DNA from: an uncultured delta proteobacterium | GTDB taxonomy: Bacteria; Myxococcota; Myxococcia; Myxococcales; Myxococcaceae | Direction of reading: 5' to 3' | Length of the DNA: 64,000 bases | NCBI GenBank assembly: GCA_963771175.1 | Contig: CAVYSY010000026.1 | Coordinates: 352,001 to 416,000, forward strand | In this document: positions 1-64,000 of the stretch, one piece after another | How the letters are laid out: each line of letters begins with the position of its first letter | How positions within the stretch are numbered: the stretch's first letter is position 1 | Translations under genes and position numbers: made by a program | Notes under the pieces: model-generated | Databases searched by the model: none | What the model was told of the DNA's origin: nothing | What the model saw: the letters and a program-made list of their open reading frames with translations, nothing else

Positions 1-175
1 CCGAACAGAATTCAATTCCTCTACGACTTCCTGTTCCCCTGTACCGCCGAGAGCAAGAGCGAGCCGCTCGGAGAGCAGAGTCAGAAGGTGCGGAAGCTGG
101 ATAAGTACAAGGACCCCTCGCAGGAGGACGGACATGCGCGCTCTCGTGACGCCTCAGCTTGGAATCAGCCGATGA
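1..175 (+). CDS. Partial (5'-truncated) C-terminus of a putative nuclease toxin, TseV/VRR-NUC-like; frameshifted
   Basis: Frame 1 reads PNRIQFLYDFLFPC..., and another frame ends [11 protein letters not shown] with its TGA overlapping the ATG at 172 of a DUF3396-like gene. YDFxFPC resembles myxobacterial toxin C-termini. Confidence 0.45.
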   Translation, partial: RTEFNSSTTSCSPVPPRARASRSESRVRRCGSWISTRTPRRRTDMRALVTPQLGISR

Positions 176-1155
176 CCGAGCACTACCCCCGGCTGCGTCG
201 TCTACTCCTCCCAGCAGGGGGAGACCACCTCGTCCAGCGGAAGTGGTTAGGCTCGTCGTGCACCTTCCGTTTGACCACTATGACCTCTCGGACGGAGTGA
301 ACCGTGCGCTCGATGTGTACCTCCGCGCTATTGGACAGGGACCGGAAATTCTTTCGGAGTGGTGCGACGTCTGGCGAATTCGACGCATTTCCGCTGGATG
401 AGTGCGGGTGGGAGTTCGTCCGGTCAGCGCTTTCGACACTCGCGGGGGACGCTTCCTCGACGACGTCAAAGACGAGCAATACGTCCATCGCCCGGTGAAG
501 AAACAGTTCACCGTGCGCTGGCTGTTGGGTGGGTCATCGGGCGTCGTGGCTATGGATTCTTCTACTGGGCCCGCCTGCCTGGCGTACTCCCGTGGAGGAA
601 AGGGTCACGCATCGGTGGCGCTTCTCCTGGCCCACGGAGTACCTCGAGGAGCACGGCCCCGGGACGAGTGAGGGGAGTTGCGCATGGAGCTGGCGTCAGT
701 CCTGCCCTTCTCCTCCGGCCACGCCGGCCTCGCCTTCTTATTCGCCCAACCCCTTCGTGCGCTTCCATGGAAAGGGATTCGCGAGGACGCCTTCCGGTAC
801 CCGGGGCTGGATGTGGCCCACGGCAGCACGATCCCTCGGGCCCCGCGTGGATGGCGTGCATTGGCTCAACTTCCTCGGCCAGCCAGTGCTGGGGGAGTTG
901 GGCGGCGCCGCGGGCCTGCGCACCCGGCTGCACTCCCCTGGAACCACCGTCCAGGAGCTGGAGGGCGAGCGGGTCGTGGTGACGCTGGGAGAGTGGCCGG
1001 AGGCTGGAGACCTGGCGCGAGGCCAGGACCTCCCCGCGTACCGCGAACTCGCACATGTGCTGGAGCCCTGGCTGTACCAGTGCCCCAGCTACGAAGCGTT
1101 CCACGGCACCACACACGAGGAAACCGTTCGCTGGTGGCGCCGCTTCCTCGATTGA
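172..1155 (+). CDS. DUF3396/TsiV-like type VI immunity protein (several frameshifts)
   Basis: Starts MTEHYPRLR; contains [32 protein letters not shown] and [15 protein letters not shown]; ends RWWRRFLD. Confidence 0.75.
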
Positions 1156-1165
1156 GTGCGGATGC

Positions 1166-3526
1166 TCAGCCCGGCATCAGGAAGCGCGCGATGACGCGCT
1201 TGAGGCCCACGCTCCGTCCGAACTCCACCGTCACCTTCGCGTTGGGGCCGTTTCCGTCCGTCGACACGATGCGCCCCATGCCGAACTGCTCGTGGCGCAC
1301 CGACATGCCGCGCACGTCTCCGCCCTCGCCGTCCATTCCGAGGCCTGCGAGTAGGAGCGGTCGATGCGCGGCCCGTCATCGTCCTCGAAGTGGCGCCGGC
1401 GCTGCACCATCGGAGATGCCCTCGAGGGCGGCGTCTCCAATCCTCTCCGCGAAGCCGAAGAGCGCCTGCGGCACCTCGCGCAGGAAGCGCGAGGGCGGGT
1501 TGTAGCGCAGCTCGCCGAAGAGGCGCGCGGCACTGCGCCAAGCGTGACGAACAGCCGCTTGCGCGCGCGCGTGAAGCCCACGTAGCAGAGCCGCCGCTCC
1601 TCGGCCATCTCCTCCCCGTCCGGGTCCTCCGCCGCCAGCGAGCGCGGCAGTGCGGGAAGACCCCGTCCTCCATGCCGGTGATGAACACCGCGTCGAACTC
1701 GAGCCCCTTCGCCGCGTGCAGCGTCATCAGCGCCACCCGGCCCTCGCCCACGTCCGCGTCCGCGTCGCCCACCAGCGCTGATCTGCTCCAGGAAGGCCTG
1801 CAGCGCGGGCACGTCCGCCGTAAGCGGCGAGGGTCCAGGCCCTCGTCCTCCGGCGCGCGCGGGCGCGCGTCCTCGCCCTCTTCGTCCCCGCCGAGGCCGC
1901 CGCCACGGCCGCGGCCGCGCGGTTCAGGTCGAACTCCTGCGCGGCGCCCAGGAACTCGCGCAGGTTCTCCGCGCGCGTCAGCGACTCGTCGGTGCCCTCG
2001 GCGATGAGCGCCTCCACCAGCGTGCGAGTCCTTGAGCATCTGGTCCACCGCGCTCGCCGCGTCCTGGGCCTCCTGCGCGAAGGCGTGCAGCGAGGACACC
2101 AGCCGCGTGGAAGCCGGTGAGCCGGCGCACCGCCGCCGAGTTGAGGCCGGTAATCCGCTCGGGCGCCGCGAGTCGCCTCGTAGAGGCTCACGCCCGCCTG
2201 GTTGGCCCAGTCCTCCAGCCGCTCCACCGTGGTGTCGCCGATGCCGCGCGCCGGCGTGTTGATGACGCGCAGCAGGTCCGCGTCCGAGCGCGGGTTCACC
2301 ATCAGGCGCAGGTAGGCCGCCGCGTCCCGGACCTCGGCCCGGTCGTAGAAGCTGCGCCCGCTCACCAGCGTGTAGGGCACGCGCGCCAGCCGCAGCGCCT
2401 CCTCCAGCACGCGGCTCTGCGCGTTCGTCCGGTAGAAGACCGCCATCCCCGAGTACTTGATGAAGCCCTCGCGCTGCAGCTCGTGGATGCGGCGCGCCAC
2501 CTCCTGGGCCTCGGCGCGCTCGTCGCGGTTCATCAGCAGCGTGAGGTTGCTCGCCCTTGGGCCGCTCGCTCCACAGCTTCTTCGCCATGCGCCGCGTGTT
2601 CGCGCGCGATGACCGCGTGCGCCGCGTCGAGGATGTTCTGGTCCGAGCGGTAGTTCTGCTCCAGCTTCACCACCCGCGCGCCCGGGTAGTGGTCCGGGAA
2701 GTGGAGGATGTTGTCCACGCTCGCGCCGCGCCAGCGGTAGATGGACTGGTCGTCGTCGCCCACCACCACCAGGTTGGCGACGCCGCTCCGGCGGAGCCAG
2801 CAGGCGCAGCAGCTCGTACTGCACGGGGTTGGTGTCCTGGAACTCGTCCACCAGGATGTGCTGGAAGCGCCGCCGGTAGTGGTCCAGCACGTCCGGGCGC
2901 TTGCGGAAGAGCCGCCACCAGCAGCAGCAGCAGGTCGCCGAAGTCCACCGCGTTCGCCGCGCGCAGCAGCCGCTGGTAGGCGCGGTAGGTCTTCTGCACC
3001 ACCCCGCCGCGCAGGTCGTCCACGTCCACCACCATGCTCGTCCGGGAGGCGGGCGGCGTTCTTCTCCTGGTCGATGCGGTGGAGGATCTCCCGCGGCTGC
3101 ATGACGGGGTCCATCGCGGACCTCGCGCATGGCGCGCTTGACGAGCTGGAGCTGGTCCCCGTCGTCGTAGATGACGAACGAGGGGGTGAGCCCCAGCAAC
3201 TCCGCTACCGACTCGTCCCGGAGGACGCGGCGAAGAATCATCGACGCCGAGGAGTGGAAGGTGCTCACCACCAGCTCGTGCGCCTGGAAGCCGAGGAGCT
3301 GGACGAGCCGCTCGCGCATCTCGCGCGCGGCCTTGTTGGTGAAGGTGACGGCGAGGATGCGCCACGGCGCGACGCCGCGCACCTGGACCAGGTGGGCCAT
3401 CCGGCGGGTGATGACGCGCGTCTTGCCGCTGCCCGCGCCGGACAGCACGAGGAGCGGGCCATCCCCATGGAGGACCGCTTCCCTCTGGGGCTCGTTCAGG
3501 TCTTTGAGGAGTTCGTCGGCGTTCAA
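1166..3526 (-). CDS. pcrA: ATP-dependent DNA helicase UvrD/PcrA (multiple apparent sequencing frameshifts)
   Basis: [63 protein letters not shown] and [13 protein letters not shown] are spread over several frames; TTG start at 3526. Confidence 0.92.
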
Positions 3527-3645
3527 GGCAGGGTGCTCTTCTAGAGGCAAACCCTGCTTGTAACGAGTTTCCGCCCATCTGGAAGGACGTTCAGCGGTGG
3601 GGGCCCCTCGCCTGCCCTGCTGGGGAGCATGTCTCCCCGAGCGGC

Positions 3646-4993
3646 TCAACACCCGCAGTCGCAGTTCTCCACCTCGGCCCCGACCACCTCGGAGCCGTCC
3701 TCGCGGATCAGCCGCACCCGTTGTGTGGGCCAGGACGCGTGCAGGAGCAGCTCCACCTGCCCGTCCCCCTCCAGGTCCAGCACCGCCGCCACCGTGTCCC
3801 CGTTCAACTCCTTCGCGGTCAGCACCCGCTCCCCGCCGCCGGGTCCCAGCACCACGGCCCGGGTGAGCTGCTCGTTGTAGTCCGAGCCGCATTCCGAGTT
3901 GCCCTCGCCCGTGACGAAGCGCGCCACCGTGAAGACGACGTCGTGCTCCCCCGAGGAGTAGCGCGCCGTCTTCACGTCCTCCGCCAGATTCTCCTGCACC
4001 TGCTCCGCCCGGACGGAGCCCTCCGAGCGCAGCGTGGCGAACCGGGGAGAGCTCCGGAGCGCGCGCTCCTGGGCCGCCCGCACCTCCTCGGAAGGCTCGT
4101 CCCCGAGCGAGTAGAACACCGGCGCCTTCGTGCCCGCGGGCAGGGCGAACACCAGGTCGCTCGGCGTCATCCCGCAGTCCAGCTCCGCGAAGGCCCACGC
4201 CCGGCCACAGCCCGGCTCCGTGGGCAGCGGCTCCTGCTGGGCGTAGCTGAAGTGGGGCACGCCGCGGTTGAGCCACGCGAACCCCGCCACCTTGCACCCG
4301 GACTGCACCAGCCCGTTCGCCCCATAGAGGTCGACGACATCTCCCGGGACGAAGCGGCCGGTGGGATCCTTCTCGGCCGGGGCCATCCACAGGCGCCGGC
4401 CCTCGTCCACGGGCGCGAGCCCGTCATTGCCGGCGTCCTTGTCCAGCAGCATGAAGGTGCGTCCGGCATGTACCTCCACGAAGCGCGGCCCCACCTCGTG
4501 CTTCCGGGTTCCGGCGCGCGCGGCAGCGGCCTCGGCCTCGGTGCGACAGGTGGCCTCCTTGCGTTCCCGCTCGGAGTCCAGCGGCCCGGCGTTCTTCACG
4601 TAGGCCTCCACCCCCGCCTCCGCCAACCGCTCGCGGAAGCCCTCCGCGGCCACCTTGTCAGCGAAGGCGTTGGCCACCACCACCTCCAGGCACGGCCGCA
4701 GGTTCCGGAAGGCGTTGGTGGACAGCCGGCCCGGCTCCGCGGGCAGCCCCGTCTTCTTCAGTGCATCCAGGGCCTCGGCCCCCTGCCCCAGGGTGGGCGA
4801 GGAGTGGAGGATGACCAACCAGCGCCTCGCATAACGCGCCTCGGGTGGTGGAGGATGCCACACCCGGAGTGGAGGCGTCCGGCGCCGGGGCCGCCACGAC
4901 GGGGGCCGGCTCGGAGGAACCACAACCCCGGAGCCCCTGGCATCCCAACACAGCCAGCAGGGGCAGGAGGAACAGGCGCGACAGTCGAGGCAT
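3646..4993 (-). CDS. Hypothetical secreted/lipoprotein (frameshift near 4835)
   Basis: N-terminus MPRLSRLFLLPLLAVLGC (lipobox) joins the long frame ending NCDCGC. Confidence 0.65.
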
Positions 4994-5022
4994 ACGAGAT
5001 GTTGTACCAGTAGACTCGCGCC

Positions 5023-5493
5023 ATGTCCGACACCGAGACCCGCCCCACCCAGGAGCAGCTCGACCGCTACGCCGAGCTGTTCAGCCAGAGTCAGACGATG
5101 CGGTTCTTCGGCCTGCGGTTGAGCTTCCCCCAGGGCGAGAAGGTCGTCATCACCCTCCCCGAGGTGCGCCCCGAGCACCGCGGGGGCCTGGGCACCGCCG
5201 CCATCAACGGGGGCGTGCTCTCCGCCATGTTCGACTACGCCATCGGCTGCACACCCGCCCTGAAGGACCCCTCCCGCCGCGCCGCCACCATGCAGCTCTC
5301 CATGAGCTTCGAGCGGCCCGTGCTGGGCGACGTCGTGCGCGCCGAGGCCACCATCGACTCGGCCGGCACCTCCACCCTCTTCGCCTCCGCCCGGATGTAT
5401 GACGCACAGGGTCAGGTGTGTGCCCGCTGCCAGGGGGTGGTCAAGCTGTCCCAGATGAAGTGGGCCTCGGGGCAGAGCCCCGCCATCAACTGA
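5023..5493 (+). CDS. PaaI-family hotdog thioesterase
   Basis: AINGGVLSAMFDYAIG motif; 156 aa. Confidence 0.85.
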   Translation: MSDTETRPTQEQLDRYAELFSQSQTMRFFGLRLSFPQGEKVVITLPEVRPEHRGGLGTAAINGGVLSAMFDYAIGCTPALKDPSRRAATMQLSMSFERPVLGDVVRAEATIDSAGTSTLFASARMYDAQGQVCARCQGVVKLSQMKWASGQSPAIN

Positions 5494-5603
5494 CCCCCCC
5501 TCCGCCTTCACCCCGCTCCGATATGCCCACTGGCACCGGACGTTTCCCAGGCACCGGGGAGCAGCGAGACCCTGGCGGGCCCTCGGATTCTCGGGAAGGC
5601 GCG

Positions 5604-6242
5604 ATGGGTGTGGCCTTGGTGCAACCAGTGCGGAGCGTGGTGCGACAGCGGGAGGAGAGCACGCGACCGGGGGGGAGCGTGCGGGAGGACGAGGTCGAGC
5701 TCGCACGGCGCGCCCTGCACGGGGAGCGTGCCGCCTGGGATGTACTCATCTCCCGCTACCATCACCGAGTGGTGGTCTCGCTGCTCGCCCGGGGAGTCCG
5801 GGCGGATCGGGCACAGGAGATTGCCCAGGAGACGTGGGTGCGTCTCATCCAGCAGCAGCAGAAGGGGCAGCTCCCCGAGCTGCGCCTGCCCAACCTCGCC
5901 CTCACCCAGGCGGCGTTCCTCGCGGCGGACGAGGGGCGTCGGGCCCGCCGGGAGTCCGTGGCGGGCAGCGTGGAGGAGCTGTCCGAGGCCCACCACCCGG
6001 TGGACCCCTCGGTCTCCGCCGAGCGGCGCCTGTTGTCCGAAGAGCAGCTCGCCCGGGCCCAGACGGCCCTGAAGCAGTGCTCGACGAGCGCCCAGCGGGT
6101 CTTTCAACTGGCGTGCGACGGCCAGGAGCTGCCGCACGCCGAGGTGGCCGCGCGCGTCGGCTTGTCCGTGCAGCGCGTCCGACAAATCTTGTGCGAGGTC
6201 CGCAAGAAGCTGCGGAGCGCCCTCGAGGAGGAAGCACCATGA
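5604..6242 (+). CDS. ECF RNA polymerase sigma factor
   Basis: Region 2 (AWDVLISRY, AQEIAQETWVRL) and region 4 HTH (HAEVAARVGLSVQRVRQ). Confidence 0.85.
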   Translation: MGVALVQPVRSVVRQREESTRPGGSVREDEVELARRALHGERAAWDVLISRYHHRVVVSLLARGVRADRAQEIAQETWVRLIQQQQKGQLPELRLPNLALTQAAFLAADEGRRARRESVAGSVEELSEAHHPVDPSVSAERRLLSEEQLARAQTALKQCSTSAQRVFQLACDGQELPHAEVAARVGLSVQRVRQILCEVRKKLRSALEEEAP

Positions 6243-6778
6243 ACCAGCCGCACATCCACCCCGCCGACGCCGAGCAGTACGTCCTCGGGGCGATGGAACC
6301 GGAGGCCGCGGCGGCCCTCGAGGCCCACACGGTGGAGTGCCCCCCGTGCGCCCTCATCCTCCAGCGCGAGGCCCTGCTGGAGGAGCAGCTCCGCGAGGTG
6401 GCCCAGGCGGCCGCCGACGAGGCCCGGGTCATCCGCCCGGCCCGCTGGAGCCGCCCCCGGGTGCCCGCCGCCGCGGGGGTGGTGATGGCGGCCGCGGCGG
6501 CGGTGATGCTCGTCGTCCTCCGTCCCCAGCCGGTGAGCACCCCGGAGACCCAGGACGACGGCTTCCCGGTGATGGCACTGCCGATGAACCTGCCGGAGAC
6601 GCCGGAGCGGCTGGTGGCCTGTCCGGACCTGGCGAGCCAGGAAGCGTGTGCCTCCGAGGCGCTGGCTCGCGGGCTGCTGGTGCAGTACCCCCAGGGGGTG
6701 GGCGAGGTCCCCCGCTACGAGGGCCACGCCGGACTGCCAGCCGGCGCGCTCCTCGCCGAAGGGCCCGCTTCGCTGTGA
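6239..6778 (+). CDS. zf-HC2 (ZAS) anti-sigma factor with TM helix
   Basis: ATGA overlap with the sigma gene; YVLGAM...HTVECPPC, followed by a hydrophobic segment. Confidence 0.8.
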   Translation: MNQPHIHPADAEQYVLGAMEPEAAAALEAHTVECPPCALILQREALLEEQLREVAQAAADEARVIRPARWSRPRVPAAAGVVMAAAAAVMLVVLRPQPVSTPETQDDGFPVMALPMNLPETPERLVACPDLASQEACASEALARGLLVQYPQGVGEVPRYEGHAGLPAGALLAEGPASL

Positions 6779-6789
6779 AAGGCTCCGCC

Positions 6790-7908
6790 ATGACCGACCG
6801 GATGAAGTACAGCCTGACGCTCCTGTGGGTGGCGGCGCTCGCCGTGGGGTGGCCCGCGGCGGCGGCGGACGGCAAGAAGGCCCTGCCCGAGGGGTGGTTC
6901 GTCACCGAGAGCGCGCCCCAGCTCTACGAGGCGGGCCTGGACACCGAGAGCCCGTGCGAGGGCAACCGCAGCGCGTTCCTGCGCTCGCGCCAGGAGATGA
7001 CCGAGGGCTACGGCACCTTCATGCAGGCCTTCGGCGCGGGGGCCTTCCGGGGCAAGCGGCTGCGCTTCTCCGCCCTGGTGCGCACCGAGGACGTGCGGGG
7101 CTGGACGGGCCTGTGGATGCGGGTGGAGGGCGAGGACCCGAAGGAGCCGCTCGCCTTCGACAACATGCAATCGCGCGCGCTGGTGGGCTCCACGCCGTGC
7201 AAGCGCTACGACGTGGTGCTGGACGTGCCCCAGGAGGCCAAGGCCATCATGGCCGGGCTGATGCTCAGCGGCACGGGCAAGGCGTGGATCGGCTCGGTGC
7301 GCTTCGAGACGGTGGACGCCTCGGTGCCAGTCACCAACCTGATCGCCGACAGGCCCCAGCCGCGCGCCGACAGGCCCACCGGGCGCATCGGTCGCGTCTG
7401 GTTCAACCGGGGGCAGGTGGAGGGCGAGCAGTACCGCGCCCTGCTGCAGCCGGACGGCTCCTGGAAGGACAACCTCGCAAACACGCTCTCGGTGGTGGAG
7501 GGCAACACGGTGCAGGGCACCGTGGGCAAGCAGCCGGTGCGCCTCACCGTCAAGGCCGGCGGCCCCTCCACCATCATCGAGGGTCAAGTGGGCAAGGAGC
7601 CGGTGTACATCGAGCTGGGCGCGCACAAGCTCGTCATGAAGCGGGGCATCTACACGCGGGACCTGGTGCGCGAGGACGAGCGCCCCGAGGACCACTCCTG
7701 CATCCGCTACCGGACCGGGGAAGGGATTGCCGTGAGCGACTTCCTCGACGTGTGTGGCGAGGCGCTCAGCAAGAAGCCGCCGCTGGTGCCCCTGGTGCTC
7801 TCCTTCCTGCAGAACGGTTTCCGCACGGTCTCGGCGGATAGGACCGCCTCTCCTCGCGTGGCGCCCAAGGATCGGCTCGCCGCCCCCCAGGTCCCCCAGC
7901 CCCGCTAA
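6790..7908 (+). CDS. Secreted hypothetical protein with a probable beta-sandwich domain
   Basis: Signal peptide MKYSLTLLWVAALAVGWPAAA; FRGKRLRFS...GWTGLWMRV...FDNM motif; directly follows the anti-sigma gene. Confidence 0.65.
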   Translation: MTDRMKYSLTLLWVAALAVGWPAAAADGKKALPEGWFVTESAPQLYEAGLDTESPCEGNRSAFLRSRQEMTEGYGTFMQAFGAGAFRGKRLRFSALVRTEDVRGWTGLWMRVEGEDPKEPLAFDNMQSRALVGSTPCKRYDVVLDVPQEAKAIMAGLMLSGTGKAWIGSVRFETVDASVPVTNLIADRPQPRADRPTGRIGRVWFNRGQVEGEQYRALLQPDGSWKDNLANTLSVVEGNTVQGTVGKQPVRLTVKAGGPSTIIEGQVGKEPVYIELGAHKLVMKRGIYTRDLVREDERPEDHSCIRYRTGEGIAVSDFLDVCGEALSKKPPLVPLVLSFLQNGFRTVSADRTASPRVAPKDRLAAPQVPQPR

Positions 7909-7960
7909 CCATGACCCGCCCCCTGGCGCCGGTACGCGGGATGTGCTGAGCATCCCGCGC

Positions 7961-8620
7961 ATGGAAACGCAAACGCGCACCGCGGTCGTGGCCGGCGCGA
8001 GCGGGCTCGTCGGAAGCCACCTGCTCGACGCGCTGCTCGAGGACCCTCGCTACCGGGAGGTCCACTCCCTGGGCCGCCGTCCGCTGCCGAAGCAGCACCC
8101 GAAGCTCGTCCAGCACACCGTGGACTTCGCCCGGCTCGGGGACGAGGCGCTGCCGCCCGTCGATGAGGCCTTCTGCTGCCTGGGCACCACCATCAAGAAG
8201 GCTGGCAGCCAGGAGGCCTTCCGCGCCGTGGATCATGACGCCGTGCTGGCCTTCGCGCAGGCCGCGAAGAAGGCGGGGGCCCGGAGCTTCCTGGTGGTGA
8301 CGGCGCTCGGGGCGGACCCGCGCTCGCGCGTCTTCTACAACCGCGTGAAGGGCGAGGTGCAGGAGGCGCTCAAGGCCATCGGCTTCGAGTCCCTCGTCCT
8401 CCTCCAGCCGTCACTCCTCCTCGGTGAGCGCACCGAGCACCGTCCGGGCGAGCACGCGGCCATCGTGGCCTCGCGGGTGCTCGCGCCACTGCTGCGCCCG
8501 TTCGGAAGCCGCCCCATCGAGGCGCACACCGTCGCGCGGGCGATGCTCGCCCTCGCACGCGAGGCGCCGAAAGGTGTGAAGGTGGCTCCGTCGGGAGAGC
8601 TGCAGAAGCTCGGCCGGTAG
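7961..8620 (+). CDS. NAD(P)-binding oxidoreductase (YraR/TIP30-like)
   Basis: VAGASGLVG, FCCLGTTIKKAGS and FYNRVKGEV motifs. Confidence 0.88.
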   Translation: METQTRTAVVAGASGLVGSHLLDALLEDPRYREVHSLGRRPLPKQHPKLVQHTVDFARLGDEALPPVDEAFCCLGTTIKKAGSQEAFRAVDHDAVLAFAQAAKKAGARSFLVVTALGADPRSRVFYNRVKGEVQEALKAIGFESLVLLQPSLLLGERTEHRPGEHAAIVASRVLAPLLRPFGSRPIEAHTVARAMLALAREAPKGVKVAPSGELQKLGR

Positions 8621-8636
8621 CGCCGGGGCGGGTCCT

Positions 8637-9824
8637 TTAGAAGGAGAAATCCCGCTCGAAGAGCTCGCTGTTGCCCACCCGCACCATCAGGTGGGCGGAG
8701 CGACCGCCGGCACCGGTACCGAGGTCGAACTCGAGACCTTCCGGACCTTGCTGGGGCTTGAGCGAGGGCTTGCCGGGGGCGAGGAACACCGCCGCGGTCA
8801 CGGCACGGCCCGAGAGGGGTTGCACCAGGAGCCGGGAGCGCTGGCGCTCGCGAACGAGCACCACGCGGAACTCCCGCCGCTCCTCGAGGACTTCGCGATG
8901 CTCGGGGTGGCGCGCGGCACCGGGCCTGCGCGCGGGGGCGGGCTCACGCGAGGAACGGGCAACGGGCATGGGCTGCTCCTCGTCCCGCAGCGCCTTCTCG
9001 ATGGCGTTGTCCCCCTCCTCCAGGGCCCAGATGGCCTGCGCGCAATCGAGGCATTTCTGCGTGTGGCGATCCACCCAGGCCAGCTCGTTCGCGGACATCA
9101 TCCCCATGTCGAAGCGCCACAACTCGTCTTCGCTCAGGTGGAGCAACTGCCCCTTGGGTGGCTCCTCGACGCTCGCGGTGCTCTGGAGATCCGCGCGACA
9201 GTCGGGGCAACTCCGCAGGTGGGGACTCGGTCGCTCGGGCTCGTTGCCCAGGGCCGCCAGGAAGTCGTCACAGTCCGCGCGATCGTTGAACCACCAGGCG
9301 AGTGTCCTCTCGGCGGCATCGAGCACGTCGCGCTCGGCTCTGCGCTGCGCGTTGAGGGGGATGAACCAGCGGGCCTTCGAACGGAGCGCGGCGTCCAGAC
9401 GTCCGAGGCCCTCGCGAAACGCCTTCAACCGCGATGCTGAGTCTCCGTCGAGCGCGCCATGAAGTGCTTCCCACTCGCCTATCGCGCGGACGGCGGACTC
9501 GGCCCTGTCTCGCGCGGAGAGACCTTCCAACGAGGAGCTGCGCCACACCTCGGACTCCACGCCGTCTTCCCCGAGGGCCACCTCGGCGGCCTCCTCCGCG
9601 GCACGGAGGAGCGCGGGCTGGAGCGCCTCGGGCTTCTGCGCTCGGAGCCAGGTGTCGATGTCCGCACGACTCAAGCCCCGCAGGGCCTGCTCCACTCCGT
9701 CCCGTCCCAACCGCTCGCCGCGCCGGAGAACGTCTCCAATCGCCACGAGGGAACCGTCCGCGGGAGCGCTACCCCGCGCGAGCTGCTCACGACGGGACTG
9801 ATAACGAGAGAGTGTGTCGGACAT
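8637..9824 (-). CDS. Hypothetical protein, probable soluble zinc-binding anti-sigma factor
   Basis: Follows an ECF sigma; has two HxxxCxxC motifs (HLRSCPDC, HTQKCLDC). Confidence 0.6.
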   Translation of the reverse strand: MSDTLSRYQSRREQLARGSAPADGSLVAIGDVLRRGERLGRDGVEQALRGLSRADIDTWLRAQKPEALQPALLRAAEEAAEVALGEDGVESEVWRSSSLEGLSARDRAESAVRAIGEWEALHGALDGDSASRLKAFREGLGRLDAALRSKARWFIPLNAQRRAERDVLDAAERTLAWWFNDRADCDDFLAALGNEPERPSPHLRSCPDCRADLQSTASVEEPPKGQLLHLSEDELWRFDMGMMSANELAWVDRHTQKCLDCAQAIWALEEGDNAIEKALRDEEQPMPVARSSREPAPARRPGAARHPEHREVLEERREFRVVLVRERQRSRLLVQPLSGRAVTAAVFLAPGKPSLKPQQGPEGLEFDLGTGAGGRSAHLMVRVGNSELFERDFSF

Positions 9825-9853
9825 GCGAGTACCCTCCTTCGGGTACAAAGGGC

Positions 9854-10516
9854 TCACTCCTGCCCGCCCTCCTTCTGGAGGTCGAGCAGGTAGAGCTTCA
9901 GGTAGGCCTGTGCGCGGCTGACGCGCTTGTACGAGTTGACCACGGTGATGTTGAGTCTCCGGGCGCATTCCTCGTGGTCCTCTACGTCCTGGTGGTGGTA
10001 CAGGTCCCACGCACCAGCTTCCTTGGGATGCTCACGCTGCAGGCGCTCGAAGGCGCGCCAGTAGAGTTCCTGGGCCTCGGTGCGCTCCTCGTCCCGCCGC
10101 GACTTGTCCATCGCGCGGTGCGCATCGACGGGCGACTCCTCCGGAGCCTCATCGGGGTTGGCCACGGCTGGCGCGAGGTCCTCGCGCTGCCGCCGGTAGA
10201 AGTCGATGGCCACGTGCTTGACGATGCGCAGGAAGAACGTCTTGGGAGACGCACTGCGCCCGGGCATCTGCTCGGAGACACCGCGGAACTGGTCGAGGCC
10301 GCGGTCGAGGAACTTGCCGATCGCGTCCTGGTAGAGCTCGTCCGCGTCCGCTGGAGAGCCGCGGCCATAGCTGGCCTGGATTTTGGAAATGACGTAGCGG
10401 GCCGGACGGGCCCAGCGCTCGCAGAGCGCGCCAAGCGGGGCTCCGACCGCCTCACCCGCGGCGCGGCGTTGGAGCACCTCTGCGAACAGTTCGTCATCCG
10501 TGAGCTCGTCGAACAC
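9854..10516 (-). CDS. ECF RNA polymerase sigma factor
   Basis: DADELYQD, FFLRIVKHVAIDFYRR and ECARRLNITVVNSYKRVSRA. Confidence 0.85.
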   Translation of the reverse strand: MFDELTDDELFAEVLQRRAAGEAVGAPLGALCERWARPARYVISKIQASYGRGSPADADELYQDAIGKFLDRGLDQFRGVSEQMPGRSASPKTFFLRIVKHVAIDFYRRQREDLAPAVANPDEAPEESPVDAHRAMDKSRRDEERTEAQELYWRAFERLQREHPKEAGAWDLYHHQDVEDHEECARRLNITVVNSYKRVSRAQAYLKLYLLDLQKEGGQE

Positions 10517-10854
10517 CGGAAGGACCTCGGAGCGCCGCCAGGAGGCAAGAGACCCCCGCCTGGGCAGGGTGGGGTTCGGTGAAACGGCGGGTCAAGGTAG
10601 CACGACGGCATCCGAAGGCAGCCTCCCGATTACACCAGCGCCGTGTGTCCGACAGCGGGCACACGAAGGGCGTCTGAAAGGCAGGACGGAACCCGGGGGG
10701 GATTCCTGACGGGGGGATTTTCCGGCCCATTTTTCCGGGCCCGGGTCCCCCCCGGCCGGACAGACCTCGCCCTGAACGCCCGGATAGCCTCCCGTCAGGA
10801 GGGGCGGCTGCGCCCCGTCCCTGCGGCTGAATTCAATTTAAAGGAAGCATCACC

Positions 10855-11559
10855 ATGTCCCGCACCATCGTCATCGGAGACCTCCACGGGTGTTACGACG
10901 AAGCCCTGGAGCTTCTCGACCGCGTGGGCGCCACCTCGAGTGATCGGATCATCTTCACGGGTGACCTCGTCGACCGAGGCCCCAAGCGCCGCGAGTGCGT
11001 CGAGCTGGCCATGCAGCACGAGTCCATCCTCGGCAACCACGAGGAGAAGCACCTGCAGCAGCGCCGCCGCAAGGACGCCGACCTCCTGCCGGATCATCTG
11101 GAGACCCGGCAGGTCCTCGGCCCCGAGCACCTCGAGTACTTCGCCACCCTGCCCCACTTCATCCGCCTGCCCGAGCACAACGCCGTCGTCGTCCACGCCG
11201 GAGTGCTGCCCGGAAAGGCCATCGAGGAGCAGGACACCTATCACCTGCTCCATGCCCAGTGCGTGAGGCCCCCGGAGCGCAAGAGCTTCTGGCCCTCCAA
11301 GGCGCCCACCGACTACCGCTTCTGGACGCACCACTGGAAGGGCCCCGAGCGCGTCATCTTCGGGCACACCGTGTTCGACCGGCCGCTCGTCACCGAGCAC
11401 GCGGTGGGCATCGACACCGGGTGCGTCTACGGCCGCTCGCTCACGGCGGTGGTGCTCCCCACGTGGGAGCTCGTCTCGGTGCCCGCGCGCCAGACGTACC
11501 GGGGCGGCAAGGACGTGGCCCTGCTCCCGGTCCACGGCGATGTGAACGTGTTCTCGTGA
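10855..11559 (+). CDS. Calcineurin-like metallophosphoesterase (PPP/ApaH-like)
   Basis: GDLHG, GDLVDRG, GNHE, HAG, FGHT and IDTG motifs; AAGGA RBS. Confidence 0.9.
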   Translation: MSRTIVIGDLHGCYDEALELLDRVGATSSDRIIFTGDLVDRGPKRRECVELAMQHESILGNHEEKHLQQRRRKDADLLPDHLETRQVLGPEHLEYFATLPHFIRLPEHNAVVVHAGVLPGKAIEEQDTYHLLHAQCVRPPERKSFWPSKAPTDYRFWTHHWKGPERVIFGHTVFDRPLVTEHAVGIDTGCVYGRSLTAVVLPTWELVSVPARQTYRGGKDVALLPVHGDVNVFS

Positions 11560-11627
11560 GCTGACCCCGGCCGACAGGGACCTTCGGTGACCTTCGAGCG
11601 CGAACCGGCATAGAATCCAGGGAGCCA

Positions 11628-12383
11628 ATGACTGAGAGTTCGGACAAATCCTCCCGGGATGACGATTCCTCGATGGACACTGGCGATTCCCAGCCCAGTT
11701 GGCGGCTCCGAGGGCCGCTGCAGGATTTCCGGATCGTCAGGAGGCTCAGCCGGACCGGGGAAGAGACTCATGAGAGCGTTCCCGGGATCTTGCTCGTGGC
11801 CGAGCTGGATCGCTGGCTCTCCTCCGTCTCCAGCAGAAGAGTCTGTCACGAGTTGTACGAGGCCGTTACCGGCATGGGCTCAAGCGACCTCTTGCTCTAC
11901 CAACGGTCAGACCGACCGGAGCAGATCAGGCGTCGCCTGGCGAAGGCTTTTCGCGACGGCGAGCTGCTGGCCTTGCCGCTCGGGCCCCCTCGCATCCGCT
12001 CAGGCGGTGGGCCGAAGTCTGCGGGCACTGCCCCCGTCCTGGTCCCCCGACTGCCCGACAGCATGGCGGTGGACAACAGTGCGCCCGAGGAGCAGAAGCC
12101 GAAAGAAACGAAGGCGGACGAGAAGGAAGCCGAGCTGTCGTGGGTGGCCTTCGAGCTCGTCGACGAGGATGGCACACCGATAAGCGACGTCCGCTACCGC
12201 GTGGTTCTCCCCAACGGAGAGGTGCGCGAGGGTACGCTCGATTCCCAGGGCCAGGCGATCATCGAAGATATCGCCAAGGGCACGTGCAAGATCTTCTTCC
12301 CTGACCTGGATGACAGCGATGAGTCTCAGGGCGGCGAATCCGAGAGCGACGAGTCCGACAGCGGCGAAGAGGACGACCTGTAG
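11628..12383 (+). CDS. Hypothetical protein with a C-terminal transthyretin/carboxypeptidase-regulatory-like domain
   Basis: C-terminal WVAFELVDEDGTPISDVRYRVVLPNGEVREGTLDSQG pattern and an acidic tail. Confidence 0.55.
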   Translation: MTESSDKSSRDDDSSMDTGDSQPSWRLRGPLQDFRIVRRLSRTGEETHESVPGILLVAELDRWLSSVSSRRVCHELYEAVTGMGSSDLLLYQRSDRPEQIRRRLAKAFRDGELLALPLGPPRIRSGGGPKSAGTAPVLVPRLPDSMAVDNSAPEEQKPKETKADEKEAELSWVAFELVDEDGTPISDVRYRVVLPNGEVREGTLDSQGQAIIEDIAKGTCKIFFPDLDDSDESQGGESESDESDSGEEDDL

Positions 12384-12425
12384 CCAGTTCTCTCTCGTCC
12401 CAGCGCCAGGGCCCGCGGCAGGCGC

Positions 12426-12575
12426 TCAGGCGGAGAAGATGAACAGCCGCTTCTTGACGACAATCTTGACCCAGGTCTCGGTCTGGGCCTTCAGGCCCGC
12501 GGTCGCGAGCTTCTCGCGGGAGACGGTGACCCGCTTCTTCTCCGATTCCGTTGCCTTGGGTTTCGAGCGCGCCAT
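12426..12575 (-). CDS. Small basic hypothetical protein (49 aa)
   Basis: GAGGAG RBS upstream; MARSKPKATESEKKRV...; codon use typical of a GC-rich genome. Confidence 0.45.
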   Translation of the reverse strand: MARSKPKATESEKKRVTVSREKLATAGLKAQTETWVKIVVKKRLFIFSA

Positions 12576-13010
12576 GGTTGCGTCCTGCTCCTCTTTGGTT
12601 CCTTGACGAATCCTGCCGTGCTTCGCTCCGGTGGGGAAGCCCCAGGGGCTCGGCTCGCCCGGAACGCATTGCCACGCGCTACGGCGCGAGCCACGGGCGC
12701 TGTCGCCAGGTGCGCGGCGCCGTCGTACGCTTCTCCCGTTCCTTCGCAATCTCCCCATCCGTCAGCCAGGGGATTTTGTCGGGGTACTTGAAGGCGAAGA
12801 ACTCGAAGTCATCCTTTCCCAGCGCTCCGGGGCGACCTGCGCTGCAGGGGCGCGGGACCTTGGGCACCTCAGCTTCGGAGTGGAGCGCCTTACGTCCGGC
12901 GGCGGGTTCGATTCCCGCCTCCACCAGCAGCGTGGCGTCAGGCAGGGTGCGGTCCCCCGCTTTTTGAAGGCATTCTCTACCGAGGGTAACCGGGGCAAGC
13001 CCACGGATCT

Positions 13011-14627
13011 TCAGGCGACATCCGAGGCGAGTGCAGTCCTTCTCACCGGGCTGACGCCCGCGGCGCCCACCCCGAGCTCGGCGGCGAGTGCCTCCAGGGC
13101 GGCGGGAGCGATGCGCGGATCCTGCCGCAAGTGACCCAGCGCGCGAGCCGATTCGGCCGCTCCGGGCTCGGCACTCTGCACCTGGACGACGAAGGCCGAT
13201 GCGCACAGCAGGGCTCTCGCGGCACACCCCGCGGTGGAGGCGGAGTCGCGCCCCGCGAGCAGCACGGCGGAGAGGATCTCATTCACCTCCGGGAGCGCAC
13301 CGCCCGCCAGGGTACGCACGCGCGAGAGTGTGGGGAGGATGAAGCGCCGGGGCTCCTCCAGCCGCGCGGCGAGCGCGAGCGTGCGGGCCGCCGTAACGGC
13401 CAGCATCTCCTCGCCATCACCGCCGCCCAGGTGCGCCACACAGCGGCGCGTGAGCCTTACCAGCAGCGGAGCCAACGCCGCGCTGCCTCCAATCAAACCC
13501 AGGGCCTCGTCGAGCAACCGCGCGTGACAGTCCTCGATTCGCGCGGGCAAGGGCCGCACGGGCGCCTCCACTCGCGCCACGGGAGGCTCCTCGAAGGCCG
13601 CGTCCGGAGGAGGTGGAGGCTCCACGGGGAGCAGCACCGGCGGAGGACCCGCGTGGCTCCGCTTGCCTGGCTCCGTCCGAGCAACGGGGAACAGCACGGG
13701 CGGACGCAGTGGGGTCCTGTCGCAGAGAGAGAGCTCCTCGCCAGCCGCACCGGCCAGGTCCTCCGAGAGAATCGAGCGGCGCTCGGGGAAGATCCGGGCG
13801 AAGAGACTGGCGATGTCGAGCTGGTCCACGCAGAGCTGACGCTCCTCGAGGAAGCGACGCAGGATGTCCGAGAGCTCGCGCGCCGAACGGAGCCGGGCCT
13901 CGGGATCCGCTGCGAGGGCGCGGAGCAGCACGGTCCAGAGCGACGGCGGACACCCGGGCAGCGGCTCCAGGCCGCGCTCGTCGAAGGCGCCGATCTGCTG
14001 GACGACCTGGGGAGAGTCCTCGAAGAGGGGCCGCCTGGCGAGCAGCTCGTAGAGGATCGACCCGAGGCGGAAGACGTCGCCGCGGGCCTCCACGAGGCGA
14101 CCTCGGGCCTGCTCGGGCGTGAGGTAGCGGGGCTCGCTCCGGACCCCCCCCGGGTCCACGAGCTTCACTTCACCAAGGCTGGAGATCCACACCAGGGAAG
14201 GCTGGAGGCCACGGTGGCCAGAGCGTGCGCGATGCAGATGGGCGAGGCCCTCGGCCACCTGCTGCACAATGAAACACACCTCGCGCAGCCCGATCGCCCC
14301 CCCGCGCGCCCCCACCTCATCCAGCAGGGAGTGCAGGTTCTCTCCGTCCACGAGCTCCAAGACCCGGCAGGGCTGGCCGTTGCTCACGCCCGTGCCCAAC
14401 ACCCGCACGACATTCGTGTGCGGGAGCGCGGCGGACGTCCTGGCCGAGCCCAGGAAGAGCTCGACGAAGATGACATCCCGCGCGGACTCGGGCAGCAGGC
14501 GCTCGATGCACACGGGCATCTCCGCCCCCTCGGCATCCACCGCCTTACCGAGGAGCACCTCGGCCACGGCGTTTCGCGACAGCGTCCGAACGATGCGATA
14601 GGTCCCCACGAGCGCCCCCAGCCCCAC
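13011..14627 (-). CDS. Ser/Thr protein kinase-like protein, probable pseudokinase
   Basis: Hanks fold (HTNVVRV, ELVDGENL, YLTPEQARG, DVFRLGSILYELL) with degenerate catalytic motifs. Confidence 0.75.
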   Translation of the reverse strand: MGLGALVGTYRIVRTLSRNAVAEVLLGKAVDAEGAEMPVCIERLLPESARDVIFVELFLGSARTSAALPHTNVVRVLGTGVSNGQPCRVLELVDGENLHSLLDEVGARGGAIGLREVCFIVQQVAEGLAHLHRARSGHRGLQPSLVWISSLGEVKLVDPGGVRSEPRYLTPEQARGRLVEARGDVFRLGSILYELLARRPLFEDSPQVVQQIGAFDERGLEPLPGCPPSLWTVLLRALAADPEARLRSARELSDILRRFLEERQLCVDQLDIASLFARIFPERRSILSEDLAGAAGEELSLCDRTPLRPPVLFPVARTEPGKRSHAGPPPVLLPVEPPPPPDAAFEEPPVARVEAPVRPLPARIEDCHARLLDEALGLIGGSAALAPLLVRLTRRCVAHLGGGDGEEMLAVTAARTLALAARLEEPRRFILPTLSRVRTLAGGALPEVNEILSAVLLAGRDSASTAGCAARALLCASAFVVQVQSAEPGAAESARALGHLRQDPRIAPAALEALAAELGVGAAGVSPVRRTALASDVA

Positions 14628-14756
14628 ACCTGCCCGTCTCCCCGAACACTCTCGGGGCCGGGCAACCTGGGCATCGCTAGGAAGCTAGGAAGCTCGCCTG
14701 GACCGGCACCCCGCCCTGAGGTTGGGATTGCCCGCCTTGCAGTGGACATCTCCCGC

Positions 14757-15185
14757 CTAGGGCGCGGTCATGAGGCCCAGCACCTTCGCGCCTGCCGACT
14801 TCGCCCCGTCGAGCGCGGCCACCACCCTACCGTAGGGAGCGCGATCATCCGCCGTGAAGAACAGGACTCTGTCCTGCACGGGCATGGCGGCAAGGATGCG
14901 TGTCAGGCGCGGGACATAGTCCGCCTCGCTGACGGGCTCGTTGTTGAGGGTAAGCAGCCCCTCGGGGCTGATGGCCACCACCACCTGCTGGGTCTCTCGT
15001 GGCGCCTCGCTCGGCGTCTCTTCCTCTGTCAGAGGGAGCTTGACGTCGATGTCCTTCTCCATGAGCGGTGTCACCACCATGAAGATGATGAGCAACACGA
15101 GCACCACATCCACGAGAGGGGTGACGTTGATGTCCGCGTTCGCGTGGCCTTGAGGAAGAACGAAGGCCTTCTTGTGGGTGCGCAT
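14757..15185 (-). CDS. exbD: ExbD/TolR family protein
   Basis: INVTPLVDVVLVLLIIFMV TM motif; ADDRAPYG. Confidence 0.88.
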   Translation of the reverse strand: MRTHKKAFVLPQGHANADINVTPLVDVVLVLLIIFMVVTPLMEKDIDVKLPLTEEETPSEAPRETQQVVVAISPEGLLTLNNEPVSEADYVPRLTRILAAMPVQDRVLFFTADDRAPYGRVVAALDGAKSAGAKVLGLMTAP

Positions 15186-15198
15186 CGTGGACCTCCCG

Positions 15199-15618
<420 letters not shown>

Positions 15619-15798
15619 GAGGGTCCGCGCTCCTTCGTGAGGGGGAGAAAGCAAGACCACCGTACGCGGCCACACGAGGGCGTTGGCCGGCATGCCCTCA
15701 TGCTTCCGTCATGGTTTCGTCATCTCCGCCGACCTGTCAGGAATGAGGGGCCGCCACGTCCCTTCGCGCAGAACGACTCGCGCCCAGCGGAGGGGCAC

Positions 15799-17567
15799 AT
15801 GACCACCCAGAACCAGACCACCCCCACGCTCCCCGAGGCCCAGCGCGGCCCGGCGGAGAAGCTCCTGGACCTCGTCCTCGGGGGCTCCGCGCACCTGTGG
15901 CACAACCGCCCGGGCCTGGACGTGAACGGCGTCTGGCACCCGGCCCAGGCGGCGAAGCCGGACCTCGTCCGCCGCGGCACCCCGGTGAAGCCCGGCCTCT
16001 TCGTGCCCGCCGCGGTGAAGCTCTACGGCCAGCTGCTGGACATCTACCGGCTCAACACGGACCTGATGGCGCACTTCGCCTCCTACGCGCTCACGCAGAC
16101 GGACTGGCGCGATCTCAAGGTGGCCACCTGCGCGCTGATGCTCGTGCAGAGCCACTCCGGGCAGCCCGTGCGCGAGGACGACGGCTCCATCGCGTTCCAC
16201 GACGACGACTTCCGCGCCATCGGCGAGGCCATGCTCCTCCACTACGAGCGCAAGTCCACGCGCATGCTCACGCCCAAGGCGGTGCTGCGGGTGGCCGAGC
16301 TGCTCGAGACGCCGGAGATCGCCCGCCTCAACCGCGAGGCCGGCTTCGGTGACCCCGCGTCCCGCAAGCCGCCGCTCGGCCGCTGGAAGCGCGTGGCGAC
16401 GAAGTGGCTGCGGCTGCGCGAGCAGAACCTGCCCATGCTCCAGGGCCTGGTGAAGGCCGGCTACAAGGAGACGCTCAAGAGGATCGCCCGCAAGGCCGGT
16501 TACAAGCCGGTGTCGCAGGCCTTCTTCGAGGTGCTCGGCTGGAAGCAGAAGCAGGCGGCCGCGGGCCACCGCTCGGTGGGCCTGGAGGGACTCAAGCTCG
16601 TCAAGCGGGAGCGCTTCGACGGGCTCTCGGAGGCGGAGATCTGCGAGTGGATCGAGCTGGAGCGCCTCTCCTACAAGGAGGTGGTGGGCCGGCTGCCCAA
16701 GGACCTGGGCCTGACGCCGGCCATCATGGCGGCGCTCCTGCCCTCGCTGTCGGACCGCGACTTGCGCATGCTGACGCCCACGCTCGAGGAGCTGGGGCTG
16801 ATGTCCGACCCCGCGATCCGCGCGCGCTGGGAGAAGGCGGTCGCAGACGGCGACCGACCAGCGCGCGCTCCACATCGCGAAGAACGTCCGCAGCCAGGAG
16901 CTGAAGGCGAAGCTGGAGGAGGCGAGCGACAACGCGGCGAAGGCGGCGGTGGCGGAGGCGACGGCCGAGACGGACGTGAGGGTGATGTTCCTCATCGACA
17001 AGTCGGGCTCCATGGAGGGCGCCATCGAGCAGTCCAAGGAGGCGCTGTCGCGCATCCTCGCCGGCTTCCCGCTGGAGAAGCTGCACATCGCGTCGTTCGA
17101 CACGATGGGCACGGTGCTGAAGCCCAAGGCGGCGAGCCGGGCGGCGGTGCAGCACATGCTCGCAGGGGATTCAGGCGTCGGGCGGCACGACGCACGCGGC
17201 CGGTGTGCATGCGCTGCACCGGGCGGGAGTGCGGGTGCCGGAGGAGGCGAAGCTCGTCGTCATCGTCGTGGGTGACGAGGCCGGCGAGGCGGGTGACCAG
17301 TTCGCCCGCGCCTTCCGCGAGTGCGGCTACAGCGTGGCCGCCATGGCGCTGCTGGTGAGCGTGGCCAGCACGCGGGGCAGCACCGTGCGCACGTGCGCGG
17401 CGCAGCTCCGGGTGCCGTTCAGCGAGGTGCAGGTGGACCAGTTCGAGGACCCGTACCAGGTCCCCCGCGTGCTCAAGGCGCTGATGGACGCGCCGACGGC
17501 GACCGGGGCCAGCCAGTCCGGCTGGGTCGAGCGGGTGATGCGCACGCCGCTGCTGAAGGTGGCGTGA
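15799..17567 (+). CDS. vWA domain protein with a large helical N-terminal region (possibly TROVE-like); frameshifts near 16850 and 17170
   Basis: GGAGG RBS; C-terminal vWA with MIDAS FLIDKSGSM and IVVGDE. Confidence 0.75.
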
Positions 17568-17583
17568 GAGAGGAGTGGGTGTC

Positions 17584-18575
17584 GTGGACTACCGGAAGTT
17601 CCTCGGGAAGGTGGAGTCGGCGGTGCTGCCCTACTTCGGCGGCGCCTCCGTCGACGCGGCCTCGCGGCGCCTCCGCGTGTCCACGCCGCCCGCTCCGGGC
17701 TGGTGGCGCTTCGACGTGCAGGGGCGCACCGCCACCGCGCGGGAGCCGGCCGAGCCGGAAGGGCTCGACGGGCTCCCGCTCATTCGTGGACATCTCTGGG
17801 GCTCGCGGTTGGTGCGCGAGGGCGCGGTGGCCGAGCCGGTGAAGCTCCTCCCCGAGGAGGAGCCGCCGCGCTTCTCGCCGCTGCGCGCCCGGCGCTGGCA
17901 TGACGGGACGCTCGTCTTCGAGGGGCTCGACTTCGAGGGCGAGGCCGAGGGCACCGCACGCCTCCTGTTGGAGGAAGGCCGGGCGCTCGCGGAGGTGAAG
18001 GCCGTGCCGGCGTCGCTGCGGGCGGCCTTCGGTTACGCGGTGCTGGAGGGTGCCTCGCGCGCGCTCGGCATCCGCTTCTCCCCGGTCGAGGTGCGTGGAC
18101 AGGTGCTGTCCGTGTCCGAGGGAGGCCGTCCCGCGGCCGAGGCCCGGCTGCGGGCCCTGGCCGCCGAGCGCGAGGCCCACGTGCGGGCAGTGGAGGCACG
18201 GCCACGGGCGCGTGGAGGTCCAGCGGCAGCGGGCGGTGGAGGAGGTCCGGCTGCAGGCGGAACTGGCGCGACTGCGGAGCCAGCCGCGTCACCTGCAGCA
18301 GCAGGCGCAGGGGGCCGTGCGGGTGGAGCGGGCGTTGGAGGCGGCGGGGGCGCGGCTGCTCGACACGCGGCGGCTGGGGAGCGAGCGGCTCGAGGTGACG
18401 TTCGGCTTCATGGGCGAGCGCTTCATCAGCATCGTCGAGGCGAGACACGCTGCAGGTGGTGGACGCGGGCATCTGCCTCGCGGGAGCGGACCGGGAGGTG
18501 ACGCTGGAGAGCCTGCCGTCGGTCATCCGCGAGGCCATCGAGGACGACGTGCTGGTCATCACCCGGCACGCGTGA
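17584..18575 (+). CDS. Hypothetical protein with a C-terminal DAGICL motif (candidate E2-like); frameshifts near 18200 and 18443
   Basis: GAGGAG RBS; reconstructed C-terminus is TLQVVDAGICLAGADREVTLESLPSVIREAIEDDVLVITRHA*. Confidence 0.65.
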
Positions 18576-18585
18576 GGGCCTTCCC

Positions 18586-19048
18586 ATGGACAAGCGCGAG
18601 GTCTGCCTGCTCATCGGCCGGGACGGGACGGTGCTGTGGAGCGATGCCTCGGACAGTCCCGTGCTGGCTGCCGGACTCGCGCGCACGCTGGGAGGCCATC
18701 TGGCGGCTGCGCGACGAGCTGGAGGAGATTGCTCACAGCCACCCGGTGGGACCGCTGGGCTTCAGCGCCGAGGACGAGACGACGATGGCGGCGCTCACCG
18801 AGGCGCTCGGACGGCCAGTGCGCTTCTCGGTGGTGGCGCCCGACGGCATGGTGGTGCGCGAGGACGGTCGAGACTTCATCGTCACCGAAGAGCCCGCCTG
18901 GGCCGGACACATGCGGGCCGACTCCGGAATGAGCTCCCTCGACCATCCGGCGGTAACCGCACCTCCTCTCCGCCCTCCAGAAGGTGACACTCGTCGGTTC
19001 GACGGAGACTTCTTCGAGGCGCATGAGCCGGTAGGATGCGGCGCGTGA
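18586..19048 (+). CDS. JAB/MPN+ (JAMM) metalloisopeptidase; frameshift near 18667
   Basis: N-terminal Glu (REVCLL) and an exact HxHx7SxxD motif: HSHPVGPLGFSAED. Confidence 0.8.
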
Positions 19049-19308
19049 GCGCGAACGAGCACGACGATGAGGGACGGACGGATCGCTGGCAGAGCCTCGT
19101 GACAGGGGCCTTCCTGCTCGAGGAGTCGCTGAAGGCAACCCCTCCCCCGAGTGACACACGGCCCCCCAGAGCGCTCGCGGTGAGCTACCTCGACAGCGTG
19201 CTGGAGGTGTTCCCCTCCAGCGTGGACCCGGTCGAGGACTTCGAGGGCTACGCCATCCGGCGGATGGCGCTCGCCCTGCGCCGGGCCCTGGAGGAGAGCG
19301 GACGCTGA
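19045..19308 (+). CDS. Small hypothetical protein coupled to the JAB gene
   Basis: GTG at 19045 overlaps the JAB TGA; acidic/helical, 87 aa. Confidence 0.55.
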   Translation: MSANEHDDEGRTDRWQSLVTGAFLLEESLKATPPPSDTRPPRALAVSYLDSVLEVFPSSVDPVEDFEGYAIRRMALALRRALEESGR

Positions 19309-19324
19309 GCGCTCCGGGCCGGGC

Positions 19325-19985
19325 TCACACCGGACGGAGCTCGGAACGGTAGCCGCCCTGCTCGACGGGAGGCTGGGTCCCGAGCTTCTGCTCGACGGCC
19401 TTCACGCCGAAGGCGCTGGGGTCGAGCTGGTCGCGGCCGGAGAAGACGCCGCGGGCGCGGCCCAGCAGCCACCCGAGGCCCTTCACCGCATCCCGGAGAA
19501 TCCGGATGGGCGCCGCGCGCGACATGAGCGGCGGGCTGAGCTGGTCGAGCTCCTCGCCCTTCAGGGTCATCTCCTTCACCCCCACGCCTTGCGAGTACAC
19601 CATCTCCGCCGCCCAGCCAGCCGGTATAGGAGGCGAAGGCGAACGCGCCCAGTCCCAGGAGGGTGGAGAGCAGAGAGGGACGGTGGCTCGCCCGCCATGT
19701 GGCGACCCCGAAGGCCCCCAGCACGATGACGACGTTGCCGAGCCCGTGCAGGAACATCATGTCCTTGGAGTGCTTGTCGGTCTTCACCTCCTGGGAAGCG
19801 GCCATCCCGGCCAGACCCGCGAGCAGCCCGCCCGCCGCGACGCTCCACCACAGCGTCCGGCCCGCCCGGTCCAACCTCCGGTCCTGGCTGAACGTCGCCG
19901 CCAGGTCGACGATGACCGTGGACGGCAACAGCGCCAGTGGAGCGTGAATCAACATCGGGTGCAGCTCGTGTACGCGCGTTTCCAT
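19325..19985 (-). CDS. DUF2231-like membrane protein (frameshift near 19605)
   Basis: HELHPMLIHAPLALLP, HGLGN and YTGWLGG motifs. Confidence 0.7.
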
Positions 19986-20177
19986 GGGCTTCCTCCTCGT
20001 CCAGGGAACCTTGGGGCACGCGGCCCCACTGGCAACCCGCCCGCCTGTCCGTCGGGAGTCACGGTTCCCGACGGAGGAGCATCCGCGGGGGAGGGCAGGC
20101 GAGGCGGCAGCCCCCTTGTCGGGGAGGACGGGCGTGGGCAGACCCCGGGCACGGGCGCGCTGCCCCAGGAGGGCTCG

Positions 20178-20394
20178 GTGAAATCCGCGGGGCTGATGCT
20201 GGTGCTGGCGGGGCTCGTCCTCGCCGTCGTGGGGCTGCTGGTGTACTCGGGCGCGCTGTCCTGGTTCGGCCGCCTGCCGGGCGACCTGCGCTGGGAAGGC
20301 GAGCACACCCGGCGTCTACGTCCCGCTGACCTCGATGCTGCTGCTCTCCGTGCTGCTCAGCTTGCTGGCCTTCGTGGTGCGCCGGCTCCTCTAG
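20178..20394 (+). CDS. DUF2905-like small membrane protein (frameshift near 20310)
   Basis: WFGRLPGDLR...YVPLTSMLLLS. Confidence 0.75.
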
Positions 20395-20516
20395 CTCCAG
20401 GGCCTCGCGATGCGCGCGTGCATTCGTCGTGTGGAGTTCACTCGGCGCCGACAACACTTGGGTGCTGGCGCACAGTGACTAGGCTTGCACTCGCTCACCT
20501 TCAGGAGGAGCACTGG

Positions 20517-20999
20517 ATGACGAACGAGTCACGCCCGCCGCAAGAGGCCGAACAGCAGAACACGGCCGAGCTGATGGCCCCGCCCACCACCCCTTCCATG
20601 GGCCAGCGCCCCGCCTCCGTGACGCCCACGGGCCGGGCCGGTGCCCGGCGGAAGATGGGCAAGACGGGGCCGGCGGCCAAGAAGGGCCGCACCGTCGCGA
20701 AGCGCAAGCCGGAGAAGAAGCGCCCCGCCAAGCAGGCGAGGGGGGCGGCGGCACGCAAGACCACGCGTGCTGGCGCGACCAGCAGCTTCCGCAAGAAGGA
20801 GGGCTGGAAGTCCGAGGCCACGGTGGGCGGCCGCAAGCCCTCCGCCTCGCAGAAGAAGGGCCCCACCAAGAAGGCAGGTCCAGCCCGGAAGACCGTGGCC
20901 CGGCGCGCCACCGCCGCCAGGACCGCCACCGGGCGAGGCACGGCCGCGAAGCGCACCACCGCGAAGCGCACCACCGCGAAGCGCACCACCCGCCGCTAG
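20517..20999 (+). CDS. Lys/Arg/Ala-rich histone H1-like basic protein
   Basis: AGGAGG RBS; low-complexity K/R/A/T sequence ending in three AKRTT units. Confidence 0.6.
   Translation: MTNESRPPQEAEQQNTAELMAPPTTPSMGQRPASVTPTGRAGARRKMGKTGPAAKKGRTVAKRKPEKKRPAKQARGAAARKTTRAGATSSFRKKEGWKSEATVGGRKPSASQKKGPTKKAGPARKTVARRATAARTATGRGTAAKRTTAKRTTAKRTTRR
20946..20990 (+). repeat. Perfect 15-bp tandem repeat x3 (GCGAAGCGCACCACC)
   Basis: Directly visible; encodes AKRTT x3. Confidence 0.9.
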
Positions 21000-21015
21000 G
21001 CGCCCTCCCCGCTCC

Positions 21016-22761
21016 TCACGGCCTGACACCAGGAGGGGCCTGGAGGCGTCGCCGCTCGAGCACCCGCCGGAATCCGCTCTCCTTCTCGGAGGAGACGCAC
21101 ACCGCGTGGCCGTCGAGCACGCCACACACCACCGACTCCGGGTGGCGCAGGAAGGGCGCCAGGTACGCGGGGTGGACCACGTAGACGCTCTCGGGTTGGA
21201 ACTCGCCGCGCCCAGCCTCCTGCTGGAGCGCGGTGCAGTAGGCCTGGGCCCGGGCAGGGTCCACTCGCGCGAGGTATGCGCTGTTGAAGGTCATCCCCAG
21301 GGAGGCCGCCTTGTACGCGAACATGGGAGTGAAGGGCGCGCCGGCTCCGGGGTGCGGACAGCCTCGGCCGTTCCCGTCGTGGAGCTGCGGCGGGAACAGC
21401 ACGAGGTGGCGGTAGTCGTCCTTCATCCGGTCCCACTCGGGCGAGCGCAGGGCGTTCCAGGACTGGCCCTGGAAACGCTCCTGGGCCACGGCCGGGCCGA
21501 GGTCGAACATCTGCACGCCCACGGCGAGAGCGAGCAGCCCCGTGCCCACCCACGGTCGGCGGCGCCACGCACCCAGCACGAGCGCGAGCGCCCCCGTCAG
21601 CAAGGCGTAGTGCAGCGGCCAGATGAAGCGCCCCGAGGAGCGGAACGGCTCCACGAGCCGCATCACCGGCCCGTAGAGCCCCTGCAGGTCCAGCACCGGC
21701 CGACCCGCGAAGGTGACGCGCGAGGAGAGCGCGAACACGCCCAGCAGGAAGCAACCCACCGCCAGGGGCAGCGCGCGCTTCCACTGGGGCGTCCACTCCG
21801 AGTGCCGCGCCAGCCGCGACACCAGCGCGGAGCCCACGCCCAGCCCGAGCAGGAGCAGCACGCCCAGGCCCAGGTAGCCGAAACCCTCGTACTGGCCGCG
21901 CGCCGTGTTCAGGGTGGGCAGCAGCCGGGACCAGCCCATGGGATTGACGAGCGTGAGCAGGTCCGACGAGACATCACCGAAGCCCTCGATGCCGGCCGGG
22001 GTGCTCGTGCCCACGTAGCCGAGCAGCCAGAAGAGGCCCAGCAGGAGCGCGACGAGCCCCCCCAGGGAGAGTCCCACCCCACGCCAGGAGAGCGTCCCGT
22101 CCACCAGACGCAGCCGCAGCAGCGCCGCCGCCGCCAGCACCAGCCCCATGGCGGACAGGTACGGGTGGATGGTGGCGCTCAACGCCATCAGGAGGAACAT
22201 CACCGCCACGGCGCGCCGCGCCCCCGCCCGGTCCGGCCAGTCGCGCAGGTTCACCCAGAAGAGCCCGAGCAGGAGCCAGTGCGCGCAGAGGCTGTCATGC
22301 CCCAGGCGCCACATCAGCACGGGCGCGAGCGCGAAGAGCGCGCCTCCGAGAAAGTGCGCGGCCAGGTTCGGGGTGAAGAGCGCCGTCAGCCGGGCACCCA
22401 GATAGCCCTGGAGGGCGAAGCACAGCGCGAGCCAGGGGCCGATGTACTGGAACGGGAACGGCAGCAGCCCCGCGAAGGGCCGCAGCAGCAGGGCCACCAG
22501 GGGGATGGAGTCCATGTAGCCCAGGGTCGTCCCGAGCGGGTGCGCCAGACCGGGCACGGCCCCGAGGGGAAGCCCCAGCAGCGGCTCGTTGCGGAAGAAG
22601 AGCCAGCCCGTGAGGTGCTGGGACCAGTCGCCCACCATCAGCCAGTCCACCTGGCCCGGGTTCAGCGTCCGGTCTCCATGACTCAGGATGAACCAGAGCA
22701 CGCCGAAGGCCGCCGCCAGCAACGCGGGCAGGTGCTCCCGCCCCCGCTGCCACACGTTCAT
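21016..22761 (-). CDS. Multi-TM membrane protein (DUF6311/GT-C glycosyltransferase-like)
   Basis: GDWSQHLTGW, YMDSIPL, YEGFGYLGLG and FRSSGRFIWP; many TM helices. Confidence 0.7.
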   Translation of the reverse strand: MNVWQRGREHLPALLAAAFGVLWFILSHGDRTLNPGQVDWLMVGDWSQHLTGWLFFRNEPLLGLPLGAVPGLAHPLGTTLGYMDSIPLVALLLRPFAGLLPFPFQYIGPWLALCFALQGYLGARLTALFTPNLAAHFLGGALFALAPVLMWRLGHDSLCAHWLLLGLFWVNLRDWPDRAGARRAVAVMFLLMALSATIHPYLSAMGLVLAAAALLRLRLVDGTLSWRGVGLSLGGLVALLLGLFWLLGYVGTSTPAGIEGFGDVSSDLLTLVNPMGWSRLLPTLNTARGQYEGFGYLGLGVLLLLGLGVGSALVSRLARHSEWTPQWKRALPLAVGCFLLGVFALSSRVTFAGRPVLDLQGLYGPVMRLVEPFRSSGRFIWPLHYALLTGALALVLGAWRRRPWVGTGLLALAVGVQMFDLGPAVAQERFQGQSWNALRSPEWDRMKDDYRHLVLFPPQLHDGNGRGCPHPGAGAPFTPMFAYKAASLGMTFNSAYLARVDPARAQAYCTALQQEAGRGEFQPESVYVVHPAYLAPFLRHPESVVCGVLDGHAVCVSSEKESGFRRVLERRRLQAPPGVRP

Positions 22762-22912
22762 CCCAGCTCCACCTGTGTTCCCCATCGGTCCCCCCCTTAG
22801 CGGAAAGGCGAGCCGAAGCGTACCGCCTTCCCGTGGGCCCGGCGGGCCATCGGCCGCGCCCCGGACTCCGAGGCGGTGGACGGGCCCCGGAGGTCTTGCC
22901 ATCGTCCGGGCC

Positions 22913-23858
22913 ATGCGAATTGCTCGTCTGCTGACCCTCTCCGCGCTGGCGTTCGCGGCCCCCGCCGCTCGCCGCCCCCCCCAAGGGAAAGACCACCATG
23001 ACGAAGCCCTCCGAGACAAAGCCCTCCGAGACGAAGCCGCCCGACCTCGAGGCCGAGACGCGCGCCTGGCACCAGAAGCGCATCGCGAGCCTCACGTCCG
23101 ATGATGGCTGGCTCACCCTGGTGGGGCTGCACTGGTTGAAGGAAGGCGCCAACGACTTCGGCTCCTCGGAGGAGAACGAGTGCGTCTTCCCCGCGGGGAC
23201 GCCGGCGCGCATCGGCACCCTCACCCTGAAGGGCGGCAAGGTGACGCTGGCCGTCGCGCCGGGAGTCACCCTCACCCGGGCCGGCCAGCCCTTCACCGGA
23301 GGCGAGCTGCGCGACGACTCCGACGGCACGCCGGATGTGCTCTCGCTGGGGACGCTGCGCTTCTTCGTCATCCGCCGGGCAGAGCGGATTGGCATCCGGG
23401 TGAAGGACTCGGAGGCCGAGGCGCGCAAGAAGTTCCACGGCATCCCCACCTACCCGGTGAGCGCGGCCTGGCGCGTCGAGGGCCGCTTCGAGCCGGCGGC
23501 CACGCCCCGGAAGCTGTCGGTGCCCACGATGCTCGGCACGGTGGAGGAGATGAACTCGCCGGGCACGGCGGTGTTCACGGTGAACGGCCAGGAGTACCGG
23601 CTGGACGTCACGCAGGAGCCCGGGGACCCGCAGCTCTTCATCATCTTCTCGGACCTGACCAACCGCACGGAGACGTACGGCGCGGGCCGCTTCCTGTACG
23701 CGGACCTGCCCCGGGACGGGAAGGTGGTGCTGGACTTCAACCAGGCCTACAACCCCCCGTGCGCCTTCTCGCCCTACGCGACGTGCCCGCTGCCTCCGCC
23801 GCAGAACCGTCTGAAGCTGCGCGTGGAGGCCGGCGAGAAGCGCTACGGCGACCACTGA
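22913..23858 (+). CDS. DUF1684-like secreted protein (frameshift near 22980)
   Basis: GWLTLVGLHWL, TYGAGRFL and LDFNQAYNPPCAFSPYATCPLPP. Confidence 0.85.
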
Positions 23859-23955
23859 GTCGTCAGGAACACCGTCCGCCTCACGTCTCCCAAGCGGAAA
23901 ACCCGGCCGGGCCGAGCCCTCGGTCCGGGCCGGAGTGGACGCGAGGAGGCGTGAC

Positions 23956-24201
23956 ATGGCGACGCTGAACATCACCTACAACGGGCTGTCCTCGGACCTG
24001 CCGCTGGAGCTGGACGGCCACGTGGCGGACGTGGACGTGCGGCGCATCGCGGTGGAGGTGGTGCGCTCGGGCGGGGCGCCGGGGCTGCACATCGCCAACC
24101 TGCGCGAGGACGCCTTCGCCCACTACGTGGTGGACCGGTTCCGCGGGCCCCGGGGCGAGGAGCGCATCTACCTGCGGCCCAAGGTGCCCTTCGGGGCGTG
24201 A
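23956..24201 (+). CDS. Candidate ubiquitin-like (beta-grasp) protein, 81 aa, ending PKVPFGA
   Basis: GAGGAGG RBS; beta-beta-alpha-beta pattern with an extended tail and penultimate Gly; directly upstream of ThiF. Confidence 0.65.
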   Translation: MATLNITYNGLSSDLPLELDGHVADVDVRRIAVEVVRSGGAPGLHIANLREDAFAHYVVDRFRGPRGEERIYLRPKVPFGA

Positions 24202-24214
24202 GGGAGGGCCCACC

Positions 24215-24793
24215 ATGCGCATCGTCTTCTGCGGAGTGGGGGCCATCGGCTCCACGGCGGCGGTGCTGTGCCGCAACCTGGAGGCGACGCTCGTCTTCAT
24301 CGACTTCGACCGGGTGGAGTCCAAGAACCTGCTGGCGCAGGCCTTCGTGAAGCCCTCGGTGGGGAAGAACAAGGCGGAGGCGCTGAAGCTCCAGTTGCTC
24401 AACCTGCACGGGGTGAAGGCCGAGGCCTTCGGCGTGCGGGTGACGCGGGACAACGTGGCGGCGCTGTGCGGGAGCGCGGACCTGCTCGTCGACTGCTTCG
24501 ACAACCAGGAGAGCCGGCTGCTGCTGAGCGGGTTCGCCCGGAGCGCGGGCAAGCCGCTGGTGCACGGGGCGCTGGCGGCGGACGGCACCTTCGGGCTGGT
24601 GCGCTGGGACGAGCGCTTCGTCCCGGACGCCGAGGACACCGTGGGCCAGGCCACCTGCGAGGGCGGCGCGCACCTGCCGCTCATCGGCCAGCTCGGCGCC
24701 ACGCTCGCACGGGTAGTGCAGGACTTCGTGAAGCACGGCACTCGCCGTGACGCGATGGTGAGCCTCGTGGCGGTGACGCCGACCGCGAGCTGA
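24215..24793 (+). CDS. ThiF/MoeB-family E1-like adenylyltransferase
   Basis: GVGAIG, IDFDRVESKNL, GKNKAE and VDCFDN motifs; candidate catalytic Cys in QATCEG. Confidence 0.88.
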   Translation: MRIVFCGVGAIGSTAAVLCRNLEATLVFIDFDRVESKNLLAQAFVKPSVGKNKAEALKLQLLNLHGVKAEAFGVRVTRDNVAALCGSADLLVDCFDNQESRLLLSGFARSAGKPLVHGALAADGTFGLVRWDERFVPDAEDTVGQATCEGGAHLPLIGQLGATLARVVQDFVKHGTRRDAMVSLVAVTPTAS

Positions 24794-24828
24794 AGGAAGG
24801 GGGATATGCTCCAGGGCACGAGGTCCTC

Positions 24829-25422
24829 ATGCACCGTGTCGCGTTGCTCCTCTGTTCCCTCTGTGTCCTCTGCCCGCGGGTAGCGCTGGCGGAAGACTTC
24901 GTGACCCGCATCCAGAACTGGTTCTCGGGGCTCGGGAAGCCCGCGGCCCCGCCCCCTCCCGAAGACCTGGGTGCCCGGAACACCTTCACCATCAACCCGA
25001 TGGTGCTCCGGGACGAGCGGCTCGGCGTCGAGTACGAGCGCGCCTTCGGCCGGGGCTTCTCCGTCTACCTCGCGCCCGAGTTCGCCTATGGCCAAGCGGA
25101 GCACTCCTGGAACCTGTCGCTCGGAGGGACGCTGGGCACGCGCTTCTTCGTGCTCGGCAGCGCCCCCAGCGGCATCTACTTCGGACCCGAGTTCGGCGTG
25201 GACTACCAGCGCGCCTACCAGGACCAGAAGCTGCGGAAGGGCTTCGGGCTGGGGCTCGGCGGGAACGTCGGCTGGACCCTGGTGCTCTTCAACCGCCTCA
25301 CGGTCGCGGCGGGGCTCTCGGCCCAGTACCGGGCCATCCCGGACCTCGAGTCCTCCGAGGAGGAGGCCATCCGTGTGGAGCTCGTGCCCACCCCTCGACT
25401 GGCCTTCGGCGTGGCCTTCTGA
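24829..25422 (+). CDS. Putative small outer-membrane beta-barrel protein
   Basis: Signal peptide, amphipathic strands and a terminal Phe (LAFGVAF). Confidence 0.65.
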   Translation: MHRVALLLCSLCVLCPRVALAEDFVTRIQNWFSGLGKPAAPPPPEDLGARNTFTINPMVLRDERLGVEYERAFGRGFSVYLAPEFAYGQAEHSWNLSLGGTLGTRFFVLGSAPSGIYFGPEFGVDYQRAYQDQKLRKGFGLGLGGNVGWTLVLFNRLTVAAGLSAQYRAIPDLESSEEEAIRVELVPTPRLAFGVAF

Positions 25423-25430
25423 CCCGGGGC

Positions 25431-26207
25431 CTACCGCCGCTTCACCGCGAAGGGCCCGAAGGCCTGGTCGGCCGGCATCACCTCGACGAGGTTGATGTTC
25501 ACATGGGCCGGTCGCGACGCCGTCCACACCACGATGTCCGCGATGTCCCGCGCGGTGAGCGGCTCCATGCCCGCGTACGTGGCGTTGGCGCGCGAGGCAT
25601 CGCCCTTGAAGCGCACCAGTGAGAACTCGGTCTCGACCATGCCGGGCTCGATGTTGGTGACGCGCACCCGGGTGCCGATCAGGTCCGCCTTGAGGTTCTG
25701 GGAGAACTGGTGGACGAAGGCCTTGGTGGCGCCGTAGACGTTGCCGCCCGGGTACGGGTAGGTGGCCGCCACCGAGCCGATGTTCACCACGTGCCCGCGG
25801 TTGCGCGCCACCATGCCCGGCAGCAGCGCGCGCGTCACGTAGAGCAGGCCCTTGCAGTTGGTGTCGATCATCCGCTCCCAGTCATCGAGCGAGCCCTGGT
25901 GCGCGGGCTCGAGCCCCAGGCCCAGGCCGGCGTTGTTGACGAGGATGTCCACCTCGGAGAAGGGCGGGGAGAGCCGGGCGAGCGAGTCCTCCACCTCGCG
26001 GCGCTGGCTCACGTCGAAGAGGAGGACGTGCGAGGGACCCGGCAGGCGCGCGGCGAGCTCCTCGAGGCGGGACTCGCGGCGGCCGGTGAGGACGAGGCGG
26101 GCACCAGCGGCGGAGAGGAGCTCGGCGCAGGCCGCGCCGATACCGGAGCTGGCCCCCGTGACGAGGGCGGTCTGGCCCGAGAGAGGGCCTTGGACAGGAG
26201 CGTTCAT
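25431..26207 (-). CDS. Short-chain dehydrogenase, YdfG-like
   Basis: TGASSGIG, NNAG, YPGGNVYGATK and IEPGMV. Confidence 0.9.
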   Translation of the reverse strand: MNAPVQGPLSGQTALVTGASSGIGAACAELLSAAGARLVLTGRRESRLEELAARLPGPSHVLLFDVSQRREVEDSLARLSPPFSEVDILVNNAGLGLGLEPAHQGSLDDWERMIDTNCKGLLYVTRALLPGMVARNRGHVVNIGSVAATYPYPGGNVYGATKAFVHQFSQNLKADLIGTRVRVTNIEPGMVETEFSLVRFKGDASRANATYAGMEPLTARDIADIVVWTASRPAHVNINLVEVMPADQAFGPFAVKRR

Positions 26208-26227
26208 GGAGCCGCCATACTACCGGC

Positions 26228-27614
26228 TCACGGGGAGGGCCAGCGCTCCAGTTCCATCTCGTCGAGGAACACCGTGTGGTTGTTGCCGTTCAGCGGCTGG
26301 ACGGCGATGCCGCGCACGGCCTTCAGGGTGAGCCCGTCGTTGGGTGCGCCCGCGGGCTGCCAGTCGTTCCGCCGGGTGAAGGCCGACAGGGGCACGCTCA
26401 TCCACTTCCAGCCGACGTTGTCATCCTTGAAGCCGAACTCGAAGCGCTCGGCCGAGTCCGCGCTGTCGCCGTTGTCCCACAGCTCCAGGCGGAAGGAGTC
26501 TCCGGTGTTGGTGCCGTGGAACCAGAAGTTCAGGTAGTGCCCCTGGCTCCAATCCAGGGGCGTCTCGAAGGTGCGCGCGAGGCTGGCCTGCGACGAGCTG
26601 GCGATGTCGTACTCCAGCACGAACGTGTTCCCCACGTGCCCATACTCATGCAGCCAGACGTTGAGCCGCGAGCCCGACCCGACCGACATCGTCCAGGTGC
26701 CGAGCGCCTCGAAGTCCTCCACCACCTCCTTCGGAGCGGCCAGCCCGTAGCGGACCTCGTCATAGAAGGAGACCATCGGCGAGCCCGGCCAGGTGAAGGA
26801 GCCCATCCAGTACTCGGTGCCCGGACCGACGCCGGGCCAGAAGTTCATGATGATCCGCCCCGGATGGGAGGGCAACGACCCCAGCGGGCCCGTCGCGCTC
26901 TGGACACGCGAGCCGTCGACGTACCAGTGGAGGGCCTCGCGCGTCCATTCGAGGCCGTAGGTGTGGAAGGCCTCCGCGGCGTCGAAGGGAAGGTCGAGCC
27001 CCGCGTAGTGGCCCTGTCCGTTGACCACGTAGTTCATCTGCATCCGCCGGGTGTTCAGCCCGACGAAGGCGATGTCGATGCCATCCCAGCGCGTATTCTC
27101 AGCCGGGCCCGTGTAGATGCTGAAGGACGTCAGCGTGCCCGAGCCGCGCGCGGGCTTCATCCGGACCTCGTAGCGCCCGTAGCCGTGGAGCCGCGTGGAG
27201 GCGACCTCGCCCGAAGCATAGGGGCGGCCGGAGCACCCGTCCGGGCACGGCGTCTTGTCGAGCTGCAGCTCCAGGATCCCACCGTTGGCCCGCACGTGGT
27301 CGGCACGCCAGCCGGCATTGAAGTCCTCGCTGCTGGCCCAGCCATCCGAGCGGCGCCAACGCGTGGTGTCGAACGTGTCGAACGTGTCGTCGAAGGTCCC
27401 AGGGCCCTCCAGCCAGGAGAGTGTCGGGGGGCCACCGTCGACGCCGCCGACATAATCGCTACTTCCCGCGTCCGTCCCACCAGCCACCGCCACCTCCTCC
27501 CTGCCCCACACCTCCATCGGAGGTGGAGATGCCGTCGTAGTCGGACCAGCGGCAGCCCGCCTGGAGCAGACCGGTCGCCAGCAGGAGCAGTCCCCATCTC
27601 ACGTTGCGAGCCAT
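26228..27614 (-). CDS. GH16 (licheninase-like) + CBM11-like lipoprotein with catalytic Glu residues absent; frameshift near 27500
   Basis: AAGGAGG RBS, signal peptide MARNVRWGLLLLATGLLQAGC; YGRYEVRMKP, FHTYGLEW, WYVDG and IMNFWPG; active-site segment reads WDGIDIAF. Confidence 0.75.
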
Positions 27615-27782
27615 GTGTCGCACCCTCCTTGGACGCGCATGGCGCCGAATCTACCAAGCCGGGCCCTCCCGGGTGCGCCGCCTGGCTGCTCGCTCTCCGA
27701 AACCGTCCGAAAAACTCCGGGAAAATGCCGCGTCAGGATTCCGGGAACCCAGCGTCCATTACCCGTGAAAGGAGCGGTGACG

Positions 27783-27956
27783 ATGCGGACGATGACGAAG
27801 CAGAGCACGATGAATCCGAAGCAGCACAGCAACGCCGGTTTCAAGCCCGTGCGCTTCAGCATCCGCCCGGTCCCCGCCTCCTCGTATCCGCTGTATCCCG
27901 TCGACGGGCGCGATTCCCGCGGCTCCTTCGACCCGCCACACCCTGGCCTCTTCTGA
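27783..27956 (+). CDS. Putative leader peptide (57 aa) upstream of the tRNA array
   Basis: AAGGAG at 27769-27774, 8 nt before the ATG; MRTMTKQSTMNPKQ...RGSFDPPHPGLF*. Confidence 0.6.
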   Translation: MRTMTKQSTMNPKQHSNAGFKPVRFSIRPVPASSYPLYPVDGRDSRGSFDPPHPGLF

Positions 27957-27983
27957 TGCTCCGCCTCCCGAAGTGAGGCGGCG

Positions 27984-28028
27984 GCGAAAGAGGCCGGGTT
28001 CCCGAAAGGGGCCCGGCCTCTCGCTTTT
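27984..28028 (+). terminator. Intrinsic terminator / attenuator hairpin
   Basis: GAGGCCGGGTTCCC-GAAA-GGGGCCCGGCCTC stem-loop, extended by GCGA/TCGC and followed by TTTT. Confidence 0.7.
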
Positions 28029-28044
28029 CCAGCCTCACTCCTCC

Positions 28045-28131
28045 GGGGACGTAGAGCGTTACGCGAAGACGCACCGGCCTGTAGAGCCGGAGCCTTCAAT
28101 GGCCCGCTGGGTTCAACTCCCAGCGTCCCCA
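28045..28131 (+). tRNA. tRNA-Tyr(GTA), atypical D-loop
   Basis: Acceptor GGGGACG/CGTCCCC; anticodon arm CCGGC-CTGTAGA-GCCGG; long variable arm; TTCAACT T-loop. Confidence 0.75.
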
Positions 28132-28150
28132 CTCCGCAGTGGAAGTACGG

Positions 28151-28168
28151 GTTCTCTGACAACTGAAT
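28151..28168 (+). promoter_or_regulatory. boxA-like antitermination element
   Basis: GTTCTCTGACAACTGAAT resembles the GTTCTTTGAAAACTGAAT motif of rrn leaders and spacers. Confidence 0.45.
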
Positions 28169-28211
28169 CGCAGTGGTGAAGCGCCGCCTGCCCTCAAGCG
28201 AGGCGGCACAC

Positions 28212-28282
28212 GCCTCCGTAGCTCACGGGTAGAGCATCCGCCTCTTAAGCGGACGGTGAGGGTTCGAGTCCCTCCGGAGGTA
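28212..28282 (+). tRNA. tRNA-Lys(CTT)
   Basis: TCCGC-CTCTTAA-GCGGA; acceptor GCCTCCG/CGGAGGT; GGTTCGAGTCC. Confidence 0.88.
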
Positions 28283-28289
28283 CTCATAC

Positions 28290-28363
28290 GCGGATGTCGT
28301 CCAGCGGCAGGACACCGGCCTCCCAAGTCGGAAACACGGGTTCGAATCCCGTCACCCGCTCCA
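28290..28363 (+). tRNA. tRNA-Gly(CCC), CCA encoded
   Basis: CCGGC-CTCCCAA-GTCGG; GGTTCGAATCC; ends TCCA. Confidence 0.88.
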
Positions 28364-28368
28364 CCTAT

Positions 28369-28439
28369 TCCGGGATCGTCCAGCGGCAGGACGGCGGGCT
28401 CTGACCCCGCAGACGCAGGTTCGAATCCTGCTCCCGGAG
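28369..28439 (+). tRNA. tRNA-Gln(CTG)
   Basis: GCGGG-CTCTGAC-CCCGC; acceptor TCCGGGA/TCCCGGA. Confidence 0.9.
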
Positions 28440-28462
28440 CTGTCGCAGCACAGGCAACACAT

Positions 28463-28534
28463 TCCACGGTAGCTCAATGGCAGAGCAGGCGGCTGTTAAC
28501 CGCAAGATTGGGGGTTCGAGTCCCTCCCGTGGAG
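28463..28534 (+). tRNA. tRNA-Asn(GTT)
   Basis: GCGG-CTGTTAA-CCGC; acceptor TCCACGG/CCGTGGA. Confidence 0.9.
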
Positions 28535-28539
28535 CAACT

Positions 28540-28615
28540 CGGGGTGTAGCTCAGTCTGGACGAGAGCGCGTGCTTGGGGTGCACGAGGTCGTCGGTTCGA
28601 ATCCGGCCACCCCGA
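28540..28615 (+). tRNA. tRNA-Pro(GGG)
   Basis: CGTGC-TTGGGGT-GCACG; acceptor CGGGGTG/CACCCCG. Confidence 0.9.
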
Positions 28616-28635
28616 CTCCGTTTCAACCGTTTCAT

Positions 28636-28709
28636 CTGGGTGTGGCTCAACTTGGTAGAGCGCGCGGTTCGGATCCGCGAGGTTGCAGGTTCAAATCCTG
28701 TCACCCAGA
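28636..28709 (+). tRNA. tRNA-Pro(CGG), A37
   Basis: CGCGG-TTCGGAT-CCGCG; acceptor CTGGGTG/CACCCAG. Confidence 0.88.
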
Positions 28710-28715
28710 CATTTC

Positions 28716-28789
28716 GCCTCCGTAGCTCAGGGGAACAGAGCGCACGGCTCCGGACCGTGAGGCCGCAGGTTCGAATCCTGCCGGGGGCA
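28716..28789 (+). tRNA. tRNA-Arg(CCG)
   Basis: CACGG-CTCCGGA-CCGTG; GGTTCGAATCC. Confidence 0.88.
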
Positions 28790-28798
28790 CAGCTTCGA

Positions 28799-28870
28799 TG
28801 CGGAGTGGGACCGGACGTCCCACCGGGTCTCATACGCCTGGGTCGCAGGGTTCGACTCCCTGCTCCGCAA
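28799..28870 (+). tRNA. tRNA-Met/fMet-like (CAT), short atypical D arm
   Basis: CGGGT-CTCATAC-GCCTG; acceptor TGCGGAG/CTCCGCA. Confidence 0.7.
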
Positions 28871-28882
28871 CTTCTTCATCAT

Positions 28883-28955
28883 GCCGTCCTGGCGTAGGTG
28901 GTCCGCGCGCCCGTCTGAAGAGCGGGAGGACCGGGTTCGATTCCTGGGGACGGCA
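28883..28955 (+). tRNA. tRNA-Phe(GAA), G37
   Basis: CCCGT-CTGAAGA-GCGGG; acceptor GCCGTCC/GGACGGC. Confidence 0.85.
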
Positions 28956-28963
28956 CTCGTTTT

Positions 28964-29037
28964 GCTCCTGTAGCTCAGCTGGTAGCAGCACCGGTTTCGT
29001 AAACCGGGGGTCGTCGGTTCGAACCCGACCGGGAGCA
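28964..29037 (+). tRNA. tRNA-Thr(CGT)
   Basis: CCGGT-TTCGTAA-ACCGG; acceptor GCTCCTG/CGGGAGC. Confidence 0.88.
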
Positions 29038-29053
29038 CTGTTTCACGCAGCAT

Positions 29054-29125
29054 GTTGGCTGAAGGCAAAGGGTGAGCCACCGGTCGTGAATCCGGTTCCA
29101 GAGGGTTCGAGTCCCTCCAGCCGAC
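29054..29125 (+). tRNA. tRNA-His(GTG)-like, irregular anticodon loop
   Basis: 8-bp acceptor GTTGGCTG/CAGCCGAC (G-1:C73); ACCGG-TCGTGAAT-CCGGT, possibly with a one-base sequencing deletion. Confidence 0.65.
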
Positions 29126-29132
29126 CTTCTTC

Positions 29133-29205
29133 GCACGCCGAGCCAGCTGGAGACGGCGTTGGTCCCACACACCAATTTCGCCGGGTTCGATCCCCGGGGC
29201 GTGCA
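29133..29205 (+). tRNA. tRNA-Val(CAC), C33
   Basis: TTGGT-CCCACAC-ACCAA; acceptor GCACGCC/GGCGTGC. Confidence 0.72.
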
Positions 29206-29226
29206 CTGCAACAGACTCCCCAACGC

Positions 29227-29301
29227 GTCCGCGTGGCCCAATCGGGAGAGGCGGCTGGCTCAAACCCAGCTCACGTGCGAGTTCGACTCTCGCCGCGGAC
29301 A
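29227..29301 (+). tRNA. tRNA-Leu(CAA) with short variable region
   Basis: GCTGG-CTCAAAC-CCAGC; acceptor GTCCGCG/CGCGGAC; variable region only TCACGT. Confidence 0.78.
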
Positions 29302-29327
29302 TACCCCCCAAGAAGGACAACCGAGTC

Positions 29328-29870
29328 ATGGAGACACTGGTCCTCAACCAGTCCTATGAGCCCGTGGCCCGGATCTCCTGGCAGCGAGCGGTGATGCTGC
29401 TGTGGCAGGGGAAGGTCGAGGTGGTCGAGGAGTACGACGACCGCCTCGTCCGCTCCGTCACCGTCGAGATCCGGATGCCCTCCGTCATCCGCTTCCTGCG
29501 CGGCGCGCGTCGGGGCGGGCGCGGCGTGAAGTTCAGCCGCGACAACGTCTACATGCGCGATGGCTGCCGGTGCCAGTACTGCGGCCGGAAGGTGTCGCGC
29601 CCCGAGGCCACGTACGACCACGTCGTGCCCCGGGCCCAGGGCGGCCGTACCACCTGGGAGAACATCGTGATCGCCTGCGTGCCCTGCAACCAGAAGAAGG
29701 GTGGGCGCACGCCGGTGCAGGCGGGGATGGCGCTGCTCTCCGCTCCCGTGAAGCCTCGCAAGCTCACGGGTTCGGTGCAGCTCACCTTCGCCCACGAGAA
29801 GGGCATGCCCGTCTCGTGGAAGAAGTTCCTCCGTGACGTCGCGTACTGGCACACGGAGCTGGAGGAGTGA
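29328..29870 (+). CDS. HNH endonuclease (McrA-like) inside the tRNA array
   Basis: LVLNQSYEP, RDGCRCQYCG and TYDHVVPRAQGGRTTWENIVIACVPCNQKKG; AAGGA RBS. Confidence 0.93.
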   Translation: METLVLNQSYEPVARISWQRAVMLLWQGKVEVVEEYDDRLVRSVTVEIRMPSVIRFLRGARRGGRGVKFSRDNVYMRDGCRCQYCGRKVSRPEATYDHVVPRAQGGRTTWENIVIACVPCNQKKGGRTPVQAGMALLSAPVKPRKLTGSVQLTFAHEKGMPVSWKKFLRDVAYWHTELEE

Positions 29871-29874
29871 GCGG

Positions 29875-30006
29875 CGGGTGAAGGGGAACCACCAGAGGTG
29901 GTTCCCCGGCTCTGCTCCGTGACAGGAGCAGTGCTGACAGGGAAGGCCAGAGGCGTTCCCGACACCCGTACGCCCCGCACGCCGGCAGGCGGGCCCTGCT
30001 GCCGGC
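29875..30006 (+). ncRNA. Candidate structured RNA (four-way junction plus hairpin)
   Basis: CGGGTG/CACCCG closes three hairpins, followed by GCCGGCAG/CTGCCGGC. Confidence 0.4.
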
Positions 30007-30012
30007 ATATTT

Positions 30013-30099
30013 GGAAGGTCGACGCCGGAGGCCCGGCGGCCCGCCTCGAAAGCGGTGCGGGCGCATGACGCGCTCGGGGTTCGAGTCCCTTGCCTTCTG
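30013..30099 (+). tRNA. tRNA-Ser(CGA), divergent
   Basis: CCGC-CTCGAAA-GCGG; long variable arm; acceptor GGAAGGT/GCCTTCT; G73. Confidence 0.7.
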
Positions 30100-30112
30100 T
30101 TCCGTCTCTTCT

Positions 30113-30200
30113 GGAAGTGTGAACTGGCGATGGCGCCAGGCCCCGTTGCTAGCGGGTGCGGACCGGCTTCCGGTCTGGGGTTCGAGTCCTCCGCCTTCCG
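30113..30200 (+). tRNA. tRNA-Ser(GCT), divergent
   Basis: CCCG-TTGCTAG-CGGG; long variable arm GACCGG-CTT-CCGGTC; GGAAG/CTTCC; G73. Confidence 0.68.
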
Positions 30201-30314
30201 TTCCTCTGCCCTCTTTCCGACGGTGTCGTGTGACCGCCGGACGGGTGAGCCCCCCGCCCCAGGAGCCTAGTGTCCCGCGCGCCCGGCATCCCCGCCGGGA
30301 AGGGGAAGACACAG

Positions 30315-30854
30315 ATGCGCGACTTCAAATTGGGACGCTGGGCGGTGTTCGGCCTCGTGCTCGCTGCTCCCGTGCTGGGTCTGGGCTGCGGCAATGACGA
30401 CGACGAATCGGAGCAGGAGAAGATCGAAAGGGGTCTTTCCCTCTCCCCCGTGCCCCTCAACCTGGACGGGAAGGACCGCGACCTCGTGGGCCTGGGCAGC
30501 TACATCGTCAACGCGCAGGCCGCCTGCAACGACTGCCACACCAACCCTCCCTTCGAGCCGGGAGGCGACCCCTTCAAGGGAGAGCCGGAGAAGATCAACG
30601 CGGCGCGCTTCCTCGGGGGTGGGACGCCCTTCGGCCCGACCCTCGTCTCGCCCAACATCACCCCGGATGCTTCCGGCAACCCGGGAGGCGCAGACTTCGA
30701 GGAGTTCCAGCGCTACATGCGCACCGGCAGGGAGGAGGACGGCGACATCCTCCAGGTGATGCCGTGGCCCATCTACAAGAACATGAGCGACCGGGAGCTG
30801 CGCGCCATCTACGAGTACCTGCGCGCCATCCCCCACGTCGAGTCCGGACCCTGA
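30315..30854 (+). CDS. Monoheme cytochrome c lipoprotein
   Basis: Lipobox LGLGC; CNDCH; SPNITPD and MPW...RAIYEYL. Confidence 0.85.
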   Translation: MRDFKLGRWAVFGLVLAAPVLGLGCGNDDDESEQEKIERGLSLSPVPLNLDGKDRDLVGLGSYIVNAQAACNDCHTNPPFEPGGDPFKGEPEKINAARFLGGGTPFGPTLVSPNITPDASGNPGGADFEEFQRYMRTGREEDGDILQVMPWPIYKNMSDRELRAIYEYLRAIPHVESGP

Positions 30855-31004
30855 GCTGAAACGTCGGGGTCACAACCCCGTGAACCCTGGAAGTTCGGAA
30901 TCCACCATTTCCGCTCCGCACTGACGCGCGGCGTAGTGAACCCACCCGCGTGTCGGGCGCATGGATGCGCGCTGCAAGCAACCCCTACGCGGAAGGAGCG
31001 GCAC

Positions 31005-31211
31005 ATGGAATGGCTCGAGTTCGGTCGGTGGTCCCCGGAGGTGGAGAAGCGCCTCGCGCGCCAGGCGGTGCGCCTGAGTATCGCGGCCCAGCCCTCTCGC
31101 CCTCCCGCCCAGCATCCCGAGAGCGCCAGCGCCCGGGCCCGCCGGCTGGAGGCCCTGCTGCGGCAGACCCCAGCCTCCAACCCCTGGGGGCACCCCGCCG
31201 CCGAGTGCTGA
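31005..31211 (+). CDS. Small hypothetical protein
   Basis: AAGGAG RBS before MEWLEFGRWSPEVEKRL. Confidence 0.45.
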   Translation: MEWLEFGRWSPEVEKRLARQAVRLSIAAQPSRPPAQHPESASARARRLEALLRQTPASNPWGHPAAEC

Positions 31212-31347
31212 GCGGCACGTCGGGGGCCGGGTCGGGAATGCGCCCGGGCGACAGGGATTGAATTGAGAGGTCCCGACGCGAGGTCGGGGTCCACCACTGC
31301 GATTCAGCACGCTAGAGTGCCCCTGCGCCGACGAGGCGTTCCCGACC

Positions 31348-34181
31348 ATGGCCACGAGGAAGAGCGAGGACAACGAGCGTCTCATCGACCGCGATCTCAC
31401 CGCGCTGGCGCGAGACGGGAAGCTGACGGCCGCGCACGGCGTGGACGGTCCGGTGACGGAAGTGCTGGGCCTGCTCACGCGAGGGGGCAAGCACCCGCTG
31501 CTCTCCGGGGAGCCCGGCGTGGGCAAGTCCGCCGTGGTGCAGGAGGTGGCGCGCCGCATCACCGAGGGCCGCGTGGACGCGGAGCTGGCCAACGCGCGCA
31601 TGGTGGAGGTGTCCGTCGCCAACATCCTGGCGCGCAGCACCCAGCGCCAGGCGGCGGAGAGCTTCGAGGAGTTGCTGGCGCTGGCTGAGCCGGCACCCCT
31701 GCCCCATCGTCTACATCCGGGACCTGCCCGCGGTCATCGGCGGGCCCCTGGCCCCCGTGGCCTTCCGCGCCCTGCGCACCGGGGGCATCCGCTTCATCTT
31801 CGAGACCGAGCCCAAGCGCGTGCAGGAGTTGCTGCGCGCGGACGAGGCCTTCGCCGAGCGGCTCCACCTCGTGCCCGTGCAACGAGCCGCCCGCCGAGCG
31901 GGCCCGCTGGATATTGGGCCGCGTGGCCGAGGAGCTGGAGCGCGAGCTGCACCTGCCCATCGACCCGGCGGCGTGCGACCTGACGCTGCGGCTGGCCTCC
32001 AAGTTCCTCCTGGCGCAGCGGCTGCCGCGCAAGGCCATCGAGCTGCTCAAGGAGACGGCCGCGGAGGCCGCCAGCGCGGCCAAGGACCGCGTGGGCCCCG
32101 AGGACGTCCTCACCCGCTTCTGCGCCACCACCCGACTGCCGCGCTTCGTGGTGGACGACGCGATGCCGCTGGATCTGGAGGAGACGGAGCGCTTCTTCGG
32201 AGAGCGGCTGCTGGGCCAGACGGACGCGGTGCAGGCCGTGCTGCGCTCGGTGGCGCTGCTCAAGGCGGGGCTCAACGACCCGCGCCGGCCGCTCGGCGTG
32301 TTCCTCTTCGCCGGTCCCACCGGCGTGGGCAAGACGCAGCTCGCCAAGCTGCTGGCCGAGTACCTCTTCGGCTCGCAGGACCGGCTCGTGCGCCTCAACA
32401 TGGCGGACTTCCCCAACGACGGCGACGAGAGCGTCCCCTTCGGGGCCTCGTGGGCTCCCGCGCTGGAGACGAAGCGCGGCGAGCTGACGCGCGCTGCTCG
32501 AGGGCAAGGTGTTCACCGTGCTGCTGCTCGACGAGTTCGAGAAGGCCGCGCGCAGCGTGCACGACCGCTTCCTCCAGCTCTTCGACGAGGGCACCTTCGT
32601 CAACGGCGCGGGCGAGACGGTGCTCCTGCAACAACACCGTCATCGTGGCCACGTCCAACGTGGGCGCCGAGGTGTACCGCGAGCCGGCCATCGGCTTCAC
32701 GGGCTCGCGCCGTCCCGAGGAGCTGCATCACCGAGGTGGACCGGCGCATCGCCGAGGCCTTCCGCCCCGAGTTCCTCAACCGCTTCGACGCCATCTGCCA
32801 CTTCCAGCCGCTGACGAAGGTGGAGATCCGCAAGCATCGCCCAGCGCGAGGTGGGCCGGGTGCTGGAGCGCGAGGGCATCCGGGCACGTGCGCTGGACGT
32901 GGAGGTGACACCGGAGGTGGTGGACCTGCTGGTGGAGCGCGGCTACTCGCCGCAGTTCGGCGCGCGCTACCTGCAGCGGGAAATCGAGAAGACGCTCACC
33001 GCGGCGCTGGCGGTGGAGATCGCCCGCCGGCCACTGCCCCCGGGAACACCGGTGCGGGTGGAGACCCGACCGGGCGGCAAGGTGGTGGCGGTGGCCGAGC
33101 TCGCGCCGCGCCCGCGCGAGGAGACGGCGCAGCTCGCGCTGCCCACGGAGAAGTCGGTGTCCGCGGTGAAGCGGCGGCTGGACAAGAAGTCGCTGCTCAA
33201 CGAGATGGACCGGCTGGTGGGCCGCGCGCGGGCGCTGTCGGTGTCGGCGAACCGGCCGAGGCTGGAGGAGCGACGCGCGCAGTTGCTGGCGGAGACACAG
33301 GCGCCCAACCTCTGGGACGACCCGCAGCGCGCGGCCTCGACGCTGCGGGCCTTCCGGACGGTGGAGGCTCAACTCAACGAGCTGGACCGGATGGAGGAGC
33401 GGACCAGTTCGCGCGGCGGCTGGTGCGCGAGGCGAGGGGCGAGGCGCAGCTCGCGTCGGCGGCGAAGCAGGTGGAGGAGGTGGCGCGCGAGGTGCAGATG
33501 GCCGAGGCGCTGGACGCGGCGGGAGCGACGGACCACGTCGACGACGCGCTGGTGGACATCTGCGCGAGCGAGACGGGCGAGGGACAAGACACCTGGGTGC
33601 AGGAGCTGGCGACCATGTACCTGGGCTGGGCGGAGCGGCGCGGCTACGAGGCCATCGCGGTGGCGGAGGCGGAGGAGCCCTTCCGGGTGGTGGTGCGAAT
33701 CGCCGGACCGGGAGCCTACGGCTACCTGGCGGGCGAGGCGGGCCTGCACCGGCGCATCGACGAGGAGAAGCGCCAGCGTGCCTACGTGCGGGTGCACCGG
33801 GGAGGACCGGTGCAGGAGGCGGAGAGCCTGGACGTGGAGGGCCGCGACGTGAGGCGGCACGAGGGGACGTTCCTCGCGCGGGTGAAGACGGAAGTGACGG
33901 TGCGGGACGAGACCACCGGCCGGATGATGACGCTGGCGGGCGCGGGCGAGCTGGACGAGCTGAAGGACATCGCCTCGCGAGTGGTGAAGGGCCAGGGCGG
34001 CAGCCACACGGCGGACGAGGCCCGGCGCTACTACCTGGGCCGGGGTGCTCGGGTGGAGGACCCGCGCACCGGCGCCGGCACTCCGCGCGTGAAGGACGTG
34101 CTGCGCGGCGAGCTGGACGTCTTCATCGCCGCGTGGATCTCCCGTCCGCCCCCCGAGGGCCCCACCACCATCGCGAGCTGA
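31348..34181 (+). CDS. ClpA/B-type AAA+ ATPase fused to a release factor 2-like C-terminal region (several frameshifts)
   Basis: GEPGVGKS, LPRKAIELL, GQTDAV, FAGPTGVGKT, LLLDEFEKA, FRPEFLNRFD and FGARYLQR; then NLWDDPQRA, MYLGWAERRGY, GAYGYLAGEAGLHR and VEDPRTG...VLRGELDVFI. Confidence 0.85.
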
Positions 34182-34214
34182 AGTGCCCAAGCACAGTTCG
34201 GAAGCAAGGGCCCG

Positions 34215-34276
34215 CCGGGCTCGGTCTTCAGAAACCTGTCCGACAGTCGGACAGGTTTTCCAAGAGCGCGACCCGG
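34215..34276. repeat. REP-like palindromic repeat, copy 1
   Basis: Core AAACCTGTCCGAC-A-GTCGGACAGGTTT; matches 50563-50623. Confidence 0.8.
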
Positions 34277-34302
34277 GGGGCCGACGGGTCTCAGGGGTTA
34301 GA

Positions 34303-35454
34303 ATGAATGGGATGAGCCTTCCTCCCAAATCCTGGTCGATGTGCGAGCACTGGGGCTGGATGGGCGTGCTGTTGGCCCTGGCCGCGCTCAGTGGATGCCG
34401 CACCGTCCCCGTCCAGGTGTCCCCCCAGGCCCCGGAGCTGCGCTTCAGCGGCCGGGTGGAACGTGGAGACCCGGGTGGCCCCCACTTCGCCTGGGGTGGC
34501 ACGTCCCTCACCGTGCGATTCACCGGCACCTCCCTCGGCCTGCGCCTGCTCGATCTGCCCAAGGGCGAGGAGCGTGCTCCCAACCGTTTCCGCTTCAGCG
34601 TGGACGGCGCGCCCTTCCGTGACCTCTACGTGGGTGAGGGGCCCCTGCTCTACCGCATCGCCGAGGGCCTCCCCGAGGGTGAGCACGTGCTGCGCCTGGA
34701 GAAAGAAACCGAGTCCGTCGTCGGAGAGACCCAGCTCCTCGGGCTGGAGCTGGCCCCGGGCGCCCGGCTGCTGCCCGCGCCTCCCGGGCCCTCGCGCCGC
34801 ATCGAGTTCATCGGCGACTCGGGCCTCACCGGCTACGGCATCGAGGGCAAGAACGAGCTCTGCAGCTTCAACGCGGAGACCCAGCGCAACTCCCTCTCCT
34901 GGGCCGCCCTCACCACCCAGGCCCTCGGCGCCGAGCCCTCCTTCATCGCCTTCTCCGGCAAGGGCGTGGCCGTCAACTACTCGAACGACCCGACCCCCAC
35001 CCTGCCCCAGCTCTACGAGCGCACCCTCCCCTTTCGCGAGGACAGCCGCTGGGACTTCACGTCCTGGGTGCCCGACGCGGTGGTCATCCAGCTCGGCGCC
35101 AACGACTTCTGGAAGGAGCACCCCGGCGAGGAGCGCTTCCGCGGCGCCTACCGTGCCCTGGTGGAGCGCATCCGCGGCAACTACCCCGGTGCCCACATCG
35201 TCTGCGTCCTGGGCTCCGGCATCATCGACAGCCACCCCAAGGACCTCAAGGCGCGCACCCACGCCCGTGCCCTCATCTCCGGCATGGTCGAGGCCCTGCG
35301 CCAGGCCGGCGATACCCGCGTGCACTTCGTCGAGGTCCCTCCCAGGCTCGACGACGAAGGCCTGGGCTGTACCTGGCACCCCAGCCAGAAGACGCACCAA
35401 CGGACGGCCGAGCAGATGACGCCCCTGCTGCGCGAGCTGCTCGGCTGGAAGTAG
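34303..35454 (+). CDS. SGNH/GDSL esterase (CE2-like) lipoprotein
   Basis: IEFIGDSGLTGYG, SGKG, QLGAND and WHP; lipobox LSGC; start uncertain. Confidence 0.85.
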   Translation: MNGMSLPPKSWSMCEHWGWMGVLLALAALSGCRTVPVQVSPQAPELRFSGRVERGDPGGPHFAWGGTSLTVRFTGTSLGLRLLDLPKGEERAPNRFRFSVDGAPFRDLYVGEGPLLYRIAEGLPEGEHVLRLEKETESVVGETQLLGLELAPGARLLPAPPGPSRRIEFIGDSGLTGYGIEGKNELCSFNAETQRNSLSWAALTTQALGAEPSFIAFSGKGVAVNYSNDPTPTLPQLYERTLPFREDSRWDFTSWVPDAVVIQLGANDFWKEHPGEERFRGAYRALVERIRGNYPGAHIVCVLGSGIIDSHPKDLKARTHARALISGMVEALRQAGDTRVHFVEVPPRLDDEGLGCTWHPSQKTHQRTAEQMTPLLRELLGWK

Positions 35455-35463
35455 CTCCGAGCC

Positions 35464-37724
35464 TCAGGGCTTCGCTGGCTCGGAGGGGACGGGTGGCACG
35501 CCCGGAGAGGCACCGGGTGACATCAGCGCGTCGCACATGCTGCCCGCCATCCATTGACGCTGGCAGGCCTCGCGGACAAGCGGCTCGCGGAACTGCCAGA
35601 GCACGACGAAGAGGATGAGGAGCGAGATGCCGATCCAGACCCCCGGCGAACGTGGCTCCGCCTCCTCGTCCTCGCGCACCGTCACGAGGACGGAGCGCAG
35701 CACATCCGTGTGATCCACGGTGGCGTTCTTCGGCAGCCTCGGCCGACGGGTGATGAGGGCCCCCAGGTCTCGCGTGAGCCCCAACCGGTCATTGAGCGCC
35801 CAGCCCGAGCCCTCCAACAGCAGCGCCAGGTTGCGCCTGCGCAGCTTGAGCCACCCCAGCAGGCCCGAGGGCACCATGACCGCGGTGACGATGATGATCA
35901 CCGCCGTGATGACATCGAAGAGCGTGAGCGACTTCACCTGATTCATGATGAAGGCGAGCGACGAGCCGACGGCCGCGAACGTGATACCCACCGCCGCGAT
36001 GAGGCCCCCCGGCCCTCCCGCTGGCTGTGGCGCCGCGGGAGCCCCCGGGGCTGGCGCGGCCGGAGCGGGTGCCGGCACGGCCGGGGGAACGAGCCCGGGG
36101 GCCCGCGCATAGCCCGTCTCCAATTGCGCATCGAGCGTCTTCTCCCCGGCGGCCGCCATCCCCTCGATCTTCGAGGAGATGAACTGGCCGATCCGCTCGA
36201 ACGGCATCGTCATCGACTCCCACAAGGAGACGGGCTGGCGGACCACCTGGGTCACCACGGCGTCGAACTCGCGGCCCTCCATGTCATAGAACACGCCGCG
36301 CTTGCCCACCGCGAGCTCGCGGCTCCGACCGCGCGTGGCGGGCACGGCCACCTCGTAGTGCTCGCCCCCTTCCTTCGCCATCACCTGCACGTAGAGGGTG
36401 CAGGTGGTCCCCTGGCTCGTCAGCGCGAAGTGCGCGGCGTGGTTCGTCACCAGCACCGACAGCCTGTACCGGCGCCCCTCGAGGATGAGCGTCCCCTTCT
36501 CCACCAGCGCGCGCCGCTTCGTCTGGTAGAGGTCCGGCATGCTGATGAAGTTGTTGGCGAATGTCAGCAGCCAGCGCTGGTAGAGGATCAACCGCTCCAG
36601 CTCGTCCACCGCGTCCAGCTTGTCCTTCAGCGCCAGGTCCGCCCGGCACGCCGCTTCGAGGGCATCGAGCTCCGCGTCCGTGACGTCCGACAGCGCGTCC
36701 ACCCAGGTGCGCAAGGGGCTCGCGTCGATCCGCGCCTGCCACGCCAGGATGGCCTCGGCCTTCGCGGACAGCTCGCGCCAGGCGGTGTCCGCGAGCGTCG
36801 CCATGTCCCCGGTAAGGGGCACCGCCACGTCCCGCCGGAAGGCCTCGAGCTTCTCGAACGCTTGGCCCCGGTACAGCCGGGACCAGCGGAGCGCTCCCCG
36901 GGCTCGGGAGGCGCCACGGGCAACTCCGACACCACCCGCGAGAGCGCCTGGGTGTCTCCGAGCGCGCCCTGCACCCGGCCCGCCTCCAGCTTGAGGCTCG
37001 TAACGGCCTCGGGCTGGGCCGCGACCAGCCGGCACTGCAGGAAATACGTGTCGAGCAGCGGTCGGATCTCCTGGATGCGCTGGGCCTGCTCCACGCTCCG
37101 CTCGCCCCACACGAGCACCGCCGCCCGTCCCGCGAGGTGTGCCAGCAGCGCGGTCCGCTCCTCCCGGAAGCGCTGGACCATGGGCAGGTCCACGCCCGCC
37201 TGCCCCGAGCGGTTCTTCACCTCGGGGAAGCTGGCCATGAGCTTCTCCGCCAGGGGGCGCAGCGGCACGGGCAGGAGCACCGGGGCAACGATGCCGTCCC
37301 CGTTCTGCCCCGCCGCGAGCAGCGCCTTCTCGCTGGCCCGCACCTGCTCCAGCGAGATGCGCGTCCGGTCCTCCACCTTCAGCGTCTCCAGCAGGATGCC
37401 GGCCACCTCCCGCAGCTTCACGCCCTCGTCCGAGAGCGCGTCCAGCTCGAGCACGTCACTCGCCGCGTCCGCGCCCCGGTACGACTTCAGCAGCTTCGCC
37501 GCGTGCTCGACGGCGGCCCGCACCTCGGTGACGCGGATGCGTCCGTTCTTGTCCGTGTCGACGAAGGCGAGGAACCGCGGGTCGCAGTTGAGCCCCTCGA
37601 CGGGGCAGGCCGTGGCGAGCCACTGCGTCTCCGGGATGCGGATGGCCTCCACGAGCACTTCGAAGGAGGGAATGGAGACCTGGAGCGAGCCTCCGTAGCG
37701 GCGGTAGATAAGGGGGCGCGTCAT
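35464..37724 (-). CDS. Large hypothetical membrane protein with an EF-hand-like loop (frameshift near 36900)
   Basis: WLATACP and DTDKNGRIRVTE; C-terminal TM helices with LEGSGWALN. Confidence 0.7.
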
Positions 37725-37907
37725 GCGGCGCAAGAGAGCACATCGCCCGCCCTCCGAGGGACTGAGAAAGCTACCGTTTCTCGAATCGGGCCACCCGAGC
37801 GGGCAGCCGACCGCACGAAGCCCGGTCCGGGCCTTCTGTCGGGCAACGAGCGTGCGATCCACCGGTCTCCGTATCGACCTGCTTGCATCCGGACCCCTCA
37901 CCGGGGC

Positions 37908-38459
37908 ATGTCACACGGCGTGAGCCAGCCAGAGCACCAGCGGGAAGTGACCGAGACGGGCGCAGCCGAGCGCGGAGTCATCTTCCACGCCTACACGGAC
38001 CAGCCGAGGTCCCGCGTCGACCTCCGGTATTTCCTGTATCCCGCGGCGCTGCTGCTGATCATCGGACTCGGCATGCTGACCGTGAGGTTCGAGCCGGAGG
38101 CCACCCCCATCCGCGTGGACACGCTCTGGGGTCTCCGGACGGTGCGCAAGGGCATGTCGCCGCAGGAGGTGCAGTCCCGCCTCGGCCAGCCCACCAGCAA
38201 GGAGCGCCGCGGCAACCTGGAGTGCTACCAGTACGGGAAGCCCACCATCAACGCGCCGAGCTTCACCCTGCACGTCGTCTGCTACGAGGACGGCAAGCTC
38301 CGCGAGGTGTCCGAGAAGCGCTACAACTCGTGGGTGGTGACGCAGGACGGAGCCATCTCCCCGGCTCCGCTCGAGTACGCGCTGACTCCGGACCCGGACC
38401 CGGCTCCGACCCCGGCCAACCCCGGCGCGCCGGGCATCGCCAACACGGCCTCTCCGTAA
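37908..38459 (+). CDS. Membrane-anchored SmpA/BamE-like domain protein
   Basis: TM helix followed by VRKGMSPQEVQSRLGQP. Confidence 0.6.
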   Translation: MSHGVSQPEHQREVTETGAAERGVIFHAYTDQPRSRVDLRYFLYPAALLLIIGLGMLTVRFEPEATPIRVDTLWGLRTVRKGMSPQEVQSRLGQPTSKERRGNLECYQYGKPTINAPSFTLHVVCYEDGKLREVSEKRYNSWVVTQDGAISPAPLEYALTPDPDPAPTPANPGAPGIANTASP

Positions 38460-38499
38460 CACCCCACCGCGCTCCGGGGTCCATCCCCGGGCAACGGGC

Positions 38500-39366
38500 T
38501 CAGCGCGGAATACCTCGGGCGTGGCGTGCGATGGCGTCCGACAGTCTCTCGGGAGCGCCCTCGGCGGCCCCGAAGAAGAGCCGCGGCTCGATGACCTCCA
38601 GTTCCAGCAGCAGCGGCGTCCCCTCCGGACCGGTGGCCAGGTCCACCCGGGCGTAGAGGGTGCGCCCGGGGGTGGCGGCCAGCACGCGCTCCGCGAGCGC
38701 CTGTTCCTCCCCGCGTGGCACCAGGGCCACCCCGTCCGGGGCGATTCCACCCGGGGCCTCCATGGTGGCGGGCCGCACCACCGCGTGTGAGAAGACCCCA
38801 TCGAAGAAGATGTAGGAGCGCTCGCCCTTCTCGTGCAGCGCCGGCAGGAAGGGCTGCACCAGCGCGTCGCCCTCGGCGAGCACGGCGTTCAGGTGGGCCT
38901 GCCCCTCGCCGCCGAACCGCACGCGCTCGAAGCGCCGGGTGAGTCGCCCTCCCCCCGACACCGCGGGTTTGATGACCACGGACTGCCACCCGCGTGTCGC
39001 CGCGAGCGCCGGCAACGAGGCCGCCTGGCCCCGAGGACAGAGCGCCGTGGGCGTGACCGGGATGCCTCGCCCGGCGAGCTGCTGCAGGTAGGCCTTGTGG
39101 CTGTTCCAGCGCAGCACGTCCGGCGGGTTGAGGAGCTTCACCTGCGAGCCCACCCGCTCCAGCCAGGCCTGGAAGTCCGAGGGCTTGAGGAAGTAGTCCC
39201 AGGTGGCGCGCACCACGGCGAGCCGGAAGCGCTTCCAGTCCACGCGCGGGTCGTCCCACACCACGCTGTGAGGCATCAGCCCGCGGGCACGCAAGGGGGT
39301 GAGCAACCTCCGGTCATCCTCCGGAAGCTCCGGCAAACCCGCGTAGGTGATGAGTGCGATGTCCAT
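38500..39366 (-). CDS. ATP-grasp (RimK/GshB-like) ligase
   Basis: RATWDY, WNSHKAYL, VIKPAVSGG, YARVD and LELEVIEP. Confidence 0.85.
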   Translation of the reverse strand: MDIALITYAGLPELPEDDRRLLTPLRARGLMPHSVVWDDPRVDWKRFRLAVVRATWDYFLKPSDFQAWLERVGSQVKLLNPPDVLRWNSHKAYLQQLAGRGIPVTPTALCPRGQAASLPALAATRGWQSVVIKPAVSGGGRLTRRFERVRFGGEGQAHLNAVLAEGDALVQPFLPALHEKGERSYIFFDGVFSHAVVRPATMEAPGGIAPDGVALVPRGEEQALAERVLAATPGRTLYARVDLATGPEGTPLLLELEVIEPRLFFGAAEGAPERLSDAIARHARGIPR

Positions 39367-39516
39367 TCGCGGCTGCTTCTCGCTCACCCCACCCGCTCCT
39401 GCCAAGCACAGGATGAAAGCGAGGAGCCCAACCGCCCGGCCCCCCAGCATCCCCCTCCGCCCACCGACACCGGACGCGAAGATGGCGCCCTCTCCCGACC
39501 CGGGGTACGAGGAGAC

Positions 39517-40248
39517 ATGCGCTGGCTCCTCTCGGTGCTTTTCTGGTTGTTCTTCGCGGTGAGCTCCGCCGTCCTCGTCTTCGTGGCGCTCGCCCTCTTC
39601 CTTGTCACCTGGCCCTTCGACCGCAATGGCCGGGTGCTGCACCTCTTCTCCTGCGCCTGGGCCCAGCTCTACTTCTGGGTGAACCCCGGCTGGCACCTGC
39701 GCATCGAGGGCCGCGAGCGCCTGCCCTGGCACGGCCCGGCGGTGCTGGTCTCCAACCACCAGTCCCTGGGCGACATCCTCGTGCTCTTCGGCCTCTACCG
39801 GCCCTTCAAGTGGGTCTCCAAGGCCAGCAACTTCAAGCTGCCGTTCCTCGGCTGGAACATGTACCTCAACCGCTACGTGAGGCTGGTGCGGGGGAACAAG
39901 GACAGCATCGCGAAGATGATGGCCGACTGTGAGCGCTGGCTGGACCGGGGGGTGCCGGTGCTCCTCTTCCCCGAGGGTACCCGCTCGCCGGACAGCCAGT
40001 TGCTGCCCTTCAAGGATGGCGCCTTCCGCCTGGCCCTCGCCAAGGGCTGCCCGCTCATCCCCATGGTGCTCACCGGCACGGCGGACACCCTCCCCAAGCA
40101 CGGGCTGCTGCTGAAGTCCCGGGCGGACTGCAAGGTCCGCGTCCTCGAGCCGGTGGATCCCCGCGCCTTCTCCGACGTGAACGCGATGCGTGACCACGTG
40201 CGCGACCTCATGGCCCGGGAGCTCGCCCGCCTCGAGGCCGAGGTGTGA
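39517..40248 (+). CDS. plsC: Lysophospholipid acyltransferase (PlsC family)
   Basis: NHQSLGD, FPEGTRS and PFKDGAF. Confidence 0.88.
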   Translation: MRWLLSVLFWLFFAVSSAVLVFVALALFLVTWPFDRNGRVLHLFSCAWAQLYFWVNPGWHLRIEGRERLPWHGPAVLVSNHQSLGDILVLFGLYRPFKWVSKASNFKLPFLGWNMYLNRYVRLVRGNKDSIAKMMADCERWLDRGVPVLLFPEGTRSPDSQLLPFKDGAFRLALAKGCPLIPMVLTGTADTLPKHGLLLKSRADCKVRVLEPVDPRAFSDVNAMRDHVRDLMARELARLEAEV

Positions 40249-40265
40249 GGGGTGGAGCCGCTTTT

Positions 40266-41261
40266 TCAGGGGGCGAGAAAGAAGTCGGCGACCACGGCGG
40301 CATGATCCGAGCCGCCCAGCCCACGTGACCCATCGCGCACCGCCCGGAAGGAGGCCGGCACGTAGCCGCCCCCGTCGTTGCGAGCCAGGAAGAGGTGGTC
40401 GATGGCCTGGAGGTTCCCAAAGTAAGAGTACGTCCAGACGTCTCCCGAGGGACGGTCGCTGGCGACGCGCAGGAGCGAGCCGCCCTGCTCCAGGGCGTTG
40501 ATCGGCGGAGAGCCGGGCACGTCGTTGAGGTCACCCCCGAGCACAACCAGCGCGCGAGGGCGCTCTGCGGCGACGGCGGTGACGATCGCGTAGGCCCCCT
40601 GGGCCTCGGCGAGCCGGCGGCCGGGATCGTCATTCGACTTGGAACGGAAGTGGGCGGCGAAGACCACGACCTCGGCCCCGGCCACGTCCAGGTGGACCTC
40701 GAGCAGCTCGCGCGCGAAGGTGGTGGCGGAGCCGTCCGGACGCCGCAGCTCCTGCTCGCGGTGCCCGAGCACCTGGGTGATGGGCCAGGCGGAGAGAACG
40801 CCCACATCCACGGAGGCGGGGGCGCCCGTTTCCCCCAGCACGGCCCAGGGCAGGCCCGGCAGCCGGGTCCGGAGCGCCTCCAGCGAGGCCTGGCTCTCCA
40901 CCTCCTCCACCAGCACCACACCCGCGTTCAGCGACGTGATGGCCGCGGCGAGCTGGCTGGCGCGCGCTGAAAACTCCTCTGGCGACGGCAATTCCTCGTA
41001 GTTGGAGCCCCCGCACGAACCGGAGTCACAGACGGTGTCGAAGAAGCGGTGGACGTTGAAGGCGGCGATCCGCACCGAGGGCCCGACCGACGCATCCGAG
41101 CCGTCCTCGCTCGGCACATTCCCCACGACCTCGCGCCCCTCGAAACAGCCCGGGAGCCCGAGGGAGGCCAGGAGCAGCCCCGCGAGGAGCGAACGGCCTC
41201 GCGAGCGGGCCCTCCGCTCGGGGTGGCACGGGGAGGGCGACGAGGGAGGCGGAGTGCGCAT
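40266..41261 (-). CDS. Endonuclease/exonuclease/phosphatase family lipoprotein
   Basis: AAFNVHRFFD, HFRSK, GGDLND, IDH and SDH; start uncertain. Confidence 0.82.
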   Translation of the reverse strand: MRTPPPSSPSPCHPERRARSRGRSLLAGLLLASLGLPGCFEGREVVGNVPSEDGSDASVGPSVRIAAFNVHRFFDTVCDSGSCGGSNYEELPSPEEFSARASQLAAAITSLNAGVVLVEEVESQASLEALRTRLPGLPWAVLGETGAPASVDVGVLSAWPITQVLGHREQELRRPDGSATTFARELLEVHLDVAGAEVVVFAAHFRSKSNDDPGRRLAEAQGAYAIVTAVAAERPRALVVLGGDLNDVPGSPPINALEQGGSLLRVASDRPSGDVWTYSYFGNLQAIDHLFLARNDGGGYVPASFRAVRDGSRGLGGSDHAAVVADFFLAP

Positions 41262-41533
41262 GCGACGGAGTCCAGGGGGGAGAGACAAGCCCCAGGCAGG
41301 CGGCCGAGCACGTTCCGTAGCCCGGAACCTCATGACTCCGCAACGCGCACCTCCCCCAGGTCCGGTGCTACTGCCGCGTGCAGCCCATTGCACCACGCGC
41401 ACCATCCACCGCTGGACGCCCCGCCTCCTTCGCCCCAACGAGAGGAAGCGCCCGCCCGAATCATCTGCCACCAGATTGCGCCCGCCCTCTACCCGGAGCG
41501 GTGGCCCTTTCTGCCTACACCGGAGCGTGCGCC

Positions 41534-43932
41534 ATGCGTGTCGAGCCACTACGGACACTCCTCTGTCTCCTCCTGCTGTGGGGCTGCGCGGAGGTGGAGC
41601 CCCGCGACAACCCGCCCCGTCAACTGGAGGAGGCGGCAACGGTCCCCTCCCGCTTCACGGACACGACGCTCGTCGAGAACATCGACAGTGTCACCACCAT
41701 GGCCCTCGCGCCGGACGGGCGCATCTTCGTCTGCGAGCAGGCGGGGAAGCTGCGGATCATCGAGAACGGGAAGCTACTGCCCGAGCCATTCCTCTCGGTG
41801 GAGACGAACGCGGACGGAGAGCGGGGGCTGCTCGGCGTGGCGTTCGATCCCGACTTCCCGCGCCAGCCCTACGTGTACGTCTACTACACGGCCACTTCGC
41901 CCTCTCCGCACAACCGCGTCAGCCGCTTCACCGCGAGCGGCAACCGGGCCGTGGCCGGCAGCGAGCGCATCCTGCTCGACCTGGAGCAGGCTGGGGGCCA
42001 CCAACCACAACGGAGGCGCCCTCCACTTCGGGGCCGACGGCAGGCTGTACGTGGCCGTGGGGGACAACTCGAAATCGGAGAACGCGCAGAAGCTCGACAC
42101 GCTGATGGGCAAGCTGCTGCGGCTGGAGAAGGACGGCACCATCCCCTCGGACAACCCGTTCTCCACGCGCACCACGGGCGTCTACCGCGCCATCTGGGCG
42201 CTCGGCCTGCGCAACCCCTTCAGCTTCGCCGTGCAGCCGGGCACCGGCCGCCTCTTCATCAACGACGTGGGGGCGAACAAGTGGGAGGAGATCAACGAGG
42301 GCGTCGCCGGAGCCAACTACGGCTGGCCGGACACCGAGGGCCCCACGAGCGACTCGCGCTACCGCGCGCCGCTGTTCTCCTACTCGCATGGCTCGGGCAG
42401 CAGCCATGGCTGCGCCATCACCGCGGGCACCTTCTACAACCCGCCCCGCGCCCAGTTCCCCTCGGAGTACGTGGGGCTCTACTTCTTCTCCGACTACTGC
42501 AACGGGTGGATCCGCACGTACAACCCGAAGGATGGCACCGTCAGCGTGTTCGCCACGGGCCTCGATGCGCCGGTGGACCTCGACGTGGGACCGGACGGCA
42601 GCCTCTACTACCTGGACCGCGGGGACGACTCGGTGCACCGCATCCGCTACGCGGCGACGAACGAGGCGCCCGCGCTCGCGCGCCAGCCCGAGAGCCAGAC
42701 GGTGAGACCCGGCCAGTCGGTCACCTTCACGGTGGGCGCCACCGGGACGCCGACCCTGCGCTACCAGTGGCAGCGGGATGGCAAGGACCTGGCGGGGCAG
42801 ACGTCCGCGAGCCTCACGTTGACGGCGGTGGGACTGACGGACTCGGGGGCGCGCTTCCGGGTCCGGGTGTCCAACGACTACGGCTCGGTGGTGAGCAACG
42901 AGGCCGTCCTCACCGTGCTGAGCGGCACCGCCCCCGTCGCCACCATCACCTCGCCAGTGGAGGGGACGCGCTACAGCGCCGGAGAGCCTCATCTCCATCG
43001 CGGGAGCAGGCACGGACGCGGAGGACGGCACGCTGCCGGCGAGCGCCTTCACCTGGCGCGTGGACTTCCACCATGGCGACCACCTGCACCCCTTCGTGCC
43101 GACCACGCGCGGGGAGAAGAGCGGGAAGTTCATCGTGCCGGACCGGGGCGAGACGTCCGCCAACGTGTGGTACCGCATCCACCTGCAGGTGACGGACTCC
43201 GGCGGGGCCACCCACTCGGTGTACCGGGACGTGCGCCCCCGGACGGTGCAGCTCGGGGTGGACACCCAGCCGGCGGGGCTCCAGGTGACGCTCGATGGCC
43301 AGCCCCAGGCCACGCCACTGGGGGTGGAGAGCGTGGTGGGCATGGTGCGCACGCTCGGGGTGGTGTCCCCCCAGGTGAAGGACGGGAAGACGTACGTCTT
43401 CGACCACTGGTCCGACGGCGGGAGCGCGACGCATGAGGTCCCCACGCCCGCGGCGGCCGCCCGCTACACGGCGGTGTTCCGTGCGGGGGAGGAGCCCACT
43501 CCTGGCAACGGCCTGCGCGCGGAGTACTTCGACTCCCTCGACTTCACCCAGCTCAAGCTGGAGCGTGTGGACCCCACCGTGGACTTCCGCTGGGAGGACA
43601 CCGCTCCCGACCCCCGCATGCGCAAGGACACCTTCTCGGTGCGTTGGACCGGAAGCGTGGTGCCCCGGTACTCGGAGACCTACACCTTCTACACGCAGTC
43701 CAACGATGGGGTGCGGCTCTGGGTGGACGGGAAGCTCCTCATCGACGACTGGAACATCCACGCCACCACCGAGAAACGTGGCACCGTCACCCTGCAGGCG
43801 GGCCGCGCCCACTCCTTGCGGCTGGAGTTCTTCGAGAAAACGGGTCTGGCCATCATGCGGCTGCACTGGTCGAGCCCCAGTCAGCGCAAGGAGATCATCC
43901 CGACGGAGCGGCTCCGACCGACGCCTCCCTAG
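41534..43932 (+). CDS. PQQ-dependent sugar dehydrogenase (GSDH) with Ig-like and PA14 domains (frameshifts near 41990 and 42990)
   Basis: GERGLLG, HNGG, GLRNPF and GANYGWP; PA14 motifs FSVRWTG and SNDGVRLWVDG. Confidence 0.88.
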
Positions 43933-43956
43933 CCGGGCACCGGGCGGACGGGCATC

Positions 43957-45342
43957 TTGGCCATTGATTCATGGCCGGGATTGCGGCACCAAGCGACTCT
44001 CCTCTCGCAGCGAGGTCGCACCATTCCCAGCACGCACCTGAACTTCCCGTCCGCCGAGGCCCACCGGAACTGGCTGGAGAGCCAGTCCGCCCTGCCGCGC
44101 GGCTTCCGCGTCGGGCGCACGCGCCTGGAGTTCATGCCCGCCGAGGTGGCCAAACCGGCGAAGATGAACCTCACGCTCATCGTGCTCGACGAGCCGACCC
44201 CGGCGTTCGCGGCGGTGTTCACGAAGAACGCCTTCCCCGGGGCGCCGGTGCTCATCGGCCGCGCGCGGCTGGAGGAGCCCACGCTGGGCGCGGTGGTGGT
44301 GAACAACAAGGTGAGCAACGTGTGCGCGCCCGGGGGCGTGGAGGCCTCGGAGCGGCTGTGCGCGGCGGTGGCGGGGCCCCTGGGGCTGAGCGCCTCGCAG
44401 GTGCTCCCCTGCTCGACGGGCGTCATCGGCTGGCGGCTGCCGGTGGACGCGATGGTGGAGGCGGTGCCCCAGGCCGTGTCGGCGCTCGAGGCCGGCTCGG
44501 TGCTGCCCGCCGCCGAGGGCATCATGACCACCGACCTGTACGCCAAGGTCCGCCGGGCCCGGGTGGGGGACGGGAGCATCGTGGGCATCGCCAAGGGCGC
44601 GGGGATGATCGAGCCCAACCTGGCCACCATGCTCGTCTTCCTGATGACGGACGTGGACGTGCCGCGCGAGGCCCTGCGCGCGGCGCTGCGCTCGGTGGCG
44701 TCGCGCACCTTCGGCTGCATCAGCGTGGACAGCGACACGAGCACCTCGGACACGGTGGCGCTGCTGTCGTCGAGGAAGGTGCCCTGCCCGAGCCTCTCGG
44801 AGTTCGAGGCCGCGCTGGAGCAGGTGTGCGCGGACCTGGCCGAGGACATCGTGCGCAACGGCGAGGGCGTGCACCACGTCATGCGCGTGCGGGTGAGCGG
44901 GGCCCCGAGCGAGGCGGTGGCGCGGGGCATCGGCAAGTCGGTGGTGAACTCGCCGCTGTTCCAGTGCGCGGTGAACGGGAACGACCCGAACGTGGGCCGG
45001 CTGGTGGCGGCGATCGGCAAGTACGTGGGGGCCCACCACCCCGAGGTGGACCTCGCCCACTGCACCCTGCGCATGGGCGGCCGGGTCATCTTCGAGCGCG
45101 GCGCCTTCCGGCTCGACAACGAGGCGGAGAAGGCGCTGGTGGCCCACATGAAGGGCGCCGAGCTCTACACGAGCGTCCCGCCGCCCGATGGGCTCACCTT
45201 CCGCCCGCCGGTGACCTTCCCGCCGCACGAGCGCTCGGTGGAGATCGACGTGGAGCTCGGCCTCGGCCCGGTGACCAGCACGGTGCTCGGCGCGGACCGG
45301 AGCCACGAGTACATCAGCGAGAACGCGGACTACCGGAGTTGA
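43957..45342 (+). CDS. argJ: Ornithine acetyltransferase ArgJ
   Basis: STGVIG, IMTTD, AKGAGMIEPNLATML, DTSTSD, DPNVGR and ENADYRS; start uncertain. Confidence 0.93.
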   Translation: MAIDSWPGLRHQATLLSQRGRTIPSTHLNFPSAEAHRNWLESQSALPRGFRVGRTRLEFMPAEVAKPAKMNLTLIVLDEPTPAFAAVFTKNAFPGAPVLIGRARLEEPTLGAVVVNNKVSNVCAPGGVEASERLCAAVAGPLGLSASQVLPCSTGVIGWRLPVDAMVEAVPQAVSALEAGSVLPAAEGIMTTDLYAKVRRARVGDGSIVGIAKGAGMIEPNLATMLVFLMTDVDVPREALRAALRSVASRTFGCISVDSDTSTSDTVALLSSRKVPCPSLSEFEAALEQVCADLAEDIVRNGEGVHHVMRVRVSGAPSEAVARGIGKSVVNSPLFQCAVNGNDPNVGRLVAAIGKYVGAHHPEVDLAHCTLRMGGRVIFERGAFRLDNEAEKALVAHMKGAELYTSVPPPDGLTFRPPVTFPPHERSVEIDVELGLGPVTSTVLGADRSHEYISENADYRS

Positions 45343-45364
45343 TTGGGGCGTCGGGTCCGAGCCT

Positions 45365-45958
45365 ATGCTCCGACGGACGATGAGACGACTCGGACCCGAC
45401 GACTACCGCGACATGCCCTGGAAGAACGGGGGTGGGGTCACCCGCGAGCTGCTGAAGCTGCCGCATCCGACCGACCCGACCCGCTTCCGGGCCCGCCTGT
45501 CGATCGCCACGGTCTCGATGTCCGGGCCCTTCTCCGTGTTTCCGGGCGTGGATCGGACCTTGACGCTCCTCGACGGGGCGGGCATGGCGTTGTCCTTCCC
45601 GGGTGTGCCGAAGGAGGTGGTGCTCGACCAGCGCCGGCAACCGTTCGCGTTTCCGGGCGAGGTGGAGCTCCAGTGTCGGCTGCTCGGCGGACCGGTGCGG
45701 GACTTCAACCTCATGGTCGACCGGGCCACGGCCGAGGCCACGCTCGCGGTAGTGCACCTGGCGCCAGGCGAGACCCGAACACTCACGGGAGCCAGGACCG
45801 TGCTCCTCCATGGCCTGGAGGGTCAGGCCTCGGTGGCCGGGATGCCGCTGGCCGTGGAGGAGACGCTCTGGCTGGAAGCGCCCGAAGCGCTGGCCCTGCG
45901 GAGCGACGCGGGCGCCGTCGTGGTCGCCATCCACCTGAATCACCGGACGGAGCGGTAG
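45365..45958 (+). CDS. HutD/Ves family protein
   Basis: MPWKNGGGVTRE, FSVFPGVDR and DFNLM. Confidence 0.88.
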   Translation: MLRRTMRRLGPDDYRDMPWKNGGGVTRELLKLPHPTDPTRFRARLSIATVSMSGPFSVFPGVDRTLTLLDGAGMALSFPGVPKEVVLDQRRQPFAFPGEVELQCRLLGGPVRDFNLMVDRATAEATLAVVHLAPGETRTLTGARTVLLHGLEGQASVAGMPLAVEETLWLEAPEALALRSDAGAVVVAIHLNHRTER

Positions 45959-45971
45959 GCCCCCCCGGAGC

Positions 45972-46376
45972 TCACTGCGAAGTCGGTAGCGACTCCTGCT
46001 CCTGCTGGCGGGAGGCACTGCGCCGGGCGTAGTCAGCCATGCCCTCGAAGTCCACCAGCAGGCAGACCTCGTCGCCGACCACCCATGCGTCGTGCCCGGG
46101 AGGGATGTACGCCACGTCTCCCGCGGTGAGCAGACTCCGGGTGCCGTCGTCCATGGCGATCTCCATGCTCCCGGAGACGACGTAACAGGAGTGGGCGGCC
46201 TGGCAGCTCTTCGTGCCCGCGAGGGGCTGGATGTGCTCCGACCACTTCCATCCCGGCTCGAAGACGCCCATTCCAATGTTGCTGCCGTCCAAGTGGACGA
46301 GGTCGAGATGCCCATGCGCGGTGAAGGGACGTCGTTCATCGGGCTGCGCGAACTTCTTGATGACGAGCTGGCTCAT
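45972..46376 (-). CDS. Cupin domain protein
   Basis: FEPGWKWS, SCQAAH and IPPGHDAWVVG. Confidence 0.85.
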   Translation of the reverse strand: MSQLVIKKFAQPDERRPFTAHGHLDLVHLDGSNIGMGVFEPGWKWSEHIQPLAGTKSCQAAHSCYVVSGSMEIAMDDGTRSLLTAGDVAYIPPGHDAWVVGDEVCLLVDFEGMADYARRSASRQQEQESLPTSQ

Positions 46377-46598
46377 GGCGTGCGCCTCCGCGACCGTGGG
46401 CAAGGCGCGACACGCGCCTGGAAGGCCCGGGCGGTCGTCATTCAAATGAAGCTAGGGGCGCCCCGGGTTCGAGGGCAGCAACGAGAACGGACCCGCCAGT
46501 CAGCACGGCCTTGCCCCTGGACAGCATGACAGGGGCCCGTGCCCTTCTCCCCTCGAGGCGGTTAGGGTTGGGAGCTGTTCCTGTCACGGGAGGGCCCC

Positions 46599-48423
46599 AT
46601 GCCTGCTTCGCCGTACGAGCTCGTCATCGCCAATGGACTCTTCTTCGACGGACGAGGCAGCCCGCCCCGCGTGAGACACCTGGGCATCCGCGACGGGCTG
46701 GTGACGGCCATCAGCGAGTCGCCACTGCCTCCCGGGCCCGACACGCGCGTCGTCGACGCCACCGGCCGCTGGGTGATGCCCGGGTTCATCGACCTGCACA
46801 CCCACTACGACGCCGAGGTGGAGCTGGCCCCCTCGCTCTCCGAGTCCGTACGGCACGGCGTCACCTCGGTGATGGTGGGGAGCTGCTCGCTCAGCCTCGC
46901 GGTGGGCACGCCCGAGGACCTCGCCGACCAGTTCTGCCGCGTGGAGGCCATCCCCTACGACGCGGTGCGCTCGCTGCTGGAGCGGAAGAAGGACTGGGAC
47001 ACGCTTGGCGGGTACCTCTCGCACCTGGACGAGCTGCCACTGGGACCCAACGTGGGCGCCTTCGTGGGCCACTCGGCCATCCGGGCGCATGTGATGGGCC
47101 TGGAGCGCAGCCTGGACGAGCGGGTGAAGCCCTCCTCGGAGGAGCTGGACACGGATGGAGGCCTTGCTGCGCGAGGGGCTCGATGCGGGCTATGCCGGCC
47201 TCTCCATCATGACGCTGCCGTGGGACAAGATTGGGGGCAGCCGGTCCATCCGCAGCCGTCCCCTCCCCTCCACCTTCGCGAGCTGGTCCGAGTACCGCCG
47301 ATTCACGCGCATCCTCCGCGAGCGGCGGCGCGTCTTCCAGGGCGTGCCCAACATCACCACCAAGGTGAACGTCTTCCTCTTCCTGTGGGAGAGCGTGGGG
47401 CTGTTCCGCCAGCCGCTGAAGACGACGGTCATCTCCATGATGGACACCCGCGCCAACCGGGGCATCCACCGGCAGATCGGCCTGCTGTCGCGCTTCTTCA
47501 ACCGGCTGCTGAAGGCCGACTTCCGCTGGCAGGCCCTGCCGGAGATCTTCGACTTGTGGTCGGACGGTATCGATCTCGTGGTCTTCGAGGAGTTCGGCGC
47601 GGGAGCGGCGGCGCTGCACCTGCAGGACGCGGTCGAGCGCAAGCGGCTGCTGGAAGACTCGGAGTACCGCGCCTGGTTCAAGCGGCAGTGGAAGAGCAAG
47701 CTGCTGCCCAAGGTGTTCCACCGGGACTTCAACCAGTCCGAGGTGCTGAAGGCGCCGGACCCTTCGCTGGTGGGGCGCTCGTTCGCGGACATCGCCCGCG
47801 AGCGGGGGCAGGACGTGGTGGACACCTTCCTGGACCTGGTGGCGCGGTACGGCCCGGAGCTGCGCTGGTACACGGTGATGGCCAATGACCGGCCGCGCGA
47901 GCTGGAGTCCATCGTGAGCCACCCGGACGTGCTCATCGGCTTCTCGGACGCGGGGGCGCACCTGCGCAACATGGCGCACTACAACTTCCCGCTGCGGATG
48001 CTGCGGCTGGTGCGCGAGGCGGAGAAGCGCGGCGAGCCGGTGATGCCCGTGGAGCGCGCGGTGCACCGGCTCACGGGGGAGATCGCCGACTGGCTGGGCC
48101 TGGACGCGGGGACACTCGCGCCGGGCCGGAGGGCCGACGTGGTGGTGGTGGATCCGGAACGACTTGGCGCCGAGCTGGACACGCCCCACGAGTCCCCGGT
48201 GGAGGGCTTCGACGGCTTCATGCGGCTGGTGAACCAGAACGGTGGCGCGGTGGAGACGGTGCTCATCAACGGCCGGCTCGCGGTGCACGGCGGCGCCCCC
48301 GTGCCCGAGCTGGGCAGACAGCGTGGCTTCGGGCGCGTGCTGCGCGTGGGGACCGGGGCCGAACCAGCGCCCGTGGAGAAATCACGAGCCCCCGAGTCCT
48401 CTCACGGCCGTGCCTCGGCCTGA
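46599..48423 (+). CDS. N-acyl-D-amino-acid deacylase family amidohydrolase (frameshift near 47152)
   Basis: PGFIDLHTHYD, HGVTSV and SDAGAH. Confidence 0.88.
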
Positions 48424-48437
48424 CCTGGGATGCCATC

Positions 48438-49292
48438 ATGTTTCCAAGCCGTTCTCTCGCCCTGCTGTTCGGTGTGTCCCTTCTAGGCACGGCAAGCGGT
48501 TGCAGCAGGGTGAAGACCGAGGAGAAGGCCCTGGAGCCCGCCCCCAAAGCCCAGGGACTCTCGCTCGAGAAGTTCCAGGCCGGGGCCTTCCAGGAGCCCG
48601 GCTCCGATGTCTACATCTTCAATGGTGATGAAGCCGCCGAGGGGCTCGAAGGGCTGCGCGACGTCTATGAGCATCAATTCCAAAAGGATGACGAGGGAAC
48701 CCTCGTCATGGGCGAAGGGGGCGACCAGCTCGAGGACAGCAGGGTCATGTGGTCCCGCGAGCAGAGGAAGAAGCTCACCTATTGCGTGAGCACCTCCTTC
48801 GGCACGCACTACAGCGAGGTCGTCCAGGCCATGGCGGAGGCCTCCGCCGTCTGGGAGGCAACGGCCGGCGTCAACTACATCCACGAGAGCGCGCAAGACG
48901 CGGACTGCACCGGGAGCAACCCCCACGTCCTGTTCGACGTGCGACCCATTGATGTCCCTGGCACCTACCTCGCGCGGGCGTTCCAACCGACCGCCAGCCG
49001 AGCTACGCGCAACATCCGGATTGATGAGGCGGCCTTCGGTACCGGCTCGCCGCGAGCCCTGGCCGGGCTCCTGCGCCACGCGCTGGGGCACACCCTGGGC
49101 CTCTCCCACAAGAAGCTCCAGCCCGAGGCAAGCCCCTGCTTCGGGAACAAGGATTGGCGCCCCTTGAAGAAGGCCCCCTCCTGGGTCGTCGCGGCCTTGC
49201 ACTATCCAGGGTGCACCCGCCCGGGTGACTGGCCCCTCGCGCTGAACAGCGACGAAGCGGCCGAAGTCACCGCCCTCTATGGGAACCCCTGA
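48438..49292 (+). CDS. M57/matrixin-like metallopeptidase lipoprotein, catalytic Glu replaced
   Basis: LTYCVS, YLARAF and LRHALGHTLGLSH. Confidence 0.7.
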   Translation: MFPSRSLALLFGVSLLGTASGCSRVKTEEKALEPAPKAQGLSLEKFQAGAFQEPGSDVYIFNGDEAAEGLEGLRDVYEHQFQKDDEGTLVMGEGGDQLEDSRVMWSREQRKKLTYCVSTSFGTHYSEVVQAMAEASAVWEATAGVNYIHESAQDADCTGSNPHVLFDVRPIDVPGTYLARAFQPTASRATRNIRIDEAAFGTGSPRALAGLLRHALGHTLGLSHKKLQPEASPCFGNKDWRPLKKAPSWVVAALHYPGCTRPGDWPLALNSDEAAEVTALYGNP

Positions 49293-49474
49293 GGAGCGGC
49301 CATGGCGCGACCCACGGAGACATCGACCTGAATCCTCGGACCCGGGGGCCCGAAAATCCCCGGAAATTCCCCCGCAACCACGGGTGCCCTTCCCGGTACT
49401 CCCTGGCGAAGAGGAACGCGGACGCCCGATACGGTGCGAGTACCGCGTCCCTCCCCTGAAAAGGATGGGATGTC

Positions 49475-50434
49475 ATGGGAACGACGCGGAAGGTGGTGCT
49501 CGCCGGAGGCAGCGGGTTCCTCGGGCGCTCGCTCGCGCGGGTCCTGGAGGCGCGGGGCTACGAGGTCGTCATCCTCACCCGCTCCCCGGCCCCGGGCTCA
49601 ACGCGCGAGGTGGCGTGGGATGGAAGGAATCCGGGCGAATGGTGCGCTCAGCTCGAGGGCGCCGTGGCGGTGGTCAACCTCGCCGGCCGGAGCGTGGACT
49701 GCCGCTACACGCCGGAGAACCGGCGGGAGATCCTCTCCTCCCGGCTGGACTCGGTGCGGGTCCTGGGCGAGGCCATCCGCCGGTGCGCCACGCCCCCGAG
49801 CGTCTGGGTGCAGGCAGCCTCGCTCGCCATCTACGGGAACTCGGGCGATGCCTTGCGCGACGAGAGCTCATCCCCGGGCGAGGGCTTCTCCGTGGACGTG
49901 TGCCGCCAGTGGGAACAGGCCTTCGCCGAGCAGAGGACGCCGGGCACGAGGCAGGTGCTGCTGCGCATCGGCTTCGCTCTGGGGCGGGACGGTGGCGCGC
50001 TGGGGCCGCTCGCGAGGCTGGCCCGCTGGGGGCTCGGCGGCACGGTGGGCAGCGGGAAGCAGTACGTGAGCTGGCTGCACCTCGATGACCTCAACGCCCT
50101 CTTCGTCCGGGCCATCGAGAACCCGTCCATGCAGGGCACGTACAACGCGACCGGGCCCTCGCCGGTGACGAACGCGGAGTTCATGCGCGCACTGCGCCAC
50201 GCGCTGCGGCGGCCCTGGAGCCCTCCCGTCCCCGCGTGGGCGGTGCGCATGGGAGCACGGGTGCTCGGAACAGAGGCGGAGCTGGCACTGACCGGGCGAC
50301 GGGGAGTCCCCCAGCGGCTGACAGCCGAGGGCTTCGCGTTCCGCTACACTGACCTCTCGGCCGCCCTGGAGGATCTCCTCGGTGCACGGCGCGCCCTGCC
50401 GGGGCCGACAGGTACCGCCATCTCCTCGCACTAA
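49475..50434 (+). CDS. TIGR01777/YfcH-family epimerase
   Basis: GGSGFLG, VNLAG, VCRQWE and GSGKQYVSWLHLDD. Confidence 0.88.
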   Translation: MGTTRKVVLAGGSGFLGRSLARVLEARGYEVVILTRSPAPGSTREVAWDGRNPGEWCAQLEGAVAVVNLAGRSVDCRYTPENRREILSSRLDSVRVLGEAIRRCATPPSVWVQAASLAIYGNSGDALRDESSSPGEGFSVDVCRQWEQAFAEQRTPGTRQVLLRIGFALGRDGGALGPLARLARWGLGGTVGSGKQYVSWLHLDDLNALFVRAIENPSMQGTYNATGPSPVTNAEFMRALRHALRRPWSPPVPAWAVRMGARVLGTEAELALTGRRGVPQRLTAEGFAFRYTDLSAALEDLLGARRALPGPTGTAISSH

Positions 50435-50468
50435 GCCATCCGAAGTAAGTCCGTGCAGGAGGAGGCAG

Positions 50469-50623
50469 CCGGACGCGCGCTCGAGCAAGCGGTCCGATGG
50501 TCGGACCAGTTCGTGACGAGCGCGGCCGGGAAGCCGGCGGGTTCCGGCGGACAGAGGACCCTCCGGGCTCGGTCTGAGAAACCTGTCCGACTGTCGGACA
50601 GGTTTTGGAAGAACGCGGCCGGG
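50469..50623. repeat. Pair of REP-like palindromes between convergent genes
   Basis: GGTCCGA-TGG-TCGGACC variant followed by AAACCTGTCCGAC-T-GTCGGACAGGTTT. Confidence 0.75.
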
Positions 50624-50672
50624 AGACCGACGTTTCTCAAGGGTCGTGCTGGCCTGCACGCGGATGGCTTGG

Positions 50673-51637
50673 TCAGATCTTCCGCAGGCGGATGCGGCGC
50701 ACCTTGTGGTCCGGGCCCTTCATGAGGATGAGCCGCGCGCGCGAGCGGGTGGGCGCGATGTTCTCGCGCCAGGTTGGGGCCGTTGATCTCGCCCCAGACC
50801 GACTCGGCGCGGCGCAATGGCCTGCTCCTCGGTGAGCTCGGCGAAGCGGCGGAAGAAGGAGCGCTCGTCGCGGAACGCCGTCTCCCGCAGCTGCGAGGAA
50901 CCGCTCCACGTACCAGCGGCGGATGTCCTGCTCGTCGCGCGTCGACGTAGATGGAGAAGTCGAAGAAGTCCGACACGAAGGTCTGCGGCAGCTGCCCGCC
51001 CTCCACCGGCCGGTCTGCAGCACGTTGAGCCCCTCGAGGATGAGGATGTCCGGGCTGGCGGATCGACCTGTCGCCTCGTCCGGGACGATGTCGTAGACGA
51101 GGTGCGAGTACACGGGCGCGCGTCACCTCGGCGCGTCCCGGCCTTGAGCTCGGCGAGGAAGCGCACCAGGGCGCGCCGGTCGTAGCTCTCCGGGAAGCCC
51201 TTGCGGTTCATGAGCCCGCGCTCGGCGAGGACGCGGTTCGGGTAGAGGAACCCGTCCGTGGTCACCAGCTCCACGTGCGGGTGGTCCGGCCAGCGCGAGA
51301 GCAGCGCCTGCAGGATGCGCGCCGTGGTGCTCTTGCCCACCGCGACGCTGCCCGCGACGCCGATGACGAAGGGCACCTTCTGGGCGACCAGCTCGCCCAG
51401 GAACGCTGCTGGCGCCGACCAGAGGCTCTGCGTCGCGGCGACGTTGAGGTTGAGCAGCCGGGACAGCGGCAGGTAGATGTCCGCCACCTCGTCCAGGTCC
51501 AGGTGCTCCCCGAGGCCGCGCAGCCCCTCGACCTCCTCCGCGGACAGCGGGAGCGGGGTCGCGGCACGCAAGGCCCTCCACGCGTCGCGCTCGAAGTCGA
51601 CGAACATGGATGCGGCCTGTGACTTGGGTGCGGACAT
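50673..51637 (-). CDS. coaA: Type I pantothenate kinase (multiple apparent sequencing frameshifts)
   Basis: [48 protein letters not shown] and INGPNL. Confidence 0.93.
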
Positions 51638-51891
51638 AGGACACTCCTCCCTGGGGGCCGGCCCATCCTACCGAAGCGTCCAGCGGCTGACGGAAACCTC
51701 TTCAACTGTCCACCGCCCCACGCCTGAAACATCCAGCACCCACTACTGGGAAGCAGAATGACGGATAGCCTCTACATGAATTGCGCGAATACCGGCATTT
51801 TCCTCTAGAGCACAGGCCAGGCAGGCTTGGCGGCGCGTGAGTGACGCGCGGGACTTCGAGGAAGTCGACCCCTCGGAACTGGAGAGAGCGC

Positions 51892-52839
51892 ATGGAAACC
51901 ACCCCCGTCTGGCAGCACCACCACGCGGGTCGAGGACTCCGGGCCGGGCCGCGCATCGCGGCGCTGCTGCTGGCCGTCGCCGTGGGCTGTGGCCCCGTGG
52001 AAGGAGCTCCCGAGCTCCAGGAGCCCGTCAGCCAGGCCCAGGAGCTCAGCTCCACCAACAGTGAGACGCCCAACGGGCTGGCCTTTAACGGCCTCGCCTT
52101 CAATGGGCTGGCCTTCAATGGCCTCGCGTTCAACGGCCTGTCGAGCAGCGAGTTCTCCTCCTGGTTCCAGCAGAACGACACGCTGGCCGAGATGGTCATG
52201 CGCTACATCGTCACCTGCGCCGTGCCCTTCGGAGAGACGCGCACGTACACGGACACCAAGGGAAGGACCTATGTGTGGCAGGGCTCGCTGGGGCTGGCGC
52301 CGGACTGGGCCAACGGCCAACCCGCGACCGTGACCGAGCAGCAGCTCGTCTCCGCGTGCCTGGCCGCCCACGTCAACAAGTACGGGCGCAGCGTCATCAT
52401 CTCCATCCAGGGCGCCAACGCACACGGGCAGCCCATCCCCACCACGCAGGAGGAGCTGCAGCAGTTCTCGCAGCGGGAGGGCTGCTTCTTCGGCAACCTC
52501 TTCACCAACGAGGGTGTCTTCGTTGGCAACGACGGAAGACTGCTGGACTCGAACGAGAGCAGCGTGCGCGCGTGCGCGCTCTCGCAGGGCAATGGCAGGG
52601 GCAACGCGTGTCCGCCCATCGAGTATGTCGGGAGCTGCGCCGCGAGCTGCACGCCGGACTCCACGAACACGTACTTCACGCAGTGCACCCGCGGCGGCAT
52701 CACCTACGTGCCCCTCACCACCCGCATCCGTCCCCAGGAGATCTACCGGTGCGGAGACGGCATCTGCGAGCTCACCGAGTCCTGCGGCATCGGCCTGAGC
52801 ACCCTCCACTGCACGCTGGATTGCGGCATCTGCCTCTGA
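51892..52839 (+). CDS. Cys-rich lipoprotein with NGLAF pentapeptide repeats
   Basis: Lipobox AVGC; (NGLAF)x4; YIVTCA, VSACLAAHVN and EGCFFGNLF. Confidence 0.75.
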   Translation: METTPVWQHHHAGRGLRAGPRIAALLLAVAVGCGPVEGAPELQEPVSQAQELSSTNSETPNGLAFNGLAFNGLAFNGLAFNGLSSSEFSSWFQQNDTLAEMVMRYIVTCAVPFGETRTYTDTKGRTYVWQGSLGLAPDWANGQPATVTEQQLVSACLAAHVNKYGRSVIISIQGANAHGQPIPTTQEELQQFSQREGCFFGNLFTNEGVFVGNDGRLLDSNESSVRACALSQGNGRGNACPPIEYVGSCAASCTPDSTNTYFTQCTRGGITYVPLTTRIRPQEIYRCGDGICELTESCGIGLSTLHCTLDCGICL

Positions 52840-52857
52840 GCCGCCCGGCGCGGAGCC

Positions 52858-54642
52858 CTACTCGCCGGCTGGCTTGAAGAGGAACGGGTACGTCACGACG
52901 ACGCTCCCTCCCCCCTTGGGCCTGGGGAACACCCACCCGCGCACGCGGCCGGCCACGCATCGCTCCAGCTCCGTGTTGTCCGTGGTGGCCTGCGCCACCT
53001 CCGAGGAGGCCACCACGCCCTCCGCCGAGAATGACGAAGCGGATGGCCACCTTGCCGGACAGCGAGGGGTGGCGGTTGAGTTGGCTCTCGTAGCAGTAGC
53101 GGACCTGCGAGCGGTTGAGCTGGATGACCTTGCGGATGAGCTCCCGGTCCAGGGGGTTGGAGATTTGCACCTCCTCGGTGGCGATGCTCACGCTCGCACT
53201 CTGCTTCCGGCCGAGCTTCTCCGACCCGTTGCCGTAGTCCGCCTCCCCACTGGAGCGCCCCCGGATTCCTCCGTTCCCGATGAGTCCGACGGTCTCGCCA
53301 GCTGGGTTCCCCGAGGGCCCACCGCGTAGCCCCAGCAGGCCAAGGCTCCCGTTGGCGCTGGTCCGGGTGCCGCCGACTTTGCCCAGGGCGCCCGCGAGTT
53401 TGCTGCCCGGCCCCTGGAAGAGGTTGGCGGTACTCCCGCCACTGAAGAGACCCGCACGAGCTCTCGGGCCCCCGATGCGCCGCCCCGCTGGCTCTTCGAG
53501 GGAAGGCGCGGCTCTGGTCTGGGCGCCACGGCCCTATCCGTCACGAGGTTGTCCCTCGGGCGAGGCCTGGAGGAATCCCGCTCGATCTCCTGCTCCAGCC
53601 GTCGCGCGTCGAGTTGCTGGAGCAGTCGGTTCTGCTTCACCTCGGGCGGTTTGACGATGAGCCTGGCGATGCGGGACGTGTTGCTGGAGAGCTCGTCCGC
53701 ATAGGAGACCTCGTCAGCGCCCTGGTTGACGGCGCTGATGACGAAGAAGGCCGCGAGGAAGAACGTCACCAGGAAGATGTTGACGACGGTGAAGTCCAGC
53801 GAGTCCCCCAGGGGCGCCGCCGCGCGACGGGGCACCGGCTGGAAGCACACCTCCAGCGTGACGCCGCCGAGGTCCACCCAGAGGAAGTCCTCCGTCTCCA
53901 ACGAGAGGGCATAGGCCTCGCCCTCATGCGAGGCGAGACCGGACTCGATGACGGCCTGGAGGTCGAGCGTCTCCCCCTTCCGGGTGAGCCCGCCCTTCAT
54001 CCGGCTGGTGAAGCCGGCGGTGAAGCCCTGCCCATCGGTGCGCAGCACTTCGAAGCGCGAGGCTCCCAGCCGGGCATCCCCCATGACGAAGTCCACGCCC
54101 TCGGCGGTGCCCACGCTGAAGCCCTTCCGGGCACCCGGCGCTACGAAGAACTCGCCCACGTTTTGCTCGCCCCACAGGAAGCGAAGACTCACTCCGAGCG
54201 GCCCACGCGCCTTGTGCGAAGGCACCCGGCGCACGCGCGGCATCATCTCCACGGGAGCAACCATGGGGACCGGAGCGGCCTGGGCCTGTGGTGCGCTTGA
54301 TGGAACCTCGGAGCTGGCGGCCGGTGTCGGCGCGGCCACCTCCGTGGGGCGCTCCAGGCGGAGTGTGGTGCCGCCCACCAGCACCTCATCCCCGAAGGTG
54401 AGGCGACCTTTGCTCACCCGCTTGCCGTTGACGTGGGTGCCCCCGATGCTGCCCATGTCTGTGATGGACAGGCTTCCATCGGCGCCCACCTCGATGACGG
54501 AGTGGATGCGACTGACCTTCTCGTCCTCCAGGCACAGGTGCGAGGAGGCGAGGCGGCCGATCTTGATGATGTCGCGCTCGAAATCACGAGACGTCACGAG
54601 CACGTCCCCCTTGAAGACTTTGAGTCTGACAGGAATGGCCAT
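52858..54642 (-). CDS. FHA + TM + TonB-C (AgmX/PglI-type) protein, GltG-like (frameshifts)
   Basis: FHA motifs IGR, SRIHS and DMGSIGGTHVNG; TM helix; C-terminal IRKVIQLNRSQVRYCYE...YPFLF. Confidence 0.8.
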
Positions 54643-54733
54643 GGTGGCTCCGATGGGTGGGCGAAGCACCAGACATCGCGCGCGATAACAGGTTCCCGGA
54701 ACACGACGGGAGCGCTGTGGCACAGTCACCCAT

Positions 54734-55195
54734 GTGAACCGCTCCGCGCTCCTCCCGCTGCTGCTCTTGTCGTGTGCCGTGGCCTGCTCGCGTCGCATGG
54801 AGTCCCCGGCGCTCGGGCTCCAGTACGAGCCCCCTCCGGGCATGGCCCTGCGCGCCGAGGAGTCTGGCCCACCCGCCGTGGCGCGCTTCGAGGGAGGCCT
54901 GGAGTTGCGCTCGGTGGAGGGAAAGCCGCCCGCGCTCGACGCGGCGCCGGAGCAGGTGCTGGGTGCCGCGGGAATCCCAGTGCCGGGCAGACCATTGAAC
55001 GCCACCCAGGGAACGCTCACCGCGGGTCCGGTGGCGCGCTACGAGTTCCAGCAGGGCACGTCGCGGACCCTCGTGTACTTCCTCCCCCGCCCCGAGCGCT
55101 TCGTGCTCGTCCTCTACTCCGCACCCGAGCGGGACTACGGACCCGGCTCGGCGCGGGTGGAGCGCTCGCTCTCCACGTTGAAGCCGACGCGCTGA
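54734..55195 (+). CDS. Hypothetical lipoprotein
   Basis: Signal/lipobox LLLLSCAVAC. Confidence 0.6.
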   Translation: MNRSALLPLLLLSCAVACSRRMESPALGLQYEPPPGMALRAEESGPPAVARFEGGLELRSVEGKPPALDAAPEQVLGAAGIPVPGRPLNATQGTLTAGPVARYEFQQGTSRTLVYFLPRPERFVLVLYSAPERDYGPGSARVERSLSTLKPTR

Positions 55196-55201
55196 GTCGG
55201 G

Positions 55202-56386
55202 TCACGGGCAGGGCCGCGCGTAGCGCACGGAGTTGCCCGCGCCGAAGAGCTCGTACCGGTAGCCGACGAACACCGTCCCGGCTGCATCCAGCCCGAGGAC
55301 GCTCTCCTCGAGGTTCGTTGCCCCGGCCTGCCCCTCGATGCTGAGGATGGGGGTATAGCGCCAGGTGCCGCCACCCGCGGGCAGGGTCGCGTAGACGATT
55401 TTCGGATTCTGGGACCGGTCCAACAGCGCGTGGAGATTGCCGACCGCGTCCACCTTCAGATCGATCGCGTTGCCGACGGAGGCGCCCACGCCATTGATCG
55501 CCCAGGTGCCGTTCTGCTTCACCGCGTGATGGGCGTACCAGCGGACATAGGCATAGAGCAGGTGAGGACGGCCCGAGAGGTCGATCGCGAGCACGGGCGC
55601 ATTGCCGTCGATGTCCTCGACGCGTTCACTCACCCAGGAGCCCGAGGCGTTGGTGGCGTAGAAGATGCCGGAGCTGAATTCCGCACGCCAGGCGATGTGG
55701 GCATTGCCCTGGGCATCGACCGCGAGGTCCGCTCTGGCATCGAGGTCATGGCGCACATCGATGGCAAGATCCTCGACAGCCCACTGCCCGGAGCGGTTGG
55801 TCGCATAGCCGAGGTGGTGCCCGCTGTCCGTGCTCTGGGTGAGAAGGATGTGGGCGAATCCCCACTTGTCGACCTTCAGCGCCACCGGGTCGCGGTCCCA
55901 GGCCGCCAGGGTGCTCTGCCACGCGCCCGACTGGTCATGGCCGTAATGGGTGTGGCCATTGAAAGAGAAGAGCAGGTGTCGCGCGCCCTCCGCGTCGAGG
56001 GTGAGTCCCCTCACATATCCCTGCAGCTCACCCGCGGGAACCAGAGCATCCCCCGGCCACGTGCTGCCCACGTAGATCCGGTTGTCGCTCTTGGAGACGG
56101 CGAGGTGCCCCACTCCCTGGGAGTCGAAGGCGAAGGCCGAGCGCGTGACATTCGCCGCCAGCTCGCGTGACTGCCAGCAACCCGCATCCGGGAGCTGGCC
56201 CGCCTCCGGCTCCTCGTTCGGAGGCAGGCCCGCATCATCCTCGACCTCATCCGGGGGCCGGCCCCCATCCTGGCCGTTGCCCGCGTGGTTCGCGAGGATG
56301 ATGTCGAGCCGGATGGGGTCGCAGGCGCCCAGCAGGAGACTGATGAGGGCGGCGGCGAAAGGAAGGAGCAGATAGCTGAGTTTCAC
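55202..56386 (-). CDS. Lipoprotein with beta-propeller-like repeats
   Basis: Lipobox LLGAC; repeated LAVD.xG..HI...YATN.SG.W units. Confidence 0.65.
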   Translation of the reverse strand: MKLSYLLLPFAAALISLLLGACDPIRLDIILANHAGNGQDGGRPPDEVEDDAGLPPNEEPEAGQLPDAGCWQSRELAANVTRSAFAFDSQGVGHLAVSKSDNRIYVGSTWPGDALVPAGELQGYVRGLTLDAEGARHLLFSFNGHTHYGHDQSGAWQSTLAAWDRDPVALKVDKWGFAHILLTQSTDSGHHLGYATNRSGQWAVEDLAIDVRHDLDARADLAVDAQGNAHIAWRAEFSSGIFYATNASGSWVSERVEDIDGNAPVLAIDLSGRPHLLYAYVRWYAHHAVKQNGTWAINGVGASVGNAIDLKVDAVGNLHALLDRSQNPKIVYATLPAGGGTWRYTPILSIEGQAGATNLEESVLGLDAAGTVFVGYRYELFGAGNSVRYARPCP

Positions 56387-56471
56387 GAAGACAGTCCTCG
56401 TTGCGATGTGCTGCCAGGAATACGGAGCGAGGAGTCCGACTGGTCGTCCGCCATCCCATTTTTCGTGGGGC

Positions 56472-58197
56472 TCAGCGCCCGAGCGACAACGCCATGCCCC
56501 ACATCGGCTCCCACACCTCCCCGCCATCCGAGGTGACGAGGTCCGTCCCGAGGAAGGCCGACGCGCGGATCCGGAAGTCCTTCACGCGCGCCACCACGCC
56601 ACCGGACAGTTGGGCGGAGAGCACGGTGGGGTCCCCCTGCGTCCCGCCCGGGAACTTCACGCCCAGCAGGCCCCAGCCCGCGGCGGCCTCGACGAACGGG
56701 CTCACGGGACGGGCGCCCTGGAGGCCCACGAGCCCCTGCACCGTGACCCGGTGGAGATACACCTCGGAGACAGGCAGGGGCGTGAAGGCATACGAGGCGC
56801 GCGCGCCGAACGAGAGGAGTCCCGGCGTGCGCCAGGCCACGCTCGGCCCGGTGACGAGTCGGCCGAGCCCCAGCGGAGCCCGCGAGGCCATGACGCCCAC
56901 CTCCCACGCGGAGCCCTGCCTGGGCTTGGGCGCGGACAAGACGAAGGGCGGCACGAGCACCCCGCCTCCACCGGCCGGCGTGAAGTCCACCGGAACGAAG
57001 GGAGAGGTGGCCACGTACCGCTCATAGAAGCCCCGGTCGAAGACCACCGAGAAGAGCCCGCGCCGCAGCGAGTCCTCCACCGGACCACGCTCCTGCAGCT
57101 CGCGAGGCCTCAAGCGGAGCCGGGGCACGCCTCCGCCGAGCCGCGCGAGCGCGATGCGGACTTCGGCGGTCGGCGTGCGCACCCAGTAGGCGTCGCGGGC
57201 GGGCAGGCGCAGCGCGAGCGACTGTCCCTCGGCGCGCCGCACGTCCGCCAGCCGCCGGCCGTCCTCGTCCTCCACCGAGATGCGCGCGTGCTCGAAGTCC
57301 GCCGGGAGCACGAGGCTCGGGCCCTCGGGAGAGGGGCCCACCAGGGCGCGCCGCGGCTCTCTCGCCGGGGCATGGGCGCGCACGGAGAGCCGGGCGGGCA
57401 GCGCCTTCACGCCCTCCAGCGAGGCGGCGACGAAGGCGGCCAGCTCGCTGTACTCCACCGCCCCATCCCCGTTGACGTCCGCGCCCCCATCAACCCCGAG
57501 CGCACCACGTGGCTGAAGACGCCCGCGCGCAGGCGGGACCACTCGTGCGTCTCGCCGCTGTCGCTCTCGGCGAAGGTGGCGCCCACGTGGGGCCTCGCGG
57601 CGAGCTGCTCGCGCTCCAGTGCCCGCGCAATTGTGCCAGCACCGCCGCGTCCGCCTCACCCCGGCTCCCCACCACACCCGAGGCCCGGCAGGCATCCACG
57701 ATGACGTGGACGAAGTCCGCCCCGAGCGGGTCCACCAGCCGCTCGTAGAAGCTCGTCCGGTCCAGCCGGCCCCCCAGCACGGTGAAGTAGGAGCGGCCCG
57801 CCTCGTCGGTGTTGCCGTGGCCCACGTAGACGAGCAGCACGTCCGTCTGCCGCCCCGCCGCGTGGTCCGCCTGGATGGCCTCGCGCAGGTCCGCCACCAC
57901 CCGGGACACCTCCTCGAGCGAGGGGGGCCGAACGCCCACCGAGAGCACCGCGGCGCCCGTCTGGCGCGTCTCCGCGTCAGGGTCCACCAGCAGCGTGGTC
58001 TCCACGCCCAGCCGCCGCAGCGTCTCCGTCCACATCACTCCATCGTCGTCCGCGTAGCGCAGCGGAGGCAGGGCCGGGTCATCACTGGCGTTGTGGGCGA
58101 TGACGAGCGCGCGGCGCACCGGGGGGGCCGCGGAGACCAGGGTGGAAGCAAGCAGCACGGCGACCGCGAGCACCACTCCCGGATGGCGAAGACTCAT
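56472..58197 (-). CDS. Secreted caspase-like (C14) protease with a C-terminal beta-barrel-like region (frameshifts at about 57490-57630)
   Basis: Signal peptide; LRYADDD; His in YVGHG and Cys in IVDACRAS. Confidence 0.8.
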
Positions 58198-58946
58198 GGA
58201 GACTCCTCTACCCGAACGGGCACGCGGAGCACCACCGCCCCCGGAGTGCCATCCCCCCGCAGGGCGCCCAGCGCGGCCCCGGGCGAGTCCGCGAACGCGG
58301 CGATGACCTCCGCCTGGCCCGAGGGCATGCGGAGGAGCACGGTCGTCTCCAGCGGCTGCTCCGCCCCGGGGCGTCCGGAGATGACGAAGGGCCCCTCGGT
58401 GGTCTGGAGCCCTTCGCCGCGCACCGCCACCGCGACCTGGAGGAGCGGCGCCTCGGCTCCCACGGCGAAGGCCAGCATCGCGCCCGAGGGACACGACGCC
58501 TCGACCTGCTTCAACTCGCGAAGGGGCTGCTGCCGCACGGCGCAGAACACGCGCAGCACCGCTCGGGAGGGACGTCCCACGCCCCGGGACTGCCACTCCC
58601 CGACGTCCCCGGGCCGGACGAGCACCAGGGCCGCGAAGCACAAGGCCGCCAGCATTCCGCCCGCCACGGCCAGCGAGGGCCAGCGCCAGCGCTCCGTCTC
58701 CGGGGCCGCCGCCGACAGTGCCGCCTCCAGCCCCACCTCCGCCAGCATCCCCTCTTCCGTCCGGGTGGGCGTGTGAAGGTCGCCGCGCTCCAGCATCCGG
58801 TGGGCCTGGACCAGCCGCTCGTACTGACCGCCGCACCGCTCGCAGGCGCGGGCATGCCGCAGCAGCCGGGCGGACTGGCTCGGGGACAGCGAGCCCTCGG
58901 CCCAGCGCGCCAGCAGGCCGTCCACATGACCGTCGAACCACCTCAT
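58194..58946 (-). CDS. zf-HC2 anti-sigma factor with TM and periplasmic domain
   Basis: HARACERC and a TM helix; stop overlaps the caspase start. Confidence 0.75.
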   Translation of the reverse strand: MRWFDGHVDGLLARWAEGSLSPSQSARLLRHARACERCGGQYERLVQAHRMLERGDLHTPTRTEEGMLAEVGLEAALSAAAPETERWRWPSLAVAGGMLAALCFAALVLVRPGDVGEWQSRGVGRPSRAVLRVFCAVRQQPLRELKQVEASCPSGAMLAFAVGAEAPLLQVAVAVRGEGLQTTEGPFVISGRPGAEQPLETTVLLRMPSGQAEVIAAFADSPGAALGALRGDGTPGAVVLRVPVRVEESP

Positions 58947-59757
58947 ATGCCGCTCCCCATTCCGCACAAGGCGATGAAGACCAGGACGAGCCCGTCCGTG
59001 GCATGTCGGGGTACGGAGGGGCCTCCTCCAGCCACCCCCGGGCCCGCAGGTGCTCGGTGAACTGCGTCCGCAATCGCCGCTCGCGAACCCGCACCTCGCC
59101 ACGGGTGAGCAGGAGCTGCTCGGCGGCGACCTCCTGCGAGAGCCCCTCCATGAAGCGCAACCGCGCGAGCGCCCGCGCCTCCTCGGGCAACCCGTCGAGG
59201 AACTGGCGCACCAGGACGCGCACCTCGGTCTCCAGCGCCTGCTCCTCGGGGCCGCGGTCCTCCGAGGGCGCATGGGTCAGCTCGGGAGCATCGTCCAGCG
59301 GCACGGCCTCGCGGGCGACGCGGCCCGAGGCACGCAACAGGTCGAAGGCCGTGGAGCGCGCGATGGTCAGCAGGAAGCCGAGGTAGGGCCGCACCCCGTC
59401 GTAGGCCTGGCGCATGGCGGGCCGGAAGGCACGGACGAACGTCTCCTGGTGCGCCGCCTCGAGGTCCAACGCCCCCAGCGAGACGCTGCCCACGCCCGAG
59501 GCGGAGCGCACCGGGAAGCGCTTCGCCAGGTAGCGGACCACCTCCGGCGAGTACGCACGGTACACGCGCGTGAGCGTGGCGCGATCTCCCTCACGGAAAG
59601 CCAGCAGTACGGCCCGGTCGCTTCCTGGCAGCAGCACGAGTCTCCCATCCACCCCGGGTGGCCGGCTCCTGGGTCCGGCGCGTTCCTCCCGGCTTTTCTC
59701 CACATACGGAGCGAGCCCGCCGGGCTGGTCGTTCAGGGCGTCGAAATCGTCCTCCAC
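58943..59757 (-). CDS. ECF RNA polymerase sigma factor (3' frameshift; start uncertain)
   Basis: HQETFVRAF, FLLTIARS and RFMEGLSQEVAAEQLLLTRGEVR. Confidence 0.8.
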
Positions 59758-59948
59758 TCGCTATCCCTCTGAAAGGACTCAGCTTGCCGAAGCTCGGCGC
59801 CACACATATGTGAGGCAGTTGACACCGTACCGACCTTCGGGCGCTTGTCCGCCACCTCGTTCTCCTCATTCGAAAGTGCGGCGCCAGAGACGGGCTCGGA
59901 CGCACCCCGACTTGATGCGGCCGCCAAAACCATGTAGCCGGGCGGCCG

Positions 59949-61200
59949 ATGTCCGCACTCGCCCCTTCCACTCCTGAGCACCCCGCGGAGCCTCCGCCCA
60001 CGGTCTCCTTCGACAACACGGCCATTGCCTTCGCCACCAGGAGCGATGCGCAGATGCGCAAGGCGCACCTGCTCTTCGCCTCGTTGAGCCATCCCTGGTT
60101 GGTGCGCTTCGGCATTCCCCTGTCCGCCTGGCTGGTGCGGATCGGCATGCCGGGAGTCCGGCTGGCCGTCCGGCACACCGTCTTCGAGCAGTTCTGTGGA
60201 GGTGAGAGCATCGAGGAGTGCGACGCGGCCGTCGAGGCGCTCGGACGTCATGGAGTGCAGTCCATCCTCGACTACAGCGTGGAGGGCGAGAAGTCCGAGG
60301 ACAGCTTCGAGGCCACCGCGCGTGAGACGCTCGCCACCATCGAGTGGGCGGCGAGCCACCCGCACATCCCGTTCAGCGTCTTCAAGGTGACGGGCCTGGC
60401 GCGCTTCGGTCTGCTGGAGAAGCTCGACGCGGGCGAGTCTCTCGAGCGCCGACGAGCAGGCCGAGTGGGACCGGGTGCGCGAGCGCGTGCTGCGCATCTG
60501 CCAGCGCGCCCACGAGCGGGGCGTGCGGATCTTCCTCGACGGCGAGGAGACGTGGATCCAGGACGTCATCGACGGGCTCGGCGAGGAGATGATGGCCCGC
60601 TTCAACCAGGAGCGGCCGCTCGTCTACAACACCTACCAGATGTACCGGACGGCGAGCCTGGGCAACCTGCGCTCGGCGCTGGAGCGGGCGAACGCCGAGG
60701 GGTACTTCCTCGGGGCCAAGCTGGTGCGCGGCGCGTACATGGAGAAGGAGCGGCTGCGGGCGAAGGAGCGCGGCTATGCGGATCCCATCCAGCCGGACAA
60801 GGCCACCACCGACGCCGACTACGATCGCGCCCTGCTCTTCTGCCTGGACCACCTCGACCGGATGGCGCTCTGCGCGGGCACGCACAACGAGGCGAGCTGC
60901 CGGTTGCTGCTCCGAGAGATGGCGCGGCGCGGCATCGCCCCGAACGACCCGCGCGTCTTCTTCAGCCAGCTCTACGGGATGAGCGACAACATCTCGTTCA
61001 ACCTGGCGAAGGCCGGCTACAACGTCGCCAAGTACCTGCCCTATGGCCCGGTGCGCGCCGTGCTGCCGTACCTCATCCGCCGCGCGCAGGAGAACAGCGC
61101 CATCGCCGGGCAGGGCGGGCGCGAGGTCCGGTTCATCCGCGACGAGCTGCGGCGGCGCAAGCAGACCCGGGCGCTCGGCACCGGCCAGTCGCCGAGCTGA
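59949..61200 (+). CDS. Monofunctional proline dehydrogenase (frameshift near 60445)
   Basis: QFCGGE, ILDYSVEG, KLVRGAY, GTHN, QLYGM and KYLPYGP. Confidence 0.9.
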
Positions 61201-61221
61201 GCCCCGGGCGAGGCGCGTCCC

Positions 61222-61992
61222 TCACGGACGAGGGAGGACCTCGCGCAGGAACTGCTGCGTCTCCAGGAGCACGGTGTCGTCGACTCCGTGCCCGAGCGTC
61301 GGCAGCACCCGCACACGGACGCGAGCGCCACGGGCCTCGAGTCCATGCGCGGCCTCGTCGACGAGCCCGACGGGCATGAGGGTGTCACGAGCACCGTGAA
61401 CCAGGAGCACCGGCGCGGAGGTCATGCCCGGGGTCGGCGGCGCGTCTTCGGCGAGGCGCCCGGACAGCGCCACGATGGCCATCGGCGCCGGTTGGCGGTG
61501 GAGCACGAGCCAGTTGGCCAGGATGGCGCCCTGTGAGAAGCCGACCACGACCAGCCGATCGCGCCCCAGGCCGCGTGCCGCGAGGGCGCCGTCAATCCAC
61601 GACGAGACCTCGGCTCCGGCCTGCCGCACGCGCGCGGGGCGGTTCTGCTCGGTGACCCCACGAATACTGAACCACTGCCGTCCCGTGGGCGCGCCATCGA
61701 ATGGGTGCAGGCCGTCTGGGACGACGAACTCCGCGTGAGGCAAGGCGGGGGCGAGTGCGCGAGCGACGGGCAGGAACGAATCCGCGCTCGCCCCCACGCC
61801 GTGCAGGAACACCACCAGGTACTCGGCCCGGCCCGCTGCCGGTTCGAGCGTGAGCACGCGCGGAGGCGCGAGGGTCGTCGGAACATCAGGCATCGGTGTC
61901 TTCTCCGTGGCGGAAGGGTTGGAGCGGCTACAGCCCGCCGCGAACGCGACGAGCACCGCGAGCGACAGGGCCATCCGGCGGTACGAGCCCAT
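61222..61992 (-). CDS. Phospholipase/carboxylesterase alpha/beta hydrolase
   Basis: LHGVG, GFSQG, VHGARD and LGH. Confidence 0.85.
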   Translation of the reverse strand: MGSYRRMALSLAVLVAFAAGCSRSNPSATEKTPMPDVPTTLAPPRVLTLEPAAGRAEYLVVFLHGVGASADSFLPVARALAPALPHAEFVVPDGLHPFDGAPTGRQWFSIRGVTEQNRPARVRQAGAEVSSWIDGALAARGLGRDRLVVVGFSQGAILANWLVLHRQPAPMAIVALSGRLAEDAPPTPGMTSAPVLLVHGARDTLMPVGLVDEAAHGLEARGARVRVRVLPTLGHGVDDTVLLETQQFLREVLPRP

Positions 61993-62183
61993 CAGCCCTT
62001 GGTCGAGGCTTTGGTCTCGCCCCCGACCCCCCAGTTCTCCGCCGGCAGTTCCCTCAGGAGCACACGGATGCTGGCGCGCGGCACGCCGAGCACCCGCTCG
62101 GCCGCATCGGTCAGCTCGCGAATGAGCTCCGCCTTCCGCTCCGGGGGTCGCCCCTCGATGAGGGTGACGTCGATGATGGGCAT
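61992..62183 (-). CDS. 4-oxalocrotonate tautomerase family protein
   Basis: Pro1 (MPIIDVTLIEGR) and ENWGVGG. Confidence 0.9.
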   Translation of the reverse strand: MPIIDVTLIEGRPPERKAELIRELTDAAERVLGVPRASIRVLLRELPAENWGVGGETKASTKG

Positions 62184-62267
62184 GAGAGTGCTCCCAGAAC
62201 TCGGGTTCCCAGGCTCTATAATGAGCGTTGCCGTGGCGGCACTAGAGGCCCAAGCCACAAAAGACCA

Positions 62268-62281
62268 TTCCACCGGTGGAA
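62268..62281. promoter_or_regulatory. Palindrome, probable LysR operator
   Basis: TTCCACCGGTGGAA lies between the divergent tautomerase and LysR genes. Confidence 0.45.
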
Positions 62282-62283
62282 CA

Positions 62284-63177
62284 ATGGATTTGAACCTCCT
62301 CGGCCTCTTCGTGGCCGTCGCGGAGACCGGCAGCTTCTCGGAGGCGGCCCGGAAGCTCGGGCTGCCCAAGTCGTCCGTGAGCAGGGGCGTGGCGAGCCTC
62401 GAAGCCTCGGTGGGTGCGCAGTTGCTCCACCGCACCACGCGTCACGTCTCGCTGAGCACCGCCGGTGCCGCGCTGTACGAGCGAGCGGCGCCGCTGCTCG
62501 CCTCGCTGAAGGAAGCGGTCGGGACCCTGCCCGAGCGGGAGGAGGCGCCTTCGGGCGAGCTCCGGCTCACCGCGCCGCATGACATGGGGGTCACCTTCCT
62601 GCCCGAGGTCGTCGCGCGCTTCACCGCGCGCTATCCCTCGGTGCGAGTCGACTGCCGCCTCACGAACCGGAACGTGGACCTGGTGGCGGAGGGGTACGAT
62701 CTCGCGCTCCGCGCCTCGGGAGCGAAGCTGGCGGATTCGTCGCTGATGGCCCGGCGACTCGGGGCCATCGACGTGCAGCTCTTCGCTTCGCCCACGTACC
62801 TCGCACGCCGAGGGACGCCCCGCACGCCCGAGGATCTGGCCCAACACGACTTCCTCGCGTTCCGGGGGCTCAAGTACCTCAGCGAGCTGGGCCTCTCGGA
62901 GAAGAACGCGCGCGTGCTCGCCGACGACATGCTCTTCTTGCGCGAGGTGGCGAAGGCGGGCTCGGGGCTCGCGGTCCTCCCCACGTTCCTCGCGCAGGCG
63001 GACGTGACGTCCGGGCAGCTCGTCCGCGTGCTGCCGCGCTACACGCAACCGTCCACGACGCTCGTGATGCTGTACCCGCGGACCCAGCACGTCCCGAGGA
63101 AGGTGTCGGCCTTCCGTGACTTCCTGCTCGAGTTCCTCAAGGGACGACCGCTCTCGGCCCCCACCAACGGGGGCTGA
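62284..63177 (+). CDS. LysR-family transcriptional regulator
   Basis: GSFSEAARKLG...SVSR...LLHRTTR and VDLVAEGYDLALR. Confidence 0.93.
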   Translation: MDLNLLGLFVAVAETGSFSEAARKLGLPKSSVSRGVASLEASVGAQLLHRTTRHVSLSTAGAALYERAAPLLASLKEAVGTLPEREEAPSGELRLTAPHDMGVTFLPEVVARFTARYPSVRVDCRLTNRNVDLVAEGYDLALRASGAKLADSSLMARRLGAIDVQLFASPTYLARRGTPRTPEDLAQHDFLAFRGLKYLSELGLSEKNARVLADDMLFLREVAKAGSGLAVLPTFLAQADVTSGQLVRVLPRYTQPSTTLVMLYPRTQHVPRKVSAFRDFLLEFLKGRPLSAPTNGG

Positions 63178-63206
63178 GCCGGGACGATTCCCCTTCGGCC
63201 CCGGCC

Positions 63207-64000
63207 TCAGCCGAGGAGCACGGAGCGCATCGACAGCGAGCCGAGATCGAAACCGCTCACCGGGAAGCGCACCGGATCCCCGTCACTGGCGGCGCCGGCG
63301 ACGTACAGCATCGGGAGGAAGTGGTCGAGGCTCGGGTGCGACATCCGACCCGCGTCGGTCTCGATGACGCGCGCCAGGAAGGCGCCGTCGTGCTGCTCGA
63401 ACGCCTTGGTCACGTCCGCGTCGAAGCGCGAGGCCCACTGCGGGGTGGTGAAGTTGCCCGACTGCATGCTTGAGAAGGCGTGGCGCAGGTTGTGCGTCAC
63501 GTTGCCGCTGCCCATCACCAGGACGCCTTCGTCGCGGAGCCCGGCGAGAGCGCGGCCCAGCGCGAGGTGTTCGGAGGGAGCGAGCCGCGCGTCGATGCTG
63601 AGTTGCACGACCGGGACATCCGCCGCGGGACGCAGGTAGTGGAGCACGGTCCAGGTGCCGTGATCGAGGCCCCAGTCGTTCTGGACCGACGCGCGAGAGG
63701 GTCCGAGGAGCTGAACCACGCGCTGCGCGAGCTCGATGCTGCCGGGGGCCGGGTACTGCATCTGGTAGAGCGCGCGAGGGAAGCCGCCGAAGTCGTGGAT
63801 GGTGGGCGGGTGCTCGTTCCCGGTGAGGAAGGTGCCGGGAAGGAACCAGTGCGCGGAGATCGAGAGGATGGCCTTGGGCTTGGGCAACTGCCCGGCGAGC
63901 GAGCGGAAGCCCTGGGACCAGGTGTTGTCCTCGATGGCGTTCATCGGAGAGCCGTGCCCGATGAAGAGCACCGGCATGCGCTGCTCGGAGATGGGGGTGG
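63207..64000 (-). CDS. ygiD: DODA/YgiD-type extradiol dioxygenase (start at 63977 or beyond the window edge)
   Basis: MPVLFIGHGSPMNA, ISAHW, GLDHGTW, GSGNVTHNL and HFLP. Confidence 0.88.
   Translation of the reverse strand, partial: TPISEQRMPVLFIGHGSPMNAIEDNTWSQGFRSLAGQLPKPKAILSISAHWFLPGTFLTGNEHPPTIHDFGGFPRALYQMQYPAPGSIELAQRVVQLLGPSRASVQNDWGLDHGTWTVLHYLRPAADVPVVQLSIDARLAPSEHLALGRALAGLRDEGVLVMGSGNVTHNLRHAFSSMQSGNFTTPQWASRFDADVTKAFEQHDGAFLARVIETDAGRMSHPSLDHFLPMLYVAGAASDGDPVRFPVSGFDLGSLSMRSVLLG

Follow-up and report, generated by a model that had tools for sequence, protein, structure and literature searches.

The two groups of genes that lie 5 kb apart in the window (the whole stretch of 64,000 nucleotides analysed in this study) are strongly supported as constituting one conserved, Myxococcota-specific system of five genes, which encode a vWA protein (g1), a Cys-containing protein (g2), a JAMM peptidase, a small protein ending in glycine and a miniature E1-like enzyme. 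This gene set, for which no published description was found in the literature, looks like an undescribed relative of the bacterial ubiquitin-like (Ubl) pathways.

The original prediction had joined the two modules into one pathway and had proposed a search for genomes in which the five genes are contiguous. A neighbourhood survey of the Myxococcota identified precisely this arrangement in 16 of 80 GTDB-species loci, as well as at L012 and L144, while at 34 of these 80 loci the genes for the small protein and the E1 follow downstream at a distance of 0.3–10 kb, without any change of strand. In a phylum-wide sample (n = 301) the small protein was detected in 90 genomes and g2 in 89, all 89 being common to both, and of 41 relatives, an identical set of 21 has both g1 and the small protein, while the same 20 have neither. 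Where the triad of g1, g2 and JAMM genes is without a nearby small protein gene, a copy was present elsewhere in all 15 genomes tested (a single intact match in 13, one split over two frames and one containing a TGA), and the small protein gene is single-copy and shares its genomes with g1 and g2. It is this contiguity elsewhere, together with the strict co-occurrence, which leads us to treat the modules as one system, thereby substantiating this part of the original prediction, whose description of the window features also proved correct as to their positions, with some corrections to frames, ends and a start.

The system is present in 16 of 17 genomes of the window's genus and in all members examined of two other genera (29/29 and 18/18). 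The window genes are conserved at 93–98% protein identity within the genus, and across families four of the five proteins retain 60–75% identity; judged from this conservation in relatives, their presence in the window is not due to chance. The setting of the locus is chromosomal and vertically inherited and is not a defence island, with heterogeneous housekeeping genes, and no conserved defence neighbour, in the operon flanks examined.

The intervening 5 kb (18957..23955) falls outside the system and is interpreted, from sequence comparison, as unrelated, lineage-specific cargo inserted between the third and fourth genes in the window's genus. It is missing from the contiguous operons, its contents vary among genera, and L025, the closest relative, carries approximately 4 kb of extra DNA at the same position. 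In the window it comprises a small ORF (19036-19308), membrane-protein ORFs, a basic Lys/Ala-rich ORF and two DUF genes, Pfam identifying a DUF6311 membrane protein (21016-23019, − strand) and a DUF1684 protein (22998-23858, + strand). The small ORF, which had been thought to be coupled to the JAMM gene as part of the module, appears to be coding on the basis of its GC3, and is confined to 9 of the 80 loci at a variable distance from the JAMM gene; since its overlap with the JAMM frame arises solely from the continuation of the latter past a frameshift, the proposed coupling has to be abandoned.

The JAMM peptidase (18586..18956, + strand; approximately 122 aa) harbours the exact motif reported in the original prediction, HSHPVGPLGFSAED, which corresponds to HxHx7SxxD (HSHx7SxxD). 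The Pfam model Prok-JAB (PF14464) returned a value of 0.0026 for the window piece and an E-value of 4.2e-07 (30.3 bits; cut-off 25) for an orthologue, while residues H48, H50, S58 and D61 are invariant among 21 sequences and E3 is present in at least 90% of these. The protein thus displays both the E...HxH...S..D metal-binding motif and the model match that characterise the JAB/JAMM family. On account of two frameshifts (18663 and ~18936), its true stop codon is located at 18954-18956 and not at 19048.

These two frameshifts belong to a set of six single-base insertions that interrupt g1 (16845 and 17162), g2 (~18204-18211 and 18445) and the JAMM gene, the small protein and E1 genes being intact. 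As the six extra bases are lacking in relatives and in every public sequencing run that covers them, the broken frames are most likely assembly errors; the runs derive from other strains (run X1 differs from the window at 63 of 3510 letters) and leave the window's own bases unconfirmed. That limit, and the clustering of all six frameshifts within the 3.2 kb that the g1, g2 and JAMM genes take up, beside two intact genes, would be in keeping with a triad decaying into pseudogenes in this genome, with real frameshifts and only the small protein and E1 still functional. We deem such decay highly improbable, however, since every lesion is a single-base insertion, no stop codon or large deletion accompanies them, and each frame segment retains a coding GC3 of 0.9–1.0. 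Similar isolated +1 insertions are seen at further conserved places along the window (31680-32835, 41989, 42979 and 46422) and in the neighbouring membrane-protein gene (19606-19608), and the genome is only 81.7% complete as compared to 96–100% for 15 of 17 relatives of the same genus.

The E1-like enzyme (24215..24793, + strand; 192 aa) is encoded 13 bp behind the stop codon of the small protein gene, and matches the ThiF family (PF00899) with an E-value of 6.7e-21 (75 bits; cut-off 28.1). Its invariant motifs include the Rossmann GxGxxG (G7/G9/G12), DFDRV (D30-V34), K53, the Mg/adenylate motif DxxDN (D93/D96/N97) and TCEGG, the last containing an invariant cysteine, C148; the nucleotide- and Mg-binding motifs and this cysteine are retained even in a clade that is only ~40% identical. 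The best relative in the PDB is MoeB (E 3.1e-12). C148 aligns with the crossover-loop cysteine of Uba4 and is one residue removed from that of MoeB, the positions in the known enzymes being C184 in ThiF and C187 in MoeB, in addition to that of Uba4. The GxGxxG and DxxDN motifs, the model match and the crossover-loop cysteine place the enzyme in the ThiF-MoeB family, and the candidate catalytic cysteine that had been assigned to it is therefore upheld. The E1 is devoid of the N-terminal segment of ThiF/MoeB (approximately 30 residues), which carries the arginine finger, and of their C-terminal part, which carries the zinc domain, so that full activity of the enzyme on its own is not assured.

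The small protein (23956..24201, + strand), a candidate ubiquitin-like modifier precursor, is encoded by an ORF (23935-24201) that would yield 88 aa if read from a GTG codon and 81 aa if translation began at the ATG (23956), the latter being the start used by its relatives. It ends in FGA, its C-terminus reading RIYLRPKVPFG followed by A. Across the family R70 and Y72-G80 are invariant, with a variable tail of 0–13 residues behind the glycine, and the E1 gene is located 6–105 bp behind the small protein gene in 45 of the 47 loci that possess both; the protein combines an invariant C-terminal glycine (G80), probably exposed by processing, with an adjacent E1 gene, as expected of a ubiquitin-like modifier. 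Sequence searches returned no PDB match, and no Pfam match for any of 21 members, and comparison with the ThiS/MoaD profile (PF02597) by hhalign gave a probability of 0.3. As judged by eye, only the order of likely strands and helix in the small protein fits a putative beta-grasp fold.

The protein also differs from ThiS/MoaD in having a single glycine rather than Gly-Gly and in having no flanking thiamine or molybdenum cofactor (Moco) genes. A six-frame search with PF02597 recovered one to four ordinary ThiS/MoaD genes in each of 31 genomes and, among the matches listed, none at the position of the system's small protein, which is thus predicted not to be a housekeeping sulfur carrier. The original prediction had stated that thiamine and molybdopterin genes are absent from the window; this can be maintained for the neighbours that were scanned, which are unrelated, and the sole ThiS/MoaD-family match of this genome is situated on another contig.

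Evidence as to the role of the JAMM peptidase can be deduced from the tail of the small protein. Where an intact JAMM gene is present, the RPK(V/T)PFG sequence is followed by a tail of 1–13 residues in 50 of 50 cases (49 of 49 loci and L144), whereas in all four cases in which that gene is missing or truncated, i.e. the loci L070 and L086, which are without an intact JAMM gene, and the JAMM-less operons L145 and L146, the small protein stops exactly at the glycine. The peptidase therefore probably trims the tail and exposes the C-terminal glycine, as had been suggested in the original prediction.

The vWA protein g1 (15799..17567, + strand; approximately 590 aa) reads in three frames in the window (15799-16839, 16841-17170 and 17169-17564), and consists of an N-terminal helical region of approximately 380 aa followed by a C-terminal vWA domain, which was recognised by the Pfam model VWA_2 (E 2.4e-05 on the window piece and 3.9e-11 on an intact orthologue). 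Its MIDAS site (DxSxS...T...D) is intact, with D401, S403, S405, T464 and D493 invariant. In two-part architecture and in size g1 is similar to the Ro60/Rsr RNA-surveillance proteins, in which a TROVE domain is positioned N-terminal to the vWA domain, and its N-terminal region may be TROVE/Ro60-like. A full-length g1 profile aligned with myxobacterial TROVE-vWA proteins (hhalign probability 96.7, E 4.7e-10, 347 columns), the alignment reaching approximately 190 columns upstream of the vWA domain, and language-model (atlas) features pointed to TROVE/DUF2828 with a score of 0.84, which serves as a lead only. When the N-terminal parts alone were compared, however, the match was weak (probability 8.3, E 0.0041), and the Pfam TROVE model (PF05731) did not match g1. 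A separate Ro60-like paralogue is encoded elsewhere in the genome.

The Cys protein g2 (17575..18575, + strand; approximately 330 aa) likewise reads in three frames, with the motif QVVDAGICLAG in frame 3. Sequence searches of Pfam, NCBIfam, PADLOC and the PDB returned no match for g2. In an AF2 model (pLDDT 82), OB-like beta-barrels in tandem are accompanied by long helices and a variable linker, the cysteine being situated in an alpha/beta domain at the C-terminus; the model resembles the inter-domain of Mpa (VIA Z 7.2 over 101 aa). The cysteine (VDAGICLAG) is invariant in two sets of sequences (16/16 and 24/24) and in a divergent clade. The suggestion that this protein is an E2 found no support, as no E2/UBC structure is among the matches listed by Foldseek and VIA-align for the whole protein or for its Cys domain alone, and the likeness is limited to the order of elements in the domain (helix, four strands, Cys loop, helix), which, when modelled by itself, is of low confidence from just behind the cysteine to the C-terminus. 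In a UBC fold the catalytic cysteine would occupy the flap that follows a four-stranded meander. We consider g2 a candidate thioester acceptor or adaptor.

With somewhat better than even confidence, we infer that the five genes specify a pathway of protein modification in which a small protein is matured by a JAMM peptidase and activated by an E1. The 81-aa protein would be made as a precursor, from which the JAMM peptidase would remove the residues behind the invariant C-terminal glycine; the 192-aa E1 would then adenylate the exposed glycine using ATP, and the activated acyl group would pass to the invariant crossover-loop cysteine of this enzyme. From there it would most likely be transferred to the invariant cysteine of g2, or else directly to a lysine of a partner, resulting in covalent protein modification, which the JAMM peptidase could also reverse. 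The possibly Ro60-like vWA protein and the OB-fold region of g2 would act as sensor, scaffold or target, with an RNA-protein particle as a conceivable site.

It is conceivable, if rather unlikely, that the small protein is instead a sulfur carrier, adenylated by the E1 to form a C-terminal thiocarboxylate, with the cysteines of the E1 and g2 relaying persulfide sulfur that would end up in a base of RNA or in a small molecule with which the OB-fold and Ro60-like proteins deal; maturation of the carrier would then be the sole task of the JAMM peptidase. Among solved structures, those most closely related to the E1 are MoeB, Uba4 and ThiF, and its conserved cysteine occupies the site at which acyl-disulfide or persulfide intermediates arise in ThiF and Uba4. 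Trimming of a carrier tail by a JAMM protein is known from QbsD/QbsE, with CysO/Mec+ as a related case, and since it is thus a feature of sulfur-carrier pathways too, trimming alone does not prove conjugation. No E2 is recognisable among the Foldseek and VIA-align matches listed, and the OB-like barrels and possible TROVE region might bind nucleic acid. Against this, no rhodanese, cysteine desulfurase, PP-loop thiolase or biosynthetic enzyme was found in the operons and flanks examined, nor were thiamine, Moco or cysteine genes found beside the operon in the flanks scanned. Moreover, the carrier would end in a single glycine and is without ThiS/MoaD profile similarity, the genomes maintain separate ThiS/MoaD genes, and the vWA MIDAS site points to protein-protein binding.

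The archaeal SAMP/UbaA/HvJAMM1 and Thermus TtuB/TtuC systems conjugate a Ubl without an E2 and use the same machinery for sulfur transfer. Like the system described here, they employ a small glycine-terminated protein, an E1 of the MoeB/ThiF type that has one domain and a cysteine in the crossover loop, and a JAMM protein, with no canonical E2 or E3. In contrast, the present modifier has no ThiS/MoaD similarity in sequence or profile and bears a single glycine with a trimmed tail, the E1 is much smaller (192 aa), and the operon obligatorily adds the vWA and OB/Cys proteins.

The analogy drawn in the original prediction was to anti-phage systems of the Bil/CBASS type, in which case the small protein would be conjugated to phage proteins, or would regulate an immune effector, upon infection. 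The characterised bacterial E1/JAB/Ubl operons covered in parts of PMC11601596 (Type II CBASS, and also Bil) function as immune systems, vWA domains are described as recurrent in conflict systems in sections of PMC7159879, and PADLOC's E1-E2 (Cap2) models give a weak match to the E1 (E 4.6e-10 at best). The single-copy, lineage-inherited distribution across the three genera, the high conservation across families and the heterogeneous housekeeping flanks speak against a defensive role, and so does the lack of an effector gene. PADLOC produced no match for g1, g2 or the small protein, and for the JAMM peptidase only a marginal one to BrxA (E 0.021). With neither genomic context nor PADLOC lending support to the analogy, we regard a function in defence as very doubtful.

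Several known systems share components with the gene set. According to portions of PMC11601596, Bil (BilABCD) and Type II CBASS Cap2/Cap3 contain an E1 and a JAB/JAMM protein (and, in Bil, a Ubl), and their JAMM protein can expose a reactive C-terminus, as is proposed here. They differ in that the present system has no UBC-type E2 by Pfam or among the matches listed in the fold search, its E1 is a single 192-aa domain and neither of the IAD-AAD-CYS type nor an E2-E1 fusion, and its context is chromosomal and vertically inherited, with no cyclase or effector found in the operons and flanks. Membership of Bil was rejected in view of the single-domain E1 and the lack of a PADLOC Bil match, and that of Type II CBASS as the match to the E1-E2 models is confined to the adenylation domain and no CD-NTase or effector is present in the operons or flanks. 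Bub (6E/DUF6527) is presented in the same source, in the excerpts that concern it, as a bacterial Ubl pathway that has diverged, in which the E1 is minimal and of the homodimer type and the Ubl is matured by a JAMM protein, a combination also proposed here; in those excerpts it is without catalytic cysteines and always accompanied by a DUF6527 serine protease, whereas here the cysteines of both the E1 and g2 are invariant and the operons and flanks scanned yielded no match to DUF6527, and membership was likewise rejected. Finally, the vWA-MoxR 'FtsH ternary' conflict systems (Kaur et al. 2020, PMC7159879, in part) resemble the gene set in encoding a vWA protein together with JAB, E1 and Ubl, and in occurring mainly in bacteria that are multicellular or social. 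There they are described with AAA+ ATPases (MoxR and FtsH), an E3 of the RING type, a fusion of Ubl and E2, and caspase-like effectors; the operons examined and their flanks contained none of these, and the gene set was not assigned to them.

A more specific form of the favoured modification pathway, to which we attach a low probability, is that social myxobacteria possess a chromosomal, vertically inherited Ubl conjugation system in which a non-UBC Cys domain of a new kind serves as the E2 equivalent, and which modifies, or is steered by, a particle of Ro60-like (TROVE-vWA) and OB-fold proteins. If true, this would represent ubiquitin-like control of a bacterial RNA-surveillance or RNP complex, and neither a phage defence nor a cofactor pathway.

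The region of interest has a G+C content of 70%, as a result of which spurious ORFs abound, and the real genes, all on the + strand, were chosen by GC3 frame plots combined with three-frame translation. The triad comprises g1 (15799-17567), in which Pfam recognises a vWA domain, g2 (17575-18575), which was delineated by the frame plot and translation, and the JAMM gene (start at 18586), which matches Pfam Prok-JAB; it is followed by a small ORF (19036-19308) delineated in the same way as g2, by the gene of a small protein of 81 aa (23956-24201; 88 aa if GTG at 23935 is the start) and by that of a 192-aa ThiF-family protein (24215-24793; Pfam ThiF), here termed E1. With these matches and the motif HSHPVGPLGFSAED in the translation, the gene set and the exact JAMM motif of the original prediction were borne out. 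Searches of Pfam, NCBIfam and PADLOC with window pieces and intact orthologues returned only vWA, Prok-JAB and ThiF, plus a marginal PADLOC match of the JAMM protein to BrxA (E 0.021). An upstream tRNA was rejected as a candidate feature, as a tRNA scan of positions 10000-27000 found none. Contigs of the soil RNA-seq run X15 are 90-99% alike over parts of g1, g2 and the JAMM gene (16200-18777), at most a weak hint of expression of these genes in close relatives because DNA carry-over is possible.

In the window, g1, g2 and the JAMM gene show two frame changes each. Comparison with L025, the closest relative fetched (about 95% nucleotide identity), and with a second genome of the genus identified isolated extra bases at 16845, 17161/2, about 18204-18212, 18445, 18663 and about 18936. 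The contigs of four public runs (over 15799-19308) lack exactly these bases wherever they cover them, leaving out 16845, 17162, 18211 (or a 25-base gap at 18204), 18445, 18663 and 18936/18938, and none carries them. As the compared runs come from other strains, the frame changes could also be read as real decay in this one genome, a reading to which we give very little credence. The same kind of +1 insertion occurs in the next gene (19606-19608), and comparison with a same-genus genome located isolated +1 insertions at 31680, 31879, 32490, 32622, 32835, 41989, 42979 and 46422, in stretches that are otherwise 86-93% identical; marker-gene completeness is 81.7% for the window's genome versus 96-100% in 15 of 17 same-genus relatives. 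These scattered insertions, together with the completeness value, suggest that single-base insertion errors run through the whole assembly, and the frameshifts in g1, g2 and the JAMM gene are most likely assembly errors. Without the last extra base the JAMM frame reaches a stop at 18954-18956, giving about 122 aa (122-126 aa in relatives), and consequently the small ORF does not overlap the JAMM gene.

The proposal that the triad and the downstream pair of small protein and E1 constitute one system was substantiated both by their contiguity elsewhere and by strict co-occurrence, as established in a neighbourhood survey and a phylum sample. Same-genus genomes have every gene intact and ordered as in the window, and at L012, a locus from another family, the five genes form one contiguous and partly overlapping run (591, 317, 116, 81 and 192 aa). 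A scan of one genome per species yielded 80 loci with a g2 homologue, with titles that are nearly all Myxococcota; g1 adjoins g2 in 78 of them, and so does the JAMM gene in 78. The small protein lies less than 300 bp downstream in 16 loci and 0.3-10 kb downstream, on the same strand without exception, in another 34; E1 follows without the small protein in two, neither is found within at least 9 kb in 15, and in 13 the flank is too short to judge. Where both were seen, E1 starts 6-105 bp after the small protein in 45 of 47 loci. Where the triad lacks a nearby small-protein gene, a copy was located elsewhere in all 15 genomes tested, one of these distant copies being split over two frames and one containing a TGA.

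In a set of 41 relatives, 21 genomes hold both g1 and the small protein, and in the other 20 neither was found. In an even sample of the phylum (301 genomes) the small protein was detected in 90 and g2 in 89, all of which are among those 90. The extra genome (G254) holds no g2 and solely a 21-residue match to the small-protein C-terminus (G254:C44:205823-205885), which may be the remnant of a lost system. Kin within these counts are not independent; even so, the pattern comprises separate patches (1 of 5 genomes of one genus, 6 of 8 of a second genus, and, for both genes, the same 5 of 20 of a distant family). A single pathway, in which the JAMM enzyme would expose a glycine that E1 would activate, is well supported at the level of comparative genomics.

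The cargo between the two modules differs by genus, and in L025 the stretch from the JAMM gene to the small ORF is longer by about 4 kb, owing to which the gap behind the JAMM gene (18957-23955) is regarded as an insertion hot spot rather than a functional boundary. The small ORF (19036-19308), held in the original prediction to be coupled to the JAMM gene, was rejected as a sixth component: it was found in nine of the 80 loci and in L009-L011, where its distance to the JAMM gene ranges from about 30 bp to 4.1 kb. Within the gap, an ORF at 20540-20996 (+) encodes a very basic, repetitive Lys/Ala/Thr-rich protein (KRTTAKRTTAKRTT...) with no Pfam match and a composition that we take to be reminiscent of histone H1-like proteins. 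Other arrangements were also encountered: an alpha-amylase-family gene between small protein and E1 (L066:11611-13980) and a 326-aa ORF with no Pfam match between g2 and the JAMM gene (L079:10992-11969), each in an otherwise contiguous operon, and E1 directly behind the JAMM gene with the small-protein gene on another contig (L047:11005-12017 and L094), the small-protein match in the L047 genome being split over two frames.

The small protein is among the best conserved parts of the system, with 64-74% identity to the L012 copy in an alignment of 21 sequences, in which the C-terminus RIYLRPKVPFG is invariant. The Gly is followed by 0-13 unconserved residues (e.g. A, AR, AC, AH, S, CS, NRG, SSAR, GGARGA or AARYGLSRCVES). 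All 49 loci with an intact JAMM gene encode a tail of at least one residue, whereas both loci without one end exactly at the Gly (L070, which has no JAMM gene, and L086, in which its N-terminal third is missing). In a divergent clade that is only about 40% identical, L144 possesses a JAMM gene and the tail AAP, and the operons of L145 and L146 have four genes, the JAMM gene being absent, and a small protein that stops directly after PKTPFG. A tail is therefore found in 50 of 50 loci with the JAMM gene and in none of the four without an intact one, representing at least three independent losses. No other observation argues as strongly as this covariation that the JAMM enzyme, the catalytic residues of which are invariant, processes the small protein so that its Gly is exposed, a role proposed in the original prediction that now appears well supported.

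Neither Pfam nor PDB sequence/profile searches matched the small protein, hhalign detected no similarity to ThiS/MoaD of the same genomes, and the ESM Atlas returned its own family only. Ordinary ThiS/MoaD genes number 1-4 in each of 31 genomes searched, and none of the matches listed lies at the position of the system's small protein. Based on its size, position, terminal Gly, processing and E1 partner, we infer that it is a candidate 'Ubl'; a beta-grasp fold is not supported by these searches. At three loci (L035:12245-13138, L084:10983-11888 and L085; 298 aa) the JAMM peptidase carries at its C-terminus a fused low-molecular-weight phosphatase/ArsC-like domain (CTHNSRRS; Pfam LMWPc E 1.2e-10 in L084). 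Their flanks of 5.5-9.6 kb revealed neither a small-protein nor an E1 gene, and a whole-genome search placed the small protein at another genomic spot for L035 and L084.

E1 is a bare adenylation domain in which GxGxxG, DFDRV, K53, DxxDN and R101 are invariant; compared with ThiF/MoeB it is shorter by about 30 residues at the N-terminus and lacks their C-terminal part. Among solved structures, MoeB (E 3.1e-12), Uba4 and ThiF are nearest to it. The invariant Cys of TCEGG, retained in the divergent clade as TCEDG, aligns with the crossover-loop Cys of Uba4, one residue off MoeB C187. The invariance of the adenylation motifs and of this Cys lends comparative support to the predicted activation of the Gly by E1.

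Transfer by g2 as an E2 found no such support. Its Cys is invariant in all sequences examined, and a search of 1.84 billion cluster representatives retrieved 883 relatives (E <= 0.001); the names shown for 120 homologues listed are all 'hypothetical' except one UniRef 'Band 7 domain-containing protein'. The AlphaFold model (pLDDT 82) has four parts: two small beta-barrels, long helices, a variable disordered linker and, at the C-terminus, a domain in which a helix is followed by a four-stranded meander, the Cys loop and a second helix. Whole g2 gave no Foldseek match at E <= 0.001, and VIA-wide at best reached Z 7.2, a middling score, for the barrels against the tandem-OB inter-domain of the mycobacterial proteasomal ATPase Mpa (rmsd 3.2, 101 residues), along with generic OB matches. 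The Cys domain alone best matched generic alpha+beta-meander folds (Z <= 6.6). No E2 was among the matches listed by Foldseek or VIA for the whole protein or the Cys domain, and PDB sequence/profile searches gave no match. The predicted order of elements in the Cys domain is reminiscent of an E2 core; modelled alone, the domain was poorly predicted over the segment that begins directly after the Cys and runs to the C-terminal end. A complex prediction of two E1 copies, the small protein and g2 as scored partner, run without controls, gave ipSAE values of 0.01 and 0.00, which speak neither for nor against an interaction.

The vWA domain of g1 has a complete MIDAS site, and PDB sequence/profile searches returned vWA matches only; its N-terminal region (380 residues) had no Pfam or PDB sequence match. 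Language-model features scored TROVE/DUF2828 at 0.84, a lead only. Profile comparison with myxobacterial TROVE-vWA proteins gave a probability of 96.7% (E 4.7e-10) over 347 columns, extending ~190 columns upstream of the vWA domain; in the same register without the vWA parts, E was 0.0041 and the probability 8%. Pfam TROVE never matched g1 in six-frame searches of 5 genomes at E <= 10 or of 301 genomes at E <= 0.001. A Ro60-like nature of g1 is plausible, at roughly even odds. The window's genome also contains a separate 559-aa TROVE-vWA (Ro60-like) ORF (G000:C51:85814-86011; L139:841-2517, - strand) of a divergent clade found also in L136-L142, and canonical Rsr-like proteins occur in other Myxococcota (L131-L134).

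The analogy to anti-phage systems (Bil, CBASS) found no support in genomic context or in PADLOC. The flanks of ten contiguous operons carry unrelated genes of housekeeping type (cytochromes, thiolase, cyclophilin, GGDEF, kinases, carbonic anhydrase); none of these neighbours is conserved, genes for sulfur metabolism or cofactors are missing, and defence-like genes are restricted to one locus with an HNH and a Uma2 endonuclease. PADLOC added to its marginal BrxA match only a weak one for E1. The myxobacterial system lacks the features by which Bil, Type II CBASS, Bub and vWA-MoxR FtsH ternary systems are defined. In its working it would be closest to the E2-less SAMP/UbaA/JAMM and TtuB/TtuC systems, from which it differs by its orphan modifier and by two additional proteins that are obligatory. 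No description of the gene set was found in a full-text literature search (subscription papers and supplements excluded) or by a term search within the text of Iyer et al. 2006.

We regard the gene set as a probable relative of known bacterial E1/JAMM/Ubl systems. It is distinctive in having no recognisable E2, one of the smallest E1 enzymes, an orphan modifier family and two obligatory partners. The bacterial ubiquitin-like pathways described to date, namely those of CBASS Cap2/Cap3, Bil and Bub, have been mobile defence modules, unlike which this system looks core-like and chromosomal. It has been conserved across the Myxococcaceae, where it occurs throughout those with large genomes, and also in some other Myxococcota. 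Myxococcus xanthus is a genetically tractable model organism and, since the system is present in records titled Myxococcus xanthus, it is open to genetics and therefore testable there, with the natural covariation of JAMM gene and tail providing a ready hypothesis for bench work. Should conjugation be confirmed, the range of ubiquitin-like signalling in prokaryotes would be broader than is now known, and the system might tie such signalling to Ro60-type RNA biology.

Follow-up and report, generated by a model that had tools for sequence, protein, structure and literature searches.

The tRNA array in the window (the whole 64-kb stretch of DNA that was analysed) is headed by a conserved small gene, which is the 5' part of the array transcript and whose last codons can pair with one arm of a terminator-like hairpin lying just before the first tRNA gene (Table 1). 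A translation-sensitive attenuator in front of the array is a plausible reading of this arrangement, and we propose it tentatively. It had been suggested by a sequence-only reading of the same DNA; the leader ORF, the lack of a promoter of the array's own, the predicted fold of the nascent RNA and the effect of ribosome footprints speak in its favour, whereas the proposed stall motif DPP, the U tract, the refolding barrier, the equilibrium of the full-length RNA, the lack of compensation in the alternative pairing and the fate of the hairpin in one divergent locus (P0028) speak against it. A further result is new and holds even if the switch fails: a family of conserved 45-63-aa peptides is fixed before tRNA-Tyr-led arrays in Archangium-like myxobacteria.

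Table 1. Features of the leader region and the tRNA array, in window coordinates.
Feature	Position	Strand	Remarks
Conserved block upstream of leader ORF	27716..27768	+	probable promoter and 5' UTR
Shine-Dalgarno sequence AGGAG	27770..27774	+	8 nt 5' of ATG 27783
Leader ORF	27783..27956	+	57 codons plus TGA; basic, Pro/Arg-rich peptide; C-terminal end RGSFDPPHPGLF, then stop
Arm A	27942..27952	+	last four sense codons (P-G-L-F); 5' strand of candidate antiterminator, pairs with 27988-27998
Hairpin 1 (arms B and C)	27958..27985	+	-15.0 kcal/mol; core CCGCCTC/GAGGCGG at 27961-27981
Terminator-like hairpin	27983..28025	+	43 nt, G+C-rich, -33.5 kcal/mol; arms D 27988-98 and E 28012-22; apical CCC-GAAA-GGG
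U tract TTTT	28025..28028	+	ends 16 nt before tRNA-Tyr
Arm F	28029..28039	+	pairs with arm C 27972-27981
tRNA array	28045..29301	+	13 ARAGORN tRNAs in 1257 nt: Tyr, Lys, Gly, Gln, Asn, Pro, Pro, Arg, Met, Phe, Thr, Val, Leu
tRNA-like element within array	29055-29125	+	counted as possible 14th
HNH endonuclease gene	29328..29870	+	26 nt after last tRNA; Pfam HNH 1.6e-15, HNH_5 2.8e-15

A small gene conserved ahead of the tRNA array

A pattern search of genome contigs returned 64 matches, from which a single related locus (L001) emerged; being 94% identical to the window, it is too close for the analysis of covariation. Five divergent loci (P0024-P0028) are represented by back-translated antisense ORFs only, so that their third codon positions are undefined. 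Several 'hypothetical proteins' in the databases are in fact antisense read-outs of the leader locus, which is also new.

The leader ORF is a real, conserved small gene, predicted from its sequence to be translated, because it combines a coding-type G+C content at third codon positions with a conserved ribosome-binding site, start and stop, and belongs to a peptide family. Its G+C content by codon position is 0.55/0.53/0.86, against 0.64/0.68/0.64 in the in-frame stretch upstream, and the coding-type third-position signal begins exactly at the ATG. The ribosome-binding site, spacer and start, which read RIVTAPF in the antisense translation, are identical in all four divergent loci that reach this region (P0024, P0025, P0027 and P0028).

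Protein searches identified homologues of the leader peptide in five clusters and seven short representatives. We aligned 12 family members of 45-63 aa, leaving aside two long matches, P0010 (1508 aa) and P0012 (3032 aa), in which only ~25 residues matched, in several stretches. M1, T3, M10, N11, P12, G19, P29, P31, P39, L56 and F57 are invariant, P54 and F49 are present in at least 90% of the 12 peptides, and all share a common L-F end, directly followed by the stop in 11 and by an extra Ser in the remaining one. Mean column identity over the whole alignment is 62%; the peptide is thus conserved along its entire length, which is more than a pure spacer leader needs. The sequence-only reading had made its case depend on conservation of the leader, and this point stands. 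The ribosome-binding site, the 57-codon ORF, the two hairpins and the complementarity that it described are likewise present in the sequence, each at its place. We could not find any match for the peptide in Pfam, NCBIfam or the ESM Atlas. A phage or plasmid origin of the small gene was also considered and set aside, with no tblastn match at E<=1 in 50,697 phage and 72,556 plasmid records.

The block upstream of the ORF is almost unchanged between the window and L001, and by hand reading it can still be discerned in one divergent locus, through the antisense protein P0025. It contains a direct repeat, TCCGGGAA, with copies at 27716-23 and 27740-47. A promoter scan found no sigma-70 consensus in the block, which probably holds the promoter and 5' UTR.

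The array and its transcription

The tRNA genes are separated by spacers of 4-22 nt, two long ones excepted. In Rfam, 11 tRNA matches reach the 29-bit gathering score, tRNA-Tyr scores 23.5 bits, and tRNA-Met and tRNA-Val remain unmatched at E<=1. In L001, the one related genome found, the array lies in a syntenic position; one slot holds different tRNAs in the two loci, and tRNA-Gln is present in the window only. The tRNA genes are under selection, as tRNA-Tyr is identical to its L001 counterpart at 88 of 88 nt while the flanking genes are ~89% identical.

A promoter of the array's own downstream of 28028 would have contradicted the sequence-only reading. There is no room for one in the 16 nt between the U tract and the start of tRNA-Tyr at 28045, and a sigma-70-type scan identified no promoter-like site in 27000-30200. 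Since the tRNAs are under selection and no promoter space is left after the hairpin, the array must be transcribed through the hairpin. Genes for tRNAs also lie downstream in L001 and in P0024 and P0026, the two divergent loci whose antisense ORF extends that far; the comparison demonstrates, at the level of sequence, that the linkage of ORF, hairpin and tRNA genes is conserved.

Predicted mutually exclusive folds of the leader RNA

Hairpin 1 starts 2 nt past the stop codon in all seven loci (window, L001, P0024-P0028), a fixed spacing which implies that a terminating ribosome has to melt it each time. All five divergent loci retain its stem; the loop is either 7 or 10 nt long, and the sequence varies.

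The terminator-like hairpin is present in a single copy in the window; the idea that it is a dispersed repeat was therefore rejected, the only other exact 11-mer (15991-16001) not being a hairpin. The hairpin itself is stable (-33.5 kcal/mol), but with four U only it is weak by the usual rule for terminators, and it is missing in the P0028 locus. A simple terminator scan, which asks for at least five T in eight, did not flag it. In the three divergent loci that have the hairpin, the position of the U tract reads R-T-T-N (antisense Lys to Asn), allowing at most three U. The hairpin would most likely represent a partial transcription stop within an operon leader, i.e. an attenuator. Arm F can further pair with arm C, which lengthens the hairpin to a 68-nt rod (27972-28039, -50.0 kcal/mol) ending 5 nt before tRNA-Tyr, and the core of arm F is conserved, with E-A-G invariant in the antisense alignment.

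A repeat search recovered an 11-nt complementarity with one G-U between CCTGGCCTCTT (27942-27952) and AAGAGGCCGGG (27988-27998), that is, between arm A and arm D, the 5' arm of the terminator-like hairpin. The A:D helix stacks on hairpin 1 to give one long hairpin, 27942-27998, of -35.5 kcal/mol. As the sequence-only reading had it, the two predicted folds exclude each other, and they are of similar strength (-35.5 versus -33.5 kcal/mol). When the 3' arm of the terminator is not yet made, the probability of A:D is 0.69-0.94 in 29 of the 30 nascent-RNA contexts of the window and L001, so that the nascent RNA is predicted to fold mainly into the antiterminator. Folding with ribosome-footprint masks, one of the checks proposed earlier, gave a probability of 0 for A:D with a footprint at the stop codon and of 0.89 with an early footprint, values that reflect geometry only. 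In the full-length RNA, however, the terminator together with hairpin 1 is preferred in all five conditions, with a probability of 0.97-1.0 for D:E and of at most 0.02 for A:D. Because the terminator wins once the RNA is complete, the antiterminator can act only kinetically.

The kinetic block that it would impose looks weak in these models. Heuristic findpath estimates of the barrier for the terminator displacing the antiterminator are 1.8-3.3, 6.2 and 7.6 kcal/mol, against 8.8-13.2 kcal/mol for the E. coli thr, leu, his, phe and ilv attenuators under the identical procedure; the trp leader was not counted in this calibration, as the automatic procedure missed its known antiterminator. The apical 13 nt of the terminator remain free and can serve as a toehold.

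We infer that the hairpin terminates and that the position of the ribosome decides the outcome, and the nature of the physiological signal is inferred likewise. With a ribosome positioned at the stop codon or close to it, arm A would be masked, the terminator would form and transcription would stop. If the ribosome were delayed, stalled before about codon 47 or absent, arm A would be free, the antiterminator would form first and transcription would read through into the tRNAs. Faltering translation would thus turn the array on. The sequence-only reading had placed a stall site at DPP, near the end of the peptide, and this part does not survive: DPP occurs in only two of the 12 family members, and the footprint of a ribosome stalled at that site (mask 27918-49) would already hide 8 nt of the 11-nt arm A.

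Pairing, peptide or processing

A possible account, on the unlikely side in our judgement, is that the ORF is an ordinary gene for a small protein and that the hairpin behind it is either a constitutive, leaky terminator or a protection of the 3' end, the tRNAs being made by unregulated read-through. The complementarity would then be a by-product of G+C richness and of codons constrained by the peptide. Conservation of the peptide throughout its length is what such a gene would display, and the comparison with relatives gives this account several further arguments. Arms A and D are identical in the window and L001; the three substitutions at the apex of the terminator all keep a pair and are the only pair-keeping change seen. 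The covariation check suggested earlier, carried out on L001 and the back-translated divergent loci, yielded no compensatory change in A:D. The terminator hairpin is kept in the P0024, P0025 and P0026 loci, and in two of these three (P0025 and P0026) the peptide ends in PSLF: G27945 has become A while C27995 is still C, an uncompensated A.C mismatch, and the last A:D pair is also lost, leaving 9 of the 11 pairs possible. In the P0028 locus, and probably in P0027 too, ~42-45 nt comprising the whole terminator hairpin are missing, yet hairpin 1, arm F and the PGLF end persist in P0028. It is therefore the peptide, and not the pairing, that explains why arm A is conserved.

Chance complementarity is also easier here than elsewhere. 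Six copies of the motif GCCTC/GAGGC lie within 100 nt (arms A, B, E and F versus C and D), which makes alternative pairings cheap, and the bare A:D duplex was equalled in 70 of 2000 shuffles. The low refolding barrier points the same way. A stable rod with a short tail is a classical protected 3' end, and an RNase P cut at 28044/28045 would leave precisely a -50 kcal/mol rod with a 5-nt tail. Against this stands the nested architecture, in which A:D encloses B:C while C:F encloses D:E. Shuffling of the upstream 88 nt let upstream sequence capture the complete 11-nt 5' arm in 13 of 1000 cases and gave a fold as stable as the real one in 5 of 1000, and the region 27900-28044 is more stable than each of 200 shuffles (z -3.68). 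The excess of A:D over chance is modest, with p roughly 0.005-0.035, and not overwhelming in DNA of 70% G+C. The leader region and tRNA-Tyr also share short repeats, direct and inverted (D3, D4, I2 and I7), which were discarded because we estimate that 10-mers reach this level by chance in 661 nt at 70% G+C. Unregulated read-through also accounts poorly for the invariant 2-nt spacing of stop codon and hairpin 1, and leaves unexplained the match between the N-terminal codons and the array described below. Moreover, a peptide acting in trans, as has been reported for the leader peptide peTrpL (PMC7298713), is compatible with a role of its gene in cis.

Rather than a terminator, the rod could be an RNA-processing element, either a site for a double-strand-specific nuclease or a guide for 5' maturation of tRNA-Tyr, which separates the small mRNA from the tRNA precursor. 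We regard this as improbable. Several features would suit such an element: a nearly unbroken helix of ~28 bp that stops 5 nt short of the tRNA, a C:F pairing core that is conserved even where D:E is absent, and a poorly conserved U tract. So would a second hairpin at 28183-28207, which has 12 nt in common with hairpin 1 and stops 4 nt short of tRNA-Lys. However, the complete Tyr-Lys spacer is no more stably folded than its shuffles (z -0.18), and hand reading of the P0026 locus shows a mismatch in the second hairpin that is not compensated. The two functions, processing and attenuation, can in any case coexist.

It is very unlikely, in our view, that the nascent peptide itself is the sensor, with the C-terminal block F-D-W-x-P-x-P-G-L-F-stop holding the ribosome at the stop codon on a signal, arms A and B covered and the downstream fold thereby fixed. 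Ribosome arrest at a stop codon is known from peptides such as TnaC and SpeFL. Apart from the N-terminus, no feature of the family is as conserved as its last residues and the position of the stop, and the stop codon abuts hairpin 1 in seven of seven loci. Nevertheless, the databases searched above reveal no similarity to described arrest peptides, and arrest at the stop codon would here favour the terminator, which is the opposite of the known cases.

Hardly probable, too, is a promoter of unusual type overlapping the hairpin or within the Tyr-Lys spacer (28133-28211), which would make the small gene and most of the tRNAs separate transcription units: myxobacteria use many alternative sigma factors, the scan that gave no promoter-like match covered the sigma-70-type consensus only, and this 79-nt spacer is 95% conserved with L001 and contains CTGACA, but no -10-like element follows CTGACA at the right spacing (hand reading) and tRNA-Tyr, with only 16 nt before it, would still need read-through.

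Leader codons and the tRNAs of the array

The tRNAs of the array decode 30 of the 57 codons of the leader ORF, where the background fraction is 0.354 (p 0.006). The match is concentrated at the conserved N-terminus, where 13 of the first 14 codons (MRTMTKQSTMNPKQ) are read by array tRNAs. The corresponding prefix of 23 other ORFs has 2-9 such codons, and 13 of 14 was reached in none of 6675 windows of 14 codons from background genes; the resulting p is ~5e-5 when corrected for the choice of prefix length, for a match that was sought only after the sequence had been read. For a peptide of this amino-acid sequence, however, the codon choice of the complete ORF is no different from expectation (30 observed versus 30.5 +/- 2.0).

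The leader might be a supply gauge for the very tRNAs that it gates, i.e. a feedback attenuator of a tRNA operon; we consider this extension of the attenuator reading unlikely. Were any of the tRNAs that decode the N-terminus in short supply, cleaved or poorly charged, the ribosome would be delayed in the first part of the ORF; the last codons would then be free, the antiterminator would form and replacement tRNAs would be transcribed. If true, such a gauge might help cells to recover after translational stress or after their tRNAs have been attacked.

Relation to known attenuators and tRNA arrays

The attenuator proposed here resembles the E. coli thrL, hisL, pheL, leuL, ilvL and trpL leaders in having a short leader ORF, a terminator (here a candidate one) between this ORF and the genes under control, and a competitor for the 5' arm of that terminator further upstream, and in letting the position of the ribosome select the fold. 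Control folding of these six leaders gave a nascent antiterminator of the same kind in five. The window departs from them in several respects: its ORF is long (57 codons), conserved as a peptide and has no run of a single regulatory codon, there are only four U, the barrier is 1.8-7.6 versus 8.8-13.2 kcal/mol, and the regulated genes are tRNAs and not enzymes. It also has no anti-antiterminator equivalent to the 1:2 pairing, so that absent translation would give read-through and not super-attenuation.

A closer parallel in logic may be vmlR of B. subtilis, described as being under uORF-dependent attenuation that responds to stalled ribosomes, where impaired translation of the uORF leads to the antiterminator and to read-through of an intrinsic terminator (PMC9226507). 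The vmlR leader, as described there, has a 3-codon uORF inside an anti-antiterminator hairpin and NusG-dependent pausing, whereas the window has three elements, 57 codons and tRNAs as output (PMC9226507). T-box riboswitches are likewise cis-acting antitermination devices that report on tRNA supply, but they bind the tRNA directly and have no leader ORF. We could not find any T-box or other cis-regulatory Rfam match at E<=1 in 27000-30000, where tRNAs were the models matched. The sole Rfam match in the leader region was to a snoRNA model at chance level (E 0.24).

The sequence-only reading knew of no leader-peptide attenuation of a tRNA array, and our literature search found none either. If true, the proposed switch would extend this kind of attenuation from amino-acid and resistance operons to tRNA genes, and would provide a direct, protein-free link from ribosome performance to tRNA supply. 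The silencing and induction of long tRNA arrays have been studied in one case: the long array of Anabaena is reported to be silent and to respond to impaired translation by induction, which is ascribed to a putative repressor at the promoter, with control attributed to direct repeats over that promoter (PMC8421152). Induction by translational stress is the behaviour that the attenuator model predicts for the window, although the words attenuat-, leader and terminator are absent from the Anabaena array paper (PMC8421152).

By a published definition of tRNA array units, which asks for at least 20 tRNA genes at a density of at least two per kb (Tran et al. 2015, PMC4758250), the array of the window is dense enough but, with 13 + 1 genes, falls below the number. 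It does have the co-oriented, closely spaced tRNA genes and the adjoining HNH endonuclease gene of an L-array, such a neighbour being described as typical of long tRNA arrays (PMC8421152). L-arrays are further characterised by supernumerary, horizontally acquired tRNAs and a patchy distribution (PMC8421152); for the window, the comparison on this point covers the syntenic locus of L001. The Anabaena array is likewise reported as a dense tandem of co-oriented tRNA genes next to an HNH endonuclease gene, and as varying in content between close relatives; it has 26 genes with HNH upstream, against 13-14 genes with HNH downstream in the window (PMC8421152). Myxobacterial arrays may already be catalogued in the L-array species lists of the supplementary datasets of that study (PMC8421152).

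A conserved leader gene ahead of the tRNA array

All the elements listed in a sequence-only reading of this locus were found where it had placed them, from the sequence and with ARAGORN (see table). They include a small gene, conserved and translated-looking, whose position is fixed ahead of an array led by tRNA-Tyr, and a strong hairpin with UUUU which the tRNA transcript must cross.

Features of the leader and tRNA array locus, with coordinates in the window
Feature	Position	Strand	Basis
Candidate Shine-Dalgarno AGGAG	27770-27774	+	read from sequence
Leader ORF, 57 codons, ending PGLF-TGA	ATG at 27783, end 27956	+	read from sequence
Hairpin 1, 7 bp	27961-27981, extendable to 27958-27985	+	read from sequence
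G+C-rich terminator-like hairpin, then TTTT to 28028	27983-28025	+	read from sequence
tRNA-Tyr, first array gene	28045-28132, 16 nt past TTTT	+	ARAGORN
tRNA array, 13 genes	up to 29301	+	ARAGORN
HNH endonuclease gene	26 nt past last tRNA	+	family match
GH16/CBM11 glycanase gene	upstream, divergent	other strand	family match

The G+C content of the window is 70%; at the three codon positions of the leader ORF it is 0.55/0.53/0.86, as compared with 0.64/0.68/0.64 for that frame immediately upstream, and the switch coincides with the leader ATG. A word-indexed protein search recovered five homologue clusters (58-63 aa, identity 58-95%), and a full profile search run against 1.84 billion representatives recovered nine proteins at E<=0.001, seven of them of 45-63 aa; the two long matches, aligned over only ~25 residues, were excluded from the peptide set. 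In an alignment of 12 peptides the reading frame is preserved across several indels, residues M1, T3, M10, N11, P12, G19, P29, P31, P39, L56 and F57 are invariant, and the stop directly follows the terminal Leu-Phe in all but one, which has an extra Ser. The eight nucleotide differences from L001, a related locus on a contig of an Archangium sp. MAG, amount to four synonymous codon changes and three amino-acid changes. The peptide has no match in Pfam, NCBIfam or the ESM Atlas, nor among phage or plasmid records. Judged by these sequence features, the leader ORF is a real gene.

Codons read by the array tRNAs make up 30 of the 57 in the leader, versus 35.4% in 23 other window ORFs (binomial p 0.006), in which 156 of 5686 57-codon windows hold at least 30. 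The excess is confined to the conserved N-terminus: of the leader's opening 14 codons, 13 are of this type (Met, Arg-CGG, Thr-ACG three times, Lys-AAG, Gln-CAG, Asn and Pro-CCG). The corresponding stretch in the 23 other ORFs contains 2-9, and no 14-codon window of the background genes, out of 6675, reaches 13. The corrected p is ~5e-5 (scan over all prefix lengths) for a pattern sought post hoc, after the sequence had been read. Given the amino-acid sequence, the whole-ORF count is as expected (30 vs 30.5 +/- 2.0), so the signal is mainly one of amino-acid composition. The match of leader to array would favour a switch, and we regard it as suggestive rather than as proof.

The conserved stretch ahead of the leader ORF carries a direct repeat, TCCGGGAA, at 27716-27723 and 27740-27747 (spacing 24 nt), which may be a regulator site. 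Control of an Anabaena array works through promoter repeats (PMC8421152).

Competing RNA folds

The full region is predicted to fold more stably than every one of 200 shuffles (z -3.68); the terminator there sits within a longer rod of -50 kcal/mol, 27972-28039, which stops 5 nt short of tRNA-Tyr. In transcripts lacking the terminator's 3' arm, the minimum-energy fold instead pairs the last four codons (arm A, 27942-27952) with arm D (27988-27998), and this A:D helix, the candidate antiterminator, stacks on hairpin 1 so that 27942-27998 becomes a single long hairpin (-35.5 kcal/mol, against -33.5 kcal/mol for the terminator alone). With 5' and 3' ends varied in 30 ways for the window and L001, P(A:D) is 0.69-0.94 in 29 cases and 0.34 in the remaining one, and pairing with the end of the ORF thus dominates the predicted nascent fold.

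The proposed structural idea of mutually exclusive folds is therefore correct, and does somewhat better than chance: with the upstream 88 nt shuffled, full 11-nt capture occurred 13 times in 1000 and the real energy was reached 5 times, while the energy of the bare A:D duplex was attained in 70 of 2000 shuffles. In the predicted fold, A:D pairing disappears when a 32-nt ribosome footprint is placed with its centre at the last sense codon, and a footprint at codon 10 leaves P(A:D) at 0.89.

The complete RNA tells against a working switch. Terminator and hairpin 1 are favoured in all five masking conditions (P(A:D) <=0.02; P(D:E), with arm E at 28012-28022, 0.97-1.0), so that any antiterminator effect must be kinetic. 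The apical 13 nt of the terminator are free of the antiterminator and, by prediction, can nucleate independently. The barrier that the terminator must cross to displace arm A is heuristically estimated at 1.8-3.3 kcal/mol (local hairpin), 6.2 kcal/mol (pre-formed apex) and 7.6 kcal/mol (longer context). For E. coli K-12 attenuators the same script, which did not recover the known antiterminator of trp, gives 13.2 (thr), 8.8 (leu), 11.3 (his), 11.6 (phe) and 11.9 (ilv) kcal/mol; by these heuristic numbers the candidate, at 1.8-7.6, would fall below five proven attenuators at 8.8-13.2. Moreover, the U tract has four U and is not called a terminator under a rule of five T in eight.

A translation-sensitive attenuator is, tentatively, the single most likely specific mechanism, favoured by the nascent fold. 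We infer termination at the 27983-28028 hairpin, its dependence on the ribosome and the identity of the signal sensed. Scarcely less probable is a constitutive leaky stop, or a hairpin protecting a 3' end, with incidental complementarity; the low barriers would suit it, and the shuffles speak for more than incidental pairing. An RNA-processing element, which the rod's end close to tRNA-Tyr would allow, seems unlikely.

Separately, AGGCCGG of arm D (27990-27997) is complementary to the 5' strand of the tRNA-Tyr anticodon stem (CCGGCCT, 28074-28081), which may be chance in G+C-rich sequence.

Comparison with related loci

Comparative DNA consists of one locus, L001, confirmed out of 64 pattern matches and syntenic with 24136-32105 at 89-98% identity. 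Both antiterminator arms are identical in L001, and its terminator changes only at the apex (27999, 28000, 28011), where a U.G pair next to a bulged U gives way to an A-U pair next to a bulged C, the stability staying the same. More divergent loci were found with a 187-aa antisense ORF spanning tRNA-Tyr, hairpins and leader as protein query. It matched five 'hypothetical proteins' (P0024, P0025, P0026, P0027 and P0028), which are antisense translations of the leader-hairpin-tRNA region and almost certainly not real proteins; back-translation determines roughly two in three nucleotides of the sense strand.

The stretch from RBS to start is unchanged in the four loci reaching that far, and tRNA genes lie downstream in the two whose antisense ORF extends there. 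Hairpin 1 is conserved and abuts the stop codon, which stands 2 nt before it in every divergent locus; the stem is kept in all five, with loops of 7 or 10 nt that differ in sequence. The terminator arms are kept in the three loci having this hairpin (18 of 18 pairs possible in P0024; 16 possible, one impossible and one gapped in P0025 and P0026). All three have one base inserted in the loop and a purine for the first T of the U tract.

In the P0024 locus all 11 A:D pairs are allowed, and the fully determined ones are paired (3/3). A PSLF peptide end at the P0025 and P0026 loci means that A takes the place of G27945 opposite an unchanged C27995; the terminal A:D pair is also lost, and 9 of 11 remain possible; in a best-case reconstruction a 4+6-bp outer helix still folds around hairpin 1. 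Covariation, suggested as a check on the helix, does not back it: no compensatory change was seen in L001 or the back-translated loci, and G27945 to A is uncompensated.

From hairpin 1 to arm F (28029-28039) the P0028 locus is short by ~42-45 nt, exactly the terminator hairpin, which the P0027 locus probably lacks likewise. Allowing one deletion, with boundaries read by hand, lifts alignment scores from 39.5 to 65.3 (P0028) and from 51.9 to 61.1 (P0027). The hairpin is thus a lineage-specific module between arm F and arm C of hairpin 1, which can also pair with each other. Both loci retain the PGLF end, so it is the peptide and not the pairing that accounts for the conserved last four codons. 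A nascent-peptide sensor, which the conserved peptide end would fit, seems very unlikely. DPP, the stall motif that had been proposed, is present in just 2 of the 12 peptides.

Transcription of the tRNA array

A promoter of the array's own past 28028, the contrary case raised by the sequence-only reading, did not emerge: a consensus scan of 27000-30200 found no promoter-like sites, and the gap is only 16 nt. Furthermore, tRNA-Tyr is identical to L001 at 88 of 88 positions versus ~89% for adjacent protein genes, which argues that it is expressed. Taken together, gap, scan and conserved tRNA-Tyr imply that transcription has to pass the hairpin to reach the tRNAs, and the hairpin therefore lies inside a transcription unit, not at its end. 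An unrecognised promoter of an unusual type seems very unlikely.

If true, the attenuator would be a known type of control acting on a new class of target. Resistance genes such as vmlR are an established case of attenuation driven by ribosomes that stall at an upstream ORF (PMC9226507). Our literature search on tRNA arrays with Myxococc-, leader-peptide, attenuator or upstream-ORF terms found no such control described. Long arrays ('L-arrays') spread horizontally, usually with an adjacent HNH endonuclease gene, and that of Anabaena 7120 is silent until translation is impaired, its control being attributed to direct repeats over the promoter; the terms attenuat-, leader and terminator are absent from this paper (PMC8421152). 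With 13-14 genes, the window array is below the 20-gene threshold for a 'tRNA array unit' given in PMC4758250.

Rfam gives 11 tRNA matches at or above the gathering score; tRNA-Tyr scores 23.5 bits, below threshold, and the ARAGORN Met (28799-28871) and Val (29133-29206) genes are unmatched at E<=1. Despite its score tRNA-Tyr folds well (z -3.78); read by eye, the Tyr, Met and Val tRNAs have atypical D arms. The Rfam matches include a tRNA-like element missed by ARAGORN (~29055-29127; 31.5 bits, cloverleaf fold, 8-nt anticodon loop UCGUGAAU). In L001 the matching slot (5197-5268), between conserved flanks, is taken by an ordinary tRNA-Asp(GTC) whose sequence is unrelated, which looks like cassette-style replacement within the array. 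tRNA-Gln(CTG) (28369-28440) is missing from the otherwise collinear L001 array. The 79-nt Tyr-Lys spacer contains a second hairpin (GCCGCCT/AGGCGGC, 28183-28207) sharing a 12-nt stretch with hairpin 1; it ends 4 nt before tRNA-Lys, much as the rod does before tRNA-Tyr.

Among the neighbours, a translation-related gene (31348-34181) joins a ClpB-like AAA+ ATPase (AAA, AAA_2, AAA_lid_9, ClpB_D2-small) to a release-factor PCRF domain and is readable only with several frame changes, which could reflect a broken gene, sequencing errors or programmed frameshifts. At 23935-24793, a short ThiF-family (E1-like) gene comes immediately after an 88-aa ORF that matches no family, and the two could form a small ubiquitin-like or sulfur-carrier pair.

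Follow-up and report, generated by a model that had tools for sequence, protein, structure and literature searches.

Bacteria deal with stalled ribosomes by way of tmRNA, ArfA/ArfB, RqcH, MutS2/SmrB and PrfH-RtcB, and we know of none among these routes in which an unfoldase carries its own release-factor mimic. The domains by which Clp proteins select their substrates are usually found at the N-terminal entry face of the ring, and the ClpB-type disaggregases are without a ClpP loop. ABCE1, the ATPase that figures with Dom34/Pelota in the comparison below, is not an AAA+ protein. The text of a survey of release-factor evolution (PMC6514570) presents Dom34 as a catalytically dead protein of release-factor fold that is paired with an ATPase in its action on stalled ribosomes, and Vms1 as a protein that interacts with the AAA+ protein Cdc48. 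A disarmed relative of RF2 has been described in plants (PMC5897788): PrfB3 is said there to have lost both SPF and GGQ, to take no part in translation termination and to bind the 3' UTR of petB.

The gene examined here lies in a 64,000-nucleotide stretch of DNA from a member of the Myxococcaceae (the window, meaning the whole stretch that was analysed) and belongs to a conserved, uncharacterised family of ~940-aa proteins, here called Clp-RF, in which a ClpC/ClpA-type double-ring AAA+ unfoldase is joined to a disarmed C-terminal RF2. A sequence-only reading of the window had named two separate genes in homologs as an outcome that would refute it; the fusion is a single gene in the homologs, 92 of 100 of which are single proteins of 925-1073 aa, and most of 80 loci fetched gave one continuous match over residues ~1-940. 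The fusion occurs in Myxococcota, Chloroflexota, Acidobacteriota and Planctomycetota, and in some members of the family HEAT or TPR arrays are found in addition at the N-terminus. In precomputed Pfam lists, PCRF is present in 99/100 homologs and RF-1 (PF00472) in 0/100. The homologs are currently labelled only as "AAA family ATPase", "ClpA/ClpC" or "PCRF domain-containing protein". Full-text literature searches returned no description of a Clp-RF fusion, and the searched text of the survey PMC6514570 uses "Clp" 0 times and "AAA+" only with Cdc48; domain architectures relevant to this negative may be given in its supplementary lists.

The Clp-RF gene of the window spans 31348-34181 on the + strand, from an ATG at 31348 (MATRKSEDNERLIDR...) to a stop codon at 34179-34181, and both ends agree with those of the homologs. 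The sequence-only reading had taken this span for one fusion protein; the architecture proved to be real, but the gene is not in one frame, and seven breaks had been silently read through. The coding sequence is not a single ORF but eight pieces distributed across three frames, and the breaks consist of six single-base insertions (near 31680, 31881, 32490, 32622, 32725 and 32835) and one single-base deletion (at 33406). Their placement is agreed upon by GC3 phase, by frameshift-aware alignment to the homolog P0001 and by DNA alignment with seven relatives; tblastn alone fused out-of-frame stretches of the gene into one 66%-identity HSP, and frameshift-aware alignment was preferred to it. The ORFs listed over the region include 31348..31983 (211 aa) and 31914..34181 (755 aa), the middle of the latter being mostly out of frame relative to the Clp-RF coding sequence. 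After frame correction the protein is identical to an intact 943-aa homolog at 882/941 positions and has zero in-frame stops. All motifs quoted in the sequence-only reading were located in the window on the + strand, and are listed here with the eight pieces, the frame of each piece being given as its remainder mod 3:

31348..31680, + strand: piece 1, remainder 1, with the N-terminus and the D1 Walker A
31507-31530, + strand: D1 Walker A, GEPGVGKS
31630-31650, + strand: D1 pore-loop position in piece 1, TQR vs KYR in ClpC
31682..31879, + strand: piece 2, remainder 2, with the D1 Walker B; follows a 1-base insertion near 31680/31681
31706-31723, + strand: D1 degenerate Walker B, IVYIRD
31881..32489, + strand: piece 3, remainder 0, with the D1 lid (AAA_lid_9) and the D2 Walker A; follows an insertion near 31880/31881
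32313-32336, + strand: D2 Walker A, GPTGVGKT
32439-32459, + strand: D2 pore-loop region in piece 3, FGASWAP
32491..32622, + strand: piece 4, remainder 1, with the D2 Walker B; follows a 1-base insertion near 32490
32521-32544, + strand: D2 Walker B, LLLDEFEK
32624..32725, + strand: piece 5, remainder 2, with sensor-1 and the ClpP-docking-type loop; follows a 1-base insertion near 32622
32648-32659, + strand: sensor-1 in piece 5, ATSN
32687-32698, + strand: ClpP-docking-type loop in piece 5, AIGF
32727..32834, + strand: piece 6, remainder 0; follows a 1-base insertion near 32725
32760-32789, + strand: D2 arginine-finger region in piece 6, FRPEFLNRFD
32836..33405, + strand: piece 7, remainder 1, with ClpB_D2-small, the linker and the start of RF2-like domain 1; follows an insertion at 32835
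32959-32973, + strand: sensor-2 GAR in the ClpB_D2-small domain, piece 7
33040-33099, + strand: beta-hairpin linker in piece 7
33307-33333, + strand: RF2-like motif NLWDDPQRA
33408..34181, + strand: piece 8, remainder 0, after the 1-base deletion at 33406; carries what is left of the RF2-like module (domains 1-4), up to and including the stop codon
33594-33647, + strand: RF2-like motif WVQELATMYLGWAERRGY
33711-33755, + strand: RF2-like motif GAYGYLAGEAGLHRR
33852-33875, + strand: RRHEGTFL, in the region where GGQ is expected
34023-34037, + strand: RRYYL, which opens the conserved stretch RRY...VEDPRTG...VLRGELDVFI of piece 8
34053-34073, + strand: VEDPRTG
34098-34127, + strand: VLRGELDVFI

Pfam searches with pieces of the window matched AAA, AAA_lid_9, AAA_2 and ClpB_D2-small (E 4.7e-13), and this order, with the two AAA+ modules in tandem and a D2-small domain behind them, is that of the class I Clp/Hsp100 proteins. 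The best Foldseek matches of the motor are ClpC, ClpC1, ClpB and ClpA (E down to 7.6e-38), with ClpC and ClpC1 ranked first. A double AAA+ protein of Clp type, with a degenerate first and an intact second Walker B, was what the sequence-only reading had proposed, and Pfam, Foldseek and motif counts over 76 full-length representatives bear it out. A catalytic Walker B is accordingly present in one ring only. D1 keeps its Walker A and has lost the Walker B glutamate: IVYIRD aligns to ILFIDE of ClpC (phmmer), and only 2/76 representatives have E at the catalytic position. The D1 pore-loop TQR aligns to KYR (phmmer), and the pore-loop tyrosine is missing in this clade. D2, on the other hand, retains all of the motor motifs (Walker A, Walker B, sensor-1 and sensor-2), its Walker B having D in 72/76 and E in 73/76 representatives. 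There is no Clp_N Pfam match in Clp-RF, residue 13 of the query aligning to residue 166 of ClpC, and ClpC residues 1-165 and ~402-449 are without a counterpart in the query (phmmer), which corresponds to the lack of a Clp N-domain and of an M-domain. The NCBIfam equivalog cut-offs were not reached, either for ClpB, the best partial match (277.5 bits vs 1232.1), or for ClpA (275.4 vs 993.15). A hydrophobic-Gly-Phe loop occupies the position at which ClpC and ClpA dock on ClpP; SIGF of the query aligns there to AGF of Staphylococcus aureus ClpC and LGF of Mycobacterium tuberculosis ClpC1 (phmmer), and among the 76 full-length representatives the G is kept in 72 and the F in 69, while the first residue is hydrophobic in 67. 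The conservation of this ClpP-docking-type loop points to proteolysis rather than to pure remodelling. A complex prediction that paired the D2 module (A2 residues 280-580) with two CLPP1_MYXXD chains (Swiss-Prot), run without controls, scored 0.29 against a mark of 0.32 and speaks neither for nor against docking.

The motor is connected by a linker of ~20 residues, modelled with low confidence, to the last ~335 aa, which fold as all four RF2 domains (AF2 model: pLDDT 89.7, pTM 0.86). A complete RF2-like module of ~330 aa had been claimed from the letters of this stretch, and the claim held in Pfam, phmmer, the AF2 fold and Foldseek: PCRF matched the tail with E 8.7e-14, a window piece aligned to residues 119-203 and 322-360 of E. 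coli RF2 (E 3.7e-12), and all 41 Foldseek matches listed for the tail model (ranks 1-50, with gaps) were RF2, RF1 or mitochondrial release factors, over ~320-390 columns for whole-factor chains and ~240-250 for shorter ones. The structural overlay that had been suggested places the tail model in the closed form, with TM 0.69/0.65 to free RF2 (1gqe), as against ~0.5 for RF2 in its pre-accommodated state and ~0.40 for RF2 accommodated on the ribosome. The profile check that had likewise been suggested found PCRF and AAA_2, while the RF-1 domain, which bears GGQ, had no Pfam match in the tail even at E<=1, and the NCBIfam prfB cut-off was not reached (88.2 bits vs 370). The predicted loss of both SPF and GGQ extends to the whole set of representatives, with 0/76 having either at its functional position: the sole GGQ (P0183) sits in another loop than the catalytic one, and the sole SPF (P0170) lies ~80 residues beyond the anticodon loop. 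The loop following GLHRR is shortened (IDEEKRQRAYVRV) and without SPF. Alpha7, a much longer helix in RF2, has ~13 residues in the tail model. Altogether, the loops that bear SPF (with the His that follows it) and GGQ, the switch loop, the alpha5 tip and the long alpha7 are lost or unconserved. Only core positions are invariant in a 49-sequence alignment, including E/G/H of E-x-G-x-H-R, R-x-Y, D/T of D-x-R-T-G and one Trp, and the four-domain shape, with the W-D-D-P motif of domain 1, persists across several phyla even where identity to the reference sequence has fallen to 20-31%. An Atlas search with the RF-like module gave best scores of 0.88-0.89, under the 0.9 line and to be taken only as a lead to PrfB3.

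The genetic context of the Clp-RF gene includes the following:

28045..29301, + strand: array of 13 tRNA genes, upstream of the Clp-RF gene on the same strand
29328..29870, + strand: HNH endonuclease gene, between the tRNA array and the Clp-RF gene

The sequence-only reading had placed the array ~1.1 kb upstream, a distance that does not hold for the tRNAs detected by ARAGORN, the last of which ends at 29301, 2,047 bp from the gene. A tRNA-Ser-like element that ARAGORN missed lies at ~30022-30108, ~1.2 kb upstream of the gene. Arrays of at least six tRNAs occur at 13/18 scanned loci of close Myxococcaceae relatives vs 0/22 more distant loci, and the association of the array with Clp-RF is limited to the close relatives. 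By tblastn with 17 window neighbours, the HNH gene was found upstream in 21/80 related loci and a ThiF gene in 16, all of them in the close clade. When ORFs within 5 kb were clustered over 80 loci, no operon partner conserved across clades emerged and the neighbours showed only clade-level synteny; the second-largest neighbour cluster is a mix of upstream ORFs and ORFs antisense to the Clp-RF gene. No ArfA- or BrfA-like partner was seen adjoining the gene. Between 29200 and 34600 there are 0 sigma-70-like sites and two terminator-like sites, which are no excess over shuffles and one of which is a tRNA T-arm. Rfam matched only tRNAs over the window, 10 of them at the gathering threshold. The Pfam scan of stop-free window segments took in 50/103, covering 1-31208, plus the Clp-RF gene itself.

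The reading that we favour, to which we would grant slightly less than an even chance, is that Clp-RF is an unfoldase coupled to ClpP, with its disarmed RF2 as the tether to ribosomes, and that the indels in the window copy of the gene are record errors. The protein would form a hexamer with D2 as the driver and might, judging from the loop motif, dock on ClpP through the hydrophobic-Gly-Phe loop. Six flexibly tethered RF2-like arms would bring it to ribosomes, either at the A site or at the factor-binding site, where they would neither read a codon nor release a peptide, and a ribosome-bound polypeptide might then be pulled out and degraded, the candidates being stalled products, trapped factors and ribosomal proteins. 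Tethering to the ribosome is made doubtful by the loss or lack of conservation of every RF2 element that has a known ribosomal job. Counted against it as well are the closed form of the tail model, the example of PrfB3 as a disarmed RF2 that left the ribosome for another job, and the C-terminal position of the RF-like module next to the ClpP face, since selecting domains are usually at the opposite, N-terminal face. The missing cross-clade operon partner counts against the proposal too.

Some of these same observations would be expected if the RF2 fold had been repurposed away from the ribosome, which we consider unlikely; it would then serve as an adaptor that binds RNA, tRNA or protein, or have a part in regulating or assembling the unfoldase. 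The loss of all codon-reading and catalytic loops, the invariance of core positions alone in the alignment and the closed tail model are consistent with such a change; PrfB3, described as having become a stabiliser that binds an mRNA 3' UTR (PMC5897788), sets a precedent, and in those members that have N-terminal HEAT/TPR arrays it could be these arrays that select the substrates. The retention of the whole four-domain shape over phyla nevertheless goes beyond the needs of a simple binding surface. The sequence-only reading had instead pictured an RF mimic that docks in the A site and brings an ATP-driven remodeler to stalled ribosomes; if independent of ClpP, such a protein would use ATP hydrolysis to split or remodel them with no proteolysis, much as Dom34 does with ABCE1. 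The architecture that fits the ClpP-coupled reading fits this one as well, the best partial NCBIfam match is to ClpB, and Dom34, a catalytically inactive release-factor paralog in the text of PMC6514570, works with an ATPase. We regard it as quite unlikely, given that G and F are retained at the ClpP-loop position in 69-72/76 members, that there is no M-domain for coupling to Hsp70 and that Foldseek ranks ClpC and ClpC1 first.

The other matter to be weighed is the broken frame, and here the most likely origin of the seven indels is error in the sequence record rather than biology. None of seven Archangium/Cystobacter relatives shares any of them in the DNA alignment. The frame-corrected gene has dN/dS of 0.12-0.19 vs 0.11-0.13 between intact relatives, with the minimum (0.07-0.15) falling in the broken stretch. 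The UvrD/PcrA gene at 1100-3620 on the - strand has 17 frameshift events, 13 of them insertions and 4/17 deletions, yet is identical to A. violaceum UvrD at 677/777 positions (87%), and therefore sequence error is the likely cause. Two more neighbouring genes have one indel each relative to relatives, the event at 36897 being a deletion, and 31/57 same-strand frame switches in the window are without a nearby stop codon. Against record error stands that the Clp-RF indels lie outside homopolymers and are strongly clustered. Their absence from homopolymer runs, unusual for the commonest sequencing errors, and their restriction to the window copy are what might be seen if the frameshifts were genuine and the gene of this strain a recently inactivated pseudogene. 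This is nonetheless improbable: once the frame is corrected, no stop codon, deletion or non-synonymous excess is left, dN/dS equals that of intact orthologs, the helicase has kept its identity through events of the same kind, and with several other genes hit, one technical cause acting over the whole window is a better fit than recent pseudogenisation of many genes independently. We give practically no credence to the idea that the cell decodes the +1 shifts, be it by programmed frameshifting as in prfB or by four-base decoding by tRNAs of the array. True, 6/7 Clp-RF events are +1, all six insertions can be written as a G-ending codon plus an extra C, and many C34 tRNAs are in the neighbouring array; but the deletions (one in the Clp-RF gene, those in UvrD and that at 36897) would be unreadable by a +1 mechanism, no word or phase rule is common to the 13 UvrD insertion contexts, the extra bases are absent from all seven relatives, five of them with tRNA arrays, and the anticodons of the array are ordinary (ARAGORN). 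Four-base or programmed +1 decoding was rejected on the grounds that deletions also occur and that the insertion contexts are heterogeneous. With record error as the preferred reading, the many frame errors would lead gene callers to split or miss such genes.

The architecture of Clp-RF suggests an as yet unknown way of policing ribosomes. The combination of a ClpC-like motor, a ClpP-docking-type loop and a disarmed RF2 is a candidate for a new link from translation surveillance to regulated proteolysis, and Clp-RF would be the second natural case, after plant PrfB3, in which the RF2 fold has been retained for a role other than termination. A bolder proposal, which we think somewhat unlikely, is that the family represents an unrecognised bacterial ribosome-associated protease, a ClpP-coupled AAA+ motor that uses its dead RF2 as an A-site probe for empty or blocked A sites and extracts and destroys what is stuck there, as a one-polypeptide counterpart of Dom34-ABCE1 and Vms1-Cdc48, and that in Myxococcaceae it may form a translation-stress island with the variable tRNA array.

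Among known systems, ClpC, ClpC1 and ClpA are the best matches in both sequence and fold, and Clp-RF is like them in its two AAA+ modules, D2-small domain, intact D2 motifs and ClpP-type loop. It differs from them in being without an N-domain and M-domain and in the ~335-aa RF2-like module appended to it, in having R-D instead of D-E in the D1 Walker B and, as a clade, no D1 pore-loop Tyr, and in scoring 275-277 bits vs NCBIfam equivalog cut-offs of 993-1232. Its tail has four domains in the same order as RF2 (prfB) and has the motifs WDDP, MYxxWA, GxGAxGxLxxExGxHR, RxY, DxRTG and VLxGxLDxF in common with it; unlike RF2, it is without the SPF and GGQ loops, its alpha7 is short, its alpha5 tip is unconserved and it has no RF-1 Pfam match. 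In ArfA-RF2 and BrfA-RF2, RF2 acts on ribosomes without a stop codon, and the pre-accommodated, compact RF2 of the rescue complexes (5mdw, TM 0.49) is nearer to the tail model than is accommodated RF2; unlike the tail of Clp-RF, the RF2 of these systems has GGQ and is catalytically active, and a small protein recruits it. Chloroplast PrfB3 has, like the tail, lost both SPF and GGQ, and is among the nearest Atlas feature-space clusters (0.89, a lead only). It differs in being standalone, eukaryotic, bound to an mRNA 3' UTR and not fused to an ATPase. Dom34/Pelota-ABCE1 and Vms1-Cdc48, in contrast to Clp-RF, are built on the unrelated aeRF1 fold and on separate polypeptides; by analogy only, their logic of a release-factor-fold protein working with an ATPase is like the one that we propose for Clp-RF.

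Homologs of the Clp-RF protein, in which a Clp-type unfoldase with two AAA+ modules (D1 and D2) is joined to a C-terminal module resembling release factor 2 (RF2), were sought with the RF-like part as query and proteins of 415-1322 aa allowed. The search returned 100 matches, 92 of them 925-1073 aa long; the remaining eight comprise records marked partial, proteins on short contigs and others of unusual form (P0100 has 1143 aa). In their source records the matches are called "AAA family ATPase", "ClpA/ClpC" or "PCRF domain-containing protein", and the precomputed Pfam lists assign PCRF (PF03462) to 99 of the 100 and RF-1 (PF00472) to none. A scan of one genome per species (80 loci kept of 458 confirmed stretches) gave a single continuous match over residues ~1-940 in most of the 80 loci, and together with the homolog lengths this bears out the fusion proposed in the sequence-only reading and shows it to be a single conserved gene. 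Contig ends cut four loci (L029, L041, L059 and L074), and at two others, L072 (Planctomycetota) and L079 (Bdellovibrionota), only the AAA+ part was found, inside long contigs, with no RF-like match within 10 kb. Members of the family occur, across the 80 loci, in Myxococcaceae/Archangiaceae, Polyangia, Bradymonadales, Acidobacteriota, Chloroflexota and Planctomycetota. Against 1.84 billion representatives, a profile built on the RF-like module matched 358 proteins at E<=1e-30; 75 of the best 150 of these are at least 880 aa long, and proteins that are as long as RF2 and bear GGQ enter the list only from about E 1e-42 downward. Some members reach 1120-1404 aa, and N-terminal HEAT and TPR repeats were found in three and four, respectively, of 12 scanned:

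P0180, P0226, P0230: HEAT arrays ahead of D1, RF2-like module still C-terminal
P0193, P0206, P0225, P0238: TPR arrays ahead of D1, RF2-like module still C-terminal

The window has a G+C content of 70%. Of the loci fetched, those closest to it come from Archangium and Cystobacter genomes, which share its gene order and are 80-92% identical to it in nucleotide sequence across the longer alignment blocks. Rather than forming one open reading frame, 31348-34181 (+) is divided by the ORF listing into five overlapping ORFs:

31348..31983, +, ORF
31757..32908, +, ORF
31914..34181, +, ORF
32509..32814, +, ORF
32851..33852, +, ORF

Four independent analyses (third-position G+C phase, a codon-position HMM, frameshift-aware alignment to the nearest intact homolog, P0001, and DNA alignment with seven Archangium/Cystobacter relatives, L001-L007) agree on eight coding pieces, separated by these changes:

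near 31680, 31881, 32490, 32622, 32725 and 32835, +, six single-base insertions
33406, +, one single-base deletion

None of the seven relatives shares any of these indels. After frame correction, the gene has no internal stop and is identical to P0001 at 882 of 941 positions; the motifs quoted in the sequence-only reading were all recovered at their places in the window. In the DNA alignment, the Cystobacter fuscus NCWS copy (L005:10001-12813) shows a separate 1-base gap close to the column of the insertion at 31881, and that record may contain indel errors too.

The frame breaks are very probably errors in the sequence record, because dN/dS resembles that between intact relatives, other genes are affected and the indels are mixed without a common context. 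For the corrected gene against five relatives dN/dS is 0.12-0.19, compared with 0.11-0.13 between intact relatives, and the lowest values (0.07-0.15) belong to the stretch that holds six of the seven indels. Other affected genes are as follows:

about 1100-3620, -, UvrD/PcrA-type helicase gene, 17 frame corrections (13 single-base insertions, 4 deletions) against the Archangium violaceum protein P0254
35476-37904, -, gene with a 1-base deletion at 36897, compared with relatives
41991-43929, +, gene with a 1-base insertion at 42985, compared with relatives

The corrected UvrD/PcrA gene is identical to P0254 at 677 of 777 positions, with Pfam domain pieces in order across frames, and of the 57 same-strand frame switches counted throughout the window, 31 lack an upstream-frame stop codon within 60 nt. 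The indels of the Clp-RF gene lie outside homopolymers and are strongly clustered, both of which count against a simple error model; a real, recent pseudogene is an unlikely explanation. Recoding by the cell deserves almost no weight: insertions and deletions both occur in the Clp-RF and UvrD/PcrA genes and no word is common to their contexts, which excludes programmed +1 or four-base decoding. A further cluster of frame switches, at 15763-19299 (+), was followed with the HMM alone (frames 1,2,0,1,2,0,1,2,1) and might mix gene boundaries with frameshifts; five switches there have no nearby stop codon, and one piece is a weak vWA match.

Upstream of the Clp-RF gene lie the following features:

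28045-29301, +, 13 tRNA genes (ARAGORN; Rfam at gathering supports 10), many having C as the first anticodon base
29328-29870, +, HNH endonuclease gene (Pfam E 1.8e-15), between the array and the next element
about 30022-30108, +, tRNA-Ser(CGA)-like element, aligning with tRNA-Ser genes located after the HNH gene in L001, L008, L013 and L016
30270-30854, +, 194-aa ORF, hydrophobic at its N-terminus, with a CNDCH (CxxCH, haem-c-type) motif, without a Pfam match, present in 7 related loci

The HNH gene is kept at the same place in 21 of the 80 related loci, a position suggesting that the array may have a mobile origin. The tRNA-Ser-like element escaped both ARAGORN and Rfam at its gathering threshold, possibly owing to sequence errors. 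Among 18 close-clade loci scanned, 13 carry an array of 6-25 tRNAs at the same site, two have one or two tRNAs and three have none; since arrays were found only in this clade and in none of 22 more distant loci, the link to the Clp-RF gene is one of clade-level synteny. It could be functional, and the array is not required by the family. No other neighbour conserved across clades was found. In some relatives (L001-L020), the anticodon of tRNA-Trp and tRNA-Cys genes comes unusually early (positions 29-31), a sign that these tRNAs may be atypical. The "tmRNA*" that ARAGORN places at L018:8145-8648 overlaps several array tRNA genes and is almost certainly a false call. Elsewhere in the window, 835-1152 (+) is a fragment that matches only positions 163-271 of the Pfam profile (E 2.9e-29) for TsiV, the type VI immunity protein against VRR-NUC effectors.

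Pfam finds AAA, AAA_lid_9, AAA_2 and ClpB_D2-small on the window pieces, and the AF2 model of full-length P0001 (92-row alignment; pLDDT 85.2, pTM 0.54, residues 584-602 of low confidence) has ClpC, ClpC1, ClpB and ClpA as its best PDB matches. When aligned by phmmer to ClpC of S. aureus and ClpC1 of M. tuberculosis, the query begins at ClpC residue ~166 and therefore has no N-domain. Nothing in it corresponds to the M-domain region, ClpC residues ~402-449, and the D1 Walker B ILFIDE and pore loop KYR of ClpC are replaced by IVYIRD and TQR. Among 76 full-length representatives, the D1 catalytic position is E in only two; the pore loop K-Y-(L/I)-G-E is often kept in distant members and absent from the Myxococcaceae form. 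D2 has Walker A GPTGVGKT in 69, Walker B D in 72 and E in 73, sensor-1 TSN or TTN in 70 and sensor-2 GAR in 71 of the 76.

The last window piece aligns with residues 119-203 (E 3.7e-12) and 322-360 of E. coli RF2; by sequence, it cannot be aligned with the intervening part of RF2, which holds SPF (the stop-codon-reading tripeptide) and GGQ (the catalytic loop). The NCBIfam prfB profile is covered at positions 7-192, with 88 bits against a cut-off of 370. The module, modelled with AF2 from the L001 residues and a 49-row alignment that covers all clades (pLDDT 89.7, pTM 0.86), comprises, in order, the four-helix domain 1, the domain-2 sheet, a beta-beta-beta-alpha unit at the place of domain 3, and domain 4. 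Class I release factors make up all 41 Foldseek PDB matches listed (ranks 1-50, with gaps), and the model overlays on free, closed RF2 (1gqe) with TM 0.69/0.65, compared with 0.49-0.51 for pre-accommodated RF2 (5mdw, 6ost) and about 0.40 for accommodated RF2, so that the RF2 likeness of the C-terminus was upheld. Aligned family members have a shortened loop, without SPF, after G-x-H-R; about 4 residues connect the first two domain-3 strands, at the position of the GGQ loop of RF2, and the helix that follows is about 13 residues long. The alpha5 tip is unconserved; one Trp, G-x-G...L..E.G.H, R-x-Y, D..T and one further Gly are invariant in the 49 sequences.

Domain order, motif states, fold, conservation and single-gene status of the family are matters of observation. 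From motif states, D1 would be a nucleotide-binding assembly ring, D2 the motor and ClpP the partner. The protein would assemble as a hexamer and would, on balance, dock on ClpP; its RF2-like arms might, more tentatively, target it to ribosomes, where a ribosome-bound polypeptide would be extracted and degraded. The next rival after the one considered below is the original proposal of a ClpP-independent remodeler. The query S-I-G-F lines up with A-G-F of ClpC and L-G-F of ClpC1, which we take to be ClpP-docking loops, and a loop of this type is widely kept (G in 72, F in 69 and a preceding L/F/I/V/M in 67 of the 76). The main rival is a repurposing of the RF2 fold away from the ribosome. The absence of SPF and GGQ noted from the sequence proved correct, neither occurring at its functional position in any of the 76 (an incidental GGQ in P0183 and SPF in P0170 lie elsewhere), and plant PrfB3, a chloroplast RF2 relative that has lost SPF and GGQ, binds the petB 3' UTR, according to PMC5897788.

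No description of the Clp-RF fusion was found in the literature searched, including passages of the RF-evolution survey PMC6514570. The protein belongs to neither the RF2 nor the ClpA/ClpB equivalog family, because on testing it lacks defining features of each; it is an unfoldase like ClpC/ClpA that carries, in the same chain, an RF2-fold domain without precedent.
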